Positions 1-64,000 of a stretch of 64,000 nt of DNA are shown one piece after another. Both the position numbers and the translations under genes were made by a program. The notes below the pieces were generated by a model. It was not told the origin of the DNA, did no database searches, and worked only from the letters and a program-made list of their open reading frames with translations. Positions within the stretch are counted from its first letter, which is position 1, and every line of letters starts with the position of its first letter. This DNA is from a virus (lineage: Duplodnaviria > Heunggongvirae > Uroviricota > Caudoviricetes): IMG/VR virus record IMGVR_UViG_3300024269_000017; one strand, written 5' to 3'.

Positions 1-192
1 TTAAATTCCAACTCAACTACATCCCGCATCCCCTTATCATCTGTCATAATTAAAAAGACTTGATCAAGAATTCTCGGATTCTTATTTTTAGATACATGAA
101 ATTCAATATCAACCAAATCAGTTCCTGAAGCAAAACCTCTTGCAGGATTTAATTTGTCAAGTCTATCAAAATACATAATTGCGGCCATAGTT
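1..192 (-). CDS. hypothetical small protein (~63 aa), stop TAA at window edge
   Basis: minus-strand ATG near 190-192 preceded by GGAGGA RBS; open frame to TAA at 1-3; not in ORF track, probably because it abuts the window edge. Confidence 0.35.
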
Positions 193-263
193 GTTATCCT
201 CCTAAAATAATGGGAGAACTTTATTTGAAAGTTCTCCCACATTCTAGATTATATTAAAAATTA

Positions 264-485
264 TCAAGACTTTTTACTAGAATCTGTCCATCCAATTTCA
301 GTCCACTGATCCAACTCATCCTCTGGAATAGTGACAACTTTTTTTGTAAGTACTCCATTGGTGAGAGTTTTACCTGAATCAGCAATTAATCTCAATAAAC
401 GGACATGGTAAACGTCTTCAAGGTGAATGGGGGTGTCGAGCACCCCATTCGTACCTAAATAACGATATAAAACTGTTTTTTTCAT
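264..485 (-). CDS. hypothetical protein (73 aa)
   Basis: ORF track; AGGAGAATAGGG upstream of ATG; TGA stop. Confidence 0.5.
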   Translation of the reverse strand: MKKTVLYRYLGTNGVLDTPIHLEDVYHVRLLRLIADSGKTLTNGVLTKKVVTIPEDELDQWTEIGWTDSSKKS

Positions 486-503
486 ATCCCTATTCTCCTT
501 TTA

Positions 504-3500
504 TTAAGCTTGCATAATTTGGACAAGATTTGGATTAGCTGTAATATGAAGATCATAGTTAGTAATCCAATCATCTACATAGGAAAGAATTTCATCATAT
601 GAAGTACTGTTATTATCGTAAGTAACAACAAAACTACTTAAAGATAAATATTCTTGAGAGCTTGCACCAAACATGGCATTTGTTGACAACCAAGTTAAAG
701 CGTTTGCATTAATTGGTCTTTGAGCGGTGCCAAAATTAATAATAGACCAACCACAGTTTTGGAATGTCTTATTACCATAAGCAGCACCAAAATCTTCAAT
801 ACCATCATTGTTAGTGTCTCCAAGACTGTACTCATTATAAGGAACAGTAAGAACAACACAATCCTTATTTCGGCATGCATTTGCAAATGCACTATTGCCA
901 AAATAGCTAACATTGTTAGTATTGTCAACCACTAAATTAGTACAATTTCTGAAGCAGAAAGTTCCAATAGTAGTTAGTGAGTCAGGGAAATCAACATGAA
1001 CTAAGCTGGTTGCTTTATCAAATGCAAAATCATTAAATTTATAAATCTTACTTAAATTCTCTGCATTTTCTTGACAACCTAAGAAGAACACAGCGTACAG
1101 ATCAGTATTTTGACACATACCATTAGATACAGAGCCTGTTGCAGAAGTACCTGCAGCAATTTCTAAGATCGGCCATTCGACACCTTGTTCATCAAATACG
1201 GTAATTGGGAAACAAACTTTTCCACCAATGCCATAAGTAGGATCAAGACCAACAATAGCATAATTGCCAAGAACGGCGTCTGTTTTATAAGTAATATTTA
1301 AATACTGCTGATCAATTATATTGTCATAAACACTACTTTCCATGTAAACCGCATAGAAGTTCATGTCGCTACCTGCTAAAATACGATTTAAATCGGTGGT
1401 GTCAGTAGAAGAAGTAAGAGAAGTATGCCAACCAATAAATTTATAACAAGAAGTCAAAGCCAAAGAGGTGCTATCTCTTTGAGGAATTCTAGTAGGAGTA
1501 ATAATTGGCTTACCAGCAGGAGTTTCAATTTCTTCAAACAAAGAGCCATCATAATTATAAAAGCTCATAGTATAACCATGCACTTTATATACTGCAACAA
1601 CAGTTACGCGTCCACCATCAATAGCAGATAAGACGTGAGTATTTAATTCATTAGTTGCATAAAGTGTAACTTTATCATTATCGGTAATTACGGAATGTGC
1701 CGCTCTAAAATCAAATGTGCCATCTTCAATTGCCCAACCAACAAAGTCATAATGCAATCTAGAAGGTTCTTCTCCTTCGTAAACTACTGGGGACTCAGCA
1801 TATCCATAAGGATACTTTAACCATCCAAGTGTCTTTTGAACACCTTCTGCATTATATTCAACAAAATGAACAGAATAAGCAGGATTTACTTTGTCACCAG
1901 TAATTTCAAGATCTGGATAAAGTGCATTATAACGTTTCCACAAAGTATATTCGTCTAATGCATCTCCCTCTTCCTGATTGTTCACGTGCATACGACCAGT
2001 TAAGCCTGGAAGAATTTTAGTATTTGGTAAAAGTTCATTATAAGTTAAGAAAGAGCGGTAACGATAAGTATCAGTTTCCACAGTTGCGGTTTTATCCTCA
2101 TACATATCTAAGAAAGCTGTTACAATATCAAGATTTTTAATGACGTTTGTATCAAAAGCATCATCAAAAGTATAAATTACACCATCATTAAGTTTATTGA
2201 TCCAGCCTTCCTCATAATAACCAGTAGCTCCGTTAGGATCATGGTATACTTCGTAAGTGGTTTGATTTTTTAATTCATAATACTTTGTTGCACGATCGAA
2301 AGATGTACCAATTTCAACTAATTTATATGGAGACCATTCCACATCGGTAAAGTCACACTTTAAAATAGGTGTGGTATTTCCATCAGTAATAATGCCATTG
2401 TGTTTAGCTTCTTTTACTTTATATAAGTAATCTAACAAACGATAAGAATCAATACCCATTTTACTTCTGTCTAATACAAATGTCTCAATATTACAAGTTG
2501 TATTAGCATTAGGAGTAGTGGTATATTTATCTGTTAAATTCTTAATATATAAACCAGTTGGAGTATTATCAATGGTTGGAGCTGTTTCTACAATACCCCT
2601 TAATTCAAGAGGTTGTTTCAAAACAAAGGAGGTAATTGTTTCTGGCAAGTACAAGGTCTTTAACAAGTTACCTTCAGTAAACTCGACAGAACTTAATTGT
2701 GTACCTGTTGCCATAAAAGTATTAATTTTTTCAGCACCAGTTAATTGAAGAGAACCAGCCAACTTAGTTAAATTAGATAGGTCCATATATGTCAAAAGTC
2801 CTTTTGGACTTGTAGCAGTGATAGCCAAAGCATCAATAAATTTATCTGTGATACCATCATTGCGATAGCCATCTATCAAAGAACCAAGTGTGAAAGTACG
2901 CAAACGAATTGCTTGAGAATAGTCAATTTCATTAAGGTACTTGTCACTTAAGTTGCCAAGATCCGCGATATATTCTGGACCGCGAATATAAGCCAACTGT
3001 TGAGACAATGGAACGCCATCGTCTAAGCGGTTTTTAATAGAAGATGGTGGGTCAATAAGAACAGGATCGTCTTGACCGGCAACATAAGGCTTAGGCGTGG
3101 TAGCAGTTTCATCATATACTACAGATAGATACTGAGATAAGTATCCATGTAGATTGAATGATGCACTTGCCTGCAAACCTTCTACTAAGTTACCTTCTTC
3201 ATCTTTAGTATCATCAGAAGTACGAGCAAGGTCGTTTGCATTATAACGCAATTTAATTTGCTTCTTAATAAATTCAGGATTATAAGAACCACCTAACCAC
3301 TGAGAGTCAAGATAATTCAAACGATTGCGGAAGAATGCTTGACGATTTAAAGTTCTATCACCTTGCAAGCAGTAGAAATAACCTTCAGTTTGAGAAATAG
3401 TTCCTTCTTGATCGGTATATCCTGTAGTTGCAGGAGAGATATATTTATAATCAGCGTCAATGTTCTTCATAATTTCGCTCCACTTGTCAGAACCATTGGT

Positions 3501-6500
3501 ATTATAATGTTCATTAAGTGTATCGAGTTCAATCGCACCTTCATTGCGTAAGCCGCGATAAATTGCTAAAATTTTGTCCATCATTAATCCAGCGAAGTTG
3601 ATCCATAAAACTGAACCAGCACCAGAGAAGATGGAAGCATCTTTAAATGCATGACCTGTGTCGTCATAAATATCAGGATCTTCAGATACTAATGTTGCAT
3701 CAGTGTTGTAGTCCCAAGAAACATGTCCGGAATTGTTTACACCTAACTGAGTATCAATATCGTAGAAAATTGGGAACCAAATAAAATCACCGTTAGCATT
3801 AGACTTAGCAGTTGGACCCCATGTTGCAATCATCATATTCTTTTGACGAGAGTCATAGCACAAAAGCAATTCAGTCATAATGAAATAGATTGCACAATAA
3901 TCAAGATCAAAGTGCTCAGTAAATTCATTTCTGAACTTAGCTTTTCTATAGCGGATAGAGTCAGTATCAAATTTCTCATAAAGATCTGCGCTAAAACCTT
4001 CCCAGACCAAATTTACTTCAATAGTAAATTCATCACGAGCATAGTTTTCACTAATCTCTAATCCACAATTTGCAACTGCCTCTTGGTCACTACCTTCAGG
4101 CATTTCGTAATAGAATAATCCATCTTCATGTTTTACAAAAGTATAAGGTCCAACGTATTTCTCATAATCATGAGTCATACCATTAGCTTTATCTTCTTCA
4201 GTCAGAGTGCCATTTACAGCTACTAAGAAATCAGTAAATGTCTTAAGATTATTAACAATTACGCTATTTGCATTATCTGTTTCATTCAAAGTCTGATAAG
4301 CAGCTTGAATGGTAGGAGTAATATTTGCTTTTGTATAAGTCTGATCTGCGCCAAGAGTATAATAAGTAACACCATGCTCATATTGAGAAGATAAGGTTAA
4401 ATAATATTTGGTCGCATCTAATGCACTACCAGTGAACTTTGTGGTATCTGTGCTATGTACCCAATCCCACATTACCTTAAAATTCTTGGTATGATCTTTA
4501 ATATACTGATTTGCTACACCAATCTCATTATCTTTATAAACATCTCCGATATCCCAGTCTTCATAAGTATAACGAGGCTCGAAATGATTATAAATTTGTA
4601 GACGACCAGCATTTTCTTCAGTGTTAGGAATTAATTCGTAGAAACCATTCACATCATCGCTTTGGAATTTACCAAGACCAGACTGGTTCTGGCAGAATTC
4701 CCAACATTCGGCTAACTCGCCAAAAGTACTCTTACGAGGCGTAGTTTCTTCTCTTAGCTCTTCATCATCGCTTAATTCATCGACCTTCTGCCAAGAGGTA
4801 TGAATCTTTTCTACGGAATATGGATTATATACACGTTTTGTTGGGTCTAAATCCCATCCAAAGTCAAAGCCAAATGTATTGGTAGCACCCTTATCAAGAT
4901 TAAAATTGTACTTACCAACATACTCAATATTACCATCAATGTCTTCCCAGAATACCAAAATTGGGAATCCGAAAACAGTGGTTCTATAATCTTTGGTTTG
5001 ACCAAAATATTTCTTTAATGGATGTCTCAAGTCTGCACTCTTGTCACTGCCAGTTTGATTTGCAATAGTCTGGATCAAATTGGCAAATTGCGTATTATGT
5101 GTACTTGAACTTTCCATATAGTCAGCTTTTAAACAGAAAGTCTTCGCGGCGATACCATTACCAATATCAATTTTAGAAATCATTTTACTTTCGTCATTAT
5201 GATCTTGATACCAGTAATCTTTCTTGTTTTCGTCGCCATCCCAAGTTTCAAAGCGGAAAGGTTTGTCCCAACTTGTAATACCAGAAACTTTTTCTTGGGT
5301 CTTTAACTTATAATTACGACGTGGATAACCCTGAGAAGAAGTTCCTTGCACGTCCAATTCAACATTCTGACAATGGAAGCCTTGACTTGGTTTAGCTGGA
5401 TTCCAGAAACGAATACCAACAGCTTTCTTGTTTCCTTTTGCGTAAGGAAGTTTATTGTCAGCCGTAGCACCTACATCAGAATTTTTATAAGTTGTAATAA
5501 CCATTGTTGGGATAATATCTGCTTGACGCACTTTAGCATAATCAATTTTATTACTTTCAACAATAGAACCATTGCGATTATAACGATTATGTCTCTCATC
5601 AAGAGTTGGAGCATCACCAATCCAGTTTTGAGTAATCGCAGAATAATTTAATGCATTTGTGTAAACACGAATATTAAAAATATCAACATCACAATAATCA
5701 GAGTTAATAACAATCTTATCAACGGAAGCGCTAAAGTCATCATTAGAAGTAAATTTCATAATATTGGTCAAAACACCATTAACATATAAATAAATTAATG
5801 GAATAGTATTTGAAGTTGGAGCACCAGTTTCTGTATTATAAATCTGAGTAAATTTACCAGCTGCATCTACTACGATAGAAATTTTTACTCTTTCATCATC
5901 GGTATAACGAGCATTAACAACTTTAGTTTTAGAAAGACTGAAGAAAGCCTCTTGAGTACCAAGCATAAAACCACGATAGTTGCTAGGATTAAAATATGTT
6001 AAAAATGCTCCTTCGCCACTAGATACAGTTTTTACCTGTTCAGTTTCTGGAGTTCCATCTTCGTCGAACATTGGGTTGCCATTAGCATCAATCTTTTGTA
6101 CTGCTTTTTCAATAATTAAGCGAGAGTAATCAACAGCATTACGAACTTTAAAATCAAATTCATAAGTACGAGAAGCCGCTTTGACAGTAGACATCGCTGC
6201 TAAAGGAATTTCAACAGAAGCACCATTGCTAACTCTTAAACAAGTACCTTCAGATTCATCCTCAATCCAACCATTATTAGCCCAGTTAAAATTATTAAAT
6301 TTAATTTCTCCAAGACCAATAGTATCATCTTGAGTTTCTGCTTTGTTTGGCCATTGTTGACGTTTATTTGGGGTTTCTAGATTAGAACGTCCAAGAGCAT
6401 TCAAATATAAAACTGCACCTTTTGTAGCGTCAAGGTCCATCTTATAATTTGGAACAATGAACACTTGGAATTCTTTATAAGTTAAACCGCACTGTAAAAT

Positions 6501-7817
6501 GAAAGAGTTCATTTCATTTACATTATAAGTAGCGATAGTCCATGGTTGCCATTCGGTTTCAGAATAAGTTACAGTAACACCAATTTGTTCTTCACCATTG
6601 ATGTAATATTCAACATACGCTTTACCATCATTACGAGTTGGATCATATACATTATAAGGAATCTTAATAATTGTATAATTTTCCTCTTCTGTCTTATTAT
6701 ATGGAGACCAAATAATTGGTACAGCTTTTTCACCAGAAGTGATATTTCTAAATACACCAATACCGTAATGATAATCACCAACAACAACTTCACTCGTGCC
6801 GATCATCATTGTCGCGTGAACATCTAATGTATGACCACCTTGATCTACGTTAGACAATAAATCATTTAATTTAAAGGCGCCACTTTGAGAAGTAACAACA
6901 TCGCTTACTTCATAGCTAAGTCCGCTTAATCCATCAGTGAGCGTATAAACAACATTAATACTCCAGTCGTCAGGAAGCTTAGATCCTTGTCCGGCATAAA
7001 CTTTATAATAATATTGCACATCTTGTTCTTCTGGTTTTAAGAGTGCAATTGGATTCCATTGATTTGTTGGCTCATAGTGAACATCAACACAAGTAACTTG
7101 ACGAGTTACTGGAGAGCTATAGCGGAGATCTACTTCTACTTGGAAAAGGAAATAGTTCTGATCACCAGCAACCACATCATCGGCATTTAGCTCAATATCA
7201 AACCAATCTCCAACATCAACGGTAAAACTCTTTGTAAAACGAGGAGCAATACCTTCTTTATATTCTCCAACGTTATTATAAATTTGCAAAGTAAAAGTAC
7301 CAGATTGACCTCCGCGGGCATCAGTAACTTTACCTTTACCAATTAACTTTGTTCCATATGGATGATATTTAGGAAAATCAATAGAAAGCAAAATGCTGGA
7401 ATCGAAGATTTCATCTCCATCTCCATCGCCGATTCCACCACCACCGCCACCGGCAATGAGAAGCTTTTCGCAATAAGCAAGAACATCATCCATCTGCACA
7501 ATCTTATAGAACGTATTATCAGAATTAATAATAATACTACCAACAAGATAGTGATCTTCTAAAATATTCTCACGAGGAAATGGATATAGTGCTGTTTCAG
7601 GATCTAAAACAAGCTCTTCGGGTGGAGTGTCACCATAAACGAAAAGGATACCATTTCCGCTCATTTGATAACGGTTACCATTTACATCGAAGAAGATTTT
7701 TCTATTATCATAAGCAAAATAAACGGCGCCGTTTCTTTTAATCGCGGCATTAACCATTTCTTCTGTACCATGATAAGGACTAAAAGCATCAGTAGAGATT
7801 CTTTCAGATACATTCAT
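504..7817 (-). CDS. giant tail fibre / host-recognition protein (2437 aa)
   Basis: uninterrupted 7.3-kb ORF; RBS GGAAGGAG 8 nt upstream; Gly/Asp low-complexity tract near N-terminus; position at distal end of tail module; TAA stop; no in-frame TAG. Confidence 0.8.
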   Translation of the reverse strand: MNVSERISTDAFSPYHGTEEMVNAAIKRNGAVYFAYDNRKIFFDVNGNRYQMSGNGILFVYGDTPPEELVLDPETALYPFPRENILEDHYLVGSIIINSDNTFYKIVQMDDVLAYCEKLLIAGGGGGGIGDGDGDEIFDSSILLSIDFPKYHPYGTKLIGKGKVTDARGGQSGTFTLQIYNNVGEYKEGIAPRFTKSFTVDVGDWFDIELNADDVVAGDQNYFLFQVEVDLRYSSPVTRQVTCVDVHYEPTNQWNPIALLKPEEQDVQYYYKVYAGQGSKLPDDWSINVVYTLTDGLSGLSYEVSDVVTSQSGAFKLNDLLSNVDQGGHTLDVHATMMIGTSEVVVGDYHYGIGVFRNITSGEKAVPIIWSPYNKTEEENYTIIKIPYNVYDPTRNDGKAYVEYYINGEEQIGVTVTYSETEWQPWTIATYNVNEMNSFILQCGLTYKEFQVFIVPNYKMDLDATKGAVLYLNALGRSNLETPNKRQQWPNKAETQDDTIGLGEIKFNNFNWANNGWIEDESEGTCLRVSNGASVEIPLAAMSTVKAASRTYEFDFKVRNAVDYSRLIIEKAVQKIDANGNPMFDEDGTPETEQVKTVSSGEGAFLTYFNPSNYRGFMLGTQEAFFSLSKTKVVNARYTDDERVKISIVVDAAGKFTQIYNTETGAPTSNTIPLIYLYVNGVLTNIMKFTSNDDFSASVDKIVINSDYCDVDIFNIRVYTNALNYSAITQNWIGDAPTLDERHNRYNRNGSIVESNKIDYAKVRQADIIPTMVITTYKNSDVGATADNKLPYAKGNKKAVGIRFWNPAKPSQGFHCQNVELDVQGTSSQGYPRRNYKLKTQEKVSGITSWDKPFRFETWDGDENKKDYWYQDHNDESKMISKIDIGNGIAAKTFCLKADYMESSSTHNTQFANLIQTIANQTGSDKSADLRHPLKKYFGQTKDYRTTVFGFPILVFWEDIDGNIEYVGKYNFNLDKGATNTFGFDFGWDLDPTKRVYNPYSVEKIHTSWQKVDELSDDEELREETTPRKSTFGELAECWEFCQNQSGLGKFQSDDVNGFYELIPNTEENAGRLQIYNHFEPRYTYEDWDIGDVYKDNEIGVANQYIKDHTKNFKVMWDWVHSTDTTKFTGSALDATKYYLTLSSQYEHGVTYYTLGADQTYTKANITPTIQAAYQTLNETDNANSVIVNNLKTFTDFLVAVNGTLTEEDKANGMTHDYEKYVGPYTFVKHEDGLFYYEMPEGSDQEAVANCGLEISENYARDEFTIEVNLVWEGFSADLYEKFDTDSIRYRKAKFRNEFTEHFDLDYCAIYFIMTELLLCYDSRQKNMMIATWGPTAKSNANGDFIWFPIFYDIDTQLGVNNSGHVSWDYNTDATLVSEDPDIYDDTGHAFKDASIFSGAGSVLWINFAGLMMDKILAIYRGLRNEGAIELDTLNEHYNTNGSDKWSEIMKNIDADYKYISPATTGYTDQEGTISQTEGYFYCLQGDRTLNRQAFFRNRLNYLDSQWLGGSYNPEFIKKQIKLRYNANDLARTSDDTKDEEGNLVEGLQASASFNLHGYLSQYLSVVYDETATTPKPYVAGQDDPVLIDPPSSIKNRLDDGVPLSQQLAYIRGPEYIADLGNLSDKYLNEIDYSQAIRLRTFTLGSLIDGYRNDGITDKFIDALAITATSPKGLLTYMDLSNLTKLAGSLQLTGAEKINTFMATGTQLSSVEFTEGNLLKTLYLPETITSFVLKQPLELRGIVETAPTIDNTPTGLYIKNLTDKYTTTPNANTTCNIETFVLDRSKMGIDSYRLLDYLYKVKEAKHNGIITDGNTTPILKCDFTDVEWSPYKLVEIGTSFDRATKYYELKNQTTYEVYHDPNGATGYYEEGWINKLNDGVIYTFDDAFDTNVIKNLDIVTAFLDMYEDKTATVETDTYRYRSFLTYNELLPNTKILPGLTGRMHVNNQEEGDALDEYTLWKRYNALYPDLEITGDKVNPAYSVHFVEYNAEGVQKTLGWLKYPYGYAESPVVYEGEEPSRLHYDFVGWAIEDGTFDFRAAHSVITDNDKVTLYATNELNTHVLSAIDGGRVTVVAVYKVHGYTMSFYNYDGSLFEEIETPAGKPIITPTRIPQRDSTSLALTSCYKFIGWHTSLTSSTDTTDLNRILAGSDMNFYAVYMESSVYDNIIDQQYLNITYKTDAVLGNYAIVGLDPTYGIGGKVCFPITVFDEQGVEWPILEIAAGTSATGSVSNGMCQNTDLYAVFFLGCQENAENLSKIYKFNDFAFDKATSLVHVDFPDSLTTIGTFCFRNCTNLVVDNTNNVSYFGNSAFANACRNKDCVVLTVPYNEYSLGDTNNDGIEDFGAAYGNKTFQNCGWSIINFGTAQRPINANALTWLSTNAMFGASSQEYLSLSSFVVTYDNNSTSYDEILSYVDDWITNYDLHITANPNLVQIMQA

Positions 7818-7851
7818 AAAACGATTTTCTCCTTCCTCTCAAAAAATAAAA

Positions 7852-7880
7852 AGGGCAAAGTGCAGTGTCACTTTGCCCTG
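7852..7880 (-). terminator. rho-independent terminator after 7899-9545 gene
   Basis: GC hairpin GGGCAAAGTG...CACTTTGCCC followed on minus strand by T-run. Confidence 0.5.
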
Positions 7881-7898
7881 TGTAGTAAAATTTATAAA

Positions 7899-9545
7899 TT
7901 AGGCGAATTCTCCCCAGACAAGATCAATAGTAACTGCAGAACCAGAAGCGGTTACAGTTAAGTTATTACTCTTAACGGAGAAGGAGCCTTCTACTTCCTC
8001 ACCAGACTGCTGAGCCACGACAGTCTTAACAGTCGCGGTATTGCTTGCAGCGGATGCAGAATAAGCAATACTGCTAAGAGTGTGATTGGCTACAGAATAA
8101 GTACCAGTGGTGATAGCAGTTACATGGCCATACTCATCATAAGTTACGCCACTAATCGCAGCGAAGGTTTGAGTGGTACCAGCAGTAGTAAGATTTGCAG
8201 TACTGGTCTTTGCCTGTACGGTCTTAGTTGGGTGAGCAATAGTTAAAGTAGTACCACTAGCGCTGCCAGTTAAGCCACTACCAACTGCAATAGAACCAAC
8301 ATTAGACTCTTCACTTGCAAAGCTCTGAACAAGAGTGAATTCAGAATCAGAAACAGCAGCTGTATACTGATACAAATCATCATTGCCTGCAGGTACGTAC
8401 TTCCACTCAAGAGCAGCAGTAATCTTACCGTCGGTCTCAGTACCAGTTGCAATGAACAAATCACCGACCTTGGCGCCAGCTTGTACCAAAGCACCAGAAG
8501 TATTCTTGATATCGCCAGCGGTACTTACAATGTAAGTATCACCAACTGCAACACCAGAATTAGCAACTGGAAGATTGGTAGTTCCGCCAACCGCGCCAAT
8601 AAATGTCATTGCATTCGCAGTCTTTAGCTGTGCGGTAATTGCAGCATCAACTTCAGTCTTAGTGTAAAGATCAGCAAGAGTTGCAGTACCATTTACAAAC
8701 TGAGCAGTCGCCTTTGCTGCGCCATAACCATACTTAATAATCGGAGTGATACCGGTGCTAGCAACTTCCTCACCATCAGCAAGCTGAATAGTAGTCTTAA
8801 AGGCACCATTATTATCAAAAGCATTGGTAATGCTCTGAGGGGCAACATTCAAATTAATTTGATTTGTGCCAGTTGCAGTAATCGCAACACCGCCACCATT
8901 ATTTAACTTTAAGGTATGGTTGGTAGTGCTTGCAGTTTTTGCAGTACCATCTGCATTATAACCACTCTTGATTTCACCCAAGGTGATAGTAGCCACATTA
9001 CTTGCAACGCTTGCGCCCAAGCTATTGCTGGTAATAGTATCTGCAGAAGTGATGACAATACCATTGCTATCAGCATTAACATTGGTAGTCGCGGTATTAC
9101 CACTTGCAATAATTAAGCTAAATCCATCGGTTACATCTGTGCCATTCTTGTCATACAAAGAAAGCTTAGCCTTAGCCTTCTCGCCATCAGTTACTTCTGA
9201 ATATACAGTTTCGCTGCTGGCAATAATATTCTCAAGAACAGGAGCAGCATTAATTTGTACCCATTGAGAATTGTTTTCAGTTGTATTATAGCAACACAAA
9301 ATGTTATCCTTGCGGACATAGTAAAGAGCAGTCTTACGCTCCTCAGGTGGATAAGTAGGCAAATCCGCAGTGGTATTTACCATAACAATATCACTTAAAC
9401 GAAGTCTCTTGCCACCCAAGTCAGCATACATAATATGCTCATCGGTCGTAACATACACATTACCATTAGTAATGTCAACCTTACTTAGATTAGTAGATAA
9501 ACCACTTAAAAAGCGAAGTTTGTTATCTGTTGCATTAATCGCCAT
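7899..9545 (-). CDS. tail fibre-like protein, Thr/Ala/Gly-rich (548 aa)
   Basis: ORF track; composition typical of fibre shaft; TAA stop. Confidence 0.7.
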   Translation of the reverse strand: MAINATDNKLRFLSGLSTNLSKVDITNGNVYVTTDEHIMYADLGGKRLRLSDIVMVNTTADLPTYPPEERKTALYYVRKDNILCCYNTTENNSQWVQINAAPVLENIIASSETVYSEVTDGEKAKAKLSLYDKNGTDVTDGFSLIIASGNTATTNVNADSNGIVITSADTITSNSLGASVASNVATITLGEIKSGYNADGTAKTASTTNHTLKLNNGGGVAITATGTNQINLNVAPQSITNAFDNNGAFKTTIQLADGEEVASTGITPIIKYGYGAAKATAQFVNGTATLADLYTKTEVDAAITAQLKTANAMTFIGAVGGTTNLPVANSGVAVGDTYIVSTAGDIKNTSGALVQAGAKVGDLFIATGTETDGKITAALEWKYVPAGNDDLYQYTAAVSDSEFTLVQSFASEESNVGSIAVGSGLTGSASGTTLTIAHPTKTVQAKTSTANLTTAGTTQTFAAISGVTYDEYGHVTAITTGTYSVANHTLSSIAYSASAASNTATVKTVVAQQSGEEVEGSFSVKSNNLTVTASGSAVTIDLVWGEFA

Positions 9546-9564
9546 AAGTTAGTCCCTCCTATTT

Positions 9565-10920
9565 TTAATTATCAGAAATTGCAGACCAAGTCATAGTCAT
9601 GCTAGAAGAACGAGCATCGACATACTCGGTAACAGTAGTATAAGTAACTCCATCAAAAGTAAGATTTCCAATGCGACTATCCATCGGTTGAGCCCAATTG
9701 CCTTGAGCAGTTAATACATACATATTATCTGTATCGGCAACAACACCAGCTGATGGAACAGGCACTAAACCAGCTAAGCCTTGACTCTTAGTAAAATCAT
9801 AAAGTAAAGCTTTACCGTCAGACTCAGGAACATCTGTACCATTAATACGAACACCATTAATATAATCTAATCCGCCAATTTGATTTTGTAGATTTTCTAA
9901 GGAGCCAAGAATGCCTGAGGCAATAATTGGATTGCCTTCTGCATCAGTACCGGAAGCAGTTCCGATAATTGAGGCTAAACCATCTACATCAGTACGTAAC
10001 GTACCAATATTAGTTTGTGCAATTTTAACAGAACTTTCTAATGTGCCAGTACGAGACTCTAAATTGGCAATAGATGTATTTAATGTCCCAACAGTTGTTT
10101 TTAAACCAGAAACATCTGTCTCAAGTGTTCCTATACGAGTTTCAAAACTAGAAAGATCAACTGGGCTACCCAACTCTTCCCATTTTTGTCCATCGTAGAT
10201 ATATTCTGTTGAAGTTTCTTTTACGATATAAATATCGCCAGATTCTGCTGTTTCTGGAAGATCATCTTCTGTTTCAACAGAACCGCGATAATGAGTTGCT
10301 CCAGCGAATTCCGCTTGAGCCTCTTCCTTAGTATAATAATTATTGGTTAGATTGGATTTAACACCTGCGACCTCAGTTTGCAATGCAGTAATTGCGGTTT
10401 GAAGTCCATCTACAGTAGTTGGATTTGGTTCATACCAACCTAAAACGAAAGTTGTACCATCTTCATCAAGAGTAACCTGAGGAATTAATCCTGCTTTCCA
10501 AGGGTACTCATCATTAACTTCTTGAAGCACGTAAGCGGCAGGAACTTCTGCCCCAGACTCATCTTCATGAGCAGCAACATAACGATAATACTTAGATCCA
10601 AAATCTCGTAAAGTCAAAAGACCCTGATCATCAAGAACAATAGTATTTTCGTCTACATTAACTGCGTCTCCACCTGCTCCAGAACCAACTTCAAGTAAAG
10701 TGCCAGCAGTATCGGAAATTACATATACCGTAGAGGTGTTATCTGTTTCATTAACATAAGTAACAATTTGACCAACATAAGCAACTGTGCTTGTGCTTGC
10801 ATATGTTACAAGAGCGTCATAATCATACCAAATAGAAGTGGAATCTAATGGAATAGGGTTACCACGCTTGATATTAATCGGAAGAGGCATAAATCCGCCG
10901 TCTTTTTTAATTACAGCCAT
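9565..10920 (-). CDS. tail fibre/needle protein with heptad-like GTLxT repeats (451 aa)
   Basis: ORF track; repeated TRIGTLETDVSGL / TLESSV motifs suggest trimeric coiled coil; TAA stop. Confidence 0.7.
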   Translation of the reverse strand: MAVIKKDGGFMPLPINIKRGNPIPLDSTSIWYDYDALVTYASTSTVAYVGQIVTYVNETDNTSTVYVISDTAGTLLEVGSGAGGDAVNVDENTIVLDDQGLLTLRDFGSKYYRYVAAHEDESGAEVPAAYVLQEVNDEYPWKAGLIPQVTLDEDGTTFVLGWYEPNPTTVDGLQTAITALQTEVAGVKSNLTNNYYTKEEAQAEFAGATHYRGSVETEDDLPETAESGDIYIVKETSTEYIYDGQKWEELGSPVDLSSFETRIGTLETDVSGLKTTVGTLNTSIANLESRTGTLESSVKIAQTNIGTLRTDVDGLASIIGTASGTDAEGNPIIASGILGSLENLQNQIGGLDYINGVRINGTDVPESDGKALLYDFTKSQGLAGLVPVPSAGVVADTDNMYVLTAQGNWAQPMDSRIGNLTFDGVTYTTVTEYVDARSSSMTMTWSAISDN

Positions 10921-10934
10921 TTCTTTTCTCCTCC

Positions 10935-12152
10935 TTATCCTAAAGTAATTACGTAGTTTTCAGTTGGATCGAGAGCTGCTGGCTCATATACCCAAACTTT
11001 ATAGTCTACTGCCTGGTAACCGCTCTTGCCTTCAACTTGTACGTAATCCTCTTGAAGTTTGAACTCAGAAGTAATATCTGCGTTCTGACTGACAGGCATA
11101 GTAACTTTCTTAACACCAATAGAGCTTGTCGCAGGAATTGCAACAACTACCTTCGCGGCATTCGCCACTGAACTTGCCTCATATTGAGGCAATGTTTTTG
11201 CGGAAACTGCTGCATTACTATTTGTTAATTTTCTAATATTGGCAGAATTTAAGGCTGTACCTGCAGTCATTGCACCATAGAAAAATTGACGATAGCCATA
11301 AAGCTTACCGCTCTTAGCTGTTGCAGTTCCTTCTTTAATGCGATAGCCTGCAACTGCATTACCCAAATTATTAACAGGAATGTCACCTTGAGTATATTCT
11401 GCAGTAGCATTAATGTAATAAGCAGTATCATCAGTTACAGTCAAAGCTGGGAATGTACCAGTAGTTGCTGTCTGAGCAGTATTGCCAATGGTATCAGTGA
11501 CAGAATAAGTTGCAGTGACACCAGTTGGACTAGGACCATATTCATAAGAGCCTGGATTAAAAGTCAAAGTATAGCTTGGGGTCACAGTACTGCCAACTTC
11601 ATAGGCTTTGTTTTGTGCTGCGGCGATACTTAAACCTGGCTGAGTAACATCAGGATTTTCTGGTTGAGAGAACAACATTTCAAAAACTTCTTTAACATTT
11701 TTGCCTTGTGTTTGTACAACCTCAGAACCAGAAGCACCAATCTCAACATATCCTACGTCAGTAGTAAATGTTAAATTCTGGTCAAAATAAACGTTTTCAG
11801 CGTTATAATTGCCATCCATGGCTTTCCAGTGAATGCCGTCATAAACATAAGCTGTATGACTATAAGAATCACCAAAAAGTAATTCCTTAATTACACATAC
11901 ATCATTTTTAATGAGTGTGGCACCAGCAGTAACTCTTGCAATTGCTTCTTCCTTAGACTCAGTAAACACGCCATTTTCTTGAAGGCGTACGCCTTCATAA
12001 AAATTAGCTTGAGCTAAATTTTTTTCTCCTCGAAGCAATTCTCCGGTATCTGTTAAGAAGTATAATGCATTACTTTGTTTAGAAGCTAAAGCATTATATT
12101 CTGCTCGCGTACCAAATTTAAAGAGTACGGGACTATTAGTTGCCATAAGCAA
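10935..12152 (-). CDS. tail structural protein (405 aa)
   Basis: ORF track; TAA stop. Confidence 0.7.
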   Translation of the reverse strand: MLMATNSPVLFKFGTRAEYNALASKQSNALYFLTDTGELLRGEKNLAQANFYEGVRLQENGVFTESKEEAIARVTAGATLIKNDVCVIKELLFGDSYSHTAYVYDGIHWKAMDGNYNAENVYFDQNLTFTTDVGYVEIGASGSEVVQTQGKNVKEVFEMLFSQPENPDVTQPGLSIAAAQNKAYEVGSTVTPSYTLTFNPGSYEYGPSPTGVTATYSVTDTIGNTAQTATTGTFPALTVTDDTAYYINATAEYTQGDIPVNNLGNAVAGYRIKEGTATAKSGKLYGYRQFFYGAMTAGTALNSANIRKLTNSNAAVSAKTLPQYEASSVANAAKVVVAIPATSSIGVKKVTMPVSQNADITSEFKLQEDYVQVEGKSGYQAVDYKVWVYEPAALDPTENYVITLG

Positions 12153-12326
12153 TTTACCCCCTTCTTTATTATAAATAAAATGTTGAGCTACGCTCTTTTT
12201 TCTATCAAATTATGACTAATTCAATTATCTAATACAACCCATTTATGCAGCTGTATCATAAGTATAATCAATGAATAGATAAAGAGGATCGTCATTATCT
12301 AAAATGCGGTTTGCATTTAGAAAATT

Positions 12327-12632
12327 CTAAATTGAGTTAGCATCAAAGCGTAAGCTATAAATAGGTACTTGCATTACATTAGTGGTATCAAAAGACCACT
12401 TGCCTCGAGTATCTTCTTTATATAGACCATTCACGCGCGTGCTTAATGGAGTAGGAGTGTCATTTAAATAAAATTTAATTCCAAATACTCCTCCAGAGAT
12501 AGTTAAAGCTGAAATACGAATGGAACTATCAAACATAGAACCACTAATTAACATTTCTGCAGTTAAATTGGCAGGATAATTACGACTATCTCCATCTTTA
12601 ACATATCGCATTTGTTTTGTTTTTGTTGCCAT
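12327..12632 (-). CDS. small tail-associated protein (101 aa)
   Basis: ORF track; separate frame from neighbours. Confidence 0.5.
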   Translation of the reverse strand: MATKTKQMRYVKDGDSRNYPANLTAEMLISGSMFDSSIRISALTISGGVFGIKFYLNDTPTPLSTRVNGLYKEDTRGKWSFDTTNVMQVPIYSLRFDANSI

Positions 12633-12643
12633 AATATCCCTCC

Positions 12644-15343
12644 TTAGAAGATTCTATCTTCTGCTTTCGTAGCAGTGATATTCATAGTTCCATCATGAGA
12701 GAAAGAATAACTAAAAGATTTTACAAAATATTCTCCTCGAATTCCAGTTATATCATCTGAAACAGATATGCGCACATTTGGTTCAAAATAATAAACTGGC
12801 AAAGAATTTAAAGTAATAGTTTCTTGATAATAAGTATATTGATATACCATATTATCTAAAACTTCTTTAGCACTTTTTCCCTAGCCACTTAAAGTAAAAT
12901 AATTAAGTAATCCACCCACCAAATTTAATTTTACATAATTCAATGTAGATTCAGTTGGTTGAGTGTCTGTAGGATCAATAAACAATATTTCAGGAGTATC
13001 TCTAAAAAATATCGCTTTTACATCGTTATCATTAACAACTTTCGGCCGTCTACCGATTTTATCCATACGGTATTTCTCTAATTCGCTACCCTCGCCAATA
13101 AAATCAATCCAAAACAACAATTTACCTGGATCTTTAAAATATAAAGTATGTGGTAAATTATGTCCTTCACTATCAAGTTCAGCCTAACAGTAAATAATAT
13201 CGGGATGCCAATATTTATTCTCAAACCACTCATTATGTCGTTTAATACGATCTTCTTTTTCTGAATCAGTTAAAGAATTATCTTTTTCAATTTCACTAAT
13301 TGAACGATTATCATATACCAATCGCCAAAAGGCTAACATATCAGCATAACAATAATCATAACCAGTATTCCAAGTATTTTGCCATTTATCAATTAATTCA
13401 ATATGAGTACTACTCATAAATAAATCAGCATCGCTACCATCAGCAGCCGGAATTCCAAAAATCATTGAGCCTTTTTCTTGTAAATATTCAATAGACTTTC
13501 CAGTGTTTTTGTCTGTCATTTCTAAAACTGGATGTTTCCAAGATTTTTCATCAGCATCATAATAATAACATTTTGCGGGAACATTTAATTTAGCACCTGT
13601 TTTATATGGATAATATCCTTTATTCATGGCTAACGTTAATTGTTCTATATATGCAGAAGCTCTTGAATTATCATAGGCCATACGGTATAAAATTTCTCGC
13701 CAGTCCACAATCTAAAAATTATTAGTATCCCACTGTAAAGCATCTAAATTCACAGTAACTATAACTGTTTGATTAATATATTCAGGCTTTTCTGGGATAG
13801 TAATACCAAAATAATCAGAATATCGGCTACGACCATCAGCCAAGAAATATTGCCATTTATTAGAATAAGTTCCATCTCCATTGTCGACATATACCCAATG
13901 AAAAGAATAATAACCATTCAACTCAGTTGTGCCAAGAGTTTCTGTCATTGCAGATAAGAAATTCTCTTCATTAACAATAACATCATGACAATTAAGACCG
14001 TTATTGCGACCTGGCTCAAAATAAATCTTTTTCCCAATTTCGCCAAAACGCCAATTATCTTCTGTATAATAAGTGATACCATTAAATAAACAGAAATATT
14101 CTTGCGGTTTATTATCAATAGCATAACGTAAATGTATTGGTGCATCAGTTGAAGTTGTGCCCCATACAACAAAATCATTACGAATATTACTTAATAAAGG
14201 CTTATTTGCAAATGAGTTAATCAAAAAACCATTAATAAATTCATATTGAGTCTAAGTACTATTTAAACTATCATAATAAGTACTTTCACCTTCATTTGTA
14301 ATTGCACCATGCCAAGCAATATTATGATAAATACGCTTTCTTTGAAAAACAAATCTACCCCAAATATCATAGAAATATTCAAATTCACCAAGCATATTTA
14401 CAATAGCATCAAGAGCTTGTGTGACTGGACTACCAGCATTTACAATTAATTCACCTGGATAAGTAAGTTCTGTTTCACGATATCCTGCAGTATCACCATA
14501 TTCTACAAATTTAATAATACGATAATAAATTCCATTTAGTTCAAATGGCTCATAAGGAATATAGTAATCAGGATCATCTTCTGTAGCGCCTTCTTTTTTG
14601 GGTGCAGCTTGAATAAAATCATTAGCCAAAGCAGATCCTTCAAATACCATTTGACTAGTATAAAACTTAAAATCAGATGATGTAGAAATATCATAAATAA
14701 ATAAGCCTTTATCAGCTACTTTATAATCTAATAATTCTACTGCGCAATCATCTAAATCTGCAATTATAATATTTTCGTAAGATTCAAGAGCATAAGTGTG
14801 TACGGCGTCTCTGACAATTTCTTTGATAGCAATTTCTTTGCGGTAAGTGGTGCCATCACCATTAATAATTTCAATATCACTAAAGCTGTGATCGGCAAAT
14901 AAACTTCCTCCAATTGAACCATCTAACATGCACATTTTATCTTTTCCCTAAATAGAAATTGATAATCCAGATGTATTGGAGGTCTAAGAGAAAGAAGTAA
15001 TAATAAATACTCCCTGTTGAAACCAAATAATTTCATCATGAATTGTATCAATGTAGTTTCGTAATCCAATTAAAACCGCAAATTTAGTATGTAATCCCCA
15101 ATAAATTTCATTTAATTCTGAATTGGTATTATCTGTTGTAATATTGAGGCTGCAAGTGCGGCGGGTGGCTGAAGAGCCATCCACAGAAATATTGCCAGAT
15201 ACAATATTACCGGTAATTTCTGCGATGGCTCGTTCATCCCAGTCTAATGAAATTAATTTAGCAAATACTTCACGTTGAGTATAATTATCTAACTGCTTTA
15301 AAAAGACATTATCTAAAGAAGCTTGAGAAGTACCAATAAACAT
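12644..15343 (-). CDS. ~899-codon baseplate/tail structural gene read through 5 in-frame TAG codons
   Basis: six ORF-track fragments (12644-12850, 12881-13120, 13184-13708, 13712-14224, 14252-14935, 14984-15343) share one frame; every separating codon is TAG (checked at 12881, 13184, 13712, 14252, 14984); gaps contain no TAA/TGA; GGAGGTAG RBS before ATG at 15341-43; TAA stop. Confidence 0.6.
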
Positions 15344-15657
15344 TATCTAACTACCTCCACTTCTTTTTCTTCCTCTTCAAGGACTTGTCGTAAATAATTA
15401 TTCAAACGGTCACGATTAACAAGCCAATTTAACCGCAATGTTTCAACATCATTCTCAGAAATAATTTGTGGATAAGCCTAAACATAAATTCTATATCCAC
15501 CTTGATAATAGTTTTCCACTTGAATTGCATTAATTTCAATCATTTGTCGATTATTAAATATATAGAAGAAATTATAATTCTCAATATCACCCAATGGTTT
15601 ATTAATGTTTTCTGGGTCTGCTATTACAGTAAAATTAAAGCGAGCTGCCAAATAATC
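15342..15657 (-). CDS. small ORF (~100 aa) between two large tail genes; start codon unclear; one in-frame TAG
   Basis: open frame ending in TAA that overlaps the next ATG (TAATG coupling); no convincing ATG/RBS, so start could be TTG or a frameshift product. Confidence 0.25.
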
Positions 15658-18351
15658 TTCATAAGCTCGTAACTCAAGCTTTGTTAAATTATCTTTATCA
15701 CCATATTGTTCTTCTAATGTATAAGTTCTAGTTTCAGCTTTGCAATAAACATATACCTAAATACCAGATTGAACTCTTAAATCTAAATCTCCATGAACAT
15801 TCAATGGTAAATTATAGAAATAATGAGCTAAACCATTATCCTCATTATTATCTGTAAATAATGCTTCTGCATCAAAAGCTGTTGAACCAAACAGTACATA
15901 AGTACCATATTCAATCTCTTCAAAATCCGCGTCTGTAACAGCTGGATATTGTCCTGTTGTAGGATCCACAATACCATGTGCAGGATTTGGAATATATCTC
16001 CAATAAGTATTATCACTTTTACGCAATAAAATACTATTACCATATTGTAATGCTGCAGGCCAATTACCATAATTTAAATCATTATTCCAAACATAAGATA
16101 ATTTCTTTACGCCACATTCGTAAATTGGAATTGAGCGATATTGAATATATACAATACTTGGAATAGTTGCTTTTAAGCCATTCCAGCCTTCAAATAGATT
16201 TCGACTAAAAACACCAGATTTAGTTTCATAAATTTTTTCTTTTGTAATAGGATCTAAGGCGTATGAACCATCTGCCTCTAACTTATATTCATCAATATCA
16301 TAAGTATATAGTTCTTGTTTTTCAGTTAGACCATATAATCCATATCCTACATAAGTCTGAGCATGAATATCTTGAATGGCTTCAAGATTATCTTCGTCTA
16401 TATTTTCAACTGTTAAAATTAAATATCCTTTTACCAAACTTAAAATATCTGGAGGATTAATATATCGTAATGGCGCGGTTGAATAAGTATCTAGTTCTAA
16501 TTCATAAGTGCCAGTTTTATTAATGGCAAAATTATATTCTCCCCACTCAAAGCTCATACCATATGTGCTTGCTTTATTTATTGTATTTGTAGGATCTAAA
16601 TCATAAATAAATTCAATCTTGCGACATCCAGCACCTTCTGTTAAATCATATTCAGAAAATTCTTTTGAATTTTTCATTACTCTTGCAAGATCGCTTAAAG
16701 AAATTGTTTTTTTCATATCAATATGAACGATTTCGTCTTGAGCATTTAATAAAGAATAATTCGCAAGTGTACTAATATTAAATTTATCTACCTCTGATGC
16801 AGTACAAGAAAAGCTATGTAACATTCTACTTATGGTATCATTAGGAGTCAGACTAACGTTGGTTAATCGAACAATATAACTACCTTCTTGTGGAGATTTA
16901 AATAATTTAATCTTACCATTATTTAGCCATTCTAAAACGGCTAACTTAAATTTCCGCTCATAAGTGAAATTTTCGTCTGTAAGGGCAGTACCAGGTTCAA
17001 TGAATGCACTGCGGATAAGAGTCTTATCTTCTTTAGTTCCAAACCATTCAAGGTCATCGCCAGTAAGAATCCAACTTTTATCAAGATCAGTTTTTTTCAT
17101 AAATAATTGATCATTATCCATATGATATGAAATTAAACCATTAATTGGAAACTCTTTATAATTTAAAATACCATTTCGTAAAATAAAAGGATATTGTCTA
17201 CCAAGCGTAGTTTTTTTAGTTTCAGATAAAACTGACTTAAAAGAAGAAATTTTTGGATTAAAACGAATACGCAATTGTTTGTCACCATCATACAGAAAAG
17301 CATCTTCAAATACTGGAATTGTTAAATTAGCAGTAGATACTCTCTTAGAATAAATATTGCGTGAATTTACTTTTTGCAAAGAATACATATACTTTGCACC
17401 AGATTCAATAGCATAATCAATATACTGATAACTACGAGTTTTTGATAATGCCATATTAATAGGAAGTTCTGCAATCGTTTCCCAAAGTCGATTTTCGCTC
17501 TAAAAGTCTTGTCTACAAATAACAAAATTACCAATTAGAGGATATTCTTCTATTTTATTTTCTATTAAATATTTTGATTCAGGATAAATATGTAGAATTA
17601 CACGAGCATTTTCATTATCTACCTCTGTAGCTAAATATACATTTAATGTACTAATAGTGACTGTGGTTTGGGTAATTTCATAATTAACAGTATTTACTAC
17701 TAATCCATTATTAGTAATAATGCTGTACTATACTCGATAAATTTCGCCTTCTGTTAAATTAAATGTTAAAATACATTCATCTGAAGAAGCATCTAAATCG
17801 GTATCAGTTTGAGTATTATGAATTAACCATCCAGTATTTTGTAATTCTGCACCTTCACTATTAGAAAAAATAAAACGATATTGATATACTTTTTCTGATT
17901 CATCCTCATTCTGATAAGTGCCAATAAAAGATGTGTGTGAAATTGCAGTAATTGATTGCATATTTAAACCAGCAATTTCTACGATTGGCTTTGATGTATA
18001 TTTTACAATAGCAACAGTAGAATAATATCCATCATTACCTGCTTGATCAACATATGCTAATTGAACTTTATAAAAATTACCTACAACAAGTTTTGCCACA
18101 ATGTCCTCTGTCAAGTCATAAATTACAGAACGATTTTGGGCGTCATCTCCATATTTTTGAGAGAAAAGATTTGCAATAACAATATCTGTAGATGTTGTTT
18201 TTAAGCGAAGTCGCATTCCCTTAACTGCGGCGTTACTTACTGTAACATTCATAGAAAAAGGGACCTCTAATGAGGTCCCCGTGTTCGTAGTATAAAATGA
18301 GGGAATGGTGCCCGCTATATTTGGTGGATATAAGCGGTTAATTGCGGCCAT
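15658..18351 (-). CDS. ~897-codon tail structural gene with in-frame TAGs at 17728, 17500 and 15757; TGA stop
   Basis: ORFs 15757-17454 and 17728-18351 are in frame; the 273-nt gap stepped by hand contains only TAG codons; frame continues past TAG 15757 to TGA at 15658-60. Confidence 0.55.
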
Positions 18352-18353
18352 TC

Positions 18354-18740
18354 TTACTCCTCCTCAATAAGCATTTCCAAAGCAAGTAATTGTTTGGGGG
18401 TAAATTCCATATTTTCAATAAGTGCAAGAGGAATCTTACGAAGCTCAAGATCTGCAGTAAAATCATTTAGATCTTGACGAGCTTTACGACATTCTTCTTC
18501 CTTGCCTTCTTGAATAGCAAAAACGCCAGGAGCATTCTGAACAAATTCTTGCTTTTCAGCATCAAACTTCAAATATTCAAGAGCAAACTTGCGCTCTTGG
18601 TCAATATAAAACTCTTCTTCTTTCTTAAGCGCAGTAAGATTCTTTGCAATAATCATACCAAGCTTAAAAGGAACTTTAGAATCTTGAAGTTCTTCAAGAC
18701 CTCGCATAAGAGTATCAATTTGAGTATAATTAAGTGTCAT
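18354..18740 (-). CDS. hypothetical protein (128 aa)
   Basis: ORF track; GGAGAAAAAGG RBS; TAA stop. Confidence 0.6.
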   Translation of the reverse strand: MTLNYTQIDTLMRGLEELQDSKVPFKLGMIIAKNLTALKKEEEFYIDQERKFALEYLKFDAEKQEFVQNAPGVFAIQEGKEEECRKARQDLNDFTADLELRKIPLALIENMEFTPKQLLALEMLIEEE

Positions 18741-18765
18741 AATCCTTTTTCTCCTTTATATATGA

Positions 18766-21700
18766 TTAATAGTAAGATTCCCATCCTGAAGAGGGAGTTG
18801 ATTCCTAAGCAGGAAAGAATGTACTAGCAGTATAACTTGATGGCGAATATGAATGAGAGGCTGGGGTATATGAATGTGATGAAGCTGTATAATTACAAGT
18901 TCCATCTGCATTTTTGCTATGTGAAGAAGCTTTATAATAATGGCTTGCTGCCGTATAACTATGTGACTCTTGAGTATATGAAGAAGCAGTATATTGAGTG
19001 TCTGCTTCACATTGAGCAAAACCCGCACTATAACCAGCTTTATATGCCGCCGCGATTTGGTCCATATGATATTTCGTGGCGGCAATATTAAAAGAATCGG
19101 ATACTGTTGCCCCCGCGATAGTTAAAGAATAAACAATAGATCCGCCCTCTGCACTCATTGTAAAACCGCCCTCACCAAAAATTTCAGGCTCATCTGTTAA
19201 GTCAACCTATTTTCCTGCGATTGTCAAAGAGCCAGTTAATTTTCCACTGCTTGTACCCATAGTCCAAGCCCCATCTTCAAAAATGGGTTGTCCAGCATCT
19301 TCTCCCATAGAAGTATCAGCACCAACTGTACCAATCTATACGGAAGCTTTTAATTTACCTTCTGAAATTTCATAATTTAATACGTGTCCATGCTCCGCTA
19401 AAGCAAGAGCGGTACCTTCACCGACAGTTGCGCCAGGAGTATTACCATTGCCGTTAAAACTCTCCTGCAACATTTTTCCATAAATACTCTATAATTCAAT
19501 GGAAATAATCGCAGAGCCATCTCCTCCAGCAGGGTCAACACGTAAATTTGCTTGACCAACAGCCTTAGCTAAAGCATTTTTAGCTTTCTTTAAAGCTTCA
19601 ATTGCTTTATTCATTGCCGCAGCAGCTAAGTTGTTAGCAGCAACAATTTTTGGATAAACTTCTTCACAAAGAATTCTATTTACCCAAGCTTGAGTTGCAA
19701 CCAATGAAGGAGTAGGTGTTCTTGATTCATTATTATCATCAAGCATAAAAATTACTCCTCCATAAATGGAGCCATCAACATCAAGATTTTTAGTAAATCT
19801 AGCAGATTCACCATAAATATTCCACTAATAAAGATAACCTAAATCGGCTCCACGAGGAACAATTGTAACATTGCTGCCAATAGATTCTCCGCCAGAACCA
19901 AGATAGACATTAAATCCCATACCTTTAGCATCATGATACACAGCAAATAAACCCGCTCCACCAAGCTGTAAAGTTTCATCTGATTGCGCATCTGTTAATT
20001 CTACTGAAGTGTGGAATGTACCAGTAAAATTAGTTAACCAAACCAAACCATCACTGTCTGGAGGAGTTACAATATCTGAGTCATCTTGAGAAAAATCTGG
20101 GAAACCACTTAAATCAAAAGGAATAATTGTTCCTTCTGCGGCATAATTATCATCTTTACTACCTTTTGTAAATTCAGTGGTTCGTTTATATTCTTCACCC
20201 ATTTCATATGCACGTGGCATAATGAAATTAGTATTTGTATCTTCTTTATAAGTCAAACCTTGTAAATGAATTGCTGCAAGATATAAATTACCTTCAACCA
20301 ACTCTTCTGTTACTGCAATATCTTCCGAAAGATCAGTAAAAACACCCTGACTTTCAGTCGAAATACCACAATAAATAGAAGCAGTTTCTCCATCAATTTG
20401 AACTTGACCTTTAGAGAAATAAGCACTACCATTATTGCCACTGATAAAGCTTTTTGGAATTGGGAATGGATCTTCTCCTGTTGCTTTTTCTAAACCAAAA
20501 CCAATATCACCTGTAGTAAAATTGATTAACATATTATAATATGTTGGTTCAGCAATTAACTCAATACCTTCATCTTCAGTAGATAAACCCATCCAACCAT
20601 ATCGGCCACTAATAATCATTTTACCTTTCATAAAGGCAATAAATGAATCATGACCATTTAAGTTAATCCAGTCACCATTATGCTCGCCATCTCCTTGATC
20701 TCTAAAACCAGAAGGCATTCCATTTTCATCAGTAAAATCATCATAAAATTTACGATAACCTTGAGCTTGGCCTCCACCAAAATTTCTATCGGTTGCATAA
20801 ATTTCATAATCATTAATATACCAATTACCAATGGTTGCATATTTGGTGTATAGATAACCATCAGATCTAATACCTGTCTAAATAACATTATCTTCATTTG
20901 CAAAAGATGCAGTAAAGAAATTCTCTGGAACAGGTAAAACTTCAGTGGTTCCATCTTTATATTCTTTGGTATAAGAAGTAACTTCTTCTCCATTTAAAGT
21001 ATATGTAGGATTTGGAATAAAAGAACCATTTGACAAGTTCTTTTCTGGATTTCCTAAAAATATTCTACCAAAAATATTCTTCTATGTCAAGCCATAGTCA
21101 CTAATAACCCATGGATAATCTTTACCGATACGACCATATCTAGCAAAAATACCACCAGTTGTAACTACGCCATAATTTGGGTCTACTAAGAAATAATCAT
21201 GATCTTCATCATTCATAAATTCATCTACCCATAGTAGTTCTTCATGATGACTCCAATCTTGCATCCAACTTAATGTTTTATCCGCCAATTCATCGCAAAA
21301 TGTTGAAATACGTCTTGGTGTCTATGTATATAAGAAAAATTGTGAAATACTTTGATTACCAATAGCATCCCATGCTTGATTACTAATTACATAACCACCA
21401 TTTTCATCTTCTGTCAGATAATCCAATAAACGACGAGGATTTAAATTAATATAACAAGTCTAAGTTGAATTACTAATTAAAGCGTTTCGTCCATCAAAAT
21501 GGATACGTCCTTCACCAGATGGACCAATAAAACCAGTGCCATCAGTTTTAAATCCAAAAGACTGTTGTCCTGCATTGAATCCGTATAGGCCAGGAGTATC
21601 TAATGATTCATCGCCTTTTTCATGCCAGTCACCCATCATAACACCGGTAAAACGATTGCGCTGATCTTTTGTGCCTGCTGCAATCATTTTTGCAATAATC

Positions 21701-24700
21701 GCACTGTTCTCATAATCAAGAGATAGACTCTAACCATCCCACTCATTAACAAGAGAAGAAGGATAAAGGTTCTGCGCAAATGCGATACCCTGCGCGACTG
21801 TTGTGGTACCATCCATAAAATATATATAAGTAAAATACTCATCTGTTAATAAATCTTCTGTCCATTGTTGTGCATAAGCCGAAGGATCTGCTACATGAGT
21901 ATTTAATTGTTGCGCGGAAAAACCTAACGCATAAGAAGTTTGATTTGCTTTACTTACAGAAGTTCCATTTGGTAAAGTAAATACTGGATATTCAGCCTCT
22001 TTTTCAATTAAGCGTAATACTTTTGTTTGATTGATCTACCATGTTGGATAAATCAATTCATTCATATAATCATATGTTTCGCCGGTTTCTTCAGAAGTAT
22101 CAGATCCAGTAATAATTTTTTGTACTTCAAATACATTTGATGCATAAATTGGTGCTTGACCGTCAGATCTAAATTCTACACGATCTGGACACACAATATC
22201 ATGCGTTTGCATATATTGAGCACTGTTACTTACTAAAATACCTTTTCGGACTGTAATATCATATTCTGCCGCACCAGATACCGTAACCTCAACAACAAAA
22301 GGATAAGGTTGTGTAATGCGGCCACGGATAACATTGCCAATAAAATCTTTATAATTTAGATGGTCTCTATCATCTTTTGGTTTATATGCAGTACCATAAT
22401 ATTTCCAAGTGAATTCGCACTTTGCTCTTTCATCCAATGGTAATAATTGACCTTTACGATCATATACTAAACAGTAGATTTCAAATTCACTTGCGGTATC
22501 AACATAATAATTGCCAGCAGGTTCACTAATGGTAATAACAGGAGTATATTCACAACCAAAAGCTCCTGCTCGTCCAAAAATTAGTTCTTTCTTAATAGAA
22601 AAAGAACCCATACCATCAATATCAATTGTAGCACTAATTTCATTGTCATTATATCGCACATTATGAATAGCATCAATATAAAAATAGCGAGTTGCTTTTT
22701 TATCTAATTCAAATAAATGATCTGAACGATGATTCCAATATGCAATATCTCGTGCGTTATCATCAAGCATTCCCCATGCTCTAATCATAGTAAAACTTTC
22801 TGGGAATTGCCAAGTAATATTAAAATTCGGTTTATTACCATCTCGATCAGTGTACTCGCTTAAACGAACATAAGCGGCATCTTTGTCTGCATATACGTAA
22901 TCTGAAGCAAGATTTCTACGATCCTCTTCAACTTTGATCCAAGGTTCAATATAGTATTGCACATCTGAGAATAAAATATTATCATCATTAGCTAATACAT
23001 TATTATTTTCATTATATACAAAGAAATTACCAACAGTGTCATCGGGAACAAGAGTTTCAGATTCTCTTGGCGCTAATCTATGAGTATCAGTTAAAAGTTC
23101 CATTTTACCTGTTGTAGTTGTAAAGAAATAACCTTTACCAGTAGGTAATTTTTCTGAACAGGAACCAACCAAGTTTCCACGAGAATCATATACGTCATAG
23201 CCAGATGGTTTCAATAACGCACAACGTAATACAACTTTATCATTGCGCGCCAAATTGGCAATATCGCTCTCAATCGTTGTGTTATAATTCTAAAAAATAA
23301 ATACATTACTTGTAGTATATGTATTATTAAAATGAATTACAACCTTGTAGCGCTCTTTTGCTTTATTTATATCGGGAGTAACAACAAAATTAATTGGAGT
23401 ATTTTCATCATATTCTACATCAGCATCTGTTCCAATAGGGCGCCAATAATTACCACCGAAACGATGAGATGGAATTTCTGAATTATACTCGGGATGCTCT
23501 GGCGCCCATTCAGGATCATATCTATACCAATATGTTTTTGCTTCTAATTCTTCTAATCTTGAATATGTATCAATTAGTTCAAGAGTGTTATCTACTTTAT
23601 GAACCCATGCGGCATAAAGAGTACGATCAGGTTTACGCACTGCCTCATTCTCAGGGTCTGCGCCATATGTAACTACATCATATGTATATAATGTAATTGT
23701 TTCCTCTTGCATTTCCTCAACAGAAAGTCCAAGCAAACAATGTAAATTATTAAAAATAATATTTTTTAACTCTGCACTTCGACCAGTGGCTTCTCCAAAC
23801 TAAACATAGATTTCGTTAATACGAATCTTTTTTTCTTCTTCTGAAAGACTTGTATCATCTTCTACGGCTTTAATCTAAGCCATAAAATCTTCTTTAATAG
23901 TTTCTATGTCTTGAGATCCCCAAGGGATTGGATTACCATATTCATCAATAAATTTATGATCTTGCCAAAACCATACGTCAATACTATCAATAGAATTGGT
24001 AAATTTAGAGATGTCCACAACGATTTGTTGTGTTGAGGCTAAAGTATAAGCATATGGATTACCGTACATATTATTGTTAGTAAAGTAATATTCTTGTGTT
24101 AAAGTTTCAATAGCACCAGAAGTTTTATCTTCAGTGCCTTGACCTCTTACACAAATACGTAATCCATATTCACCAGATTGAGGTCTAAAAGTATGTAGAA
24201 GTGTAGTAACATCAACTTCTAAACCCAATTTTGTGGCACAAATAGGACGTTTTTCAATGTTTTCCCAATGCCATACATGATCTTCGGATATTGGGAATGT
24301 TTCATTCGCAACATCCATAATAAGCGTTTGTTCTTCTCCATGATAAGGACAATTAGCCCAATAACCAACTTCCTACATTGGCGTATTATATGATAAATTA
24401 TATAATCCCACAAAATCATCAAAAGGAAGTTTGAGATTATATATGCTCTATTCATCTTCAGTATTAATTTTTAAACCAATAATAAATTTTTGAAGATTAA
24501 AATCACCATTTGGGATTTGTACATAAACTTGCTGACCTGCACTATATACTTCTCCCTATTTAGCATAAGCATCAAAAACTGCGTCTTGGCTTTTTACTTT
24601 ATAGACACCAGTGCGAGCACCTTTATCATCAAGATAAACCTCAATGATTTTACACTCTTTGGTAATATCAAAATTTTGCTTTGATACGACTCCAGTTACA

Positions 24701-24759
24701 ATTGTATAAATCGCATCAAATAAATCGTTTTGCAAATTACCATTTTTCTATTCTGCCAT
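18766..24759 (-). CDS. very large (~1998-codon) tail gene (Dit/Tal-like position after the tape measure) with >=15 in-frame TAGs; may be more than one gene
   Basis: all ORF-track fragments between 18805 and 24318 are in one frame; gaps stepped by hand (19747-19824, 21289-21459, 21688-22035, 23254-23289, 23737-23874, 24319-24759) contain only TAG; ATG at 24757-59 behind AAAGGAGATGAAAC; TAA at 18766-68; Ser-Tyr 21-nt tandem repeats near C-terminus. Confidence 0.4.
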
Positions 24760-24840
24760 CCATGTTTCATCTCCTTTTACTCAAAACACTTCTATCTTTT
24801 TATAGAAAAATCGTGTGATATATTAGCCGAAATAGACCAA

Positions 24841-24870
24841 CCAAAAAGAAGGGGTCTCCGAAGAGACCCC
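24841..24870 (-). terminator. rho-independent terminator after tape measure gene
   Basis: GGGGTCTC-CGAA-GAGACCCC hairpin with T-run on minus strand directly after the TAA at 24880. Confidence 0.6.
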
Positions 24871-24879
24871 TTATATTTA

Positions 24880-27800
24880 TTAGCGTTTTGAACCAATGTA
24901 CTGAGCCGCGCGATTAATAAGATTATCAAAAGCATCTTGGATTTCATTACTATCTTGTACGTTCGGGAATTCTGCGGTAATATGAACTTGTTGTTGCAAT
25001 TCAGTTTCCTTGGTGGTTTGGGTAGTTTCTGCATGTAAATTATACATATTAGCTCTTGAAGCTGCGGTTGCCAAATTAATATATTCATCCATCATAGTTA
25101 ATGTGGCTTGATCAAGTTTATTTACTACTTTAACTGTATCAAGCAATTTTTGTGTATCATTTTGATTTAATACTAATTCCGGTCTACTCTTAGTGCCATC
25201 AACCCAAGCGGGGCCAGTATAATCAGCGAGGCCACCAGTGGCATATTTCTTGCCAGTTTTATCTTTAATTAGATCACCAAGCTTATTGCCAACAATAGCT
25301 CCTGCTACGCTAGTGACACCAGATCCAATGATCGCACCAACTGTGCCACCAACTTTAGAACCTACGCCTCCACCAACAACTCCACCAACAACTGCGCCTA
25401 GAACGGCACCAATATTTAATCCAGAAGATTTATCTTGTGTACCGGTTCCACCAGTGCCGCCAGTTTTACCACCTGTATCTCCAGTTTTATCATTGTTTTT
25501 AGTGGTGGTGGTATCTTTTTTGGTCGTAGTTGTAGTAGTTTTAGTGGTAGTTGTTGTAGTACTGCCAACACTCGCGCCGGCCAATTTTGCCTAGGCCTAA
25601 ATAACTTTCTAAATTTCTAAATACATTGATTCATAAGTACCAATAACACTATTTAATTTAGAAATATAATTATCCCAAGCTGTTGTAGTAGTATGAATTT
25701 GACTTACCTCTTGACGCAGTGAATCTGTCATTTTTACAGTTTCATTTTTTGCATCTTCTGTTACTTTATCATAAGTATTTACAGATTCGACCATACTACC
25801 ATAACTAGTATTTGTTAATATAGTTACTTCTGCAATTTTAGTTGCATAATCTGACATGGCCTGTTTAATACGATCATAAGCGGTTTCCATTTCATCTCGA
25901 TAATTATCAGTATCATTAATCATTTCACCAATAATTTCAGCAACAGTACCTTTTGTTCTATCTGTAATTTCTTCAACTGCAATACCATAATGATCAGCAA
26001 TTAATTCATTGGTTGTCATTGTATTTTCACTAACAATATTATATTGCTCTTGTAAATAACGAGAGCGTTCATAATAATGATCTAAAATCTCATTGATTCT
26101 TTGTTGTTTTTGTTCTTCTGTTAAAGTTTCATCCATAGCAATTTCTTTAATAGCTTCAAGCGTGTCTTGGCGTAATTGTAAAGTTTGATTATAAATATCT
26201 TGTTCGTATTCCCAATTGGTATCAGCCATTTGCTGAAGTACATCTTCATATTCTTGCTGGGCTTGATTAATAGCATCTTCATCAGCGGTATATTGATATA
26301 CCATGTTGCCTTCGCTATCACGAGTTAAGCGTACAGTACTCTTAGCGTTTTGAGCCTCTTCAAGAGCAATCTACTTAAGAAGAAGTTCATATTTAAGATT
26401 CATCATTTCAATTTCATATTCGCTTAATTCTTTTAATTCACTTTGAGCATTAATTTCATCTTGTAATGCTTTTAATTGCTTTTTATGTACACTAGAAGTT
26501 GTGTCGTTGATTGACTGTTGGATATTACGATTTAACTTACTAATTTCATATAGTTCACGCTGAGAAGAAACATATTGCTCCATTTCTTCCATGTAGAAAC
26601 CATATTCCTCAGTGAGCCAAGCAAGATCATTACCCACACCAACCATTGATTCTTCAAGATCTTTCATAATATCTTCGATTGTAGTATCGTACATATCTTT
26701 TAAGGCTTGAAGAGTTTCTTCAGTCTTAGATAGAATATTTGCTTGTACTTCATTCATTGTCTCTTGCAATGCCTCATATTGAATTCGTTCTGTTTCAGTT
26801 AATCCTTCCGCAGAGTTCATGCGCGCAAGATAATATTGCTCTTCTTCTTTAAGTACATTAAGATAGGACATTTGAGATTCAAGAGAAGCCATATTATAAT
26901 CATATTGCTTTTCATAGAAGAATAACAAATCTTCAAATGTTTGTCCTTTACCCATAAGCTGAAGAATAGACATATAAGAGCCCATAGCTTCAGAAGCAGC
27001 ATCAATTTTTGCAGTATGCTTGTCAAGTTCTTCACTAGCAAGTTCAAGAGTCTTACCATAAAGTTCTTCAATTGCTTTTTTAGCTTCTTGAATTGCCTCA
27101 AGATTATCAAGAATTTGAGATTGAATATCCTGTAGACCTGCAACGTAATCAGCTTGATTAAGATCTCCCGCCGCGAATGCAGCTTCAAGTTCTTGACGAG
27201 CTGTGGCAAGATAACTTAAATTCTATTCTGCGATTTGTCCTTGACGAATATAATTATCCATAAGAAGATCTTGTTTTTCAAGAACTTCATCATATTTATC
27301 ATTAATATAATCAAGATAATCTTTTTCAGCTTCATTAATTTCAACTTTGTATTCGACTTTATATTGAATCTTTTCAAGAGTCTTTTCAGAAATTTGATTC
27401 TGCAATTCAAGAATTTCATTTTGTTTGTCACCAATAAGGTTTAAAGTTTCTTGATATTGATCAATCCATTCCAAGGCTTCTTCAAACCATTCGTCCATTT
27501 GCTCTTTTTCTTCTTCCATATTTTCTTGAGCAGAAGCATCAGCAGCGTTGTATTTATCAATAAATGCATTGTATTTAGCTAAAATAGAATCCATTAAAGC
27601 ATCATAATTAGAAATATTCCCTTCGCCATCAAAAGTAGCACCAAGAGAAGCAACTCTCTATTTATCAACTGCTAACCACTCTTGAGCCTATCTGACATAT
27701 TCTTCCTATAAGCCAATTTCTTGTTCAATTAAAGAAATTTCTGCTTCTAAATTTTTTAAATAAGATTCTCCATAAACACGCTTTTTAACTTTATCTACTT

Positions 27801-30800
27801 TTTCTAATGCATCCGCCATACGCTCTAATGCATTATCTACTTGGAAATAGCGCTGTTTATGATCTTCTGGCTTCTTTTTATCAAGCTTCTTTGGCTTTCC
27901 GCCACCTCCGCCACCTCCACCTCCGCCGCCACCACCGGTGATACCTCCACCATAGGTGCCTTTGTTAGTGATAGTTTTAATAGCAAAACCTTTAACCATA
28001 CCATCAACAGGATTGGCATGAACACTTAAAGGAATATAAAAGTCTTGACCATTTTCACCATGGGCGATATAACTACCTGCTTTTGCAGACCACTCTGTTT
28101 GTTCCACTGGAAATTCTTTAGTTTCAACCTGCATATCCATTCCCAATGCCGCAGCCAAAGCTTGCATAATACTTGCTGCTTCATTCGCATTAGAGGCTAA
28201 ACCAGAGACAAAACCAGCCAATGAAGTTAAGTTATTCGCAACCACTTGACCCATTTCGCCTTCTCCTAACAATTCACTCCAATTAAGAGCTTTACCTTCT
28301 GGTAAACCATTAACTGCTGTTGATAAGGCTTCAAGCTCATCCGTCATAGATGAAATATCAGCATTACCTGTTAATTGATCTAAAATATGCTTAGAAGCTT
28401 TTTCTTGCAATCTATCGTAAGCTCCATCGACACCATCGGCAGCATCCTACAAATCTTTTAATACGTCATCTTGTAACATAAAGTCTTCTGTTAATGCTTC
28501 AATTCCCTTATCATCCAAATCGAGAACATCACCATACATTTCTTTCATGTCATCAAGAGCTTTTTTATGTTCAACAGTGCCCTTCTATGCCTCTTTTAAT
28601 GTTTTAGAATATGTTTTTAAATTGGACTAAACAGATTTTAAACCCTTTTGAACTCTTGCATATGAAGCTGCCAATTTGATATTATCTTCTTCTGTTTCTC
28701 CATTAATTTCGCCTAATTCTTTTAGATATTCTGTATATTCTTTTAATTCTTCAACACTACCAAAACCAGCTTTAGTTGCCAAATCATCAAGGGAAGCTTC
28801 AAAATTATCCTCTCCAGTACCAGTTGTAGCATCATCTTTAGCTTCTTGTGTCTCTTCTTTTACCCCTCCAATAATTTGATCAAATGCTGAAAGTACATCT
28901 AACCATTTCTATGGATCCCATCCAAGAGCAGTTAAGTCTGCCATCGCCGATGCTTTATCTTGATCAGTAGTTGCAGAAGATAATCTTAATAACGCCTTTT
29001 GCTCTGCTTCAGAAAATTCTATACCATAAGGAGAAAATTTTTCTGTGTTACCTGCAATAAGGCCCGCAATCGCAGCTTCTTGATCGGTATATTTATCATC
29101 TGTAAAATCACGAGTTTCTCCTTCTTTATTTGTCGTAGCAACTTCAATTGATTTTAAAATTGTATCAAAACCTGCCATAGCAACAGATTCCAAGTTCGCT
29201 GCCCAAGTTTCAGGATTAACGCTATCACTTAATTCATATTCTCCCCAACGATTGGCTTCAAATTCACCTCTAGCTCTAATCTCAGCCCTTTTATAAGCTT
29301 CTGCATCAGAAATCTCTTCTCCGTTTGCTTTAGCTTTAGTTTTTTCCTATTCTGCATATGCAGCAATAACTTCTGCATATTCTTCTGCTGTTAATGCTTC
29401 ACCTTCTCGGACTTTATCAGCAATATCTGTACGAGTTTTATAAATATTTGCTGCACCTGCCAAAGACATAAGTGCTTCCGCTGCGGCTTGAGCCGCAGTT
29501 GCAACTGCATTAATCGCAGTTTGCAGAGGTCCCTCTAAAGTAAATCCTGCAGCCTTTAATCGATCTTCAAAAGCTTGTACAGAAGCAGGATCTCCCCAAT
29601 CAACACCAGAAAGAGCATTGGAAAATTCATCTAATCTTTCTACCGGAACTGCTTTTAACATTGCTTTCATTCGATCAATACCAATTTGTCCAGCAGAAGC
29701 TTCGGCATTGGCCAAAATATTTGCCGCAGTCTCTTGATCTTCGGCAGTATCAAAAATGTAGTTATCACTAATCATTTCTTCATAAGCAGATTTAACTCTC
29801 TGAGAAAACTTACCATTAGCAATATCAAAAGTCTTAGCTCCATTATTTACCGCGGTAATAATGGCTGCATAAAATCCATCTACATCTTTAGCAATTGCTG
29901 CACCCTATTGCGTTAAACTAAGATTACCTTCTTCATCTTCGGTTAAATATCCTGCTTGAATACCCCAATTTTTCATTAAAGTGGTATCAGTTGGTAAAGC
30001 ATATTTTCCGTCTTTTAAAGAAAGTCCCAGTCCCATCGCCAAAGTGTTTTTGTTTTCTGCCCATGCATTACGACCAACATCAAAATATCCTTCTGCTAAA
30101 TTTGCCTAGGATAAAATATAAGCCGTTGCAGGATCTATACCTAATACTTTAGCAATTTGCTCCGGGTCTTGCTTAAAAGCTGCATCAATATAAATACCCT
30201 CTTGAGACCAATTTCTATTTGTATACCCTTCAACATCTTTGTATAATGCCGTTTCTACAGCAGCTAAAGCCTCAGAACCACCAGTTCCATCACTATCAAA
30301 TAATGCAGAAACCAATTTCCAATTATCTGCATTCTATAGCCAATCTGTAGTTACTTCTGTCCCAAAAATTAAAGTTAAAATATCAGCTAAAGCTTTAAAT
30401 TTTTCCAAATTTGCTTCAGTAATAGTGGAATCTGCCATATCTTGATTTAATGCAGTAAAATCTGACAACATACCAATTAAAGAATTAAATCCTTTGGCTC
30501 GATTTGATTTAATTACTGCATCTTCATAAGCTTGCTATGTTGTAATTGCTGCATTAGAATTATATAATTTTAATTCTTCTAAGTCATAACCATTCGCACT
30601 AGCGATATTAGATAAAATTGAATCTCTTGCCCAAGCTGGGATGGTAGAAAAATCTGCTTTACCATCTTTCGTAAAACCTGCATTAATTAAATCTGTAAAT
30701 GAAGTAACTGTTGCGTACCAACTATTTAAATCTTCTGATGTAACCTATAAGGTATCTCGACTAGCCCATAAAGTTCCAATTCGACTATTAACATCCTATT

Positions 30801-33800
30801 TTTCTGTATCAGTAGATGATTCTAACCACTTATCCAAAGCAGTTTTGCCTGCTGTATCTTTGGTAATATCATCTAACCCTAAAAGCAGAGATAATAATTT
30901 GCGATCTTCTGACGTTAAATTATCAAAATCAATTAAAGCATCTTCTGTATTTGCGAATTTATTTAAAATTTCATATAATGTATTTGAAAATAAAATTGAT
31001 TTAGACAATGCATTGTCTTGTGAATTTGCGATATATTGCCATTCTTCACCAATTTTTGCAAATTGATCTTGAGTTAAAATACCATACTATTCTAATAAAT
31101 CTAACTCTTCTTGTGAGATCAATCCACCCTCTTGAATTGTTGCTAAAATTTCAGACAATGCAGGAATAGCATTTTTAAAATTTAATAAATTATCGGTTGA
31201 ACGAGATGATTGTGTCTAATGATAATTGTTTAATCCATCAACTTGTGATAAATCTAAAGTTCCACCTTTTGTAAAAAGGCTTAAAATTTTATTTATATCC
31301 CCATTAGCCCAATCTTTAATTAATTGCTATTCGTAACCACTAAGTTCTGATAACATTTTTTGCTATCTTCTAGTTAACTAATTGCCAAATTCGCCCCATT
31401 CTGAAACCCATGCAGTAGAATCTTCCAATAAAGTTGCCAAATTACCTTCTGAAAAAATGCCTAAAATGTCACCGCCATAAATATCTGCCAATGCACTCTA
31501 ATGCTGTGCAAACACAGCTTGCCCTTCTTCGGTTTGGTAATATGCTAACTCTTCTCCTGTAAGGACATCCATATTACCTTTTGATAAATATAATTTCTAT
31601 AATACAGGATCTGCAGTTGCGTAACTAGAAATTAAAGGACTTATATACTACTCTGGATTATTCATAATATCAGTAAGAGTAGGCATAGATAATAATGACG
31701 TAATAGGAATTAATAAATCTTCGACGTCTTCTGACAAAGATTTAATTGTAATCATACCAGACTCTTTATCATAATTATCCATTAATTTGTCTGTTGTCCA
31801 ATCATATTGACTAATATCATAATCGCTATTGGTTGCGAGATAATCTCGATATGATAATAAATAACCACCCATTTGAGCCCAATCTTGTGCTTCTGCATCA
31901 GGCACCCAATTCTCAGGTAAAGAATTTACTAAAATTTCTTCTAATTTATATGGGAGAGCAGTCTATAGCCATTTCATTGTATCTGCATCATATTTAGCAG
32001 TTTTATTATTGTCATTTAATAAATAATTAGCTAAAATGCCATATTGTGCAGGCTACCAAAGAGCATCAGCCCTTGCTTTAGCTGCCCCTTGTGCAAACAC
32101 AGTATCTGTATTTACAGTTAAAACACCTGTATCTGTTAAAGCTCCTACAAAAGCGTTTGGATCAAAAACACTGCCATATTGAGCAGATGGATCCATCCAT
32201 AAATGAAGCTATTGCTCTAATGCGTAAGGTAAATGTCCATTGTTTAAATAATCTAAAACTGCTTCTCCGGCATTTTTATATGTTTTATCATATTGTGTAC
32301 TTGCCCAAGTTAAAGCTTCAGTAACAACAGTATTAATTAACGCTCTTTGATCATATTCATAATCATCGCCACTAAGAGTCTTAAAAAACTTGTCGCCATC
32401 TGCGCTGTTTAATAACCATTGAATCGCTTCATAATTTTCAACAGACCAGCCTTGTGTTGTGTCATAACCAACCTCTTGTGCATCCTCAGGAGTTAAATTA
32501 TGTCTAGTTTCTCCCGATGGACTAGTAAAAGTTGTAGCATATTCAGGCTTAAAAGCGGTACCATATGGATTTGCCCAACCTAATATATATGGCAAAGAAC
32601 TTTCTCGTGATCCAAGTGCCTCTAATCCCGGAAAAGCTTCTTGTAAAATTTCAGGAATTATTTCTGAAGTAGTTTCCCACTTAATAGCTCCAAATAACAT
32701 AGAATGCTTAGTAGTTTTTGTTTCAGTATTAGTTAAAACATTTCCTGAAGCTCCCGCCATTTCAGCACGTCTTTCTTGCGCAATTTCCAATTGACGCATG
32801 GATGATTCTCCTAACGCTGACCAAGCATACTGCATACCTAAATTACGTTGTTCAACTTCTAAGGCTCTAGAGACCAATAGATCCATATTAATCAAGCCAT
32901 TATCATCATATAAAGAACTTAAATCAAAATTATCTCCAAAATATTTTATTGGATCTTTTAATATCTTCCCCAATAAAGGATATGCACTTAATAATTCTAA
33001 AGTCGCAGACTAAACATTACTTAATGCTTGATACCATGCTGAAGTTCCTTCAGTGCAATTATCTAATGCTTCTCTAACACTTGTATAAGAATCAAAATCA
33101 TCTTCTAAAGAAGATATTTTATTTTTAGTATTGGTAATTGCTGTGCTTAACTCTTCAACCTAAGATTTTAAATTTTGCAAATTTTCATCTACACTCATAG
33201 GCTTTTCGACTTCTTTTCTAAAAGCAACGAATGCACCTACAACTAAAGCCAATGCTCCTACAATTAAAGTTAATGGCCAAATTGCAGTATTTAATGCAAC
33301 ACCAAAACCTGTGACTGCATGTGTTGCACCAGCCGCGCCTGCTCCAACCGCAGCCGTTCCTGCCGCGCCAGCAGCTCCAGCAGCAGGCAATAGTGACATT
33401 ACGCCGATTAAGCCTTGACTGATAGAAACAAGAGTCATTACAGTTGTAATAACAAATCCTAAAATTGCATCGAATTTTTCCCAGCCAGACACTTCAGGAT
33501 CTTTTAATGTGTCAACTAAACCCTTAAAAGAATTAATTAAACCATAAATTGATTCAAGACTTCCTGCAATATCTAAAACTGCATTTAAATTTTTAGATGT
33601 TTTTTGTGCGGCTTGAGCAAAAGCTTGTTCCATCTTTTCGCCAGCTTCTTCTGCATCTTTACCCAGTTTATCTAATTTAGATCCACCTTTTTCCCATTCT
33701 TGGAATAACTCTTCAAAACGGCTTTTTAATTCTGGTGGTACCATATTTAAAATAATCGCTTTAATTTTTGGTACATTTTTAGATAATTTCGCTTCAGCCT

Positions 33801-36255
33801 TAGACATACCTTCAGAAATTAAATTAAATAATTGTTCAATTTCTGCTTTTGTTTTATCCCCAGCAAAAGCTTCTTCTAATGATCCAGCGTTGCCTTTAAT
33901 TTTCGCAACTTGACCATTAATTAATTTACTACCTGTTTCTTGTCCAATTCGTTCTAATTCTTTAGCATATTGCAATAGATCTTTTAGAATTTCAGCATCA
34001 CTACGATTAGATGCAAATAATTCTGGTGCTTCAATTGTTCCAAAAGTTTGTTCAATTTGTTTTCCCATATTTTTAACATCTCCAAAAGCTGTAACCAATG
34101 TCTAAGCAGAAGAAACCGCCTAATCAAATGTTAAATTTTCTAAATCCTTAAAACCTAATTTAGTAAAACTAGAACCAAGCTCTTGTGCAAGCTAAGATAC
34201 GGTTTTTTCAAGTTCTTTAGTGGAAGTAGCATCTGTTGTAAACTTAACTTTAATATCAGCCGCATCCACTAAAAATTTTTTATTTGCTTCTTCTGTAAAT
34301 TTTTTCTTTTCTCGCGCATTTAAATAAGCATAATCCTTATTCTATTTATGAGCTCTAGCTTTAGCTTCTTGACTTACTACTTCATCTACTAATGAAGATT
34401 TTTCTTTTTTCATGTTAGTCTGACGTTTTTGCTCTAATTGCATTAACTCATTTAATGCAGCAATTTGTTCTTGATAAGCTGAAATTACTGCTTTAGCTTG
34501 CGCAATTTGTCCTTCTGACATATTTTTTGATGCAACTAATAATTGATCTTTTTTCTCAGAAACTTTTAAAGCTGCATTAATTTGCATATCTTGTGATGGA
34601 TCTAATACTGAACTATCTTTCTAAATTTTTTGTAACTCTTGACGCATCTGCGCTGAATTTTGTAAAAATCTAGTTTGTTCATTCATTCCAGTAAATGCGT
34701 CTTTAATTTTTGTAGTAATTTTTGTAATACCGTTTGCAATATCATCACTAAAAGCTTGAGTTAATGCACCACCAACAGTTCCGATAATACCAGCGACACC
34801 GCCCATACCATCAATTAAGCCGCCAAGAGTAGTTACAATTTTTTCAATTGCATTAGTCACTCCGACCAAAGCTTTATCATTAATTAAACTACTAAAAATT
34901 TTTTCCCAGGCTGCTTGAACTCTTCTGGATGCTGCCTCCCAAGATTCTGCTGCAATATCTGCCATTTCTTGTAAAGAACCTTCCGCATTTGTTGCAATAG
35001 ACATATTGGACTTATACATAGAAGAATTTTCCATTAAGGCCATCCATTGAGTATATTGTCGTTTACCGGCAATCACTTGTGCTATAGCAGTTTGCTCTGC
35101 TCGTCCCATTTCTCCCCATTTGGCCATTAAATCTTCAATAATTGTTCCCATATCTCTCAATTCGCCGTTAGCATCTAAAATAGATACACCAACTTTTTCT
35201 AATTGAGAAGATACTTGTCCAAGATTTACCCCGTCTTCTAATGTCTCTCCAAGTTTCAAATCACCAATACGAGCAAAAATTGTTTTAAATGCAGTACCAA
35301 TAGATTCTGCGGATTCACGAGTAACAGAACTAACTGTAGCAATAATGGAAGAAACTTGCTCCATTGATACACCAACTGTATTAGAAGTTGCAGCTACTTT
35401 TTGCATAGAAGTTGCAATTTCTTCTAAGCTAGTGGCGGTTTTTGCACCAAGGGCTGCCATAATATCTACATATCGTTCAAGTTCATCAGCACCGACTTGA
35501 TAAGAGTTCCATACTGCAGTTAAATATTCTGACATTTCTTGTGCAGAAGTATTAAAACTTGAATTAGCTGCCTTAATTGTAATTGCTGCTTTTTTAGCTA
35601 CCTATTCTGCACTATCGCCCTATTGAAAATAAATCAAAGATGCATCAGCATATGCTTTAGTGGTTGTAGATAATTCTCTCGCCGCGCGATTAGCCTATAC
35701 AGCAAATCGAGACATATCTTCTGCACTTTGTCCAGTAACAATACGAATATTTGTTAAAGAACTATTTAAATCTTTTACATAGGACACAGCTCCAGATAAT
35801 GCACTTTCTAAACCATGTACCATTGTAGAAGATAATTCCCATTTTACTGTATTTTTTAAAGTCTGTCCCCATGCAGCTAATGTGCTATTCATGCGCTTAA
35901 TTGGTACTTCTGCACTGGCAATAACAGAAGCCAATTGTGAAAAAGCTGCTTGACCAGTTTGTCCTGCATCTAATAAAGCATTGCCTAATTGAGTAACAGA
36001 TGTGCCAGCTTTATTTAAACTATTAACAAATGTGTTAAGATTTAATTCACCAGTATTTACATTAGTAGCCTCTTGTAAATGCTTTTTTAAATCTTGCGCA
36101 GCTTCAGAAGCTTTTTTAAGTGCTGAATCTGAAATTGCTACTTCCAAATCCACAGTTGACACTTTATTTAAGCTTTTTTGTAATTCACTTAAAGCTTTTT
36201 TAGCCTAAGAGGTGTCAGCATTAAATTGTAATGTAAACTATCTGTTTCCAGCCAT
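24880..36255 (-). CDS. tape measure protein, ~3791 codons, dozens of in-frame TAGs
   Basis: 15 ORF-track fragments (24880...36162) all in one frame; coiled-coil-rich sequence, hydrophobic Ala/Gly transmembrane-like segment (33160-34098 fragment), C-terminal Thr-rich region; ATG at 36253-55 after AAGGAGATTG RBS with TAG as codons 6 and 17; TAA stop followed by terminator. Confidence 0.6.
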
Positions 36256-36280
36256 TTACACAATCTCCTTTCTCTCAAAA

Positions 36281-36311
36281 AAGCCTGACACAAATATTGT
36301 GTCAGGCTTTT
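36281..36311 (-). terminator. terminator between chaperone gene and tape measure gene
   Basis: AAGCCTGACAC...GTGTCAGGCTT hairpin flanked by A/T runs. Confidence 0.45.
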
Positions 36312-36344
36312 CTCCTAATCTCTATCAAAGTTTATTTAAATAAA

Positions 36345-36869
36345 TTAACCAATCTTATCAAGAATATCCTTCACTAATCCAATCTTATCAGGTTGATCAA
36401 GTGTTTTCATAATCTCTTCAACATTCAATTTAGTAGCATCATAATCATTAGTTACAGTTTTCATCATTCCAACAAAAGAATTCAAATACTTAACAGTATG
36501 CTCCGCACAATCTTCAATCGCATCAAAAATAGCATCATATTCATCTTCGGGAATTGCAGCAATAACATGATCAAGAACTTCATTAATCATTAATAGATCA
36601 TAAGTATTCGGAGCATTTTCTATCATCTTATCAGTAATAGAAATATTTGTATAAGTTTTTACAATTTCAAGAATTGCATAAACTTCTAAACGAACAGGAT
36701 TCAAAAATCCAGTATCGTCAATAGTCAAATTCAATACTCGCTCAACAAGAGCAAGCTTATCATTTACAGGAAGATACTGAATGACTTCAACTTCCTGTTC
36801 ACCAATCTTAATAGTCTGTGGATCAACCTTCTTAATAGGGGTGACCGCTTTCAAAGAAACTTTAGCCAT
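36345..36869 (-). CDS. tail assembly chaperone-like acidic protein (174 aa)
   Basis: ORF track; lies immediately upstream of tape measure gene; AGGAGAGATTAGC RBS. Confidence 0.5.
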   Translation of the reverse strand: MAKVSLKAVTPIKKVDPQTIKIGEQEVEVIQYLPVNDKLALVERVLNLTIDDTGFLNPVRLEVYAILEIVKTYTNISITDKMIENAPNTYDLLMINEVLDHVIAAIPEDEYDAIFDAIEDCAEHTVKYLNSFVGMMKTVTNDYDATKLNVEEIMKTLDQPDKIGLVKDILDKIG

Positions 36870-36902
36870 GCTAATCTCTCCTTTTTCTCATTTTATGTAT
36901 AT

Positions 36903-36931
36903 ATTATACCAGAAAATTTTTTGTTTGTCAA
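36903..36931 (-). promoter_or_regulatory. sigma70-type promoter (TTGACA-17-TATAAT) reading into chaperone/tape-measure operon
   Basis: minus strand reads acTTGACAaacaaaaaattttctggTATAATatatac; same TTGACAAAC -35 as the early promoters. Confidence 0.5.
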
Positions 36932-37060
36932 GTTAAATCATCGCGTTCGTCCAATCTAATCTAATATACTTTCTAAATCTGCTAATTCAGATTCAATAAG
37001 CTATACAATCTAATTTCGTTTAGGTCCTATTATTGTTGCTGAAAATTGTCGAGCCCAATA

Positions 37061-38215
37061 CTACTTTTCTTCTAAATCCATTTTGGCTTCAAAATCTTTG
37101 ATACGTAATGCAAATTTATATACAGTTTCCATACCCGCCGCGGATGCGCCATTACTCTTTACGCCATAATAAATAGTTTTACCATTAATATCTACTCCGC
37201 CTTCAATATCTTCTGATAAGAAACCTGGAGCATTATCTACTTGATGTAACCATCCTCGTACAAAATCATCAATGCGCTCATCCCAATTGCCATGATTAGG
37301 TTTTAAAAAATCTGGCATAATGTCAACTGGATTTTTTAAATTGGGATTATTCATAAGCCTTGTGCTAAAAGTTACTAAAATATTTGCATAAGTTTCTGCT
37401 AAATCACCTAAAGAGCTGATTTCTACTTTATTCCATTCTCCGCCAATTTTCCACATTAAAAGATTAGTGCCTTTATCTTGCGCAATTTCCATTCTACGAG
37501 ATAACTCATCATAAAATGCGGTTAATTGAGTCCCAATAGTTTCTAAAGCTTTATCTATTAAAGTAAAATGTTTGCCATCTGAATCTTTAATAGTTTTAAC
37601 ACGAGCGGTTGCACGACCACCATGACTCAAAGAAGCAAAGTCTGTATATAAATATTTTTCACTAAATTCTTTTGCATTACCCAATAAACGAATATCCACA
37701 GTGCCTTTTTTACCTTTAACAACATACAAATATTCAATACGTCTATTCACTAAATCTAATAGTGCATTTTGAAACTCATTACGTGCCTATTCAGCAGTTA
37801 ATAATAGTTTATCAATTGTTCTTTGTTTGCCTTCTAATACACGTAACTTTTGTCGCTGTGCTTCTGCTTCTTTTTTTATATTTAATAATTGTTCCATAGC
37901 TTCTCTGCCAGAATCATCCAAAGATAACTCACCAGACTAATATGCTCTAATTGTATTAATACGGATTTTTGCTATACCAGTGCGCTTCTAAGTTTCTGTT
38001 AATTGTGTCATATATTTAGAAGCTATAGCATTATATTCACTCACAGCTGCATCTAATACCTGATAAGCATCTACAAATAATTTAGCTTTTTCGCGTAATA
38101 CCTATCCTTGTATATTATTTTCATCTACTAAAGCGTCAGAAGCTTTTGATAAAATATCAATAATATCATCTGCCGCTTTTTGGGCTGCTTCTGTTATAAA
38201 ACTATATTTTCCCAT
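37061..38215 (-). CDS. ~385-codon tail/coiled-coil protein with 4 in-frame TAGs
   Basis: ORF 37061-37750 extends upstream in frame; hand-stepped 37751-38224 is open except TAG at 37787, 37937, 37988, 38102; ATG after AAGGAGTAATTGACT RBS; TAA directly upstream of ATG. Confidence 0.55.
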
Positions 38216-38228
38216 AGTCAATTACTCC

Positions 38229-38762
38229 TTAAGACAAAGGCTTAATTTGATCTTCTACTCCATGTACGGCATCATAAGTTGCAGACAATCCGCATAATTC
38301 ACTATTCATATTTAAACCAGAACAAATTCTTAATGTAACTTCTCCAATTCCAGTTAGCTTTTGACCATTTAACATAGCATCAATTTCGCCCATAATTTTA
38401 TAAGGACGTAAAGCAAAATCACCAAGATTCCAGTGATCTGGATGACATAAAACTTTAATTTCAATTGCACAATCTCTAAATTCAGGATTAGTGTCATTTG
38501 GCATAAAATCAGTCATAGATACAATAATATAATTAGGACATTCTTTATCAATAAAAATCCAAGGCACAATTTTAATTTGCTTATTGATCATAGACAATTT
38601 TTGTGCCATGGTTAAATTTTCTGCTTTTAAACAATCTTTTTCAGTATAATAAAGCAGTTTACATAATCTATCATTGTTTAGAATTTTATTAATAATGATC
38701 GATAAATCTTTATCTACAGATAAAAAACTGGATTTTGGGAAAAAATTTTGTCCGACTTTCAT
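38229..38762 (-). CDS. hypothetical tail/neck protein (177 aa)
   Basis: ORF track; no TAG. Confidence 0.6.
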   Translation of the reverse strand: MKVGQNFFPKSSFLSVDKDLSIIINKILNNDRLCKLLYYTEKDCLKAENLTMAQKLSMINKQIKIVPWIFIDKECPNYIIVSMTDFMPNDTNPEFRDCAIEIKVLCHPDHWNLGDFALRPYKIMGEIDAMLNGQKLTGIGEVTLRICSGLNMNSELCGLSATYDAVHGVEDQIKPLS

Positions 38763-38789
38763 ATATCATTCTCCTTTTTCGCAAATAAA

Positions 38790-38832
38790 AAAAAGGGAGA
38801 TACTAACCGAAGTTAGTATCTCCCTATATTGT
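38790..38832 (-). terminator. strong rho-independent terminator after 38845-39777 gene
   Basis: GGGAGATACTAAC-TTCG-GTTAGTATCTCCC hairpin followed on minus strand by TTTTTTTA. Confidence 0.7.
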
Positions 38833-38844
38833 CATAGTATTAAA

Positions 38845-39777
38845 TTATTCTTGTGCTTCATCCAACTGACCGAAGATACCAGCATCTTCAACGATCTGAA
38901 GAGCAGCAATAACCTTCTTGGTCTTGTCAAACTTGGTATAATCCGGGAAAGCATCCATGGTAAAGGTGAAGGTGGAAGGATCACCGGTAGGAGCCATGGT
39001 GAAGGTGAAGTTAGACTGAACCTTGCAGTTTGGAATAATGAACTCTGCAGGGAAGTCATCACCAGTTGCCTGATCACGGAACAAGGTAGAAGCTTCAAGA
39101 TAGTAAGAACCACCGAACTTACCAGCTTCAATATCAATCTGCTTTACGCCCTTAGCAGCTTCGATGTAGTAGTCAACATAAAGAATGTCGCCTTCTGCAA
39201 CAGTAGGAGCGTTCTGAGTGGGTAGCTTCAATTCAATATGACGAGCATCCTGATTGTAAGCGGTAGCCCAGTTATCAAGAACATCCTGAATAACCATTTC
39301 TGCACCAATATCAGTAGAAGCAATCTGCATAGGTAGCTTAGAAGCATCAATAGAGCCGTCCTCAGTCATGAGCATGATATACATTTCACCCTGATTAGAA
39401 GGCTTCTTCTCAAGCTTAACCTTTAGAGCGCCACCATCATTAACAACTTCCAACTGTTCGGTAGCATGAACATAAATCTTCTCATCATCAGAAGCATCCA
39501 TGAAACCAGCACCAGAAAGAATGGAGAAGCTCTCAGGAGAAATCAAAGCATCTTCCATAGTAAAGGTTACAACGCGGTCGCCTTCCCAAGCTACCAAGCG
39601 AGGATTACCTTTACCACCCTGAGCATAAACAGTAGTAGCAGTACCTTCAAGACTGGAAGTCTTCAAGGTATCGAAATAAAGAACAGGCATGTTCTTATCC
39701 AAATAAAGCTTACCGAAATAACCGCCGGCCTTCTTCTTTAGCACAACGTCACAAATTTCGCGTACACCAAATTTCAT
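38845..39777 (-). CDS. abundant structural protein, major tail (tube)-like (310 aa)
   Basis: ORF track; GGAGGAAAAAACC RBS; higher GC and codon bias than neighbours; strong terminator downstream; no TAG. Confidence 0.6.
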   Translation of the reverse strand: MKFGVREICDVVLKKKAGGYFGKLYLDKNMPVLYFDTLKTSSLEGTATTVYAQGGKGNPRLVAWEGDRVVTFTMEDALISPESFSILSGAGFMDASDDEKIYVHATEQLEVVNDGGALKVKLEKKPSNQGEMYIMLMTEDGSIDASKLPMQIASTDIGAEMVIQDVLDNWATAYNQDARHIELKLPTQNAPTVAEGDILYVDYYIEAAKGVKQIDIEAGKFGGSYYLEASTLFRDQATGDDFPAEFIIPNCKVQSNFTFTMAPTGDPSTFTFTMDAFPDYTKFDKTKKVIAALQIVEDAGIFGQLDEAQE

Positions 39778-39802
39778 AGGTTTTTTCCTCCTTAAAATTC
39801 AA

Positions 39803-40549
39803 TTAATGGATATTTTTCATCCAATCATTGGGCTTGCCATCGGGTTTACCTCCGGCCAAGCGAGACCGTATGTCTAAATCCCAACTAATCCATAAGCCAT
39901 ATCGTTCAATTAAATCATATAGCTAATAAACAGTTAGATCTAAACACTTATCTAGACTCATTGAATTTAATCCAATAGTAAGAATAGATACATAACGAGC
40001 TAACACGCTTCCTTCCCCTTCTCCTCGTAGCTGGGCTGCTCTCTAACGACCTTTCATTAGCTTGGCCGCAATTTGAGCGGCTCGCTCATTAGCAGGGTTG
40101 AAATTAGAATTCTATCCACCCGCAGTATTATTCATACCAGCCATATTTGTTAATACAGCCTAAAAAGCATCAAAATTATTTTCATCTAAAACAAAGTGGT
40201 GCTAAGTTTCAGCATTATTAAAATAGATGCTATGAGGAAGAAATTGAGCGGTATACCCAGGAAAAAGTAATACAAACATTGAAATCATTGCATTTCGTTT
40301 TTCATTTACGTTTTTCATTTCTGGGTCTGTTACCAACGTCATAAATATCTAAAAATTATTCATAGCCTATAGAGCAGAACTGCCCTATGGGTTTGCAGCT
40401 ATGATTATCTATTTATTGAAGCATAGTATTTGTAACGATGAAAAATACTATTCTTCGCCTAAGAAAGAAATTTCTCTAATAGTTGGCTAATGTAAACTTG
40501 TACCTAATTCTGGAATTGGGATATCGGTTCCAGCCATTAACTGCAACAT
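39803..40549 (-). CDS. 249-codon structural gene with 11 in-frame TAG codons
   Basis: hand-stepped every codon: ATG 40547-49 after GAGGGAGGGG RBS; TAGs at 40487, 40448, 40409, 40385, 40367, 40349, 40202, 40160, 40112, 40043, 39923; no TAA/TGA until TAA at 39803-05, which sits just before the RBS of the next gene. Confidence 0.6.
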
Positions 40550-40564
40550 GCATACCCCTCCCTC

Positions 40565-41509
40565 TTAAAACAGCGATTCAACAACAACTGTTTTTACAAG
40601 AGGTCCATAATGAATTTCAAATTGTCCACTAACCATCGCGGTCCATTGAACAGTTAACACATTTTTATCTGTGCTCCAAGTTAATACATCAGCAACCTCT
40701 TTATTATCAGAAGCTAACGTAATATACCAATAGCAATCGGGATCAATAAGATTAGAGGTATAAGATACACTTTGCAAAGGTTTAATAAATGTTTCTCCAG
40801 AAATTTGCGGCGCCAATGGTGCCTCAACCTCTTTATTGGGATCAACAACCTCTACAAGCAATTCATCATGATGACAATCATAATCTTCTTCTGCAGTCAC
40901 TTCCAATACTCCTGGTGTACTAATAGCATCAGGAGCTTGCACCATCCAAGTGCGTCCCGCAAATGAAAATCTACAGTAGCGCTCAAATAATTGTCGATTT
41001 TTTTCTGTATTTGGTACATAAAAAACTAATGACATATTCGGCACATCTGCAACAATACCAGCCTTTTGAATTGTATTAATTTTAGTTTCAACTGGTCCTC
41101 TAATTGAGCCATAGATTGTTAATTTATCTCCAGTGTCTGGATCTTCTACTTCAATCTCTTGGCATCGTCTAATATTGCCCCTAAAGTAGGCTAACTCCGT
41201 TAACTCTTGTTTAAGAATAATCCAATGGATATGAGAATCCTTTGGCCATTCAAAAGTATCACCCGGCTTAAAGTCATGTTTCCAATCGACCGATACAATT
41301 TTTTCATCATAGTCAAATTTCACTTTATCCGGATTGATTAATGCCCTACACCATTCAGCATCTTCTGCATCTTTTCTAATCCAACCAGATTGATAAGAAT
41401 ACAAAAGTGCACGATGAAAAGAGCGTTCTTTATCTCGAATCATGCGCTCACGCTGGCGATCATTATTCGCGTAAATCGCACGAATTCGCATTCTATCTAA
41501 ATTATCCAT
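40565..41509 (-). CDS. head-tail region structural protein (314 aa)
   Basis: ORF track; TAA stop. Confidence 0.65.
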   Translation of the reverse strand: MDNLDRMRIRAIYANNDRQRERMIRDKERSFHRALLYSYQSGWIRKDAEDAEWCRALINPDKVKFDYDEKIVSVDWKHDFKPGDTFEWPKDSHIHWIILKQELTELAYFRGNIRRCQEIEVEDPDTGDKLTIYGSIRGPVETKINTIQKAGIVADVPNMSLVFYVPNTEKNRQLFERYCRFSFAGRTWMVQAPDAISTPGVLEVTAEEDYDCHHDELLVEVVDPNKEVEAPLAPQISGETFIKPLQSVSYTSNLIDPDCYWYITLASDNKEVADVLTWSTDKNVLTVQWTAMVSGQFEIHYGPLVKTVVVESLF

Positions 41510-41792
41510 CCAATAAAGAGTTAGCTAATTCAGTTAATAAAGAAATAGAACTAAATACAGCTACTCTATATGTCATAAAATCTGTGGTCTGCGGCAAACC
41601 TTCTAATTTCGATAAAAGAATTAAAAGATTCAATTGATCGCCAAACATTGCCTATAGACCATACAATTCATTCAAAACAGAGCCTAATTGCTTTTGCCAA
41701 TCCTCATTATTTTCTCGCATTGGTAGCAATTTCCAAACTTGGTTTATTAAACGTCTTAAATCTTTATTGAGAGTTTCATTAGAAAAAATCAT
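41502..41792 (-). CDS. small head-tail protein (~96 aa) with one in-frame TAG
   Basis: ATG after GGGAGGCAATTGGAAA RBS; open to TAA that overlaps the start of the 40565-41509 gene; too fragmented for the ORF track. Confidence 0.35.
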
Positions 41793-42148
41793 TTTCCAAT
41801 TGCCTCCCATCCCCACATATCATCACAGTTACAATCTTCTGTGTTAGAAGTTTTATCACTAGTGATTGGGATCCAGTCTGGATCATCGCAATCGCAATTA
41901 ATATTGCCATTTACATTAGAACCAGTACCAGTACCCACTGTTGTGGAAGTGGTAGCACCTCCATCAAATACACTTTGTCTGAAGATACTCCAATTAGATT
42001 CAATTCTACCATCACTGGTATTTCTACGACGTTTATATAAACGTTGTGCGTGAGTTGACTCACGCACATTCTCTGATTTTAATTGTAATAGTTTAGATAA
42101 ATGATTGGCTTGAGAAGTCATTTTGAAGTCTGAACCAGAATACTTCAT
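41789..42148 (-). CDS. hypothetical head-tail connector-region protein (119 aa)
   Basis: ORF track. Confidence 0.5.
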   Translation of the reverse strand: MKYSGSDFKMTSQANHLSKLLQLKSENVRESTHAQRLYKRRRNTSDGRIESNWSIFRQSVFDGGATTSTTVGTGTGSNVNGNINCDCDDPDWIPITSDKTSNTEDCNCDDMWGWEAIGK

Positions 42149-42172
42149 TCGAGTATTCTCAATAGAATTGAT

Positions 42173-42427
42173 CTATCGCTCAAGCCAAGCAGTTTTCATC
42201 AAAAGAGCTAAAATATGAATTTCTTCAATCGTTAGATCGACATTATACTGTTCCAGCTCTTCGTCGTAGTTATACAATTGAAAACGAGGAAATTCAAAAA
42301 ATGGGATGGCATCCAATAGAAACTGTTTTACATCACGCAAAGTATCTTCATAGGTCAACTCAAGATACATATCATCTGTAATCTTGCCGAAGAATCTATT
42401 ATAGATAGTTTCAAAGGATGTTGCCAT
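42173..42427 (-). CDS. hypothetical small protein (84 aa)
   Basis: ORF track. Confidence 0.5.
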   Translation of the reverse strand: MATSFETIYNRFFGKITDDMYLELTYEDTLRDVKQFLLDAIPFFEFPRFQLYNYDEELEQYNVDLTIEEIHILALLMKTAWLER

Positions 42428-42430
42428 TGA

Positions 42431-43021
42431 TTACGCCTCCTGCTTTGGAGTGACTACCTTATACTGCGGGACTGCGGTACGACGGCCAGTAGCAGGCTGT
42501 GCTTCCTCAGTCTTCACACGACGCACAGGAGTAATTGCTTCGGCTTTCACGCCAGACTCTTCTTCCTCTGCCTTGCGAGCTTCTTCCAAATGCTTAATCG
42601 CTGCGGTTACGTCGAAGCCCATCTTTTCTTTGATAGCTTCACGCTTACGATTATCATTTACTGGAAGTGCCACAGCGTGCTTCTTAATTAAATCAAGCAC
42701 GCCTTCGGGAGCAAAATCCAAACAATCTAAGAATGCATCAATAGAACCTTTTTCAAGTAGATCAATAACACCCTTTTCATCCAAATAATATTCAGGCTCA
42801 ACTTTTACAGACATTTCTTGTAGAGCGGACTCATCCTGAACAAATAGATGCTTGCGAATTAGATTCATGCCGCCGGGCAAATAAGACAGAGCATTTAGTT
42901 CGTCCATAGAAATGGTTTTTACTTCGTTGGGAGCAAACTCGCGACGAACACCCATTTCCGGCACACTGTATACAACCATAGAACTACTTCTATTCTTTAC
43001 AGAAACTTTCTTATCACTCAT
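42431..43021 (-). CDS. hypothetical protein (196 aa), possible head completion/DNA-packaging protein
   Basis: ORF track; directly downstream of capsid gene. Confidence 0.5.
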   Translation of the reverse strand: MSDKKVSVKNRSSSMVVYSVPEMGVRREFAPNEVKTISMDELNALSYLPGGMNLIRKHLFVQDESALQEMSVKVEPEYYLDEKGVIDLLEKGSIDAFLDCLDFAPEGVLDLIKKHAVALPVNDNRKREAIKEKMGFDVTAAIKHLEEARKAEEEESGVKAEAITPVRRVKTEEAQPATGRRTAVPQYKVVTPKQEA

Positions 43022-43039
43022 ATTTTAAAACTCCTTTTA

Positions 43040-43068
43040 CTCAAAAATGGGGAGGGAGTGATCCCTCC
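43040..43068 (-). terminator. terminator after major capsid gene
   Basis: GGGGAGGGAGTGATCCCTCCCC hairpin with T-run on minus strand. Confidence 0.5.
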
Positions 43069-43085
43069 CCGATATATTTATTTAA

Positions 43086-44132
43086 TTAACCAGAAACCTT
43101 GTCACCATCATAAACCTTGGTATCCAAGGAGTTGTTTACATAAACGCAAATGTCAGGAGTCATAACGACGCCAACGCCAACCTTCTTGTAAACCTGGATT
43201 TCACGGCTACGATCCTTGTTAACATACTCGTCAACAATGGTAGCACCTTCCATAACAACCTTAGCTGGCTTTACAGAACCAGGTAGGATGTAGCAATGGG
43301 AAGGATCAATAACCTTCTCGGTATGAGTAGCATCAGTGAAACCTTGTGGAAGAATAACAACAGGATGATTCTTATAAGAAGCAAAGCGACCATTATTCCA
43401 GATAACATCCTTCATGTTGTCAGACCACATATTAGCATTCTCAGGACGAATGGTGCTAGCAAACTCCTCAGTGCAGTAGATGGTAGGAGTACCATAAGCT
43501 GCAGCAATAGAAATAAGACGATCGAATGCCTTCTCGTCGAAAGCAGAAGCCTCAACCTTATTCATGGTTGGAAGCTGATTCAAACCAGTCTTAAGAGCCT
43601 GACCGATCTCCCAGTAAATAAGCTCGTCCATGCCGTCCATAACGATCTTGGTAACTTCAGCAAAATCAGCACGACCATCAAGGAACTCCTCAAGACCGAT
43701 CTGAGCTGCGCCACCAATAGCGCTGGTCTGCATTTCGATAGCAGTATCCTTACCAAGCTTAAAGACTTCGTAGATACCTGCAAGTCCGACCTTGGTAATA
43801 AACTGCTTAGCACGCTGACGATCATGGTGACGATGGAAGATAGCCTTATCGCCCTGACCAATGGTCTTGATCTCAGCAAACTGACCATAGTTTTCCATAA
43901 CCTTCTTAGGAAGTACTTCATCCATAGTCTGCTCAATTAGAGCAAAAATCAAATTCTTATTCTCACGATACTGAGCGAAAGTGCCAGCATACTCGTTGAG
44001 TTCACGGCGAAGAGTCTCATTAAGAGCATCATAAGTCAAATTCTCGCCGTTAAAGCTGTAAGCAACCGGAGCGGAGCGATCAGCTTTAGCAGTAGCCTTC
44101 ATAAGCTTCAAAAGTTCATTTCTTTCTAACAT
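43086..44132 (-). CDS. major capsid protein (HK97-fold-like, 348 aa)
   Basis: ORF track; follows protease/scaffold genes; codon-biased; terminator downstream; no TAG. Confidence 0.6.
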   Translation of the reverse strand: MLERNELLKLMKATAKADRSAPVAYSFNGENLTYDALNETLRRELNEYAGTFAQYRENKNLIFALIEQTMDEVLPKKVMENYGQFAEIKTIGQGDKAIFHRHHDRQRAKQFITKVGLAGIYEVFKLGKDTAIEMQTSAIGGAAQIGLEEFLDGRADFAEVTKIVMDGMDELIYWEIGQALKTGLNQLPTMNKVEASAFDEKAFDRLISIAAAYGTPTIYCTEEFASTIRPENANMWSDNMKDVIWNNGRFASYKNHPVVILPQGFTDATHTEKVIDPSHCYILPGSVKPAKVVMEGATIVDEYVNKDRSREIQVYKKVGVGVVMTPDICVYVNNSLDTKVYDGDKVSG

Positions 44133-44155
44133 AGCTAGTTTCTCTCCTTTCCGAA

Positions 44156-44860
44156 TTACTGAATACGCATGACCTTAACGGCCTTCTGCATATCGCCTAA
44201 ATTGTATACCTTAACAACCTGCCACAACATGCCGGACTCAGCCTCGGTCTTAGCCAAGTAGCCCTTTGCATTAGGAGCAAGAATGTCACCAAGAGCAAGA
44301 GTTTCCTCTGCAACACAGTTAGTAGTAAAGATGTCGCCCTCATGAGTCTTGAATAGACGAGGAGTCATCATACCCTGAACATCAGAAAGTAGCTGAGGCT
44401 GATTTAGATTCTCAATCTCATAGGACTGACCAATCTTCAAATGCATACGACCAAAGTCATCAGCAGCACCCTCATCAGTATAACCAGCAGCATAAACATC
44501 GGTCTCAGCACCGATAGTCTTCATCTGGTTGTCAACATCGCCCTTAGCGCCAACTGGGCTATAAACATAACCATTGTAGTCACGAGCGATCATAGCGAAG
44601 TCCTGGTCGGTCTCCCATGGAGCATAGACCTTAACTTCATTGAAGATAAGCATCCATTCGCCCTTACCTTCAAAATCAACAGTACCATTTACATAGTTGT
44701 ACTTAGCAAACTGACCATTCTCTAGGATCTTGATATCCTTATGAGCAGGCAACTGAGCATAAATTTCACCAGTGCGCTGTGCGGAGAGATGGTTAGGCTC
44801 AACCTGACCGAAGCCATAAGTTACATACTTAGCTTCAGGAGATAATCTTTTAAAAGCCAT
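44156..44860 (-). CDS. head protein (decoration or scaffold-like, 234 aa)
   Basis: ORF track; between protease/scaffold and capsid genes. Confidence 0.5.
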   Translation of the reverse strand: MAFKRLSPEAKYVTYGFGQVEPNHLSAQRTGEIYAQLPAHKDIKILENGQFAKYNYVNGTVDFEGKGEWMLIFNEVKVYAPWETDQDFAMIARDYNGYVYSPVGAKGDVDNQMKTIGAETDVYAAGYTDEGAADDFGRMHLKIGQSYEIENLNQPQLLSDVQGMMTPRLFKTHEGDIFTTNCVAEETLALGDILAPNAKGYLAKTEAESGMLWQVVKVYNLGDMQKAVKVMRIQ

Positions 44861-44886
44861 TTTTTAGCTCCTCCTTTGATATCTAA

Positions 44887-46296
44887 TTACATAGTTTTGG
44901 CAGTCTCACGCACGGCCTTAATCCAGGCTGGTGCATTGTCATTGCCATCGTCGTTGTCACCAAGGGAATAAACCATTGGATCCTGTTTTTCGGGTTCTTG
45001 TTTATCGTTATCAAGGCTGAAATTAACCTTGTTACGAACACAAATAATAGAAAGCTTGGCTTCAATATCATCCAAGGAATAGTTGTCAATATTAGCAACA
45101 ACATCAGCCTTGTCAGTTTCAGTCAACATATAGAAGCCATCAATCATAGCCTGCTTTTCCTTACGATCAGCAGTGGCCTTAAACTCACGAAGTGGAGCGA
45201 TTTCCTTCTCAAGAGAAGCACACTTTACTTCGAGAGCAGCATAATTCTTGGCGAGCTCAACATATTCTGGAATCTCTTCAAGATTATACTTCTTTTCTTT
45301 ATTGCAAGAGCATTCAGACGCAGGTTTTCCGCACTTCGGGCACTTCTTGTCATCCTCGTCCTCTTCTTCATCATCGGACTTGGCGAACTTCTTCTTACCC
45401 TTCTTCTTCTTGTCCTCGTCTTCGTCTTCATCCTCCTCAGACTCTTCAGATTCCTTCTTATCCTCTGAATCATCTTCGTCCTTCTTTGGAGGGAATGGAG
45501 GCTTTTTCTCTTCTTTCTTTTCCTCTTCCTCGTCGGGCTTCTTCTTGAACTCAGTCTCTTCGGCTGAATTCTCGATATTCTGCTCCTCCTCAGTCATAGG
45601 GGTCTTAATATCCTCATTCATTTGAGTTTTTCCTCCTTCTTGTAAAGCTGTTTGTAATTCTTTAATCATGGAGAACAATTGTTCCTTGAACTCTCCATCA
45701 ATAGAGAACTGCGAAGCGATACCCGCTCCCTCAAAGCAAGGTTCGACGTTCTCTCCAAGAATACACAATTTTTGGATAATTGCTTCATTGATAATGAAAA
45801 ACTTAGGCATTCCATTATCGTCTGTTGTCCACTTCCCTTTTGTAAGTTTATTATGAAGTTCCATGGACTGATTATTCCCCTTCTCAATGATACGCTTAGC
45901 CTCTGGGTACACATCATCCCAAATATAACCTTCAGTCATAAGGTACTCATGCTCAACACCATCATCTAAGAATTTCTGGAACCAGACTTTTGCTCCCAAA
46001 TCAACGAAACCATATGGTCGAGTGGTATCAATAATATCAAACTTACCATTTGAAACATCAATCATACGATTATGCTCTTCAAAATCACCAGTAGCCTCAT
46101 TAAAAAAACCAACAATAGGGCAACCTGGCAATGACTTCGCCATATCAGTGGCAACAGCCTTGGTAATTACACTGTGGTTTCTATTGGGATCTTCTCCCAC
46201 ATAACACACTTTAATCTGACACTTAGAGATTAAAGGGTTAACAGGAGTGAAGTTAAGCAATTCAACAGTAGCTTCAACTGGAACACTAATATGCAT
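44887..46296 (-). CDS. prohead protease fused to Glu/Lys-rich scaffold-like domain with Cys4 motif (469 aa)
   Basis: ORF track; long EEKKEEKK / DEDED low-complexity region; CPKCGKPASECSC; GGAGGAAGTTAAATA RBS; no TAG. Confidence 0.55.
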   Translation of the reverse strand: MHISVPVEATVELLNFTPVNPLISKCQIKVCYVGEDPNRNHSVITKAVATDMAKSLPGCPIVGFFNEATGDFEEHNRMIDVSNGKFDIIDTTRPYGFVDLGAKVWFQKFLDDGVEHEYLMTEGYIWDDVYPEAKRIIEKGNNQSMELHNKLTKGKWTTDDNGMPKFFIINEAIIQKLCILGENVEPCFEGAGIASQFSIDGEFKEQLFSMIKELQTALQEGGKTQMNEDIKTPMTEEEQNIENSAEETEFKKKPDEEEEKKEEKKPPFPPKKDEDDSEDKKESEESEEDEDEDEDKKKKGKKKFAKSDDEEEDEDDKKCPKCGKPASECSCNKEKKYNLEEIPEYVELAKNYAALEVKCASLEKEIAPLREFKATADRKEKQAMIDGFYMLTETDKADVVANIDNYSLDDIEAKLSIICVRNKVNFSLDNDKQEPEKQDPMVYSLGDNDDGNDNAPAWIKAVRETAKTM

Positions 46297-46311
46297 TATT
46301 TAACTTCCTCC

Positions 46312-47919
46312 TTAATTAGCAGATTCCTTATTCTAAATAGTTTTTTCAGATTTCTGTCCATCTGGTTTTTCAGGACGACCGCCTTTATTTTCAGAGGAAG
46401 AACCTGTCTAAGAACTTTGAGCTTTCTTCTAAGCCTTCTATCCTAAGATGTCCTCACCATTCATTGTAGAACTCATAATCGGTGGGATCATAATTTCATA
46501 CAAGTGCAATACTTCATTTTCAAAGTGTGCAGTAGCAATAATAGCACTTTGAGAATGACCCATCGCAATCTGCGGTAGCATCTTGGAGTAACCAATCTGC
46601 ACTTGTTCCTTATACATCTTCGCAAGCTCGATGTAGTTGTAGACTGTCGTCTCCAACATATACACTCTAAAGTTATACTTCTTCTTACCGGGGAACTTGT
46701 GACGAACGATCTTGTTTAACATATTACCAAACTGTAGAATCAAATTGCGCATTGAAGCCTCATCATTTAAGATAGACTTTTCAAGAGCAATATTACCATC
46801 TGTATTAAACAAGTTCTAAGAAACACCAAATTGGTTATACAAAGTTCTTTCAACCTTTTCCAAATCATCGGTAGAGGTTGTAGTATTTTTATCCGCCAAG
46901 TCCGCAACAGAGGTATCCGCAAATGTAGTCATAACGTCTACACCAACCGCACGCTTCAACATCTGAACCGCATTGTTGTGAATATCTTTTGCTTCATCAA
47001 CGTCAAAAATCAAATCACCATTCTTATCAAGAGGAAGTTTCTGAATTACAATTTTCAACAATTTCTGCATGGTCTTGCGACGGTCTAAATCCTGCGCTGC
47101 ATCCAAATCCAAAATCGCGGGAATCGCATTTGCAAGAATTGGATAGTCACTACCATTCAGATTTAATTTAATCGCACAAGCGGGATCAAGTAAATACCAC
47201 CCAGCTTGAGAGCCAGATTCATCTTTAAGTTTGCCTTTCTTGTATAAAACATAACCTTTGGCAAACTCTTCTGGGAACATCTTTAAAATTCTAAGTCGCT
47301 GTTCAATAGTTGGGAACTTATCATCAAAGAACTTCATATTGAACTCAACGGCCGGCGAATCGCCAACCATATAACGACTGCGACAATAAGCAACTGGCAA
47401 TTCCTGCAAGGTCATGCCATTAGTGGTATCTACAATATAACCATAGTAGCAACCATTCTTAATAACCTAAAGGGCTACATTGCCGCACATGTATTTAATA
47501 TTTGAGTTATCTAAATAATTAAGAACCTTAGAAAACTCACTTAGAATTTTTTCTTCCTTGATAGAATCATCTTCAACATATGGAACAACATACCAGTCAT
47601 ATCTATACAAAAATGCAAAATATTTGCATAGACGTTCATAGATACCACTTACCTCATAGAAGTAATTTGATATTTCACGCAAGGTGTTATAATCCTTAGT
47701 AGCTAATGCGCGTAAAACCGCATTCTTGTCACCATATGTACGATTGGTCTTTTTTAAAGCACCCAAATCTAAAATAGCATCATCAAGGGTTTGTAGACCA
47801 ATACGAATCTTGCTAAAATCAAGTGGCTCATTATTTTCCGGATCAATATAATCAATATCCCTGCGAGGCGGAGTTAATGCAAAACCTTTAGCACGGATTT
47901 CATCCTATCTTCTTCGCAA
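46312..47919 (-). CDS. portal protein (~535 codons) with >=8 in-frame TAGs; TTG start
   Basis: fragments 46438-46812, 46816-47415, 47467-47766 share one frame; hand-stepped ends: TTG at 47917-19 after AAGGAGG RBS with TAG as codon 5; C-terminal TAGs at 46438, 46429, 46408, 46333; TAA at 46312-14. Confidence 0.55.
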
Positions 47920-47932
47920 CCGTCACACCTCC

Positions 47933-48289
47933 TTAATAGCCAGCCTTTGTCATAATATAATCATAAGTAATAAGATTCTCTTCTGTATACGGAATTTCAA
48001 CTAATGGGATTTCCTTTAATGCACAAAAACGACGTTTCTTGTTATCATTGAACTACTGTTGATAAAAACCTTTTGTTCCACCAAATTTACTTGATGGTTC
48101 ATAATGTTGTTTACCTTGATATTCAATAAGGAAATCAATATTTCCATCATCGTCAAATACACAAAAGTCAAACCGCAAAGGACGACCATTCGGGCTATTT
48201 AAACCCTCAAATGATTGTTCCATTGTGAACCGCAATCCCGCCTCTTCCAGAATCTCTTGAATCTTGATTTCTCCACGAGACGCTCTCAT
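47933..48289 (-). CDS. free-standing DUF559/Vsr-like endonuclease-domain protein (~118 aa), one in-frame TAG at 48053
   Basis: FDFxVFD...IEYQGKQH...EIPLVEIPY motif pattern of the DUF559 PD-(D/E)xK family; GGGAGG RBS; sits between terminase and portal, a typical homing-endonuclease position; paralogous to C-terminus of 53149-53925. Confidence 0.5.
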
Positions 48290-48301
48290 AATGGACCTCC
48301 C

Positions 48302-50044
48302 TTAGTTCATAAACATCATTTCAGAAATTCTGCCTTTGCGTTTACGCTTTTTACTATCTTCCTCTTGTTTAATATAGTACAAGCCATATTCAAAAGCAGA
48401 GAACTTATCTTTCTTAATTGACTTATTAGCTTGCTTTAAAATGATGTTAACACCTTCGTTTTCTTCACGAAGATTCATCATCTCTTCCTTCAATATGGAA
48501 GTTAGAGTAAACGGTTTAAGATATTCCGCCCTCTCTTCAGGTTTCATATCTTGTCCACGCTTAGTTCCCATTAACTTAACTTTTGCCACACGTTCATCAA
48601 TCAGCATCTTTACTTTACCAGAAGATAACTGAGTTTGCGCATTCGCGTGAGCTTCAGTGTTAATAGGTGCATTGGCCTTAATAATATACATAGCATCAAA
48701 CTCACAGGCATCAGTGCGGAACTTCTTATAATAATTTTCTTCATCGTTCTCAACACCAAAGTCAGGATAAGTTTCATTAGTATCCGGATCAATTTGAGTT
48801 TTTACCATATAGTCAACAAGACCAATACCAAGACCATTACCGTCGATAACAATACGACGAGCCTTGTATTTATAGAACAACTTCTTCAATGCAATAGCTT
48901 GATCTTCAAAGTGTTCATCATGTAAAGTATAAATATTTACCAAAGTCTTTAATGATACACCCGCAGTCTGTGGTGTTACCTTAAATACACAAACTACAGT
49001 ATCGCAACCTTTACGACCTACGTCAACCGCAAGTACATAATACGCAGACTTCATAGATCTACCAGAATACTCGTATTCAGGCTGCTTTAAGATTCTATTA
49101 CGATCAAATTGCTCAGCACGGAAGAACGCATCTTCAATAGTGCCAGACCATTTAGATTCATACTCACGGTCAAAAGAGGACTCATTAAATGTACCGTCCA
49201 ATTTCAAGTCGCGCACAAAGTTCTTATCAAGTAATTTCATAAGAACAGGAATTCTCCAAGTACCACCCATAATACAAAACTTCTCCGGTTGCGTAATCTG
49301 TCCAACAAGCATTTGAATCAACTTATCATAAGCGAAAGTATTCTTCCAGCCCGCAGTTGTAACAAAGATCTGACTTTTATTCAGAACCTCTTGATCATCA
49401 GAAGTACCATCCGGCAATCTGCGAGAAACGTTCATAACTGGAATAATAACTTCGTTTAGGATAGTTCCATCTACGCCAACGCACTCCTCAACAAGTCCGC
49501 CATGTCGGCGCTTACCTCTTGATTTTTCGCTAGCACCCAAGTTATCAATATAAGAACCACTTCGGAAAATATATTTACAATAGTCTTTACCTTCTAATGT
49601 TTTACCACGGCCCCAGTCAATCTCTTTTGCGAAGCCCGGCACAAGAGTACAGATTTCCTGGACTTTTTCTTTCAAAATACCAGAAGCCTGTTCCTTACCA
49701 CCAGAAGTAACAAATAGTTTAGATCCCGCATATAGTACTGCACGAGTCATCAAAATCAAAACCGCAAGGAATGATTTTGAATAAGCACGCGGAAAGACCG
49801 CATACACGTATTTGTAACGCATAGCGGCCCGCAAAAATACTCGTTGATAAAAGAATAAGTTAAGCGTTTCCTTTGGAGGATTTGGCTGCCATTTACCTGC
49901 CATGAAGTCAACAAACATGTCAGGGTATTCGCGCCAATAGGCAATATACTAACGTGCGACCGGAATAACGGCCCGCACACGCTCTTCAGATAAACCAATT
50001 TTCTATCGGTCGTTTGAGAGGTTTAATAAGTCTTGTAAAGCCAT
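48302..50044 (-). CDS. terL: terminase large subunit (~580 codons) with 2 in-frame TAGs near N-terminus
   Basis: ORF 48302-49918 extends upstream in frame through TAG at 50003 and one further TAG to ATG 50042-44 behind GGAGGA RBS; size and position typical of terminase large subunit. Confidence 0.6.
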
Positions 50045-50045
50045 A

Positions 50046-51218
50046 TTATTCCTCCTTTAACATTTCCATCATCGTTAAGGCATCATCTTCAGCCTCTTGT
50101 TCTAAGAATTCATAGTGTTCGGCAAAGTCATCATCTTTCAATTCATCAAGAGAATCCATATCCATAATTTCATCTTCATCATCAATATCTTCATCTTCTT
50201 CGCGTTCGGCTTCGCGCTGCAATGCCTTAACCGCAGATTCGATAAGATTACCAAGATTCATCTCTTCAGTAACAAGAGTGTTAGTGTAGCCACGCAAGTC
50301 CGCAAGAGTTTCATCAACTCTATCCTTCGGCTTGTCGGTATAGAAACGAGGAATAAATCCCTCTTCTTTTTCACATAATAAAACCAGTTCAGAAATTGAG
50401 TTAACAAACTCGCCAGCCTCAGCCTTATTCTGAACCGCAGTAAATTTAGCGGATTTCATCAAAGCGTCATAAACCTTAGACATCTTTTGGAAACCTTCGA
50501 TGTCGCCCAAGTCAATCAGTTGATGAGCCTTGATTGAAGTTTTACAAATAAGCTTTAAATAGTCTTCATGAGATGGAGTCTGAATATCGAACGATTGCAT
50601 CATCTCTTGATAATACTTCTCTAACTGAACCCATTCATACGGTTTGTAGGTCTTGCCCCACTTAATCGCCAAGTAAGTTTTATCTTCTTCAGTTAGATCA
50701 TCTTCGAATCCCACTGGCTCAAAGGCATCAATCGGAGCAGGCTCCTCTCGTGTTGCTTCTAGTTCAGCGGGTCTTTCAGGTGTCCTGTTTGCGGCGAGAG
50801 CTTCCTCAATCTCTTCTCCAGTATAGCCTTGTCGAGCCATAACGTCTCGCTTCCGCGCATCCATTTCAGCCTTAATCTTTTCAGTATCTTCCCATGAATA
50901 ATTTTTGTATTGATTCAATTTCATTTTGGAAAGGTAACGACCCAAGATGGTCATACCAGTAACCTTGGTGCGGTCCTTGCCATAACGTTCAAGTAGAGTA
51001 TTCCATTCCTCTTCAATATAAGGAACATTGATCTCTTCCAAAATCCATAAATAAGTTTTCGGATTCCAATTGTCTACATGTCGAGTGATGCATTTCTTAC
51101 ATTCAGGTAATTTACCATCGTCGGGGTATCTATCCAACCGATTAGATGTGTAAAATTGATCAGTATCCATCGTTCGACCGCAGACCTTACAATAATAAGT
51201 TTTATTTAAGTCTGCCAT
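50046..51218 (-). CDS. Zn-ribbon protein with acidic C-terminus, possible terminase small subunit (390 aa)
   Basis: ORF track; CxxC...CxxC near N-terminus; immediately upstream of large terminase. Confidence 0.35.
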   Translation of the reverse strand: MADLNKTYYCKVCGRTMDTDQFYTSNRLDRYPDDGKLPECKKCITRHVDNWNPKTYLWILEEINVPYIEEEWNTLLERYGKDRTKVTGMTILGRYLSKMKLNQYKNYSWEDTEKIKAEMDARKRDVMARQGYTGEEIEEALAANRTPERPAELEATREEPAPIDAFEPVGFEDDLTEEDKTYLAIKWGKTYKPYEWVQLEKYYQEMMQSFDIQTPSHEDYLKLICKTSIKAHQLIDLGDIEGFQKMSKVYDALMKSAKFTAVQNKAEAGEFVNSISELVLLCEKEEGFIPRFYTDKPKDRVDETLADLRGYTNTLVTEEMNLGNLIESAVKALQREAEREEDEDIDDEDEIMDMDSLDELKDDDFAEHYEFLEQEAEDDALTMMEMLKEE

Positions 51219-51223
51219 TCACA

Positions 51224-52290
51224 TTACTCCTTTGCCTTCTTGTTCTTGGCATTCCGGCAACACTTACACAAAGAATACCATCCATCTCTTGAACCTTTGT
51301 TTATGGAAAAAAATCTTGAATGGGCTAACTTAATTTGCCCACACCTAGTACATTTCTTCCACTTCCCATATTCTTTTTCAGTATAATACCAGGTCAGCCA
51401 TTCATCTGTATAATAAGAGGCAATGAGCTTTGGAATTTTATTACGCCATAACGAAGAAATATATTCGAGCGAATGAGTGAAGCCGAATTCCTTTTCAATC
51501 ATTTCCTTGATATCAACATTAGATTGCCCGTCAATTTTATATTCTACAATACGACGGTATAAAGGATAGCCGGCAAGTGAATTATCTACTAATCTATCAA
51601 AGTCTTCCATCATATACCAGGTATCACCCTCGAACCTGCCATAGCATCCTTCTTTTAGTTTAGAATAATTGCATAAAATAGTGCTAATAACAACGGGATT
51701 GATAAAGGACACACCTTCATACTGGATTTCTCCATTTTCATCTACCCATTCATCCCATGGGAGTTTAATATAGTGTCCGATATTTCTTGTAATATTTCGC
51801 GCAACAATTGGTTGGCGGTAGGCGTTTTTAATAAGATATTGATCCTTCCGCAATTCGATAATAGTTGATTTGATAATATAGGCTGCTCGCCCAGTCGCAG
51901 TTTTAGACAGCTTTTCCCAATATGCTATGCTGTCGCGCAACTGACGTAATGGCTCAATTTCTTCTAAATCTTTTTTCGTAATTGTTACTTTCGGCTAAAA
52001 TATTACATTCTTATCGTTCGTTACTAAATTATATATACCATCTTCGCCATTCTCCAACTGGCCAACAAGACCCTCGAAAGATGTTTCTCGTTTATTGACA
52101 GTCGCCATACGGTTGTCGGTGAGAATCTTTCGCTCCTTCTTCTCTTGTTTCTCCATACAAAGAACCAAATAATCAGCAAGGATTTCCAGATATTGCTCGC
52201 TTGGGTCGGGAGTCTCTGTTAAAATCTATTTCACCAATTCATTTCGCTCTTGAGGAGATTCAATCGTATAATCTAGCTTGATTATAATAA
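51224..52290 (-). CDS. ~355-codon protein with C-terminal CxxC...CxxC Zn-finger and 2 in-frame TAGs; first gene of late operon
   Basis: ORF 51224-51940 continues upstream in frame through two TAGs to AGGAGG RBS near 52295; exact start codon unclear (TTG or ATT). Confidence 0.4.
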
Positions 52291-52311
52291 TCAACCTCCT
52301 TCTATGCCTCT

Positions 52312-52340
52312 ATTATACCACAAAAATTTTCATGAGTCAA
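52312..52340 (-). promoter_or_regulatory. late-operon sigma70-type promoter (TTGACT-17-TATAAT), divergent from early promoter
   Basis: minus strand reads tacTTGACTcatgaaaatttttgtggTATAATagaggcatagaAGGAGG. Confidence 0.5.
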
Positions 52341-52358
52341 GTAAAAAAGATCGCCCAT

Positions 52359-52387
52359 TTGAAAATTTAAAAAAAATTTGATATAAT
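52359..52387 (+). promoter_or_regulatory. first plus-strand promoter (TTGAAA-17-TATAAT)
   Basis: catTTGAAAatttaaaaaaaatttgaTATAATgtat upstream of 52419 gene. Confidence 0.5.
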
Positions 52388-52418
52388 GTATATAGAAATG
52401 ATAAAGGAGATGACTTCA

Positions 52419-52751
52419 ATGGTACAGAAGATCATTAGTCTGATTTTAATTGTGGCAATTGCGGTCGGTCTATTGTTTGTTGCAATTGGAGCAACCAAAG
52501 GCACAAGTTATTACATCGTGGATAAGGGGTACGCATTGAGCTATATCGATGAATATGCATTTGTACACGATGATGTATTCTGGTTTGTGTTGGGTGACCA
52601 GAGTGGCAAGATGGAGAGCATTACTGTATTTGTGAGTCCAAATTCTTGGTACCGCTATTCTGTAGGTGAGCGATACGGCGGACCAATTGAGAATTTTATT
52701 ACTTATGAAGGTGATGACAGCATTGCTCGTCACTTGGATGGGGTACACTGA
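52419..52751 (+). CDS. small membrane-anchored protein (~110 aa)
   Basis: AAAGGAGATGACTTCA-ATG; N-terminal hydrophobic helix; TGA stop overlapping next ATG. Confidence 0.5.
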   Translation: MVQKIISLILIVAIAVGLLFVAIGATKGTSYYIVDKGYALSYIDEYAFVHDDVFWFVLGDQSGKMESITVFVSPNSWYRYSVGERYGGPIENFITYEGDDSIARHLDGVH

Positions 52752-53149
52752 TGTTCATCCTTAACTCCGTCGGTAGCACGATTCTGCGCGCAGAAGAAAA
52801 ATTTATGCGAGAGGTTGCACCGACGATGGGACTAGAAAATCCCTTTAAGCGTAAACATAAAGTACTAGCGAGTATGTTTAAAGAGGTAAATACTGGCCAG
52901 TACAAAAGAGTCCCAGATGAAAAATTAGATTGGAGCGACTATCCTACAGAAGAAGAGTGCGCGCATTGGGAAAGAGAAAAAAACCACTATGTGGCGAAGC
53001 AAGTATTGCTTCGCCATGGATGGGTGGAACTACAGAAATTTGCGGAAAGCCGACATGTGGAAGAAGTGTTGAAAAGTTTACTGCCCTGTGAAGCAGAGAG
53101 TGGTCAATGTCACATGGATTGTTATATGAGAGGAGAATGTCATCTATAA
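52751..53149 (+). CDS. hypothetical protein (132 aa)
   Basis: ORF track; ATG overlaps previous TGA (TGATG). Confidence 0.5.
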   Translation: MFILNSVGSTILRAEEKFMREVAPTMGLENPFKRKHKVLASMFKEVNTGQYKRVPDEKLDWSDYPTEEECAHWEREKNHYVAKQVLLRHGWVELQKFAESRHVEEVLKSLLPCEAESGQCHMDCYMRGECHL

Positions 53150-53925
53150 TGAAATGGCAAGAAATGATTGGTCAAACTTTTAAGACATTAACTGTTATTC
53201 GGCGTCCTTCTAAAGAAGAGACACCTTGGAAGAGTCATTCGACACCACTGCTATGTAAATGCAATCAATGCGGCAAGGAAGCTATTTTGCGGAAAGAAGA
53301 TGTTGAAAAGGGTTGTGTTGATTGCAGAATCGCCGCAGGAGAAATTTCAGGTGGTAGAGGTCATCAAGCCTTAAAAATGGGAGATAGGTTTGGTAAATTA
53401 ACAGTGATTGAATATGATTTACCTTATAAAACCGCGGGTGGAAGATATACTTCTTATGTTAAATGTCAATGTGATTGCGGCAATGTGGTTTCAGTGCGAA
53501 AAGACCATTTAACTGGATATAAGCGCGGTAGCGATAGAGATGGATATAAATATACTGTATCGTGTGGCTGTTCTCAAGTATCTGCTGGTGAACTATACGT
53601 GCGGACAATGCTGCAAGATCTTGATGTAATATTTGAAGAGCAATATTCCATTGAAGAGCTGTCTACAGGTTTAAAGTTTGATTTTGCGGTTTTTGATTCA
53701 AATAGACAGTTATCTTATTTAATTGAATATGATGGAGAGCAGCATTTTAAGGCTGTTGAAGCATGGGGCGGAGAAGAAAAATTACAAATTCAAAAAGAGC
53801 GGGATGAGCGCAAGAACGTATACTGTAAAGAGCAAGGGATCCCTTTAATTAGAATTCCCTATACCGTTAAACTTTCCAATCTCACTTTTGATGATATATC
53901 TCCGTCTTCCAGATTTCAAATTTGA
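53149..53925 (+). CDS. Cys-rich Zn-ribbon repeats fused to C-terminal DUF559/Vsr-like endonuclease domain (~258 aa)
   Basis: GAGGAG RBS before ATG 53149; two CxCxxCG...CxxC repeats; C-terminus FDFAVFD...IEYDGEQH...ERDERKNVYCKEQGIPLIRIPY matches DUF559-like pattern. Confidence 0.5.
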   Translation: MKWQEMIGQTFKTLTVIRRPSKEETPWKSHSTPLLCKCNQCGKEAILRKEDVEKGCVDCRIAAGEISGGRGHQALKMGDRFGKLTVIEYDLPYKTAGGRYTSYVKCQCDCGNVVSVRKDHLTGYKRGSDRDGYKYTVSCGCSQVSAGELYVRTMLQDLDVIFEEQYSIEELSTGLKFDFAVFDSNRQLSYLIEYDGEQHFKAVEAWGGEEKLQIQKERDERKNVYCKEQGIPLIRIPYTVKLSNLTFDDISPSSRFQI

Positions 53926-54201
53926 TTTAGTGGGAATTGTGACCAGGTATAACCCCTTTTCTCTTTCAAAATAATTTTTTTCCCGAAAGGGTGCCCGGAG
54001 GGTGAATGTTGAATGGATTTACATACCAGAAAAAAATACAAGAGTACTGCCAGCATCTGGAACGCTCGTCGGGGCGTGCATGGTCGGCACGCCCCGAGTT
54101 TGCGCAATAAACCTGTCATGCAACAAAAGCGTCGCGAATGCATTGAATGCATCATGTTAAGTGTTATCCTAAAACTTAATAAAAAAAATTGTAAAAACCT
54201 A

Positions 54202-54230
54202 TTGACAAACGCGGTCAGTTGTAGTATACT
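54202..54230 (+). promoter_or_regulatory. early promoter P1 (TTGACA-17-TATACT)
   Basis: cctaTTGACAaac-N-TATACTataat with A-rich upstream tract. Confidence 0.6.
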
Positions 54231-54281
54231 ATAATCACAGCAAGGGACAAGAGCCCAGCTGAAAGAAAGGAAGTAACTACA

Positions 54282-54560
54282 ATGATGACTGCTGAAATGC
54301 TGATGACCATGCTGGAAACCCTCGAACAGGCTGGCGATGTTGAAATCCGTCGCGAATCCGACACTGAAATCTGTGTGGATTTCATCGACTTCATCGGCTT
54401 CGATGATGACTGGTGTGAGCAGTTCCGTGACTATACCATGCCTGAGCTGGTTGAGCAGGTGCAGGACATCATCGACGAGCTGGGCACTGGTGACTTCTAC
54501 CATGAAGTGGTGCTTGATGGTGTGGGCTTCATGTTCGGTTGTACCTCTTACGACATCTAA
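54282..54560 (+). CDS. very acidic small protein (92 aa, ~25 D/E), DNA-mimic candidate
   Basis: conserved leader aaaggaagtaactaca-ATG; TAA stop. Confidence 0.6.
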   Translation: MMTAEMLMTMLETLEQAGDVEIRRESDTEICVDFIDFIGFDDDWCEQFRDYTMPELVEQVQDIIDELGTGDFYHEVVLDGVGFMFGCTSYDI

Positions 54561-54641
54561 GAGGTCACCGAGCACGGGCCTAGCTAGCCAACAAACAAGA
54601 GACACAACAAATAATTAACAAAAATAATCTGTATAAACCTA

Positions 54642-54670
54642 TTGACAAACATCCTGAAACCTGCTATAAT
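54642..54670 (+). promoter_or_regulatory. early promoter P2
   Basis: TTGACAaac-17-TATAAT. Confidence 0.6.
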
Positions 54671-54708
54671 AGGTAGTGTCAAGGGAACAACGAAAGGAGA
54701 TCAAAGCA

Positions 54709-55017
54709 ATGTTTATCCTCATGAAGTATTCGAAGGTAGAAAGTACTCGCACTCGCACCGCCGCACACAGAGTAGGTCTGTTCCGCACTCGCAAAGGTGC
54801 AAACAGAGTGATGGCAAGGCTTCTGGAAGCAGAAAAAAAGAAGCCTGTACCTGCCACTTTCAAGGTGGAACATGAGTGCTATTACAGTACCCGCGCATTC
54901 TGGGATGCTGTTGCACAGATGTACTGGGGTTGGCAGGATCGCCGCTATGCCAAACTGTTGGCGAAGTTCGACCGCATCCAGCAGAAGCTCGAAGCCATGA
55001 GGAGGGCAAGAGGATGA
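54709..55017 (+). CDS. hypothetical basic protein (102 aa)
   Basis: AAAGGAGATCAAAGCA-ATG; TGA stop. Confidence 0.55.
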   Translation: MFILMKYSKVESTRTRTAAHRVGLFRTRKGANRVMARLLEAEKKKPVPATFKVEHECYYSTRAFWDAVAQMYWGWQDRRYAKLLAKFDRIQQKLEAMRRARG

Positions 55018-55136
55018 ACAGCGCAAGGTTTAAGAAGCTCGTCAAGAGGAAAGAAAAGCAAGTCTATGCACAGAGGAGGGAAGAGCGATCTTCCCCCTCG
55101 AAAAAAAAGATAAAAAAGTTTGCGGAAAAGGCTTGA
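55014..55136 (+). CDS. possible 40-aa Lys/Arg-rich peptide
   Basis: ATGA overlap with upstream stop; very basic; no own RBS; weak. Confidence 0.25.
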   Translation: MNSARFKKLVKRKEKQVYAQRREERSSPSKKKIKKFAEKA

Positions 55137-55161
55137 CAAATACCCTAAGACGTGCTATACT
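55133..55161 (+). promoter_or_regulatory. early promoter P3
   Basis: gcTTGACAaa-17-TATACT then gtgtcgaaagggacaag. Confidence 0.6.
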
Positions 55162-55202
55162 AATAGTGTCGAAAGGGACAAGACAAAACACAGAAAGAGG
55201 TA

Positions 55203-55646
55203 ATGAGAATGAAGATCTGGTTCGATATGGATGGTACGATTGCTGACCTGTATGCGGTTGATGGATGGCTTCAGATGCTCCGAGCTTACGACCCTGCACC
55301 CTACGCAATGGCAAAGCCCATGCACCACATGGCAACGCTGGCAAGGATGCTCAACAGGGCACAGGCACAGGGACACGAACTCTGCATCATCAGCTGGTGT
55401 AGCAAGGAAAGCACTCTTGCCTATGATGAAGCAGTCCGAGCCGCCAAGCTCGCATGGCTCGCCAAGCATCTGCCTTCTGTTCATTGGGATGTGGTGGAGA
55501 TCGTTCCCTATGGGCAGAACAAGTGGGACACCTGCAAGAGCGGCATTCTCTTCGATGATGAAGAGCGCAACCGCAACGCATGGGAACAGGGCAAGGCGTT
55601 CACTCCCGAAACTATCTTCGCCACTCTCTCTGCACTCACTCGCTGA
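55203..55646 (+). CDS. HAD-superfamily 5'(3')-deoxyribonucleotidase-like protein (147 aa)
   Basis: N-terminal KIWFDMDGTIADL DxD motif and later ILFDDE motif typical of NT5C-type nucleotidases; AAAGAGGTAATGAGA-ATG. Confidence 0.55.
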   Translation: MRMKIWFDMDGTIADLYAVDGWLQMLRAYDPAPYAMAKPMHHMATLARMLNRAQAQGHELCIISWCSKESTLAYDEAVRAAKLAWLAKHLPSVHWDVVEIVPYGQNKWDTCKSGILFDDEERNRNAWEQGKAFTPETIFATLSALTR

Positions 55647-55675
55647 GTGCAGAGAGCAACAAGAAAGAGAGGTAA

Positions 55676-55915
55676 ATGACTATGGGATTCAGTTATAATA
55701 GTTATAATAGTGATAACTCTGGATGCGCGACTGTGATTGCGGCGCTGATTGTGCTGGCGCTGGTCATCTTCGCTGGGCCATGGGTTGTGCAGATGGGATA
55801 CAATGCAGTAAAGCTGGACTTCAACCTGCCTGACCTGAACTACTGGCAGTTCTTCTGGGCTACCAATGCATTGCAGGTTATCTTCAAGACCAATGTTTCC
55901 AGTAAGAGCAAGTGA
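55676..55915 (+). CDS. small membrane protein (79 aa)
   Basis: AGAGGTAAATGACT RBS; hydrophobic core; co-transcribed with 55203 gene. Confidence 0.5.
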   Translation: MTMGFSYNSYNSDNSGCATVIAALIVLALVIFAGPWVVQMGYNAVKLDFNLPDLNYWQFFWATNALQVIFKTNVSSKSK

Positions 55916-55925
55916 TAAATGAAAT

Positions 55926-55960
55926 GCAGGATGACTCCACACATCCTGCATTTCTTTTCC
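55926..55960 (+). terminator. rho-independent terminator
   Basis: GCAGGATGactccacaCATCCTGC followed by TTTCTTTTCC. Confidence 0.6.
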
Positions 55961-56400
55961 CTCTGGCCGGCTGGTGCACGGGCGCCAAGTCTGTGCACCA
56001 GCCGTATTCCCGCACGCATAGGCCATGCATAATTATTCATCGACAATGCATAAACATACAAAAACAAGCCCCATCCCAAAACAGAGCCACTCTCGTCTTC
56101 GCTTGCGCGGGCGGAATTTCACCGCCGTGGATGTATGGGGTGGAGTGATCGCGTAGGCTAGGGGGACGATTTGAACGTCTCTTCTACTTGCGTAGCGTGC
56201 TAACCGAGCTGACACTACCCGTTCGCCGCGATCTGGAAGCTCTTGATACCTGCGAGAGTTTTGCCACCGAGTAATCGCGAATCCTCAGTGCCCGTAGTGG
56301 TTGTGCTTCCCTCAACCTCTGATAGTATTATACTACAAGAGGGATCAAATGTCAATACCTTTTTGCAGAAAAAGAAAAAAAAGTTTTTTTCAAAAACCTA

Positions 56401-56429
56401 TTGACATTCCTGCCCACCTATGCTATAAT
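56401..56429 (+). promoter_or_regulatory. early promoter P4
   Basis: aaaaagtttttttcaaaaacctaTTGACAttcc-N-TATAAT. Confidence 0.6.
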
Positions 56430-56486
56430 AGTCTCAGTTGGTGAGGGAAACACCGACAAGACAAAATGACAAAGGTGGTAATCACA

Positions 56487-57056
56487 ATGAATGCACTGGA
56501 ACTGATGGATCTCTACTACGACCGCATGTGCGCTTGCACTTCCACTTCTGGACGCAACAACAACTTCAAAAAGATGCTTGCTCTGTGGGAAGAAAATGAA
56601 GTTGTTCGTGCGGTTTGGACTTTTGTCAAGGATGCCTATTTCATCGTTGATCGGTTTGTCAAGGGCGTTGTTGACAAGGTAAAGTCTTTCTTTAAGCCGA
56701 CCGCAAACGTGGTTTACTCCTGCGACAAGGTAGAGGGCAATCAGCTTGTGTATCTCCTGCGGCTGCTTAATGAAGAGGGCAATCTGGTTTGGTCAAAGGT
56801 CGGCACGACCACCCGAACCATTGAAGAACGCATGAGCGAACACCTGCGCTACTATCGCAAGTATGGTATCAAAACGATCGAAGTTACTAAAGTTTGGGAT
56901 TGCGGAGAAGTTGACGCAGAAGGTTTGGAAAGTTTCCTGCGTTCCAAGTACATCCGCAAGCATCCGAACACTTTCCAGAAAAATGATCGTTTCTATCAAG
57001 TTGAGTTTGATCTGGAACAGGCTGAAAAGTGGGTTGACTTCTATCTGAACGATTGA
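56487..57056 (+). CDS. T5orf172 / GIY-YIG-like domain protein (~190 aa)
   Basis: LVYLLRLL...WSKVGTTTRTIEERMSEH...DAEGLESFLRSKY pattern resembles T5orf172 domain; GGTGG RBS 8 nt before ATG 56487 (an upstream ATG at 56466 is also in frame). Confidence 0.5.
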   Translation: MNALELMDLYYDRMCACTSTSGRNNNFKKMLALWEENEVVRAVWTFVKDAYFIVDRFVKGVVDKVKSFFKPTANVVYSCDKVEGNQLVYLLRLLNEEGNLVWSKVGTTTRTIEERMSEHLRYYRKYGIKTIEVTKVWDCGEVDAEGLESFLRSKYIRKHPNTFQKNDRFYQVEFDLEQAEKWVDFYLND

Positions 57057-57087
57057 AAAAAAAGTTTGTCAAGGGCGTAAAAACCCC

Positions 57088-57116
57088 TTGACAAACAGCC
57101 CAAGATGCTGTATAAT
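57088..57116 (+). promoter_or_regulatory. early promoter P5
   Basis: ccccTTGACAaacagcccaagatgctgTATAAT; spacer nearly identical to P11 and P15. Confidence 0.6.
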
Positions 57117-57141
57117 AGTTAATGTAAAGGAGGTCAAGAAC

Positions 57142-57546
57142 ATGGCTAAGGAACTTCAGTATCCTACCCCTGAGTGGTTGGACGCCATGGTCGATAAGAC
57201 TGGTTGCTCACTGGAAGAAGCCGAAATGGCATGGTGGGACAAGCAGATCGACAAGGGCAACCCTACCCCATGGGACTTGCCACCCGAGCAAGAGAAGGAA
57301 GCACGCAAGGCGAACCGACCCAAGGCTCACAAGGTGGTTGACCCTGCAGGCAAGACCCGAACCCGAGAACGCAAGCCCAACGAGGACAAGCGACTATTGG
57401 TGGACTGCCTGCACGACGCATTGAAGGACTTTGACAACTGCGAGGTTGTCAACCCCGAGCGTCAAGTGGACTTTGTGCTGAACGGCGTTTCCTATTCGGT
57501 TACGCTGACCGCCCACCGACCCCCCAAGGACAAGGGGAAGGGCTGA
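57142..57546 (+). CDS. hypothetical protein (134 aa)
   Basis: AAAGGAGGTCAAGAAC-ATG; TGA stop. Confidence 0.55.
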   Translation: MAKELQYPTPEWLDAMVDKTGCSLEEAEMAWWDKQIDKGNPTPWDLPPEQEKEARKANRPKAHKVVDPAGKTRTRERKPNEDKRLLVDCLHDALKDFDNCEVVNPERQVDFVLNGVSYSVTLTAHRPPKDKGKG

Positions 57547-57597
57547 TACCCTTCCCCAAGCCCCGAAAAAAAACTTGAAAAAAGTTTCAAAAAGGGC

Positions 57598-57626
57598 TTG
57601 ACAAACCGACCGACCTGTGGTATACT
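57598..57626 (+). promoter_or_regulatory. early promoter P6
   Basis: gcTTGACAaaccgaccgacctgtggTATACT with A-tract UP element. Confidence 0.6.
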
Positions 57627-57697
57627 TAAGATGTTCCAAGGGAAGGAACAAAACAAAACGACAGCGCCAAGAGCGCGGAAAGAAAGAGGTAATCGCT

Positions 57698-58066
57698 ATG
57701 ACTACTATCAATGTGAAGAATGAGAAGCTGACCTACGTGACCGCCCTGACCTACGCCATTGAGAACGGCAACCTGCCCACCGAGATCGCGGAAAAGCTGA
57801 TTGCCCTGCGTACTCAGCAGGAGAAGCGTAACAGCGGTGAGAAGAAGCCGACCAAGGTTCAGGAAGCCAACGTTGGCATCAAGCAGGTTATCCTGACTGC
57901 CCTTGAGGGTCAGGAAGCCAAGACCGTAAGCGAGATTCAGACCCTTGCTCCCGAGCTGGGCGAGCTGAGCAATCAGAAGGTTGCAAGCCTTGTCCGTCAG
58001 CTTGTGGAAGAGGGCAAGCTGACCCGAATCGAGGAGAAGCGCAAGGCGTATTTCCGCCTTGCCTGA
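57698..58066 (+). CDS. winged-helix DNA-binding protein, paralog 1 (122 aa)
   Basis: AGAGGTAATCGCT-ATG; C-terminal SNQKVASLVRQLVEEGKLTRIEEKRKAYF shared with 61254 and 63165 genes. Confidence 0.6.
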   Translation: MTTINVKNEKLTYVTALTYAIENGNLPTEIAEKLIALRTQQEKRNSGEKKPTKVQEANVGIKQVILTALEGQEAKTVSEIQTLAPELGELSNQKVASLVRQLVEEGKLTRIEEKRKAYFRLA

Positions 58067-58113
58067 CCCTCGCGGGGTGGTGAAAAAAACTTTCACCACC
58101 CCGAAAAAACCCC

Positions 58114-58142
58114 TTGACAACCTGCCTATCCTGTGCTATAAT
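58114..58142 (+). promoter_or_regulatory. early promoter P7
   Basis: ccccTTGACAacctgcctatcctgtgcTATAAT. Confidence 0.6.
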
Positions 58143-58187
58143 AGTATCAACGAAAGGGCAAGAGCCCGAACAACGAGGAGGATCCCC

Positions 58188-58445
58188 ATGAAGAACACCA
58201 TCGCTGCCACCCTGATCGCCAACTACGGTTTCGAAGCCCAGTCCAACTGCCTGTTCACTGGCAAGGGCTCTTGGCTGGCCTCTCACGAGACCGTCAAGGT
58301 CACCTTCCACGGTGACATGGTCACCATCGACCACTACCGCTTCTTCTGGGATGGCGGTGATGTGGAGTGGGAACGCTCCACGGTGGTCACCTGCCACCTC
58401 TCCCGACTGTGGGAGAACCTCCCCGAGTGGGTGCTCAGAGCCTGA
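58188..58445 (+). CDS. hypothetical protein (85 aa)
   Basis: GAGGAGGATCCCC-ATG; TGA stop. Confidence 0.55.
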   Translation: MKNTIAATLIANYGFEAQSNCLFTGKGSWLASHETVKVTFHGDMVTIDHYRFFWDGGDVEWERSTVVTCHLSRLWENLPEWVLRA

Positions 58446-58461
58446 GCCCCACTCTTTTTTT
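58425..58461 (+). terminator. rho-independent terminator
   Basis: GAGTGGG...CCCACTC stem with TTTTTTT; followed by a second GC hairpin. Confidence 0.5.
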
Positions 58462-58563
58462 ATTCGCCGGCGCGTGGGCGGGCGCTGCGCTTGCCCACTC
58501 GCCGAATTTCCGCGAGGAGCACCAGCCAGCAAAAAATAATTTGAAAAACTTGCAAAAAAGGTA

Positions 58564-58592
58564 TTGACAAATCATCCCGAATCTGCTATAAT
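58564..58592 (+). promoter_or_regulatory. early promoter P8
   Basis: gtaTTGACAaatcatcccgaatctgcTATAAT; near-identical to P18. Confidence 0.6.
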
Positions 58593-58642
58593 TAAACCAT
58601 CGAAAGGGAACACAGAGTCCCAACAGAAAGGAAGTTACTACT

Positions 58643-58894
58643 ATGATGACTGCCAAAGAAGCTAAGACCATGACCACCAACTACCTGACCGCCGAAGCTG
58701 ACAAGCACCTGCAGAAGATTGAAGACACCATTCAGATCTATGCCAGCAAGGGCAACACCTCCATGTATTACAGCAATGGTCTCAGCGGTGCCGACCCTCG
58801 CATCCAGTCCAAGGTATACAACACTATGGTTGAAGCAGGTTACAAGGTTCGTTGGTGTGAATCCAGCCTGCACATCAGCTGGGCAGATGCCTAA
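58643..58894 (+). CDS. hypothetical protein (83 aa)
   Basis: ORF track; aaaggaagttactact-ATG leader; TAA stop. Confidence 0.6.
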   Translation: MMTAKEAKTMTTNYLTAEADKHLQKIEDTIQIYASKGNTSMYYSNGLSGADPRIQSKVYNTMVEAGYKVRWCESSLHISWADA

Positions 58895-58913
58895 AAAAAG
58901 TTGCTCAGAGGGG

Positions 58914-58942
58914 TTGACAAATCCCTCTGAGCATGGTATAAT
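58914..58942 (+). promoter_or_regulatory. early promoter P9 with inverted repeat flanking -35
   Basis: GCTCAGAGGGG-TTGACAA-ATCCCCTCTGAGC then catgg-TATAAT. Confidence 0.6.
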
Positions 58943-58979
58943 AAGTACATCAAAAGGAACAAGAAAGGAAGTAACTACA

Positions 58980-59318
58980 ATGACTAAGAAGATTTCTCTG
59001 AATGACTGGACCTACATCGGCAAGTACAATCCTGCGGCCAAGTGGCTTCGTCCCCTCTGCTCCTACTCTCTGACCGAAGCTGGTGCCTATTCTGCAGATG
59101 GCAACCCCGACTATCGCCGCGATTGCAAGATTAGCTGGCCTGTGTATCTGCTCCTGTTCCTGCCTGTGCATCTACTTCAGTTGCTGGTGTGCCTGTGGGA
59201 TGGCGGCTTGAAAGAATTTGAAATTGCAAGTCGCCACATTGGGCATGATTACATCACTGCACATGGCGACAACAGCGGACGCTATCAGATGGCAAAAGAA
59301 ATTTGGGAAAAGGCTTGA
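58980..59318 (+). CDS. protein with C-terminal transmembrane segment (112 aa)
   Basis: aaaggaagtaactaca-ATG; WPVYLLLFLPVHLLQLLVCLW hydrophobic stretch; its TGA lies inside the -35 of P10. Confidence 0.55.
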   Translation: MTKKISLNDWTYIGKYNPAAKWLRPLCSYSLTEAGAYSADGNPDYRRDCKISWPVYLLLFLPVHLLQLLVCLWDGGLKEFEIASRHIGHDYITAHGDNSGRYQMAKEIWEKA

Positions 59319-59343
59319 CAAAGCCTTTCCCCTGTGGTATAAT
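59315..59343 (+). promoter_or_regulatory. early promoter P10
   Basis: gcTTGACAaagcctttcccctgtggTATAAT. Confidence 0.55.
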
Positions 59344-59371
59344 AAATGTATCAAATGAAGGAGTGATAAAC

Positions 59372-59545
59372 ATGGGTATCATGATCGGTGCTATTGTTGC
59401 AAGTCAGACCGCTATGAGAGTGGCGGCAATGAATGCCATGAAAAAAAATCTGGAAAATCAGAAAAAAGCTGTTGACAAACAGCCCAAAGTGTGCTATACT
59501 AATAATGTCGAAAGGGACAACAGAAAGGAAGGTAAACAAAAATGA
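59372..59545 (+). CDS. 57-aa peptide whose 3' half is embedded in promoter P11
   Basis: GAAGGAGTGATAAAC-ATG strong RBS; hydrophobic N-terminus; TGA overlaps the ATG of 59542 gene. Confidence 0.4.
   Translation: MGIMIGAIVASQTAMRVAAMNAMKKNLENQKKAVDKQPKVCYTNNVERDNRKEGKQK
59472..59500 (+). promoter_or_regulatory. early promoter P11
   Basis: gTTGACAaacagcccaaagtgtgcTATACT then aataatgtcgaaagggacaac. Confidence 0.6.
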
Positions 59546-59856
59546 TGAAGATCGAAATGACCAAACACGCTATGGTAGACCGCATTGACCGCTGTGTGTA
59601 CATTGCACAGAAGATTGGCTTCGGTGACAAGATTGTGTGCGAAGGTTTCCGCAGAGACAAGGGCACTCGGCAGTGCCTGTCCGAAACTGGTGTGCTGATT
59701 GTCAAGATGCCGGAAAGCGAAACCATGGTGACTGCTTACATTCCCACTCTTGAACAGGCTGGCATGATTTACAAGTCCGCAGGCTTGCACATGCCGAACT
59801 GGATGGCACAGAAAATCAAGAAGAATCAGAAGTATGCAAAGGGCTGTCCTGTGTGA
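59542..59856 (+). CDS. hypothetical protein (104 aa)
   Basis: ORF track; AAAGGAAGGTAAACAAAA-ATG. Confidence 0.6.
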   Translation: MMKIEMTKHAMVDRIDRCVYIAQKIGFGDKIVCEGFRRDKGTRQCLSETGVLIVKMPESETMVTAYIPTLEQAGMIYKSAGLHMPNWMAQKIKKNQKYAKGCPV

Positions 59857-59891
59857 CAGCCCTTTGCAAGAAAAAAATTTTCAAAAAGGTA

Positions 59892-59920
59892 TTGACAACC
59901 TGCCGAACCTATGGTATAAT
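59892..59920 (+). promoter_or_regulatory. early promoter P12
   Basis: aaaaattttcaaaaaggtaTTGACAacctgccgaacctatggTATAAT. Confidence 0.6.
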
Positions 59921-59952
59921 AAGTACAACGAAAGACGAAAGGAAGTAACACA

Positions 59953-60426
59953 ATGAACACTCTGCTTCTCACCTTCATCCTGCTGAACATCGCCAATGTT
60001 ATCATTCAGACCGTCAAGAGCATTGCAACCATCAAATGCGGAAAAGGGGTCGCCGCGATTGTTAACGCTGTTGCCTTCGGACTCTACACTGTGGTCACTG
60101 TCTACATGATGTGCGATTTGCCTCTTGCCACCAAGGCGCTGATTGTCGCAGGCTGTAACCTTGTGGGTGTGTATGTGGTCAAGTATTTTGAAGAAAAGGC
60201 AAGAAAAGACAAACTCTGGAAAGTCGAAGTCACCATTCCTGCCGAACAAGCAGAACAGATGATTGAAGATTGCAAATACTATGGATTCACTTACAACTAT
60301 GTGAACATCGAAAAGTATTTCTTGTTTAACTTCTATTGTCCCACTCAGCAGGACAGTCTGAATGTTAAGAAACTGTTACAGAGCTATGATGCAAAATACT
60401 TTGTGACTGAAAGCAAAAATTTGTGA
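59953..60426 (+). CDS. membrane protein, 2 predicted TM helices plus soluble C-terminal domain (157 aa)
   Basis: ORF track; aaaggaagtaacaca-ATG; hydrophobic N-terminal ~80 aa. Confidence 0.6.
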   Translation: MNTLLLTFILLNIANVIIQTVKSIATIKCGKGVAAIVNAVAFGLYTVVTVYMMCDLPLATKALIVAGCNLVGVYVVKYFEEKARKDKLWKVEVTIPAEQAEQMIEDCKYYGFTYNYVNIEKYFLFNFYCPTQQDSLNVKKLLQSYDAKYFVTESKNL

Positions 60427-60434
60427 GAAAGGGG

Positions 60435-60463
60435 TTGACAACCCCTCTCACATGTGGTATAAT
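60435..60463 (+). promoter_or_regulatory. early promoter P13 with inverted repeat flanking -35
   Basis: GTGAGAAAGGGG-TTGACAA-CCCCTCTCAC then atgtgg-TATAAT. Confidence 0.6.
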
Positions 60464-60493
60464 AAGTACATCAAAAGGAAAGAGGTAATGAAC

Positions 60494-60766
60494 ATGAGAG
60501 CAACTGGTATTGTAAGAAGAGTCGATGAACTGGGTCGCATTGTTATCCCCAAGGAAATCCGCAGGAACCTGAACATCAAAGAGGGCGATCCCCTTGAGAT
60601 GTATCTGGACAAGGAATACGGGCTTGTGATGAAGCCCTACCATGAAGAGCATCTGAGCTTTGACCGCCTGCAGTCTGAGTGGGAAAGCCTGAGCACCGCA
60701 AAGCGGCAGGAACTGATCTGCGAAATGGTGAACCACCTCGATGACCCCATCCGCTGTGAAGAGTGA
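60494..60766 (+). CDS. AbrB/MazE/SpoVT-family (swapped-hairpin) transcriptional regulator (~90 aa)
   Basis: N-terminus MRATGIVRRVDELGRIVIPKEIRRNLNIKEGDPLE matches AbrB-N domain pattern; AAAGAGGTAATGAAC-ATG. Confidence 0.6.
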   Translation: MRATGIVRRVDELGRIVIPKEIRRNLNIKEGDPLEMYLDKEYGLVMKPYHEEHLSFDRLQSEWESLSTAKRQELICEMVNHLDDPIRCEE

Positions 60767-60786
60767 CCGCAAGGTCACTCTTTTTT
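60761..60786 (+). terminator. rho-independent terminator (first of tandem pair)
   Basis: GAGTGACCgcaaGGTCACTC + TTTTTT. Confidence 0.7.
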
Positions 60787-60793
60787 CGCCCGC

Positions 60794-60820
60794 GCGCCCA
60801 CGAGCGTGGGCGCCGGTTTT
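60794..60820 (+). terminator. second tandem terminator
   Basis: GCGCCCACgagcGTGGGCGC cgg TTTT. Confidence 0.6.
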
Positions 60821-60912
60821 CCCGCGTATCCTTCCATTATACCATTTTTCGAGCAATTTGTCAATAGGCAAACTGCACAAACTTTTTCCCGAAACTTTGT
60901 GCAATCTGTCAA

Positions 60913-60941
60913 TAGACATTTGGGGTCTGATACTGTATAAT
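60913..60941 (+). promoter_or_regulatory. variant promoter (TAGACA-17-TATAAT) with conserved upstream TTTGTGCAATCTGTCAA element and palindrome
   Basis: caaTAGACAtttggggtctgatactgTATAATagataatgtcaggaggg; same architecture recurs at 62818. Confidence 0.5.
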
Positions 60942-61022
60942 AGATAATGTCAGGAGGGCACTGAGGTGATGCCGAGTGAAGCTGGTCGACAAAACTTCTT
61001 CAAAAAAAGTTTTGAAAAACCC

Positions 61023-61051
61023 TTGACAAAGCCGCCAAGATGTGATATACT
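61023..61051 (+). promoter_or_regulatory. early promoter P14b (drives ~90-nt leader RNA)
   Basis: cccTTGACAaagccgccaagatgtgaTATACT. Confidence 0.55.
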
Positions 61052-61143
61052 GATAGTGTCAAGAGGGCAAGGAACTGCAAGAGGAACCCTTCGGCGCTGA
61101 AGCGCACAGGATAAAAACTCAAAAAAAAAGTTTCAAAAACCCC

Positions 61144-61172
61144 TTGACAAACACCGCAAGGTGTGGTACAAT
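61144..61172 (+). promoter_or_regulatory. early promoter P14c
   Basis: ccccTTGACAaacaccgcaaggtgtggTACAAT. Confidence 0.55.
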
Positions 61173-61253
61173 AAGGATGTCGAAAGGGCAAGGCGCCAGC
61201 CCCACTCGACAGTCACTAACACCAATCGACAAGAAAGAAAGAGGTAATGAATC

Positions 61254-61607
61254 ATGGAAAAGATGACTTATGTGAAGGCTCTGGAAGTTGCTCTGAACTG
61301 CGAAGCTCTGTCTGCCGAAGTGCGTGAGAAGCTGTCTGCTCTGCGTGACCAGCAGGTCAAGCGTAACTCTGCGGAGAAGAAGCCCACCAAGACCCAGCAG
61401 GCGAATGAGGGCGTGAAGTCCCATGTGCTGGAAGTGCTGGCTTCCTGCGCCCAGCCTGTGACTGTGTCTGAACTGATGCAGGCTGATGAAGAGCTGTCCC
61501 AGCTCTCCAATCAGAAGGTCGCTTCGCTGGTTCGCCAGCTGGTGGAAGCTGGCAAGGTTCAGCGACTGGAAGAGAAGCGCAAGGCTTACTTCACTCTGGT
61601 GAAGTGA
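61254..61607 (+). CDS. winged-helix DNA-binding protein, paralog 2 (117 aa)
   Basis: ORF track; AGAGGTAATGAATC-ATG; shares SNQKVASLVRQLVEAGK...EEKRKAYF with paralogs. Confidence 0.65.
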   Translation: MEKMTYVKALEVALNCEALSAEVREKLSALRDQQVKRNSAEKKPTKTQQANEGVKSHVLEVLASCAQPVTVSELMQADEELSQLSNQKVASLVRQLVEAGKVQRLEEKRKAYFTLVK

Positions 61608-61667
61608 CCTTGCGGGGCAGGGGTAAAACCCTGCCCCATCTTCCCGAAAAAAAGTTTCAAAAAGGTA

Positions 61668-61696
61668 TTGACAAACAGCCCAACATCTGCTATAAT
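61668..61696 (+). promoter_or_regulatory. early promoter P15
   Basis: aaaaagtttcaaaaaggtaTTGACAaacagcccaacatctgcTATAAT. Confidence 0.6.
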
Positions 61697-61740
61697 AGAT
61701 AATGTCGAAAGGCAATAGAACAAGAAAGAGGTAATGCAAA

Positions 61741-62397
61741 ATGAATCGCCACTTCTACATTCTGATGGATACTGAAACTGCCAACGGTCTGGATTGCCCC
61801 ATCAACTACAATACCGCATGGTCTGTAATTGACCAGCACGGCAACACCTACGAAAACTTCAATTTCATCAACCGCGACATTTTCTTTGACCGTCCCGAAC
61901 TCATGCAGTCCGCATACTACGCCCACAAGATTCCGCAGTATCTTGAACAGATTGAACGCGGCGAAATCAAGGTTGCAACGTGGTACGAAATCCGCAAGGC
62001 GTTCCGCGACTGTTGCGAAAAGTACAACATCAAGGCAGTTATCGCCCACAATGCCCGATTCGACTATCGCTCCTGCACGATGACCCAGCGTTACGAAACC
62101 TGCTCCAAGTATCGCTACTTCTTCCCGAAGGGCGTTGAAATTTGGGACACGCTGGCAATGGCTCGTGATGTGGTCGCCCCGATGCCCACTTACCGCAAGT
62201 GGTGCGAAACCAACGGTTTCACCTTGAAGAACGGACAGCCCCGACTGACCGCCGAAATCCTGTTCCGCTTCATCTCCAAGGACATTGACTTTGTGGAAGA
62301 ACACAAGGCAATGGAAGATGTGAACATCGAAAAGGAAATCTTTTGGTACTGCATCCGCAAGCACAAGGCAATGCGTCGAAAGGCTTTCAAGGACTGA
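61741..62397 (+). CDS. DnaQ-like DEDDh 3'-5' exonuclease (218 aa)
   Basis: YILMDTETANG (Exo I), AHNARFDYR (Exo II), EEHKAMEDV (Exo III H-x4-D) motif pattern; AGAGGTAATGCAAA-ATG. Confidence 0.6.
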   Translation: MNRHFYILMDTETANGLDCPINYNTAWSVIDQHGNTYENFNFINRDIFFDRPELMQSAYYAHKIPQYLEQIERGEIKVATWYEIRKAFRDCCEKYNIKAVIAHNARFDYRSCTMTQRYETCSKYRYFFPKGVEIWDTLAMARDVVAPMPTYRKWCETNGFTLKNGQPRLTAEILFRFISKDIDFVEEHKAMEDVNIEKEIFWYCIRKHKAMRRKAFKD

Positions 62398-62404
62398 AAA
62401 AGTC

Positions 62405-62433
62405 CTTGACAGCCGCCCCAAAGTGTGATATAA
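62405..62433 (+). promoter_or_regulatory. early promoter P16
   Basis: gtccTTGACAgccgccccaaagtgtgaTATAAT. Confidence 0.6.
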
Positions 62434-62465
62434 TAAGTACATCAAAAGGAAAGAGGTAATTGACC

Positions 62466-62702
62466 ATGACTCAGTTTCAGTATGAAGTAAATGTTTACGA
62501 AGAAGACCACGTCCTGTCCTGCAAGACCAACAATCCCCGCACCGCCTGCCAGTTTATGCTGGATCATGCCGACTGCTATCTTGATGTCATCAACGGTTTT
62601 ACTGGTGAAGTGCTCGCTGTGATGAACCATGAGAATGCTTACTGTCAAGAGGATTTCGGGCTGATGCTTCTCGGCTATATGACCGAAACAATTTGGGGCT
62701 GA
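62466..62702 (+). CDS. hypothetical protein (78 aa)
   Basis: AAAGAGGTAATTGACC-ATG; TGA stop. Confidence 0.55.
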   Translation: MTQFQYEVNVYEEDHVLSCKTNNPRTACQFMLDHADCYLDVINGFTGEVLAVMNHENAYCQEDFGLMLLGYMTETIWG

Positions 62703-62728
62703 CCCTTCGGGGTTGGCTCTTTTCTTTT
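62697..62728 (+). terminator. rho-independent terminator (first of tandem pair)
   Basis: GGCTGACCCttcgGGGTTGGCT + CTTTTCTTTT. Confidence 0.6.
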
Positions 62729-62731
62729 GAG

Positions 62732-62763
62732 CCGGTCGTGCGCGGGCCACACGACCGGTTTTT
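62732..62763 (+). terminator. second tandem terminator
   Basis: CCGGTCGTGcgcgggccaCACGACCGG + TTTTT. Confidence 0.7.
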
Positions 62764-62817
62764 CCGCAATGGGCAGATCTACCAAGAAATTCGCTGAAAA
62801 TTTGTGCATTTTGCCAA

Positions 62818-62846
62818 TAGACATTTTATCCCGAAAGTGGTATACT
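62818..62846 (+). promoter_or_regulatory. variant promoter (TAGACA-17-TATACT), second copy
   Basis: tttgtgcattttgccaaTAGACAttttatcccgaaagtggTATACTaataatgtcaggagggg. Confidence 0.5.
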
Positions 62847-62938
62847 AATAATGTCAGGAGGGGAGGCCAAGAAACCGAGAGGCGGCCGACTCTCAGGAAG
62901 TAGAGGAAGAAAACTTGAAAAAAAGTTTCCGAAACCTC

Positions 62939-62967
62939 TTGACAAACCACTGACCCTGTGGTATAAT
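62939..62967 (+). promoter_or_regulatory. early promoter P17b (drives ~95-nt structured leader RNA)
   Basis: ctcTTGACAaaccactgaccctgtggTATAAT. Confidence 0.55.
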
Positions 62968-63090
62968 AAGGGTGTCAGGTGAGGGAAGCAACTGACAGTC
63001 GCTTAGCCAAGGTAGCCTGCGGAGTGGGTGCGCAACACTCCATGGTTAGACCCTGTGCAAGCGAAGCGAAAAAAAAGTTTGCGAAACCCC

Positions 63091-63119
63091 TTGACAAACA
63101 ACTGAATAGGTGCTATAAT
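63091..63119 (+). promoter_or_regulatory. early promoter P17c
   Basis: ccccTTGACAaacaactgaataggtgcTATAAT. Confidence 0.6.
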
Positions 63120-63164
63120 AAGAGTGTCCTAAGGGACAAGACAAAAAGAAAGAGGTAATGAATC

Positions 63165-63572
63165 ATGATGAAGTTCACTAAGAAGGTTGCTCTGGAAGTC
63201 GCTATCAATGCTATCGAGAACTCCACCCTGCCCAACTGGTCTTTCACTGAGGGCGAGGAAACCCTGACCATCTCCAAAGCGGAAGCCATCGAGAAGCTCC
63301 AGAAGATGATTGAGCAGTTGGAGGCTAAGTCCAACGCTCCCAAGAAGCCCACTAAGGTGCAGGAAGCCAACGAGGGTGTCAAGGACATCATCAAGGCTGT
63401 GCTGGAAGGTCAGTCCCCCATGACTGTCTCCGAAATCATGACCCACTCTGCGGAACTGAGTGCCCTGTCCAACCAGAAGGTCGCCTCTCTGGTGCGCCAG
63501 ATGGTCGAGGCTGGCGTGCTGGTTCGCACTGAGGAAAAGCGCAAGGCTTTCTTCGCCCTCGCTCAGGGCTGA
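63165..63572 (+). CDS. winged-helix DNA-binding protein, paralog 3 (135 aa)
   Basis: ORF track; AGAGGTAATGAATC-ATG; shares SNQKVASLVRQMVEAG...EEKRKAFF. Confidence 0.65.
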   Translation: MMKFTKKVALEVAINAIENSTLPNWSFTEGEETLTISKAEAIEKLQKMIEQLEAKSNAPKKPTKVQEANEGVKDIIKAVLEGQSPMTVSEIMTHSAELSALSNQKVASLVRQMVEAGVLVRTEEKRKAFFALAQG

Positions 63573-63576
63573 GCCT

Positions 63577-63601
63577 GAGACCCCGAAAGGGGTCTCTTTT
63601 T
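63577..63601 (+). terminator. rho-independent terminator (first of tandem pair)
   Basis: GAGACCCCgaaaGGGGTCTC + TTTTT. Confidence 0.7.
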
Positions 63602-63607
63602 CTTGGG

Positions 63608-63638
63608 CTGCTCGCGGACGGGCGCCGCGAGCAGTTTT
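63608..63638 (+). terminator. second tandem terminator
   Basis: CTGCTCGCGGacgggcgCCGCGAGCAG + TTTT. Confidence 0.6.
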
Positions 63639-63693
63639 CCGCGATACACTAGACCCACCGAAAAATTTTCTTGAAAAATCGGCATTTTAGGGG

Positions 63694-63722
63694 TTGACAG
63701 ATTATCCCGAATCTGATATAAT
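63694..63722 (+). promoter_or_regulatory. early promoter P18 (near-duplicate of P8)
   Basis: ggggTTGACAgattatcccgaatctgaTATAAT. Confidence 0.6.
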
Positions 63723-63749
63723 AGAACCATCGAAAGGAGCTGATCTGAA

Positions 63750-63890
63750 ATGTTCACCTGTCCTGCACTCTGTATCCTTGGTCTGGTTCTCTCTATGTGG
63801 GGATTCATCTGGGGTATCTTCTTCCAGGAATTCCTGTGGCTGTGTGTAGCTGGTTTTGCGCTGGGCTGGATGTTTTCTAAAGATTGTTGA
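63750..63890 (+). CDS. 46-aa hydrophobic membrane peptide
   Basis: AAAGGAGCTGATCTGAA-ATG; two hydrophobic helices; TGA stop. Confidence 0.45.
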   Translation: MFTCPALCILGLVLSMWGFIWGIFFQEFLWLCVAGFALGWMFSKDC

Positions 63891-63899
63891 AATTAGGGG

Positions 63900-63928
63900 T
63901 TGACAAACTGCCCCAACTGTGTTATAAT
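63900..63928 (+). promoter_or_regulatory. early promoter P19
   Basis: ggggTTGACAaactgccccaactgtgtTATAAT. Confidence 0.6.
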
Positions 63929-63953
63929 AATAATGTCGAAAGGAGCTGATAGC

Positions 63954-64000
63954 ATGGAGTTCAAGGAAGCTATCAAGGCTTACGCTAAAATGATGGGCGT
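63954..64000 (+). CDS. 5' end of next early gene (truncated by window)
   Basis: AAAGGAGCTGATAGC-ATG; MEFKEAIKAYAKMMG... Confidence 0.45.
   Translation, partial: MEFKEAIKAYAKMMG

Follow-up and report, generated by a model that had tools for sequence, protein, structure and literature searches.

Nearly every predicted early transcript of a large gut phage appears to open with a common ten-base block that resembles a ribosome-binding site (RBS). The window, a stretch of 64,000 nucleotides, carries between 54202 and 63928 of its plus strand 23 near-consensus promoters of the sigma-A/sigma-70 type, with the anatomy TTGACA, 17 nt, TGnTATAAT and an A-rich element upstream (AAAAAAGTTTcAAAAA) (Table 1). 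When 10 or more of the 12 consensus positions had to match, 25 promoters were found from 54000 to 64000, 23 on the plus and two on the minus strand, all with a 17-nt spacer; sites with at least 9 of 12 positions numbered 37 against 8.0 ± 3.0 in shuffled sequence. The array runs about 0.7 kb past the window end. Transcription starts were placed at the -35 start + 35, a prediction from promoter geometry and a family-wide Y(-1)A(+1) signal only.

Table 1. Predicted transcript 5' ends of the promoter array and associated genes (window coordinates)
Feature	-35 start	Position	Strand	Remarks
5' block ACAGCAAGGGAC	54202	54237–54248	+	leader 45 nt; separate RBS GAAAGGAAGT; GGG pairs with CCC downstream
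5' block (T)GTCAAGGGAAC	54642	54677–54688	+	leader 32 nt; separate RBS GAAAGGAG
5' block GTCGAAAGGGAC	55133	55168–55179	+	exact consensus of the preliminary description; leader 35–41 nt; RBS GAAAGAGGTAAT; NT5C-like gene
5' hairpin GUUGGUG-AGGGAAA-CACCGAC from +2	56401	56436–56457	+	leader 51 nt; gene with T5orf172 domain
5' block TGTAAAGGAGGT	57088	57123–57134	+	leader 19 nt; block = RBS
5'-terminal hairpin GUUCC-AAGGGAA-GGAAC from +1	57598	57633–57649	+	65-nt leader of winged-helix paralog 1
5' block AACGAAAGGGCA	58114	58149–58167	+	GGGC-AAGA-GCCC hairpin at +8..+19; leader 39 nt
5' block ATCGAAAGGGAA	58564	58599–58610	+	leader 44 nt; separate RBS
5' block ATCAAAAGGAAC	58914	58949–58960	+	leader 31 nt; separate RBS GAAAGGAAGT
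5' block ATCAAATGAAGGAG	59315	59350–59363	+	leader 22 nt; block = RBS
5' block GTCGAAAGGGAC	59472	59507–59518	+	leader 35 nt; separate RBS GAAAGGAAGGT
5' block AACGAAAGACGAAAGG	59892	59927–59942	+	leader 26 nt; RBS = second GAAAGG
5' block ATCAAAAGGAAAGAGG	60435	60470–60485	+	short leader of AbrB/MazE-like gene; block = RBS
5' block (T)GTCAGGAGGGC	60913	60948–60959	+	ORF-less; tandem promoter 1/3 before paralog 2
5' block GTCAAGAGGGCA	61023	61058–61069	+	ORF-less; tandem promoter 2/3 before paralog 2
5' block GTCGAAAGGGCA in 5'-terminal structure GUCGA...UCGAC	61144	61179–61210	+	-12.9 kcal/mol; 75-nt leader of paralog 2
5' block (T)GTCGAAAGGCA	61668	61703–61714	+	38-nt leader of gene 61741–62397
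5' block ATCAAAAGGAAAGAGG	62406	62441–62456	+	short leader; block = RBS
5' block GTCAGGAGGGGA	62818	62853–62864	+	ORF-less, GGA-rich; tandem promoter 1/3 before paralog 3
5' hairpin GUCAGgUG-AGGGAAG-CAaCUGAC, then conserved structured RNA	62939	62974–63070	+	ORF-less; tandem promoter 2/3 before paralog 3
5'-terminal hairpin GUCC-UAAG-GGAC from +1	63091	63126–63137	+	39-nt leader of paralog 3
5' block ATCGAAAGGAGC	63694	63729–63740	+	leader 21 nt; block = RBS
5' block GTCGAAAGGAGC	63900	63935–63946	+	leader 19 nt; block = RBS; gene extends past window end
Consensus promoter		56290–56355	-	transcript 5' end is a hairpin with AGGGAAG loop (GGUUG-AGGGAAGCA-CAACC)
Winged-helix paralog 1		57698–58066	+	candidate regulator
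AbrB/MazE-type (SpoVT/AbrB domain) protein		60494–60766	+	candidate DNA-binding regulator
Winged-helix paralog 2		61254–61607	+	AlphaFold model (pLDDT 90.9) suggests a generic wHTH fold, ArsR/MarR/Fur/MecI type
Gene		61741–62397		phrog_20187; annotated as exodeoxyribonuclease in Enterococcus phage H1
Winged-helix paralog 3		63165–63572	+	

When the promoters were aligned on the -35 element, information content showed a second rise after the -10, with peaks of about 1.0–1.5 bits at +3 (C), +6 (A) and +8/+9 (GG). Conservation was confined to predicted positions +1 to +10, with the consensus R-T/A-C-R-A-A-A-G-G-R. Pairwise identity among the 23 promoters was 0.53 for these positions (0.32 expected from composition) and 0.40 for the spacer; given that it fell to background over +11 to +20 (0.34 against 0.33), the block is about 10 nt long, not 17. 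A preliminary description of this DNA, correct in its coordinates, had proposed a motif from +1 to +17 in more than 15 promoters. A conserved motif above background is indeed present, but is narrower than claimed, and the single 17-mer consensus (RTGTCGAAAGGGACAAG) was matched with up to 3 mismatches by only 5 of 23 promoters. The count holds for a loose core (TCRAAAGG, up to 2 mismatches, 19 of 23) and not for a tighter one (12 with up to one mismatch, 10 exact). Offsets of -3 to +3 were permitted in this search, and all 12 matches with up to one mismatch lay at offset 0 or +1. At that stringency the core occurred 14 times in the 414 bases following -10 elements against 58 times in the remaining 63.6 kb of the plus strand, an enrichment of about 37-fold, and a position-blind search with TGTCGAAAGGG and 2 mismatches returned 15 sites against 11.6 expected, which is not above chance. 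The non-random feature is the register of the block with the promoter. Its composition reads as a start-site context (pyrimidine at -1, G/A at +1, then T/A and C) joined to a Shine-Dalgarno (SD)-like purine run, GAAAGG(G/A), centred on +8/+9.

Simple recent duplication was rejected as the source of this conservation, since the block is better conserved than the spacers among both paralogs and orthologs. Across 35 gene pairs with three syntenic relatives, identity was 1.00 for the -35, 0.96 for the -10, 0.81 for +1 to +10 and 0.57 for the spacer, and pairs with spacer identity down to 0.38 still retained 0.85 in the block. The earlier proposal that conservation after the -10 exceeds that of the diverged spacers, implying selection, is therefore borne out; the comparison with surrounding sequence by which mere duplication was to be recognised did not refute it, either among paralogs or among orthologs. 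Among paralogs, block identity correlated weakly with spacer identity (r = 0.15). The 3' half of the 17-mer (GGGACAAG) is common to 4–5 units only, which also share the leader ACAAGACAAAA, and this shared part is cassette duplication.

In seven short-leader units (18–26 nt) the spacing between block and start codon is that of an RBS, 12 long-leader units (31–75 nt) have a separate canonical RBS (GAAAGAGGTAAT or GAAAGGAAGT) downstream of the block, and in four units the next promoter follows without an intervening ORF. The reading favoured here, tentatively and at a little under even probability, is that the block is a 5'-proximal ribosome-binding stabiliser or enhancer of the STAB-SD or SP82 type on exchangeable promoter-leader cassettes. 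The 16S rRNA 3' end of a 30S subunit would pair with the purine run a few nucleotides from the RNA 5' end. In short-leader genes this pairing would be plain translation initiation; in long-leader and ORF-less tandem units the bound ribosome would shield the 5' end from 5'-end-dependent decay, keeping off RNase J1 or RNase Y (Firmicutes), sometimes aided by a small 5'-terminal hairpin. The site may also keep ribosomes on standby for the true RBS 20–60 nt downstream, and carriage on a promoter-leader cassette would give it its fixed register with the -10. Protection or boosting of messages by a ribosome site at the 5' end is already known from Firmicutes phages and bacteria. A STAB-SD-type site bound by the 30S subunit blocks RNase J1 (PMC4113751), the RNAs of gsiB, aprE and phage SP82 have shorter half-lives once their ribosome-binding sequences are mutated, and a strong SD without a start codon can stabilise RNA (PMC7509114).

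Positions +1 to +16 of the long-leader RNAs in the window paired with ACCUCCUUUCU at -7.7 kcal/mol, against -5.7 kcal/mol for same-base shuffles, 0 of 500 of which were as strong, ACCUCCUUUCU standing for a 16S rRNA 3' end that may differ from the host's. In the wider family, 130 long leaders gave z = -7.0 for this pairing against -0.8 in a control region. Significance judged from shuffles is overstated throughout, the sequences being akin to one another. A 5'-proximal SD-like site was present in 45–62% of family long leaders and in 18–23% of coding-sequence controls. No ATG, GTG or TTG lies 4–16 nt past the GG in any of the 12 long-leader units, and T makes up 0–8% of long leaders against 22% of the region; both would be expected if ribosomes truly dock at the site and selection acts against spurious starts. 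Counting against ribosome binding, the 5' motif has a consensus of its own (AAGGGAC, AAGGGAA, AAGGGCA), unlike the RBSs proper of the units that carry it (GAAAGAGG, GGAGG), and structure prediction has the GGG paired in units 54202, 58114, 58564 and 61144, which would make pairing with 16S rRNA harder. Ribosome binding also leaves the conserved T and C at +2/+3 unaccounted for.

An alternative that we regard as unlikely, though deserving real weight, is that the block acts on RNA polymerase as an initial-transcribed-sequence element. With promoters so near consensus in their -35, extended -10, -10 and UP element, escape would be the limiting step, and selection would favour sequences that make it quick and productive and fix the start precisely. 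Such an element would be T-poor and purine-rich over +4 to +10, with GG near +8 and a fixed Y(-1)R(+1) start context, and both the depletion of T past +3 and a register with the -10 that is constant regardless of leader length, gene or ORF presence agree with it. Published work points the same way. Escape from T5 N25, a promoter limited at this step, is facile when the non-template initial transcribed sequence is purine-rich and is abolished when it is pyrimidine-rich (PMC12464699), and in libraries randomised over +2 to +10, GG and GA are favourable, being preferred near +6 in fast-escaping sequences, and T's in the first ~7 bp or TG near +5/+6 slow escape (PMC5961368). However, the conserved T at +2 is a feature tied to slow escape at some promoters (PMC5961368), anti-SD complementarity is greater than in shuffles of the same purine content, and in related phages an AAGGA loop enclosed by covarying stems varies in its distance from +1 (5' flank 3–8 nt), an RNA-level constraint. 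An escape function is compatible with the ribosome-binding stabiliser, and the purine-rich part of the signal may act through the DNA template and RNA polymerase.

The RNA-level constraint is seen in a subclass of blocks in which AAGGR occupies the loop of a 5' hairpin with covarying stems. In related phages the loop is AAGGA(A/C)A and the flanking stem is Watson–Crick paired in 18 of 18 distinct sequences with nine different stems, so that the SD-like bases stay constant while their surroundings vary, a pattern that speaks for the ribosome-binding reading. Hairpins with this loop lay no more than 15 nt from predicted starts in 26 of 82 cases, against 0–5 for control loops, and 5'-terminal hairpins were found at 20 of 87 promoters of the window and three close relatives, against 9.9 in shuffles. 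The subclass is concentrated in the leaders of winged-helix paralogs, and orthologous leaders of these genes keep the pairing with different arms (GUUCC/GGAAC, GUCCUC/GAGGGC, GCUC/GAGC). The invariant loop, its strong localisation at 5' ends and the enrichment of terminal hairpins would also suit an RNA tag, AAGG(G/A), through which a host CsrA-type or phage early protein co-regulates translation or stability of the early regulon, an account that we hold rather improbable. In it AAGG(G/A) often lies in a 5' hairpin loop with a second GGA ~20 nt on, in the RBS, a layout that matches the classical CsrA target, in which a GGA in a hairpin loop and another in the SD are spaced by ~20 nt. Read by eye, GGA is present in 19 of 23 window motifs, and hairpins ahead of winged-helix genes would fit autoregulation. 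However, none of the 20 early proteins showed a CsrA domain or any other that could be recognised as RNA-binding, modelling gave the winged-helix paralog a generic DNA-binding wHTH fold, and many units have a linear motif or one with its GGG paired. Enterococcus phage EF1, moreover, has the same array with the same kind of 5' ends, although to our knowledge E. faecalis is without CsrA.

The array also encodes candidate DNA-binding regulators, three winged-helix paralogs and the AbrB/MazE-type protein, and two of the winged-helix genes each lie behind three tandem motif-bearing promoters. By binding TGTC-N6-GACA or a related operator on double-stranded DNA over +1, the early-made winged-helix paralogs, or else the AbrB-like protein, could shut the early promoters off in Cro-like negative feedback. 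TGTCGAAAGGGACA and TGTCCTAAGGGACA are dyads at -1 to +13, and the paralogs match the Pfam penicillinase-repressor (BlaI/MecI) family weakly, below threshold; members of that family bind TACA/TGTA dyads. Such an operator is nevertheless quite improbable: by eye, both half-sites occur in only 3–5 of 23 promoters, information is asymmetric, peaking centrally (AAAGG) with 0.3–0.5 bit at the 3' half-site, and the motif is invariably in the transcribed orientation. Freely varying stems around a fixed loop in the relatives are the opposite of an operator, and pairing kept with different arms in orthologous winged-helix leaders also counts against one. Among the functions suggested in the preliminary description, a translational enhancer comes closest to the favoured reading, with a 5' SD-like site that serves as the RBS in short leaders and is a second site in long ones; a promoter-escape element and a phage regulator binding site stay as live rivals. 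An anti-terminator site finds no support, each gene having its own promoter without boxA/boxB-type anatomy, and neither does an RNA processing signal, the motif lying at the predicted 5' end and not within a precursor.

Cultured relatives have Firmicutes hosts, in keeping with the ribosome-binding reading, as are the array and 5' ends of phage EF1; against it, related contigs bear MAG labels of various groups (Clostridia, Treponema, others). Promoter-leader cassettes have demonstrably been exchanged from gene to gene: in the related genome L119 the 59472 gene shows 96% identity, yet spacer and leader differ, and the 63091 leader recurs in L034 ahead of a non-orthologous gene. Several units share longer leader modules (GGGACAAGACAAAA), and in more distant phages nearly all orthologs have 20–30-nt leaders with the RBS at about +8 to +16, the position of the 5' motif in the window. 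These observations would fit a long-leader SD-like run that has no function in itself and is left over from an ancestral promoter-plus-RBS cassette, its likeness upheld by recent duplication and gene conversion among cassettes. That is very improbable, given a block that holds its identity where spacers have diverged and is weakly tied to them among paralogs, an AAGGA loop unchanged in hairpins with fully turned-over stems, and the purging of start codons and T downstream. As a ribosome-binding stabiliser, the block would move with its promoter as an exchangeable cassette, and early messages would be stable and highly translated.

The early promoters lie in a G+C-rich island of the window, which is itself an internal portion of a phage genome of ~168 kb (see the table for coordinates). 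Bases 1 to ~53,900 have ~35% G+C and encode virion proteins on the - strand; from 54,200 to just beyond the window end, the DNA has ~49% G+C and codes on the + strand. A 218-aa early protein is encoded identically in ENA contig k141_1461088 (167,964 bp) and in many contigs of 50-200 kb. The + strand of the island carries 23 promoters and the - strand two; each agrees with the consensus at 10-12 of 12 positions and has a 17-nt spacer, and most have a TG extended -10 and an upstream, UP-like AAAAAAGTTTcAAAAA tract. At a looser cut-off of 9/12, 37 sites were found against 8.0 +/- 3.0 in shuffles. The array drives ~20 small genes, nearly every one from its own promoter. Recognisable domains among their products are few, namely an NT5C-like domain (just under the Pfam threshold), T5orf172, AbrB/MazE and three paralogs with weak winged-helix matches. 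Megablast of the array and the neighbouring late region against the phage collection returned no match, and a scan of IMG/VR DNA with the pattern TATAAT-N6-TGTCGAAAGG returned 32 loci, of which 29 were chance occurrences and three (L003, L015 and L027) genuine related arrays.

Features of the early island, the late region and related phage loci. Units are named by the first base of the -35 element; L-numbers denote related phage loci
Feature	Coordinates	Strand	Description
Short-leader units (n = 7)	57088, 59315, 59892, 60435, 62406, 63694, 63900	+	Leader 18-26 nt; 5' block is the RBS
Long-leader units (n = 12)		+	Leader 31-75 nt; separate canonical RBS further downstream (GAAAGAGGTAAT, GAAAGGAAGT and similar)
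ORF-less units (n = 4)	60913, 61023, 62818, 62939	+	Upstream promoters in two tandem triplets, one ahead of winged-helix paralog 61254 and the other ahead of 63165
-35 hexamers in inverted-repeat loops	58900-58935, 59305-59332, 60425-60455		Repeat comes from the end of the preceding unit; example GGGAAAAGGC-TTGACAA-GCCTTTCCCC
Candidate structured RNA	55920-56320	-	ORF-free, GC-rich, ~400 nt; transcribed from a consensus promoter whose -35 is at 56355
Conserved structured RNA	62974-63070	+	ORF-less unit between promoters 62939 and 63091
GC-rich hairpin, five copies	55966-56020, 58466-58525, 60786-60835, 62740-62790, 63605-63655		Directly 3' of the T-tract of ordinary terminators
Hairpin with loop (A)ACGAUGGUAA	L059 8984, L103 4919, L071 5273, L063 4823, L064 5718, L060 4738		Upstream of one gene family; none seen in the window
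Early island, ~49% G+C, sharply bounded	54200-64000, on to ~64700; L033 2460-13000	+	Within a ~35% G+C genome
HNH/homing-endonuclease gene	53107-53925		Adjoins the early promoter island
218-aa early protein	61741-62397		Matches Enterococcus phages EF1, EF5, H1 and VRE9
Early array of phage EF1 (L112, MF001358)	4495-11241		~20 consensus promoters on one strand
Late virion genes	12647-47922	-	Appear to read TAG as a sense codon
Frame, probably tape measure protein	24883-36255		3791 codons, 42 in-frame TAGs
Late frame	18769-24780		2004 codons, 18 in-frame TAGs

When the 23 promoters were anchored on the -35 element, information content rose a second time after the -10. Taking +1 as the seventh base after the -10, the consensus of this 5' block is R(+1) T/A C R A A A G G R(+10). 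The predicted +1 is defined solely by promoter geometry and a family-wide pyrimidine(-1)/A(+1) signal, which is strong in 713 non-redundant promoters of related phages and supports the assignment. Pairwise identity among the 23 promoters reached 0.53 over +1 to +10 (0.32 expected from composition), compared with 0.45 for the upstream tract and 0.40 for the spacer; +11 to +20 was at background (0.34 vs 0.33). With offsets of -3 to +3 permitted, the 8-nt core TCRAAAGG was exact in 10 of 23 promoters and present with at most two mismatches in 19; the 12 matches with at most one mismatch all fell at offset 0 or +1. A position-blind search with TGTCGAAAGGG and two mismatches was unremarkable (15 matches, 11.6 expected); the signal is visible only when anchored on promoters.

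The preliminary description had proposed a 17-nt motif shared by more than 15 promoters. Under the same permitted offsets this 17-mer matched with at most three mismatches in only 5 of 23 promoters. Its 3' half (GGGACAAG) was limited to four or five units and, because these also have the further leader sequence ACAAGACAAAA in common, represents a duplicated leader module. Simple recent duplication, which that description had named as the outcome that would refute a function, failed as an explanation for the block itself. Among paralogous promoters, identity of the 5' block was nearly independent of spacer identity (r = 0.15) and was still 0.50 in pairs with unrelated spacers. Promoters before orthologous genes were then compared between the window and three syntenic relatives (L115, L118 and L119; 35 pairs), giving identities of 1.00 for the -35, 0.96 for the -10, 0.81 for +1 to +10, 0.75 for the discriminator, 0.66 for +11 to +20 and 0.57 for the spacer. 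In 17 of these pairs the spacers had decayed to 0.38, with +1 to +10 identity at 0.85. By these ortholog-pair identities, including those with decayed spacers, the 5' block is the third most constrained promoter-linked element; it is real and under selection.

Promoter-leader units are swapped between genes. Orthologous genes with up to 96% amino-acid identity carry unrelated spacers and leaders in relatives: the gene of unit 59472 is 96% identical in L119, yet spacer and leader differ; the gene of 61668 has a short leader in L119; and the leader of 63091 was found again in L034 before a non-orthologous gene. Arbiol et al. reportedly described in 2010 the promoter-early stem-loop (PeSL) mobile regulatory cassettes of T4-type phages. 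The island resembles these in its dense small early genes, each with a sigma-70-type promoter by a stem-loop, and in the exchange of early promoter and stem-loop units beside small ORFs by recombination between genes; it differs in phage lineage and host phylum. To our knowledge, the PeSL description includes no conserved SD-like 5' tag. In several cases an inverted repeat at the end of the preceding unit has the next -35 hexamer in its loop, so that the stem-loop and the promoter after it form one compact module, reminiscent of the T4 cassettes.

Units were classed by an anti-SD duplex criterion together with a minimum ORF length. In the 12 long-leader units a canonical RBS lies downstream, and the 5' block is therefore a second, separate SD-like site. 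The first GG stands at predicted +8 in 9 of 12 (a position that depends on the +1 assignment given above), none of the 12 has an ATG, GTG or TTG 4-16 nt past the GG, and the T content of these leaders is only 0-8%. The block thus does not direct translation in the long leaders, where the separate RBS serves the gene, pairing with the anti-SD at about -9 to -13.5 kcal/mol in most units. The RBS of 55133 is weaker as listed (-5.6 kcal/mol), and an alternative ATG 6 nt downstream is better placed. Over +1 to +16, the long leaders paired with ACCUCCUUUCU, taken as the presumed 16S 3' end of the host, at a mean of -7.7 kcal/mol compared with -5.7 in same-base shuffles, none of 500 being as strong. 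The long leaders are thus complementary to the assumed 16S rRNA 3' end. Among 130 long leaders of the wider family the same test gave z = -7.0 (control region, z = -0.8), and a 5' anti-SD peak at +3 to +10 was present in 45-62% of family long leaders vs 18-23% of coding-sequence controls; relatedness of the sequences inflates these statistics, which are consistent in direction. Most family leaders are 20-29 nt long, and in these the purine run is simply the RBS.

The strongest rival reading is that the 5' block affects RNA polymerase during promoter escape, where it could act together with ribosome binding. Early promoters of T5 (N25 and relatives) are escape-limited, with purine-rich first 10-20 transcribed bases strongly modulating output; for phage promoters limited in this way such an effect is well established (PMC12464699, PMC5961368), and in T5 it was defined in E. 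coli as an action on RNA polymerase. The promoters of the island are likewise very strong early promoters with purine-rich initial transcribed bases (purine fraction 0.67-1.00 over non-template +4 to +12), in company with 10-12 of 12 consensus positions, the extended -10 and the UP-like tract. However, purine content does not account for the full complementarity of the block to the anti-SD, and in relatives the constraint on it is one of RNA structure; we regard promoter escape as an unlikely explanation of its conservation.

Predicted structures placed the GGG in a loop in units 56401, 57598 and 62939 and at the - strand promoter at 56355, and in a stem in units 54202, 58114, 58564, 61144 and 63091, which rules out a single common RNA structure for the 5' block. 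Structure prediction of the leaders, as proposed in the preliminary description, accordingly yielded no shared fold; what it did reveal was a hairpin subclass with the AAGGR core in the loop. Family-wide, pairing of nucleotides 1-4 was not enriched in long leaders (0.148 vs 0.147). Hairpins beginning at +1 to +3 were predicted for 20 of 87 promoters of the window and three close relatives, compared with 9.9 in shuffles. Winged-helix genes of relatives have leaders in which AAGGA(A/C)A occupies a loop flanked by a stem of 3-7 bp; this stem was Watson-Crick paired in 18 of 18 distinct sequences comprising nine different stem sequences. Of 82 such hairpins, 26 lay within 15 nt of a predicted start, the count for control loops being 0-5. 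Stems fell out of register when the hairpins were aligned with MAFFT, and covariation was therefore tabulated by script. In orthologous winged-helix leaders the hairpin starts exactly at +1 with differing arms (GUUCC/GGAAC, GUCCUC/GAGGGC and GCUC/GAGC). The constant feature is therefore the SD-like purine run near the 5' end, to which a 5'-terminal hairpin is an optional addition.

An anti-terminator site had been a further candidate. A lambda-type nut site, in which boxA precedes a boxB hairpin with a GNRA-like pentaloop and a long multi-terminator operon is served, does not match the leaders: their hairpin loops are of 3-11 nt, mostly 4-8, with an AAGGR core, nearly every gene is provided with a promoter, and no boxA-like repeat was noticed on reading the leaders by eye. 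A DNA operator for the winged-helix paralogs, overlapping the start site, is also disfavoured and appears improbable. Candidate DNA-binding proteins are encoded nearby, comprising the three paralogs (57698, 61254 and 63165), with a confident wHTH model (pLDDT 90.9), and the AbrB/MazE-domain protein (60494). Against this, a complete TGTC-N6-GACA dyad was found in only 3-5 of 23 promoters on reading the sequences, conservation is asymmetric with information concentrated in the centre (0.3-0.5 bit at the 3' half-site), and in relatives the arms covary while the centre is fixed. A fold search with a winged-helix paralog gave only generic wHTH matches, all with E > 0.001, and no specific regulator family was therefore assigned.

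The 5' block and the hairpin-displayed AAGGR variants might alternatively serve as a leader tag common to the whole regulon and recognised by a dedicated factor, a reading we consider doubtful. A phage early protein could fill this role, for example a winged-helix paralog that acts on the RNA or at the melted start site, as could an RNA-binding protein of the host; early messages would thereby gain privileged stability or translation, or the whole early class would be shut off jointly, and exchangeable cassettes would carry the tag to newly acquired genes. The hairpin subclass fits the CsrA/Rsm layout, in which one GGA occupies a hairpin loop and another, 10-60 nt away, lies at the RBS; most window units are linear or have the GGG paired. 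Neither CsrA nor another RNA-binding domain was found among the 20 early proteins of the phage.

Taken together, conservation, position, anti-SD complementarity, the lack of start codons close by and an AAGGA loop that stays invariant while its stems covary lead us to read the 5' block, tentatively, as a 5'-proximal ribosome-binding element on exchangeable promoter-leader cassettes, which we hold to be somewhat short of probable. In short leaders the block is the RBS. In long leaders and tandem units it may be a stabiliser of the STAB-SD/SP82 type and possibly a standby site, where 30S binding would protect the RNA from RNase J1/Y. STAB-SD was described for cry3A of Bacillus thuringiensis (Agaisse and Lereclus 1996) and blocks RNase J1 (Mathy et al. 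2007; both summarised in PMC4113751). As in cry3A, an SD-like sequence lies a few nucleotides from the (here predicted) RNA 5' end, upstream of the real RBS, has no start codon after it and matches the 3' end of 16S rRNA (assumed here) by complementarity, the CCUUUC tail included. The seven short-leader units are not STAB-SD-like, because the block there is the RBS. The cry3A element belongs to a single gene and is exposed by processing of a longer transcript, whereas the 5' block stands at the predicted primary 5' end of ~20 transcripts of one phage regulon and has a variant consensus, AAAGGG(A/C), which in some units lies within a hairpin loop or is paired in part.

A polypurine 5' stabiliser of an early RNA of Bacillus phage SP82 was reportedly described by Hue, Cohen and Bechhofer in 1995; it is said to become 5'-terminal after endonuclease cleavage and to have been defined functionally on one RNA. 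The 5' block shares with SP82, and with the gsiB, aprE, ermC and hbs stabilisers, an RBS-like purine tract at the 5' end, and SP82 itself is a phage of a Firmicute host. Unlike SP82, the motif here is linked to promoters, repeated over an array and recognised from DNA sequence. Mutation of the ribosome-binding sequence in gsiB, aprE and SP82 RNAs shortens half-life (PMC7509114). The 5' block is best classed among the known 5' SD-like leader elements, with a cassette architecture resembling that of PeSL, and does not reveal a new kind of mechanism.

Other structured RNAs are present in the island. The - strand stretch at 55920-56320 is conserved in L068 and L069 (E = 4.5e-30), phages whose proteins differ by 30-40%, and has a core of ~80 nt that is almost identical (CCCCATACATCCACGGCGG...TGGGATGGGGC). 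Predicted helices include compensatory changes and a T-loop-like GACG-TTCAAAT-CGTC. It had no Rfam, tRNA or tmRNA match, a search for further homologs gave none beyond the two known contigs, and it is a candidate new structured RNA. In the RNA at 62974-63070 a long stem (CGCUUAG...CAAGCG) is topped by an apical hairpin (GGAGUG-GGUGCGCAA-CACUCC), with five pairs showing compensatory changes among three phages (the window, L097 and L068); RNAs of this type always lie upstream of a winged-helix paralog. The five copies of the GC-rich hairpin differ in their arms, share CG(G/A)GC in the loop and end in a tail that is (T)TTTCCGCG or closely similar. The copy at 60786 lies in the path of a consensus promoter on the - strand (-35 at 60864), and in L074 a hairpin of this kind has promoters pointing at it from either side. 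A further leader hairpin, in relatives, has the conserved loop (A)ACGAUGGUAA on differing stems (for example GGUUGAG.../...CCUCAAUC and GGGG.../...CCCC). Rfam covariance models over 52000-64000, with E up to 1, gave nothing credible, the best score being 24.5 bits against a gathering score of 94.

With regard to the host, whose identity we infer, 74 of the 77 records matching the prohead-protease-like protein were phages with a named Firmicute host, the other three being uncultured gut sequences. MAG labels of related contigs were mixed and mis-binned, and host inference from the genome collection is ambiguous. The matches included phAss-1, a TAG-recoded siphovirus-like phage with Clostridia as predicted host; the phAss-1 paper makes no mention of promoters (PMC10607447). 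Reading through TAG raised long-frame coverage of the window from 32.8 kb to 48.2 kb. Several other late genes contain no in-frame TAG, and a tRNA/tmRNA scan found none, hence no suppressor tRNA, within the window. The read-through fits recoded phages of the phAss-1 type (PMC10607447). The same array occurs in EF1, a cultured E. faecalis phage, whose 5' ends include ATAGAAAAGGAAAGG and whose ORF-less units, among them AGAAAGTTAAGGAGGGAAC and AGAAAGTTAAGGAGGGAACAAAAAAA..., lead straight into the next promoter; array, 5' ends and ORF-less units are all unannotated in the EF1 record.

The gene cluster is similar to the host-takeover module of SPO1 (Herelleviridae), which has ~25 small early genes and many strong sigma-A promoters. 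A nucleotide search of the phage collection found no sequence relationship to SPO1, and the lineage described here differs in being TAG-recoded, siphovirus-like and related to phAss-1 and EF1. In many related contigs of 130-200 kb (L036, L038-L042 and L044) the early array lies at the contig end, and in IMGVR_UViG_3300045988_154609 at both ends (L045 and L047), which suggests that in some members it falls within a terminal repeat, as does the SPO1 module.

If the ribosome-binding reading holds, every early transcript would be marked with a 5'-proximal ribosome-binding tag in an entire lineage of large TAG-recoded, uncultured gut phages and in cultured Enterococcus phages such as EF1, extending the single-gene STAB-SD/SP82 stabiliser principle to a regulon-wide design on exchangeable cassettes. 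The consensus promoter and its 10-nt 5' tag would then be a compact portable module for strong expression in Firmicutes and a sequence signature by which early host-takeover regions could be recognised in metagenomic phage contigs, with EF1 as a convenient experimental model for the array.

What the first reader, a model, noticed from the sequence alone, without database searches (positions are those of the whole stretch)
57598..63572. Three paralogous winged-helix proteins, two of them behind identical triple-promoter cassettes with short structured leader RNAs
Genes 57698, 61254 and 63165 share a C-terminal SNQKVASLVRQ(L/M)VE(E/A)GK...EEKRKA(Y/F)F winged-helix and a KKPTK(V/T)Q(E/Q)AN linker, but have divergent N-termini. 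Upstream of 61254 and of 63165 the same architecture recurs. It is double terminator, then a variant TAGACA promoter with upstream palindrome, then a ~90-nt RNA, then a standard promoter, then a ~60-95-nt RNA with hairpins, then a standard promoter, then the gene. The paralog family with a variable N-domain looks like a diversified DNA-binding module, possibly regulators or specificity or anti-defence factors. The intervening short RNAs have no ORF and could be sRNAs.
Basis: partly seen in the sequence, partly recalled or inferred. Interest (0 to 1): 0.6.

Follow-up and report, generated by a model that had tools for sequence, protein, structure and literature searches.

The report
Stacked early promoters with RNA slots
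In the early-gene region of an uncultivated gut phage, three related small DNA-binding proteins are encoded, two of them behind stacks of three strong promoters whose upstream members transcribe short non-coding hairpin RNAs; the layout recurs in hundreds of related phages, where the same slots sometimes hold tRNA genes, but its function is untested.

Summary
The three genes are full-length paralogs (50-60% identity). The two upstream regions share an architecture, not a sequence.

Both regions read: two terminator hairpins, an operator-flanked variant promoter (P1), a non-coding slot, a consensus promoter, a second slot, a consensus promoter, then the gene. None of this is chance: the window has 32 consensus promoter matches against 1.5 expected.

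The layout is conserved across about 300 related loci. There, 2-4 paralogs occur per early region, and tandem promoters precede 70 of 106 paralog units against 58 of 748 other genes.

AlphaFold gives two N-terminal helices plus a C-terminal winged helix of the generic BlaI/MarR/ArsR type. The recognition helix and wing are the most conserved parts, so "diversified specificity" is not supported.

Three of the four slot sequences have homologues that keep a hairpin through compensatory changes. None matches Rfam, and none is followed by a terminator. In relatives the same slot holds tRNA-Lys or tRNA-Cys.

Best reading: stacked-promoter early units carrying small-RNA cassettes ahead of a DNA-binding regulator. 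The function of both is unproven.

Context: a phage of gut Clostridia, related to Geobacillus virus E3 and SPbeta, whose late genes read through TAG.

The parts
57598..57626 (+). Single consensus promoter of paralog 1 (TTGACA-N17-TATACT, with TG extended -10 and an A-rich UP region)
57633..57697 (+). 65-nt 5' UTR of paralog 1. It carries a 5' hairpin GUUCC-AAGGGAA-GGAAC and a second hairpin GCGC-CAAGA-GCGC. The transcription start is inferred.
57698..58066 (+). Winged-helix paralog 1 (122 aa)
60760..60820 (+). Pair of terminator-like hairpins after the AbrB/MazE-like gene. Stems lie at 60760-60781 and 60794-60813, each followed by a T-run.
   Evidence: sequence; the same layout recurs in relatives
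60836..60864 (-). Perfect consensus promoter on the minus strand, back to back with P1 and pointing into the terminators. Present in copy A only.
   Evidence: the ATTATACCA..TTGTCAA motif occurs in 89 of 205 related units
60874..60903 (.). 30-bp palindrome TGCACAAA-N14-TTTGTGCA, lying between the two divergent promoters. Candidate operator.
   Evidence: 137 distinct instances in related loci, with N16 between the 7-mers dominant
60913..60941 (+). P1 of unit A: TAGACA-N17-TATAAT. It has no A-rich UP element; the operator sits in that position.
60948..61000 (+). Slot RNA1A (about 53 nt, non-coding). It starts UGUCAGGAGGG. No structural support.
61023..61051 (+). P2 of unit A (TTGACA-N17-TATACT)
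61056..61120 (+). Slot RNA2A (about 65 nt). It has conserved single-stranded blocks GCAAGAGGAACCC and GGAUAAAAACUC around a hairpin. The hairpin reads GGCGC/GCGC here, GGUGC/GCAC in L078 and CCGC/GCGG in L149.
61144..61172 (+). P3 of unit A (TTGACA-N17-TACAAT)
61254..61607 (+). Winged-helix paralog 2 (117 aa). AF2 gives helices at 6-14 and 21-39, then a winged helix over 46-115.
62695..62763 (+). Pair of terminator-like hairpins before unit B. Stems lie at 62695-62720 and 62732-62758, each followed by a T-run.
   Evidence: sequence
62779..62808 (.). Degenerate operator CTACCAA-N16-TTGTGCA. The same variant occurs in L069, L073 and L074.
62818..62846 (+). P1 of unit B (TAGACA-N17-TATACT)
62851..62917 (+). 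Slot RNA1B (67 nt). Its hairpin at 62875-62897 is kept in 4 distinct homologues: 96% of cells are paired, against 30-46% when the partners are slid.
62939..62967 (+). P2 of unit B (TTGACA-N17-TATAAT)
62972..63070 (+). Slot RNA2B (99 nt): a 5' hairpin plus a roughly 70-nt irregular hairpin. In 8 distinct homologues 86.6% of cells are paired, against 29-38% when slid. Nine pairs change on both sides.
63091..63119 (+). P3 of unit B (TTGACA-N17-TATAAT)
63165..63572 (+). Winged-helix paralog 3 (135 aa, with a roughly 15-residue N-terminal insertion)
63577..63640 (+). Pair of terminator-like hairpins closing unit B
   Evidence: sequence

Best explanation
Positions 54-64 kb are the host-sigma-A-driven early region of a large lytic phage of gut Clostridia. 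The region resembles the SPO1 host-takeover module.

Shown:
- The region encodes three paralogous proteins of about 120 aa, each with two N-terminal helices and a C-terminal winged helix.
- Two of these genes open transcription units that start just after a pair of terminators.
- Each of those two units has three co-directional promoters. The first is an upstream promoter without a UP element, flanked by an operator (P1). The other two are full consensus cassettes.
- What P1 and P2 transcribe is non-coding. Each slot starts with the same 5' hairpin and purine-rich, Shine-Dalgarno-like motif as the early mRNAs. Each slot also carries a GC-rich hairpin.

Inferred mechanism:
1. Stacking the promoters gives very high early synthesis of the winged-helix proteins. 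It does so in two tiers, one constitutive and one under operator control.
2. The slots are promoter-equipped small-RNA cassettes. They are co-transcribed with the winged-helix mRNA and released, if at all, by processing. Relatives carry tRNA genes in the same place, and tRNAs need no terminator either.
3. The winged-helix proteins are DNA-binding regulators of the early programme. The best candidate target is the 30-bp palindrome that sits where P1 would otherwise have a UP element.
For: Promoters and terminators.

Parallel architecture, also kept in L061, L064, L065 and L077-L080.

Conservation across the clade:
- 2-4 paralogs per early region.
- Tandem consensus promoters precede 70 of 106 winged-helix units against 58 of 748 other genes.
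- 160 of 205 distinct units have at least 2 promoters within 450 nt.

Fold: AF2 pLDDT 90, with best PDB matches SmtB, MarR and Fur winged helices. Some family members pass the Pfam Penicillinase_R threshold.

RNA elements:
- Covariation in RNA2B and RNA1B, and a compensated hairpin in RNA2A.
- G-U pairs occur on the + strand only, for example L061 UGUCAG/CUGAUG.
- The slots are GC-richer than their loci, 0.47 against 0.40.

Slots behave as RNA genes:
- tRNA-Cys lies between P1 and the last promoter in L030.
- tRNA-Lys does so in L136 and L143.
- Modules move between slots: the window's RNA2A is the first slot of the other unit in L078.
- Modules come and go while the gene stays: L065 and L079 lack RNA2B.

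Operator: 137 distinct palindromes, 35% of them within the 12% of sequence that lies upstream of winged-helix genes.
Against: - No terminator follows any slot, so discrete RNAs are not shown.
- Folding-energy z-scores of 116 slots do not differ from random segments (-0.90 against -0.68, p = 0.059).
- RNA1A and RNA2A fold no better than shuffles.
- The covariation rests on 3-8 sequences per family. Part of the RNA1B signal may be a register shift.
- The palindrome also precedes many other early genes, and no test links it to the winged-helix proteins.
- Trans-acting RNAs do not obviously need to sit upstream of this one gene family.
- In the AT-rich clade many slots are only 30-45 nt. They look like a 5' UTR with a ribosome-binding site, an ATG and 2-8 codons.
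Confidence: 0.45

Rival explanations
1. The slots are purely cis-acting leaders. They would be 5' stabilisers (a terminal stem-loop plus a Shine-Dalgarno-like purine tract that holds a ribosome) and/or RNase III or RNase Y processing sites. Their job would be to raise the yield of winged-helix mRNA, as with T7 A1-A3 plus the R0.3 site, or as in SP82 early RNA. They would have no function in trans.
For: - No terminators lie between the slots and the gene.
- Every slot and every early mRNA starts with the same UGUC..(G)AGGGAA..GACA-type 5' hairpin and purine motif.
- RNA2B is a roughly 70-nt irregular rod of the kind that RNase III cuts.
- The slots are tightly associated with one gene family.
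- Shine-Dalgarno sequences without a start codon stabilise B. subtilis and SP82 RNAs (PMC7509114).
Against: - Real tRNA genes occupy the same slots in relatives.
- Modules are swapped between units, or absent, without loss of the gene.
- Each slot has its own full promoter, which a leader does not need.
- Predicted accessibility of the ribosome-binding site is the same for P1, P2 and P3 transcripts.
Confidence: 0.27
2. The slots are neutral leftovers. Promoter-plus-5'-UTR cassettes were duplicated, or lost their ORFs by recombination between the near-identical cassettes. Only the extra promoters matter, if anything does.
For: - The modal spacing of 98 nt equals one cassette.
- Short slots in the AT-rich clade keep a ribosome-binding site, an ATG and 2-8 codons (MRSPPKRK*, MT*).
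- There are 112 clusters among 200 distinct slots, which means rapid turnover.
- Folding-energy z-scores do not differ from controls.
Against: - Hairpins are kept by compensatory changes, and the flanking single-stranded blocks are conserved, across phages whose proteins are only 40-70% identical.
- RNA2B is recovered in L054, whose winged-helix gene is 46% identical.
- Slot GC content is raised.
Confidence: 0.13
3. The stacks work at the DNA level. They would act as sinks for host RNA polymerase, or as arrays of binding sites through which the abundant winged-helix proteins shut off early promoters. The transcripts would be by-products.
For: - The relatives' early regions contain 1656 distinct consensus promoters.
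- The recognition helix is conserved among the paralogs.
- The operator replaces the UP element at P1.
Against: The compensatory changes and the + strand G-U pairs point to selection on RNA. No repeated winged-helix site has been identified.
Confidence: 0.1
4. The slots encode small peptides, for example the 44-codon GTG ORF at 60966-61100.
For: GGAGG lies 8 nt upstream of GTG-ATG at 60966. The frame is open in L061 too.
Against: - The ORF runs straight through promoter P2, and its conservation is that of the promoter.
- Copy B has no start codon after its GGAGG.
- Relatives differ by 1- and 2-nt indels.
Confidence: 0.02

Closest known systems
Phage T7 early promoters A1, A2 and A3 with the R0.3 RNase III site (textbook knowledge, not tested here)
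   Same: Three strong co-directional host-polymerase promoters, about 100-130 bp apart, lie ahead of the first early gene. The RNA between and after them is a non-coding structured leader.
   Different: - In T7 there is one stack, at the genome end. Here there are several stacks per genome, each ahead of a paralog of one protein family.
- The first promoter here is flanked by an operator.
- Here the slots are variable cassettes that can be tRNAs.
- RNase III cleavage has not been tested.
SPO1 host-takeover module (PMC6873191; Stewart et al. 1998, cited there)
   Same: A region of about 10-12 kb holding many small early genes, with promoters and ribosome-binding sites typical of highly expressed genes, read by host sigma-A RNA polymerase.
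   Different: - No protein homology was found. The winged-helix family is absent from cultured phages in INPHARED.
- As far as I know, SPO1 has not been described as having non-coding slots or a repeated winged-helix paralog.
- A location in a terminal redundancy could not be tested.
5' mRNA stabilisers of Firmicutes: terminal stem-loops, the SP82 polypurine stabiliser, STAB-SD (PMC7509114; Hue et al. 1995, cited there)
   Same: A stem-loop close to the 5' end plus a Shine-Dalgarno-like purine tract with no start codon. This is exactly how each slot and each early mRNA begins here.
   Different: This is inferred from sequence only. It does not explain the separate promoters, the downstream GC-rich hairpins or the tRNAs in the same slots.
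BlaI/MecI (Pfam Penicillinase_R) and MarR/ArsR/Fur winged-helix repressors
   Same: The same winged-helix fold, small size and likely dimeric binding to palindromes. The best sequence and fold matches fall in these families.
   Different: - The window's proteins score below the Pfam threshold.
- The domain order is reversed: the winged helix is C-terminal here and N-terminal in BlaI.
- There is an invariant KKPTKxQxxN motif that I have not seen described for these families.
- There are 2-4 copies per phage.
- The genes sit in a lytic early region.
Phage-encoded tRNA genes and stop-codon-recoded phages (for example phAss-1, PMC10607447)
   Same: - The terminase large subunit is 45% identical to that of phAss-1.
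- Late genes here read through TAG.
- Relatives place tRNA-Lys, tRNA-Cys and tRNA-like elements in the slots.
   Different: The window has no tRNA. Its slot RNAs are not tRNA-like. No suppressor tRNA was found in the 64 kb.

Membership tests
Pfam Penicillinase_R (BlaI/MecI winged-helix repressors) | Score at or above the Pfam gathering threshold (22.6 bits) | tested here: not met
   17.3, 17.4 and 18.3 bits for the three paralogs. Distant family members P0153 and P0133 do pass, at 30.2 and 25.7 bits.
Pfam Penicillinase_R (BlaI/MecI winged-helix repressors) | N-terminal winged helix followed by a C-terminal dimerisation domain | tested here: not met
   The AF2 model has the helices first (6-39) and the winged helix at 46-115.
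Winged helix-turn-helix DNA-binding fold (MarR/ArsR/Fur type) | Three-helix bundle plus a beta-hairpin wing | tested here: met
   AF2 pLDDT 90: H46-64, H71-82, H86-98, E102-107, E110-115. Foldseek against PDB finds SmtB, MJ223, MarR and Fur at E of 2e-3 to 2e-2, with TM-scores of 0.4-0.5.
Winged helix-turn-helix DNA-binding fold (MarR/ArsR/Fur type) | Sequence-specific DNA binding | not testable with these tools
   Needs EMSA or footprinting. The palindrome is only a candidate target.
   2-4 copies per early region. GTDB hits occur only on contigs binned into MAGs, none in an isolate genome. Only one metagenomic record matches in INPHARED.
Sigma-70/sigma-A promoter | -35 TTGACA, 17-bp spacer, -10 TATAAT, TG extension, A-rich UP element | tested here: met
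   P1 has TAGACA and no UP element. Activity is not testable here.
Free-standing bacterial sRNA gene | Its own promoter and its own intrinsic terminator | tested here: not met
   A promoter is present, but no + strand terminator lies between P1 and the genes.
Any Rfam family, including tRNA, tmRNA and 6S RNA | A covariance-model match | tested here: not met
   Positions 52-64 kb at E <= 1 give only four chance-level hits, none in the slots. ARAGORN finds none, even at relaxed thresholds. Relatives give only tRNAs.
Structured RNA element (conserved secondary structure) | Base pairs kept through compensatory substitutions | tested here: met
   - RNA2B: 8 sequences, 86.6% paired against 29-38% when slid, 9 pairs with double changes, 0 of 500 shuffles as good.
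- RNA1B: 4 sequences, 96% paired against 30-46%.
- RNA2A: 3 sequences.
- RNA1A: no evidence.
- Sample sizes are small.
T7-type tandem early promoters with an RNase III-processed leader | Three co-directional strong promoters ahead of an early gene | tested here: met
T7-type tandem early promoters with an RNase III-processed leader | RNase III cleavage of the leader | not testable with these tools
   RNA2B is an irregular roughly 70-nt hairpin. Cleavage needs an enzyme assay.
SPO1-type host-takeover module | A cluster of small early genes, each with a strong promoter and ribosome-binding site | tested here: met
   18 promoter-proximal ORFs in 54-64 kb. Compare the description in PMC6873191.
SPO1-type host-takeover module | Homology to SPO1 gp37-60, or a demonstrated host shut-off | tested here: not met
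   No cultured-phage homologue of the winged-helix family was found. PHROG hits are to families of unknown function. Shut-off is not testable.

The most novel reading that the evidence does not exclude
The slots are a fast-evolving platform for early phage small RNAs that a whole clade of gut Clostridia phages expresses together with a dedicated winged-helix protein.

What the slots hold across the clade:
- tRNA-Lys(UUU) and tRNA-Cys.
- tRNA-like elements, one with a CUAG anticodon loop.
- More than 100 unrelated families of structured RNA.

On this reading the slots are an RNA arsenal for host takeover, for countering tRNA-targeting defences, or for switching the genetic code before the TAG-recoded late genes are translated. 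The window's RNA1B, RNA2A and RNA2B would then be new functional RNA classes.
Probability: 0.2. Interest if true: 0.8.

Novelty: new variant of a known kind. Interest (0 to 1): 0.55.

Why it matters
If the reading holds, a large and so far uncharacterised protein family has a fixed genomic signature. The family comprises 3858 clusters at 50% identity, almost all from uncultivated gut phages. Its signature is an insulated unit that starts at an operator-controlled promoter and carries interchangeable small-RNA cassettes.

That gives three things:
- A concrete, cloneable test bed of about 500 bp for early-gene control in phages of gut Clostridia, for which no genetics exists.
- Several candidate new RNA families that are missing from Rfam.
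- A possible link to how stop-codon-recoded phages stage their infection.

If the slots turn out to be only leaders, the finding is a Gram-positive, multi-copy analogue of the T7 A1-A3 arrangement, and of modest interest.

Tried and rejected
- Known RNA families: Rfam on the window and on 16 related loci found nothing but tRNAs. ARAGORN on the window found nothing, even at relaxed thresholds.
- Near-identical phage DNA in INPHARED: none.
- More RNA2B members: a DNA pattern scan of IMG/VR found none. The covariance model R1 found only 9 members in about 1.5 Mb of related loci.
- Thermodynamic test: slots do not differ from random segments. My first script for this timed out.
- Ribosome-binding-site sequestration by the long leaders: no difference between the P1, P2 and P3 transcripts. 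Rejected.
- Small-peptide reading of the slots: rejected.
- Spo0A-box idea:
  - TGTCGAA lies at a fixed offset after five window promoters.
  - It is not enriched in the window overall (7 against 6.4 expected).
  - It occurs in only 26 of 1656 related promoters.
  - Not a general feature.
- Co-occurrence of the palindrome with winged-helix genes in IMG/VR: inconclusive, because the stretches fetched were short and chance matches are expected.
- A specific functional family for the proteins:
  - NCBIfam gave nothing.
  - PADLOC gave only weak winged-helix matches to Csa3 and CARF proteins.
  - BFVD gave only uncharacterised phage proteins.
  - A PDB sequence search gave nothing significant.
  - Multi-domain relatives add only generic winged-helix Pfam families.

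Full report
WHAT IS IN THE SEQUENCE

The window falls into two parts.
- Positions 1-52 kb are 29-43% G+C and coded on the minus strand.
- Positions 54-64 kb are 48-50% G+C and coded on the plus strand.

The second part is saturated with perfect sigma-70/sigma-A promoters: TTGACA, a 17-bp spacer, TATAAT, usually a TG extension and an A-rich upstream tract.
- The whole window has 32 matches at one mismatch or fewer, against 1.5 expected.
- Positions 56-64 kb have 30 promoter-like sites, against 6.2 +/- 3.3 expected.
- Nearly every small ORF has its own promoter, a 35-75-nt 5' UTR and a strong ribosome-binding site, AAAGAGGTAA.

THE THREE PROTEINS

ORFs 57698-58066, 61254-61607 and 63165-63572 align from end to end.
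- Identity is 58-60% in MAFFT and 50-60% in BLASTP.
- The N-termini are alignable, not divergent. The third protein has one insertion of about 15 residues.

Conservation in 39 homologues:
- The invariant positions are T5, A9, L10, L27, K43-P44-T45, Q48, N51, T70, Q87, R104 and A111 (numbering of the 61254 protein).
- The SNQKVASLVRQ helix and the EEKRKAYF wing are nearly invariant.

Structure:
- AlphaFold2 with that alignment gives pLDDT 90. It shows two N-terminal helices (6-14, 21-39), the KKPTK loop and a canonical winged helix (46-115).
- Foldseek against PDB finds only generic winged-helix regulators (SmtB/ArsR, MJ223, MarR, Fur/PerR/Zur), with E of 2e-3 or worse.

Family searches give no specific assignment:
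- Pfam scores are below threshold: Penicillinase_R at 17-18 bits against 22.6.
- NCBIfam gives nothing.
- PADLOC matches only the winged-helix parts of Csa3 and CARF proteins.
- BFVD returns uncharacterised phage proteins.

A profile search of 1.84 billion representatives finds 3858 clusters at E <= 1e-3 and 1846 at 1e-10.
- Nearly all are stand-alone proteins of 110-135 aa.
- A few long proteins carry two or three copies of the module.
- Two distant members pass the Penicillinase_R threshold.

The fold claim therefore holds. Because the DNA-reading parts are the most conserved, the idea of a diversified specificity module does not.

THE TWO UPSTREAM REGIONS

Both regions have the same order of parts.
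1. Two GC-rich hairpins, each followed by a T-run.
2. A 30-bp palindrome. It is TGCACAAA-N14-TTTGTGCA at 60874-60903. The second copy is degenerate: CTACCAA-N16-TTGTGCA at 62779-62808.
3. P1, with TAGACA as its -35 and no A-rich UP element.
4. A non-coding slot.
5. A full consensus promoter, P2.
6. A second slot.
7. A full consensus promoter, P3.
8. The 5' UTR and the gene.

Further points:
- The two copies are not identical. Mean column identity is 74%, carried by the promoters, and the slot sequences are unrelated.
- Copy A alone also has a perfect minus-strand promoter at 60836-60864. It lies back to back with P1, with the palindrome between the two -35 boxes.
- No + strand terminator lies between P1 and the gene.
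- The paralog at 57698 has a single promoter and a long 5' UTR.

CONSERVATION ELSEWHERE

The family is absent from cultured phages. One metagenomic record matches in INPHARED. The family is common in metagenomes.

I collected about 300 related loci. Two to four paralogs lie in each early region.

Tandem promoters:
- Consensus promoters 200 nt or less apart precede 70 of 106 distinct paralog units, against 58 of 748 other promoter-proximal ORFs. The odds ratio is about 23. The units are phylogenetically related, so no p-value is claimed.
- In the larger set, 160 of 205 distinct units have at least two consensus promoters within 450 nt.
- The closest full relatives (L061, L064, L065, L077-L080) keep the three-promoter layout in front of both orthologues.

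The control region is also conserved:
- The palindrome half-site occurs upstream of 133 of 205 units, and the divergent minus-strand promoter upstream of 89 of 205.
- The full palindrome is not specific to these genes. There are 137 distinct instances, and the spacing is fixed in most.
- 48 of them lie within 700 nt upstream of a paralog. That zone is 12% of the sequence.
- The rest precede other early units with the same layout of terminator, operator and variant promoter.
- The palindrome therefore marks the start of early transcription units in general.

ARE THE SLOTS RNA ELEMENTS?

RNA2B (62972-63070):
- It has homologues in eight distinct phages, including L054, whose paralog is only 46% identical.
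- On the MAFFT alignment, the structure derived from the window's MFE fold is 86.6% paired. When the 3' partners are slid, 29-38% is paired.
- Nine pairs change on both sides, against 0-3 when slid. No shuffle in 500 reaches the observed values.
- The apical helix is 100% paired, with four of six pairs compensated.
- Caveat: the structure was derived from one of the aligned sequences.
- G-U pairs, for example in L061 and L064, are allowed only on the + strand.

RNA1B (62851-62917): its hairpin is 96% paired in four distinct sequences, against 30-46% when slid. Part of the signal may be a one-base register shift.

RNA2A (61056-61120): it has conserved single-stranded blocks around a hairpin. 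The hairpin reads GGCGC/GCGC, GGUGC/GCAC or CCGC/GCGG in three phages.

RNA1A: it has only a near-identical homologue and folds no better than shuffles.

Evidence against a general claim:
- Folding-energy z-scores of 116 slots of 55 nt or more equal those of random segments of the same length (-0.90 against -0.68, p = 0.059).
- The slots are, however, GC-richer than their loci: 0.47 against 0.40, and richer in 77 of 116 cases.

No Rfam family matches.

The slots are not coding.
- The only ORFs run through promoters.
- Copy B lacks a start codon.
- Close relatives differ by 1- and 2-nt indels.

WHAT THE RELATIVES ADD

- In L030 a tRNA-Cys gene lies exactly between an operator-flanked P1 and the last promoter of a paralog.
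- In L136 and L143 a tRNA-Lys(UUU) gene lies between two promoters.
- L150 has a weak tRNA-like element (Rfam 29.9 bits) with CUAG in an 8-nt anticodon loop.
- L070 has a 115-nt element with an 8-bp acceptor stem, a canonical T-arm and CCA.
- L061 has a T-loop-like GGGTTCAAATCCC in the slot that holds RNA2A in the window.
- The 200 distinct slots range from 29 to 258 nt and fall into 112 clusters.
- Modules move between units. The window's RNA2A is the first slot of the other unit in L078.
- Modules can be missing. L065 and L079 lack RNA2B.
- In the AT-rich clade many slots are only a 5' UTR with a ribosome-binding site, an ATG and 2-8 codons.
- All slots and all early mRNAs start with a 5' hairpin of the UGUC...GACA type. 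Its loop or flank is a purine-rich, Shine-Dalgarno-like tract: GAAAGG, AGGAGGG or GGUGAGGGAA.

INTERPRETATION

Shown:
- the architecture;
- its conservation and its enrichment at this gene family;
- the fold;
- the non-coding nature of the slots;
- a compensated hairpin in three of the four slots.

Inferred:
1. The stack gives very high and two-tiered early expression.
2. The slots are small-RNA cassettes co-transcribed with the gene and released by processing, as the tRNAs in the same position must be.
3. The proteins regulate early transcription, with the palindrome as the best candidate site.

I put 0.45 on this package. The main rival, at 0.27, is that the slots are only leaders.
- They would be terminal stem-loop plus Shine-Dalgarno-type stabilisers and nuclease sites. 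This would resemble the T7 A1-A3/R0.3 leader (textbook knowledge) and SP82 early RNA, where a polypurine tract stabilises RNA without translation (PMC7509114).
- A test of one cis model, sequestration of the ribosome-binding site in the long transcripts, was negative.

Decayed cassettes (0.13), DNA-level sinks or binding arrays (0.10) and peptides (0.02) follow.

COMPARISON WITH KNOWN SYSTEMS

- As a whole, the region works like the SPO1 host-takeover module, which has small early genes with strong promoters and ribosome-binding sites (PMC6873191). There is no homology to it.
- The stacks work like T7 A1-A3.
- The proteins have the fold of BlaI/MarR/ArsR repressors. They fail the Penicillinase_R threshold, and their domain order is the reverse of BlaI.
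- They are not a single-copy temperate repressor.
- I found no description of this arrangement in the paper library. That library is incomplete.
- I rate the finding as a new variant of a known kind.

CONTEXT: WHICH PHAGE

- The terminase large subunit is 47-48% identical to those of Geobacillus virus E3 and of 134-142-kb Enterococcus phages, and 45% identical to that of phAss-1.
- It is more distantly related to SPbeta-like YonF.
- Relatives carry YonG_N proteins.
- MAG bins that contain the family are mostly Lachnospiraceae, Oscillospiraceae and other Clostridia.

TAG read-through in the late genes:
- On the minus strand, stop-free stretches of 450 nt or more add up to 37.6 kb with the standard code. 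They add up to 49.5 kb if TAG is read through, against 40.2 kb for TGA and 43.9 kb for TAA.
- Positions 24880-36255 become one frame of 3792 codons with 42 in-frame TAGs.
- Translations with TAG read as Gln match PHROG profiles from end to end: the portal protein at E = 1e-79, and phrog_4051 at E = 5e-33.
- The 18 early genes of the window end in TGA (16) or TAA (2), never in TAG.
- phAss-1 is published as recoding TAG to Gln (PMC10607447).
- No tRNA lies in the window.

This context makes small RNAs expressed early more interesting. It does not show that the window's slots take part in the code switch.

Noticed in passing
window 1-52300, minus strand (for example 24880-36255, 18766-24780, 39803-40564, 46312-47922): The late genes read through TAG.
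- Stop-free sequence rises from 37.6 to 49.5 kb if TAG is not a stop.
- One frame of 3792 codons holds 42 in-frame TAGs.
- Translations with TAG read as Gln match the portal and phrog_4051 profiles from end to end.
- Some late genes (504-7817, the core of the terminase large subunit) have no TAG.
- The 18 early genes end in TGA or TAA only.
-.
   Followed up: yes
window, about 52-54 kb: G+C content jumps from 29-43% (late region, minus strand) to 48-50% (early region, plus strand), and GC skew changes sign. In the AT-rich sister clade (L001-L017) the whole locus is 34-35%.
   Followed up: partly
window 60874-60903 and 62779-62808; 137 distinct instances in L001-L156: The 30-bp palindrome TGCACAAA-N14-TTTGTGCA has a fixed spacing and often a TTTCCCGAAA centre. 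It marks the start of many early transcription units in the whole clade, not only those of the winged-helix genes. The protein that binds it is unknown.
   Followed up: partly
window 60836-60864 (-): A perfect consensus promoter points leftwards into the terminator pair and antisense to the AbrB/MazE-like gene at 60494-60766. The motif is conserved in 89 of 205 related units. In L030 the hairpin it faces is followed by a U-run on that strand, which would give a tiny RNA.
   Followed up: partly
L030 2157-2232; L136; L143; L150 2204-2277; L070 10900-11014; L061 9818-9902: Relatives carry tRNA or tRNA-like elements in the slots upstream of winged-helix genes.
- L030: tRNA-Cys.
- L136 and L143: tRNA-Lys(UUU).
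- L150: a weak tRNA-like element with a CUAG anticodon loop.
- L070: a 115-nt element with an 8-bp acceptor stem, a T-arm and CCA.
- L061: a T-loop-like motif.
-.
   Followed up: partly
L001 about 9830-9870; L005 about 15250-15290 (AT-rich clade): Short slots look like complete 5' UTRs with a ribosome-binding site and an ATG followed by only 2-8 codons (MRSPPKRK*, MT*). They could be start-stop mini-ORFs or gene remnants.
   Followed up: no
window 55167, 59506, 61178, 61703, 63934: TGTCGAA, the Spo0A-box consensus, lies at the same offset (5-6 nt after the -10) in five early promoters. It is not enriched in the window overall and is rare in relatives, at 26 of 1656 promoters.
   Followed up: yes
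window 61056-61120 compared with L078 931-999: The same RNA module sits in slot 2 of the unit of paralog 2 in the window, and in slot 1 of the unit of paralog 3 in L078. The promoter-plus-RNA cassettes are therefore shuffled between units.
   Followed up: partly
proteins P0135 (661 aa), P0136 (1394 aa), P0153, P0201, P0249: Long proteins carry two or three tandem copies of the KKPTK-plus-winged-helix module. One has an N-terminal Sel1 repeat.
   Followed up: partly
window 60494-60766, 61741-62397, 56466-57056, 55203-55646: Neighbouring early genes:
- 60494-60766: AbrB/MazE-type SpoVT domain protein.
- 61741-62397: DEDDh exonuclease-like protein. It is syntenic with paralog 2 in relatives.
- 56466-57056: T5orf172 domain protein.
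- 55203-55646: NT5C-type deoxyribonucleotidase.
-.
   Followed up: partly
window 56327-56429: A back-to-back pair of perfect promoters (56355-56327 on the minus strand, 56401-56429 on the plus strand) surrounds an A/T palindrome. The 5' UTR of the downstream gene carries the same GGUGAGGGAA hairpin-loop motif as RNA2B.
   Followed up: no

What the first reader, a model, noticed from the sequence alone, without database searches (positions are those of the whole stretch)
60855..60941. Variant TAGACA-type promoters carry a conserved upstream operator-like element
At 60855-60941 there is an 11-bp near-perfect palindrome GCACAAACTTT/AAACTTTGTGC separated by ttcccga. Its right arm forms a conserved 28-nt element TTTGTGCAATCTGTCAATAGACATTTGG that directly precedes the -10. 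The same element (24 of 28 identical), without the left palindrome arm, precedes the second variant promoter at 62797-62846. It sits just downstream of tandem terminators. It looks like a repressor operator, or an attenuator, controlling the leader-RNA cassette.
Basis: seen in the sequence. Interest (0 to 1): 0.5.

Follow-up and report, generated by a model that had tools for sequence, protein, structure and literature searches.

The report
Conserved box between back-to-back phage promoters
The reported palindrome is two copies of a short conserved DNA box (TTTGTGCA), each at a fixed distance upstream of one of two back-to-back phage promoters; many gut Clostridia phages share this control module, and the box is probably a docking site for a still unknown regulator, not an RNA attenuator.

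Summary
The sequence facts hold, with small slips: the two 28-mers share 23 of 28 bases, not 24, and the palindrome spacer is ttcccg. The left arm is the same element serving a perfect minus-strand promoter (TTGACA-17-TGgTATAAT, 60864..60836). Window 60836-60941 is therefore a roughly 106-bp dyad of two divergent promoters. Each has TTTGTGCA starting 17 nt before its -35.

The box is real and conserved. It is bimodal in a promoter census of related phage contigs and locked 17/18 nt (less often 27/28 nt) before the -35. It is the only invariant 8-mer in 13 aligned modules. The TAGACA -35 occurs only with the box (11/46 against 0/605), but most box promoters have TTGACA.

The same module recurs in relatives, including the published code-15 phage phAss-1:
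- terminator and GC hairpin,
- a leftward consensus promoter,
- the box dyad,
- a weakened rightward promoter with leader.

The box dyad also lies in the inverted terminal repeats of unrelated 13-kb phi29-like phages.

Best reading: a sequence-specific protein site working with RNA polymerase, probably helping weakened promoters and coordinating the divergent pair. The binding factor and the sign of regulation are unknown. The attenuator reading is rejected.

The parts
60494..60766 (+). Upstream gene for an AbrB/SpoVT-type DNA-binding protein (90 aa). The leftward promoter of the module would transcribe antisense to it.
   Evidence: Pfam MazE_antitoxin at 1.5e-12. PDB SpoVT/AbrB N-terminal domains at 3e-17 to 1e-12.
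60758..60789 (+). T1, the intrinsic terminator of the upstream gene (9-11 bp stem followed by U6).
   Evidence: RNA fold.
60790..60816 (.). T2, the GC-rich hairpin of the module. Read rightward it is followed by GGUUUUCCC. Read leftward it is the 5' hairpin of the RNA from the minus-strand promoter.
   Evidence: Folds of both strands. The same hairpin position with unrelated stem sequences occurs in relatives.
60836..60864 (-). Leftward consensus promoter: -35 TTGACA at 60864..60859, 17-nt spacer, TGgTATAAT with the -10 at 60841..60836.
   Evidence: (12/12 match, TG extension). Conserved in aligned modules.
60874..60881 (-). Leftward box, TTTGTGCA on the minus strand, starting 17 nt before its -35.
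60885..60893 (+). Inter-box motif TTTCCCGAA. It recurs just upstream of the rightward box in many relatives.
60896..60918 (+). Rightward composite element: box TTTGTGCA (60896-60903), ATC, then TGTCAATAGACA including the -35 TAGACA (60913-60918).
60936..60941 (+). -10 TATAAT of the rightward weakened promoter. The predicted start is near 60948.
60948..61253 (+). Leader containing two further consensus promoters (61023-61051 and 61144-61172). No significant RNA structure in the first segment.
   Evidence: Fold z = 0.28.
61254..61607 (+). Winged-helix paralogue gene served by the cassette.
   Evidence: AF2 model pLDDT 86. Foldseek matches to MarR, ArsR, Fur and BlaI winged helices at rmsd 1.3-2.2 A. 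Paralogues at 57698-58066 and 63165-63572.
62695..62761 (+). T1 and T2 hairpins of the second, decayed module.
62767..62800 (.). Decayed remnant of the leftward half. The box and -35 are degenerate and the -10 is deleted.
   Evidence: (D9, 70% identity) and alignment A1.
62801..62846 (+). Second rightward box promoter: TTTGTGCA, TTT, TGCCAATAGACA, 17-nt spacer, TATACT.
62847..63572 (+). Second leader, with promoters at 62939-62967 and 63091-63119, followed by the winged-helix paralogue gene at 63165-63572.

Best explanation
The element is a promoter-coupled DNA box. Its consensus is aaTTTTTGTGCAAtTTGCC(T/A)AT(T/A)GACA, spanning about -52 to -30. It belongs to a conserved intergenic control module in the early region of TAG-recoded (code 15) phages of gut Clostridia.

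In the window, two copies sit back to back. One serves a perfect leftward promoter that fires into the GC hairpin T2 and runs antisense to the AbrB-like gene. The other serves the weakened rightward promoter (TAGACA) that heads the leader and winged-helix-gene cassette.

Shown here:
- the box, its fixed and helically phased position, and the promoter hexamers;
- the module architecture and its conservation;
- the association of the box with weakened core hexamers.

Inferred:
- The box is the binding site of a sequence-specific protein that acts together with RNA polymerase. The protein could be host-encoded or from a widely shared family.
- It most likely recruits or stabilises polymerase at the weakened rightward promoter.
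- Because the two boxes form a phased dyad, it also coordinates the divergent pair as a switch or insulator at operon boundaries.
For: Discreteness:
- Among 575 extended -10 sites in loci fetched independently of the motif, mismatches to TTTGTGCA at offsets 17/18 are bimodal: 68 sites with 0 and 19 with 1, against a background peak at 6.

Position:
- Box starts cluster 17/18 nt and 27/28 nt before the -35. The opposite-strand box clusters at 39/40, 49/50 and 59/60 nt, a 10-bp phasing.

Conservation:
- The motif occurs in 24 of 49 related loci.
- In 13 aligned modules TTTGTGCA is the only run of 8 invariant columns, while the rightward -35 varies between TAGACA, TTGCAA, TTGTAT, TTGTAA and TTGACA.
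- The closest relatives and phAss-1 keep the whole architecture and its synteny with the winged-helix gene.

Link to weak promoters:
- TAGACA is found in 11/46 box promoters and 0/605 others.
- 32% of box promoters have an imperfect -35, against 10% of others.
- TAGACA goes with a TATACT -10.

Extended site:
- Positions -37 and -34 co-vary (TATT against AATA). Fisher p = 4e-4 in the unbiased loci and 5e-18 in all loci. This fits a dyad TGYC-WWWW-GACA that overlaps the -35.

Stand-alone binding unit:
- Full palindromes TTTGTGCA-N3/4-TGCACAAA occur away from promoters.
- The dyad TTGCACAAA-N24-TTTGTGCAAAATGTCAATAGACA lies in the inverted terminal repeats of 13-kb phi29-like phages, with no -10 hexamer at the 17-nt spacing.
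- Those phages share no detectable protein with the window.
Against: - No binding protein is identified and no experiment or transcript mapping is available.
- Most box promoters (33/46) already have a perfect -35 and would not need an activator.
- The spacing between the two boxes of a dyad is not fixed: N3-4, 7, 14, 24 and 31 all occur, and N31 is off phase.
- The sequences compared are related and partly redundant. The Fisher p-values and counts therefore overstate the number of independent events.
- Conservation could partly reflect recombination or gene conversion of a portable cassette rather than selection on binding.
- Strong consensus promoters lie directly downstream of the weak box promoter, so its contribution to expression of the winged-helix gene is unclear.
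Confidence: 0.5

Rival explanations
1. Repressor operator. A dimeric or tetrameric repressor, for example the adjacent AbrB/SpoVT-like protein or a winged-helix paralogue, binds the dyad and shuts off one or both divergent promoters. This would give early shut-off or autoregulation.
For: - The window has a dyad, and full palindromes exist in relatives.
- Two plausible DNA-binding genes flank the module.
- The module often precedes winged-helix paralogues.
- The extended element overlaps the -35.
Against: - The box is held at a fixed distance upstream of the -35 rather than anywhere over the core promoter.
- It is enriched at promoters with weakened hexamers, which is unexpected for a pure repressor target.
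- A winged-helix gene is the first ORF downstream of 38% of box promoters and 32% of other promoters, so there is no specific link.
- Of 201 loci fetched by the motif, only about 39 hold winged-helix homologues and 13 hold AbrB homologues. The phi29-like phages have neither.
Confidence: 0.22
2. Factor-independent upstream promoter element. The box would be a lineage-specific UP-like or extended -35 contact read directly by host RNA polymerase (alpha C-terminal domain or sigma-A region 4), compensating for weak hexamers.
For: - The box has a fixed position at -52 to -38 with 10-bp phasing.
- It has T/A-rich flanks.
- It occurs in unrelated phages of the same host clade.
- It tolerates weak -35 hexamers.
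Against: - The invariant core GTGCA is unlike the A-tract UP elements that the other ~20 promoters of the same region use.
- The copies in the terminal repeats and the off-promoter palindromes have no -10 at the right distance.
- The scan of 185,579 species' genomes returned almost only phage-like contigs, not host housekeeping promoters. That pattern was strict, so this is weak evidence.
Confidence: 0.15
3. Signature of a portable promoter-terminator cassette. On this reading, the box is conserved mainly because the module spreads and is homogenised by recombination, as with T4 PeSLs, and it has no regulatory role of its own.
For: - Modules sit at gene-cassette boundaries next to unrelated genes.
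- Decayed and half modules exist.
- The same core is found in an unrelated phage lineage.
- The window holds duplicated cassettes at 60.8 kb and 62.8 kb.
Against: - Within aligned modules the flanks and spacers have diverged freely while the 8-mer stays invariant.
- Position relative to the -35 is constrained to the base pair.
- Recombination alone does not explain the -37/-34 covariation.
- This reading is not exclusive of a regulatory role.
Confidence: 0.1
4. Transcriptional attenuator or RNA hairpin formed by the palindrome in a leader RNA.
For: The 45-nt RNA folds at -10.2 kcal/mol, z = -3.1.
Against: - The dyad lies upstream of both predicted starts and downstream of two terminators.
- No U-run follows it.
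- In relatives the arms never vary, so there are no compensatory changes, while the loop ranges from 3-4 to 54 nt.
- The second copy lacks the left arm yet keeps the box.
Confidence: 0.03

Closest known systems
Bacillus phage phi29 early/late switch: regulator p4 (with p6) at the A2c, A2b and A3 promoters (PMC3100819, PMC1904284)
   Same: - A strong early promoter and a late promoter with a poor -35 are placed back to back.
- An inverted-repeat protein site lies between them. One protein represses the strong promoter and activates the weak one through polymerase contacts.
- Both are phages of Firmicutes that use sigma-A promoters.
   Different: - The p4 site is AACTTTTT-N15-AAAATGTT, centred at -82 of A3. 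Here the box is TTTGTGCA at -52 to -45 and the dyad spacing is variable.
- No p4 homologue was found.
- The leftward promoter here fires into a hairpin and then antisense to the upstream gene, with no leftward operon in sight.
- No binding has been shown.
T4 middle promoters with the MotA box (own knowledge)
   Same: - A sigma-70-type -10 is combined with a defective -35.
- A short conserved box defines a separate temporal promoter class.
- Such promoters often lie upstream of early-promoted genes.
   Different: - The MotA box replaces the -35 (centred at -30) and needs AsiA.
- Here a -35-like hexamer is kept at 17-nt spacing and the box lies further upstream.
- Many box promoters here are perfect consensus.
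UP elements of strong bacterial and phage promoters (own knowledge; PMC4495994 for B. subtilis alpha-CTD)
   Same: - Position -40 to -60.
- Helical phasing.
- Compensation for weak core elements.
   Different: - UP elements are A/T tracts read through the minor groove.
- This box has an invariant GTGCA core, forms palindromes, and occurs without promoters.
PeSLs, the composite terminator/early-promoter cassettes of T4-like phages (PMC2839356, PMC4122927)
   Same: - Both are short conserved stem-loop-plus-early-promoter units.
- They are repeated between variable small early genes.
- Decayed and duplicated copies are present.
   Different: - PeSLs are unidirectional (stem-loop then promoter) and have been implicated in homologous recombination.
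- Here the unit is bidirectional or convergent around a GC hairpin and carries an extra sequence-specific box.
- Recombination was not tested here.
Lambda OR between the divergent promoters PR and PRM (own knowledge)
   Same: Divergent promoters share operator sites, and one protein represses one promoter and activates the other.
   Different: - Lambda has three 17-bp operators at fixed spacing that overlap the core promoters, and a known repressor.
- None of these features is established here, and the phage looks lytic, with an early takeover-like region.

Membership tests
Sigma-70/sigma-A-type promoter | -35 and -10 hexamers with 16-18 nt spacing | tested here: met
   Minus strand 60864..60836 scores 12/12 with a TG extension. 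Plus strand 60913-60941 scores 11/12 and 62818-62846 scores 10/12.
Sigma-70/sigma-A-type promoter | Mapped transcription start | not testable with these tools
   No transcript data. Starts near 60829 (-) and 60948 (+) are predictions.
Repressor operator | Dyad-symmetric site | tested here: met
   A 27-nt inverted repeat at 78%. Palindromes TTTGTGCA-N3/4-TGCACAAA in relatives. Dyad spacing is variable.
Repressor operator | Site overlaps the core promoter or the start so that binding excludes polymerase | tested here: inconclusive
   The 8-mer box lies at -52 to -45, outside the core. The extended element TGYC-WWWW-GACA does overlap the -35.
Repressor operator | Cognate repressor that binds the site | not testable with these tools
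   The candidates (AbrB-like and winged-helix proteins) are plausible DNA binders but are not universally present alongside the box.
Activator-dependent promoter (class I/II type) | Weak -35 combined with a conserved upstream site at a fixed, helically phased distance | tested here: met
Activator-dependent promoter (class I/II type) | Activity depends on an activator protein | not testable with these tools
   Needs in vitro transcription or reporters.
UP element | A/T-rich tracts at -40 to -60 with no base-specific GC core | tested here: not met
   The GTGCA core is invariant. Neighbouring promoters carry classical A-tract elements instead.
Intrinsic attenuator or terminator | Stable hairpin followed by a U-run inside a transcribed leader | tested here: not met
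   The hairpin is -10.2 kcal/mol with no U-run, and it lies upstream of both predicted starts.
PeSL-like promoter-terminator cassette | Composite stem-loop plus early promoter, repeated between variable early genes | tested here: met
PeSL-like promoter-terminator cassette | Serves as a recombination breakpoint between otherwise unrelated sequences | not tested
   Only indirect hints: duplicated and decayed cassettes and the core shared with the phi29-like terminal repeats.
Spo0A box (TGNCGAA) | Match to TGNCGAA | tested here: not met
   The box reads TGTGCAA, with positions 4-5 swapped relative to TGNCGAA (direct reading). True TGTCGAA motifs lie elsewhere, after the -10 of other promoters.
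DnaA box (TTWTNCACA) | 9-mer match with conservation falling on the DnaA-box positions | tested here: not met
   Only the terminal-repeat variant TTTTGCACA fits. In the large phages the TTWT part falls in the variable N3, while the invariant TTT lies outside the DnaA box.

The most novel reading that the evidence does not exclude
The box dyad may be a shared signal read by one factor across unrelated phages of the same Clostridia hosts. It sits at operon-boundary promoter switches in large TAG-recoded phages and in the inverted terminal repeats (replication origins) of 13-kb phi29-like phages. Two routes are possible. Both lineages may plug into a host regulator that reports cell state. Alternatively the small phages may mimic the large phages' control sites, a satellite-like or competitive interaction. 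On this reading the convergent consensus promoters around a GC hairpin would be a new kind of transcriptional insulator or small-RNA generator.
Probability: 0.15. Interest if true: 0.75.

Novelty: new variant of a known kind. Interest (0 to 1): 0.5.

Why it matters
Regulation in uncultivated, stop-codon-recoded gut phages is essentially unknown. The only paper found on a relative (phAss-1, PMC10607447) does not mention promoters in its text.

A discrete, position-locked box gives concrete handles:
- a bait for pulling down the regulator;
- a marker for a temporal promoter class;
- a way to correct annotation, since in phAss-1 an annotated CDS overlaps part of the module.

The same dyad lies in the terminal repeats of unrelated phi29-like phages. 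If this reflects a common host factor, it would tie phage transcription and replication to host physiology, as Spo0A does for phi29.

Tried and rejected
- Rfam at gathering threshold on the whole window and ARAGORN both found nothing.
- Megablast of 56-64 kb against cultured and deposited phages gave no match.
- A full-text search for the motif string returned only primers and unrelated hits.
- I looked for a shared trans factor. No ORF of the phi29-like phage L063 matches the window. Pfam and PHROGs give nothing for its early proteins. No early protein of the window is present in more than about a quarter of the 201 motif-fetched loci. Winged-helix genes are not specifically downstream of box promoters.
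- The Spo0A-box, DnaA-box, Rex/CRP-like, CodY-like (for TTTCCCGAAA) and phi29 p4-site readings of the box are all only partial resemblances. I rejected or left them open on sequence grounds.
- A small ORF in the leader (60966-61100) was rejected. Its similarity to the ORF in the second cassette comes from translating conserved promoter DNA.
- The identical 23-mer in Ruminococcus flavefaciens, between aroK and a radical-SAM gene, overlaps a promoter-like site on the other strand. Its significance is unclear.

Full report
CONTEXT

The window has two parts. From 1 to about 52 kb it is 35% GC, with minus-strand structural genes (terminase-like and tape-measure hits). From about 54 to 64 kb it is about 49% GC and holds small plus-strand genes. 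Each of these genes is preceded by a near-perfect sigma-70-type promoter: an A-tract upstream element, TTGACA, a 17-nt spacer, TGnTATAAT, and a conserved initial transcribed sequence. The finding lies in this early-like region, between an AbrB/SpoVT-type gene (60494-60766) and a winged-helix gene (61254-61607).

OBSERVATION

The 28-mer is at 60896-60923. The copy at 62801-62828 shares 23 of 28 bases, not 24. The 11-nt arms are 10/11 complementary and the spacer is ttcccg. The tandem terminators are real: hairpins at 60758-60783 followed by U6 and at 60790-60816 followed by GGUUUUCCC, with the same arrangement at 62695-62761.

TTTGTGCAGTTTGCCTATTGACA lies at 60881..60859 (3 matches against 0.01 expected by chance). 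It belongs to a 12/12 consensus minus-strand promoter with a TG extension (-35 at 60864..60859, -10 at 60841..60836). The inverted repeat covers 27 nt at 78% (I3), and symmetry about 60888.5 reaches both TATAAT hexamers.

The 'palindrome' is therefore a back-to-back pair of paralogous promoters, each with TTTGTGCA starting 17 nt before its -35. The second site keeps a decayed left half (D9). There the leftward -10 is deleted and the box and -35 are degenerate.

IS THE BOX A REAL ELEMENT?

I fetched 49 loci around homologues of the winged-helix and exonuclease-like genes from IMG/VR. Most come from contigs of 120-200 kb. These loci were chosen without reference to the motif.

- 24 of 49 loci match TTTGTGCANNNTGNCNATWGACA.
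- In a census of 651 distinct promoter-like sites, TTTGTGCA starts 17 nt (46 sites) or 18 nt (25 sites) before the -35.
- When sites are anchored only on extended -10 hexamers (575 sites), mismatches to the box at that position are bimodal: 68 sites with 0 and 19 with 1, against a background mode of 6. The box is therefore a discrete element.
- Box offsets show 10-bp phasing. The same-strand box starts at 17/18 and 27/28 nt. The opposite-strand box starts at 39/40, 49/50 and 59/60 nt.
- In an alignment of 13 modules from the window and seven relatives, TTTGTGCA is the only run of eight invariant columns. The rightward -35 varies between TAGACA, TTGCAA, TTGTAT, TTGTAA and TTGACA, and the flanks diverge.

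RELATION TO THE TAGACA VARIANT

TAGACA occurs in 11 of 46 box promoters and 0 of 605 others. Box promoters more often have an imperfect -35 (24 of 76 against 42 of 403 among sites with at most 2 mismatches). TAGACA also goes with the weaker -10 TATACT.

Positions -37 and -34 co-vary: C-T-A-T-T-GACA against C-A-A-T-A-GACA. Fisher p is 4e-4 in the unbiased loci and 5e-18 in all loci. Relatedness of the sequences inflates both values. The central tetramer is effectively flipped within TGYC-WWWW-GACA. This looks like a dyad-symmetric recognition site overlapping the -35, not random decay of the hexamer.

THE MODULE

Relatives show a recurrent architecture:
1. The terminator of the upstream gene.
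2. Often a rightward box promoter.
3. A GC-rich hairpin with an 8-10 bp stem. The stem sequences are unrelated between loci, so it is the structure that is kept.
4. GAAATTTCC.
5. A leftward consensus promoter.
6. The leftward box.
7. A gap of 14, 24 or 31 nt that often holds TTTCCCGAA.
8. The rightward box.
9. A weakened rightward promoter.
10. A purine-rich leader (TGTCAGGAGGGAG...).
11. One to three consensus promoters, then a gene, often a winged-helix paralogue.

Counts by strand support this. Of 31 minus-strand box promoters, 29 have a perfect -35 and 29 are followed at once by a GC hairpin. Of 45 plus-strand box promoters, only 23 have a perfect -35. Of 375 plus-strand promoters without the box, 4 are followed by such a hairpin.

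Window 60790-60941 is one such module without step 2. Window 62729-62846 is a decayed one. The closest relatives (L002-L008, for example L004 3440-3995) keep the module about 370 nt upstream of the orthologous winged-helix gene, with tandem consensus promoters in between. The published phage phAss-1 (OQ749652, 'Caudoviricetes code 15 clade') has the same module, and an annotated CDS overlaps part of it. Its paper does not mention promoters.

BEYOND THIS PHAGE GROUP

Many are contigs of 13-14 kb with the element about 50-70 nt from both ends in inverted orientation. L063 is an example:
- It encodes a protein-primed-type DNA polymerase B, a terminase and a major head protein.
- Its inverted terminal repeats of about 110 nt read GGGACACGTAATAGCAGATTGCACAAA-N24-TTTGTGCAAAATGTCAATAGACA.
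- No -10 follows at 17 nt, so no canonical sigma-70-type promoter is evident there.
- No L063 ORF matches the window at E <= 0.01.

A scan of one genome per species gave 82 stretches. My own estimate for equal base frequencies is about 9 by chance. Nearly all hits are in Clostridia MAG contigs (Acutalibacteraceae, Ruminococcus, Oscillospiraceae, Lachnospiraceae) that carry the phage-type module.

The box dyad is thus used by at least two unrelated phage lineages of related hosts, and it can exist without a promoter.

MECHANISM

Shown: the elements, their positions, their phasing, their conservation and their association with weakened hexamers.

Inferred: a sequence-specific protein binds the box and acts with RNA polymerase. 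Three points favour polymerase-coupled action (activation or recruitment at the weak rightward promoter, possibly with simultaneous control of the leftward one, as p4 does at phi29 A2b/A3; PMC3100819):
- the base-pair-locked and phased distance to the -35;
- the tolerance of weak hexamers only when the box is present;
- the box being more conserved than the -35.

Three points favour a stand-alone protein site over a pure UP-like contact:
- the invariant GTGCA core;
- the palindromic versions away from promoters;
- the copies in the terminal repeats without a -10.

The factor is unknown. The AbrB-like protein and the winged-helix paralogues are credible DNA binders. Their homologues are missing from most box-bearing loci and from the small phages, and winged-helix genes are not preferentially downstream of box promoters. 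A host factor, or several unrelated phage factors, remain possible.

The leftward promoter would make an RNA that starts with the T2 hairpin and then runs antisense into the AbrB-like gene, because neither hairpin is followed by a U-run in that direction. The gene upstream of the module differs between relatives. A general role such as insulation against read-through, or a short hairpin RNA, therefore seems more likely than control of a particular gene. This part is speculative.

REJECTED: ATTENUATOR

- The dyad lies outside both predicted transcripts.
- It folds weakly (-10.2 kcal/mol) and has no U-run.
- Its arms never vary in relatives while the loop does.

VERDICT

The 'operator-like' idea is partly supported, but not as a site specific to TAGACA promoters and not as an attenuator. 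This is a new variant of a known kind of thing, a promoter-coupled regulatory box in a divergent-promoter switch. It has two unusual features: convergent or divergent consensus promoters around a GC hairpin, and sharing with the terminal repeats of unrelated phages. Interest is moderate, 0.5.

Noticed in passing
window 12644-50056 (minus strand), e.g. 24880-36255: The late genes appear to read TAG as a sense codon. With TAG read through, frames fuse into a 3791-codon frame with 42 in-frame TAGs (tape-measure-like), a 2004-codon frame with 18, and others. The 16 early genes end in TGA (14) or TAA (2), never TAG. This fits the hit to phAss-1 of the 'code 15 clade'.
   Followed up: partly
window 55167, 59506, 61178, 61703, 63934 (+), and variants after most early promoters: A conserved sequence follows the -10 by about 5-6 nt: TGTCGAAAGG, with variants TGTCAAGAGG and CATCGAAAGG. 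TGTCGAA equals the Spo0A 0A-box consensus (own knowledge). It is locked in position but not enriched across the window (7 found, 6.4 expected). It could be a Spo0A site as in phi29 (PMC2731898), a 5'-leader feature, or related to the ribosome-binding site.
   Followed up: partly
window 56327-56429 and 55920-56320: A second back-to-back pair of 12/12 consensus promoters (minus at 56355, plus at 56401) has no box. An A/T-tract dyad lies between them. The leftward promoter faces about 400 nt with no convincing ORF. The only RNA-family hit is a sub-threshold match to BjrC68 (19.4 bits against a gathering score of 39).
   Followed up: partly
L043 3618-3830, 4833-5050, 1616-1830; L250 78-207; L036 3438-3620: In relatives the GC hairpin is flanked by two convergent consensus box promoters whose predicted starts are only about 25 nt apart. 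Both strands of the hairpin would be transcribed and the two polymerase footprints would overlap. The function is unknown.
   Followed up: partly
L063 1-113 and 13662-13774; many other loci in L050-L168: 13-14 kb phi29-like phage contigs have inverted terminal repeats of about 110 nt that carry the box dyad. Several contigs still start with Illumina adapter remnants (tgctcttccgatct). This suggests reads that begin at true physical genome ends.
   Followed up: partly
window about 52000-54000: GC content jumps sharply from about 35-39% to about 49%, and the coding strand switches, at the border between the late and early regions.
   Followed up: no
window 57698-58066, 61254-61607, 63165-63572; loci L001-L049: The small winged-helix family is greatly expanded. 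There are three paralogues in 6 kb of the window, and 107 of 879 ORFs in the related loci belong to it. The C-terminal domain is conserved and the N-termini vary.
   Followed up: partly
window 60400-60427: Two box-like repeats, TTTGTGAC and TTTGTGAG, lie 20 nt apart upstream of the promoter of the AbrB-like gene (-35 at 60435). Their offsets of 35 and 15 nt are not the canonical 17/18.
   Followed up: no
L251 (phAss-1 OQ749652, record 130698-131642): An annotated 'hypothetical protein' CDS on the opposite strand overlaps the terminator and the first box promoter of the module. This is probably an annotation artefact.
   Followed up: no
L172, L189, L209, L220 (3649-3671), L246: Ruminococcus flavefaciens genomes carry the 23-mer of the small-phage terminal repeats (TTTGTGCAAAATGTCAATAGACA; one has a single-base variant). 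In L220 it lies between a shikimate-kinase-like gene and a radical-SAM-like gene (my reading of the ORFs). There the other strand reads TTGACA-17-TAAAAT in front of the kinase gene. This is either chance or a hint to the host factor.
   Followed up: partly
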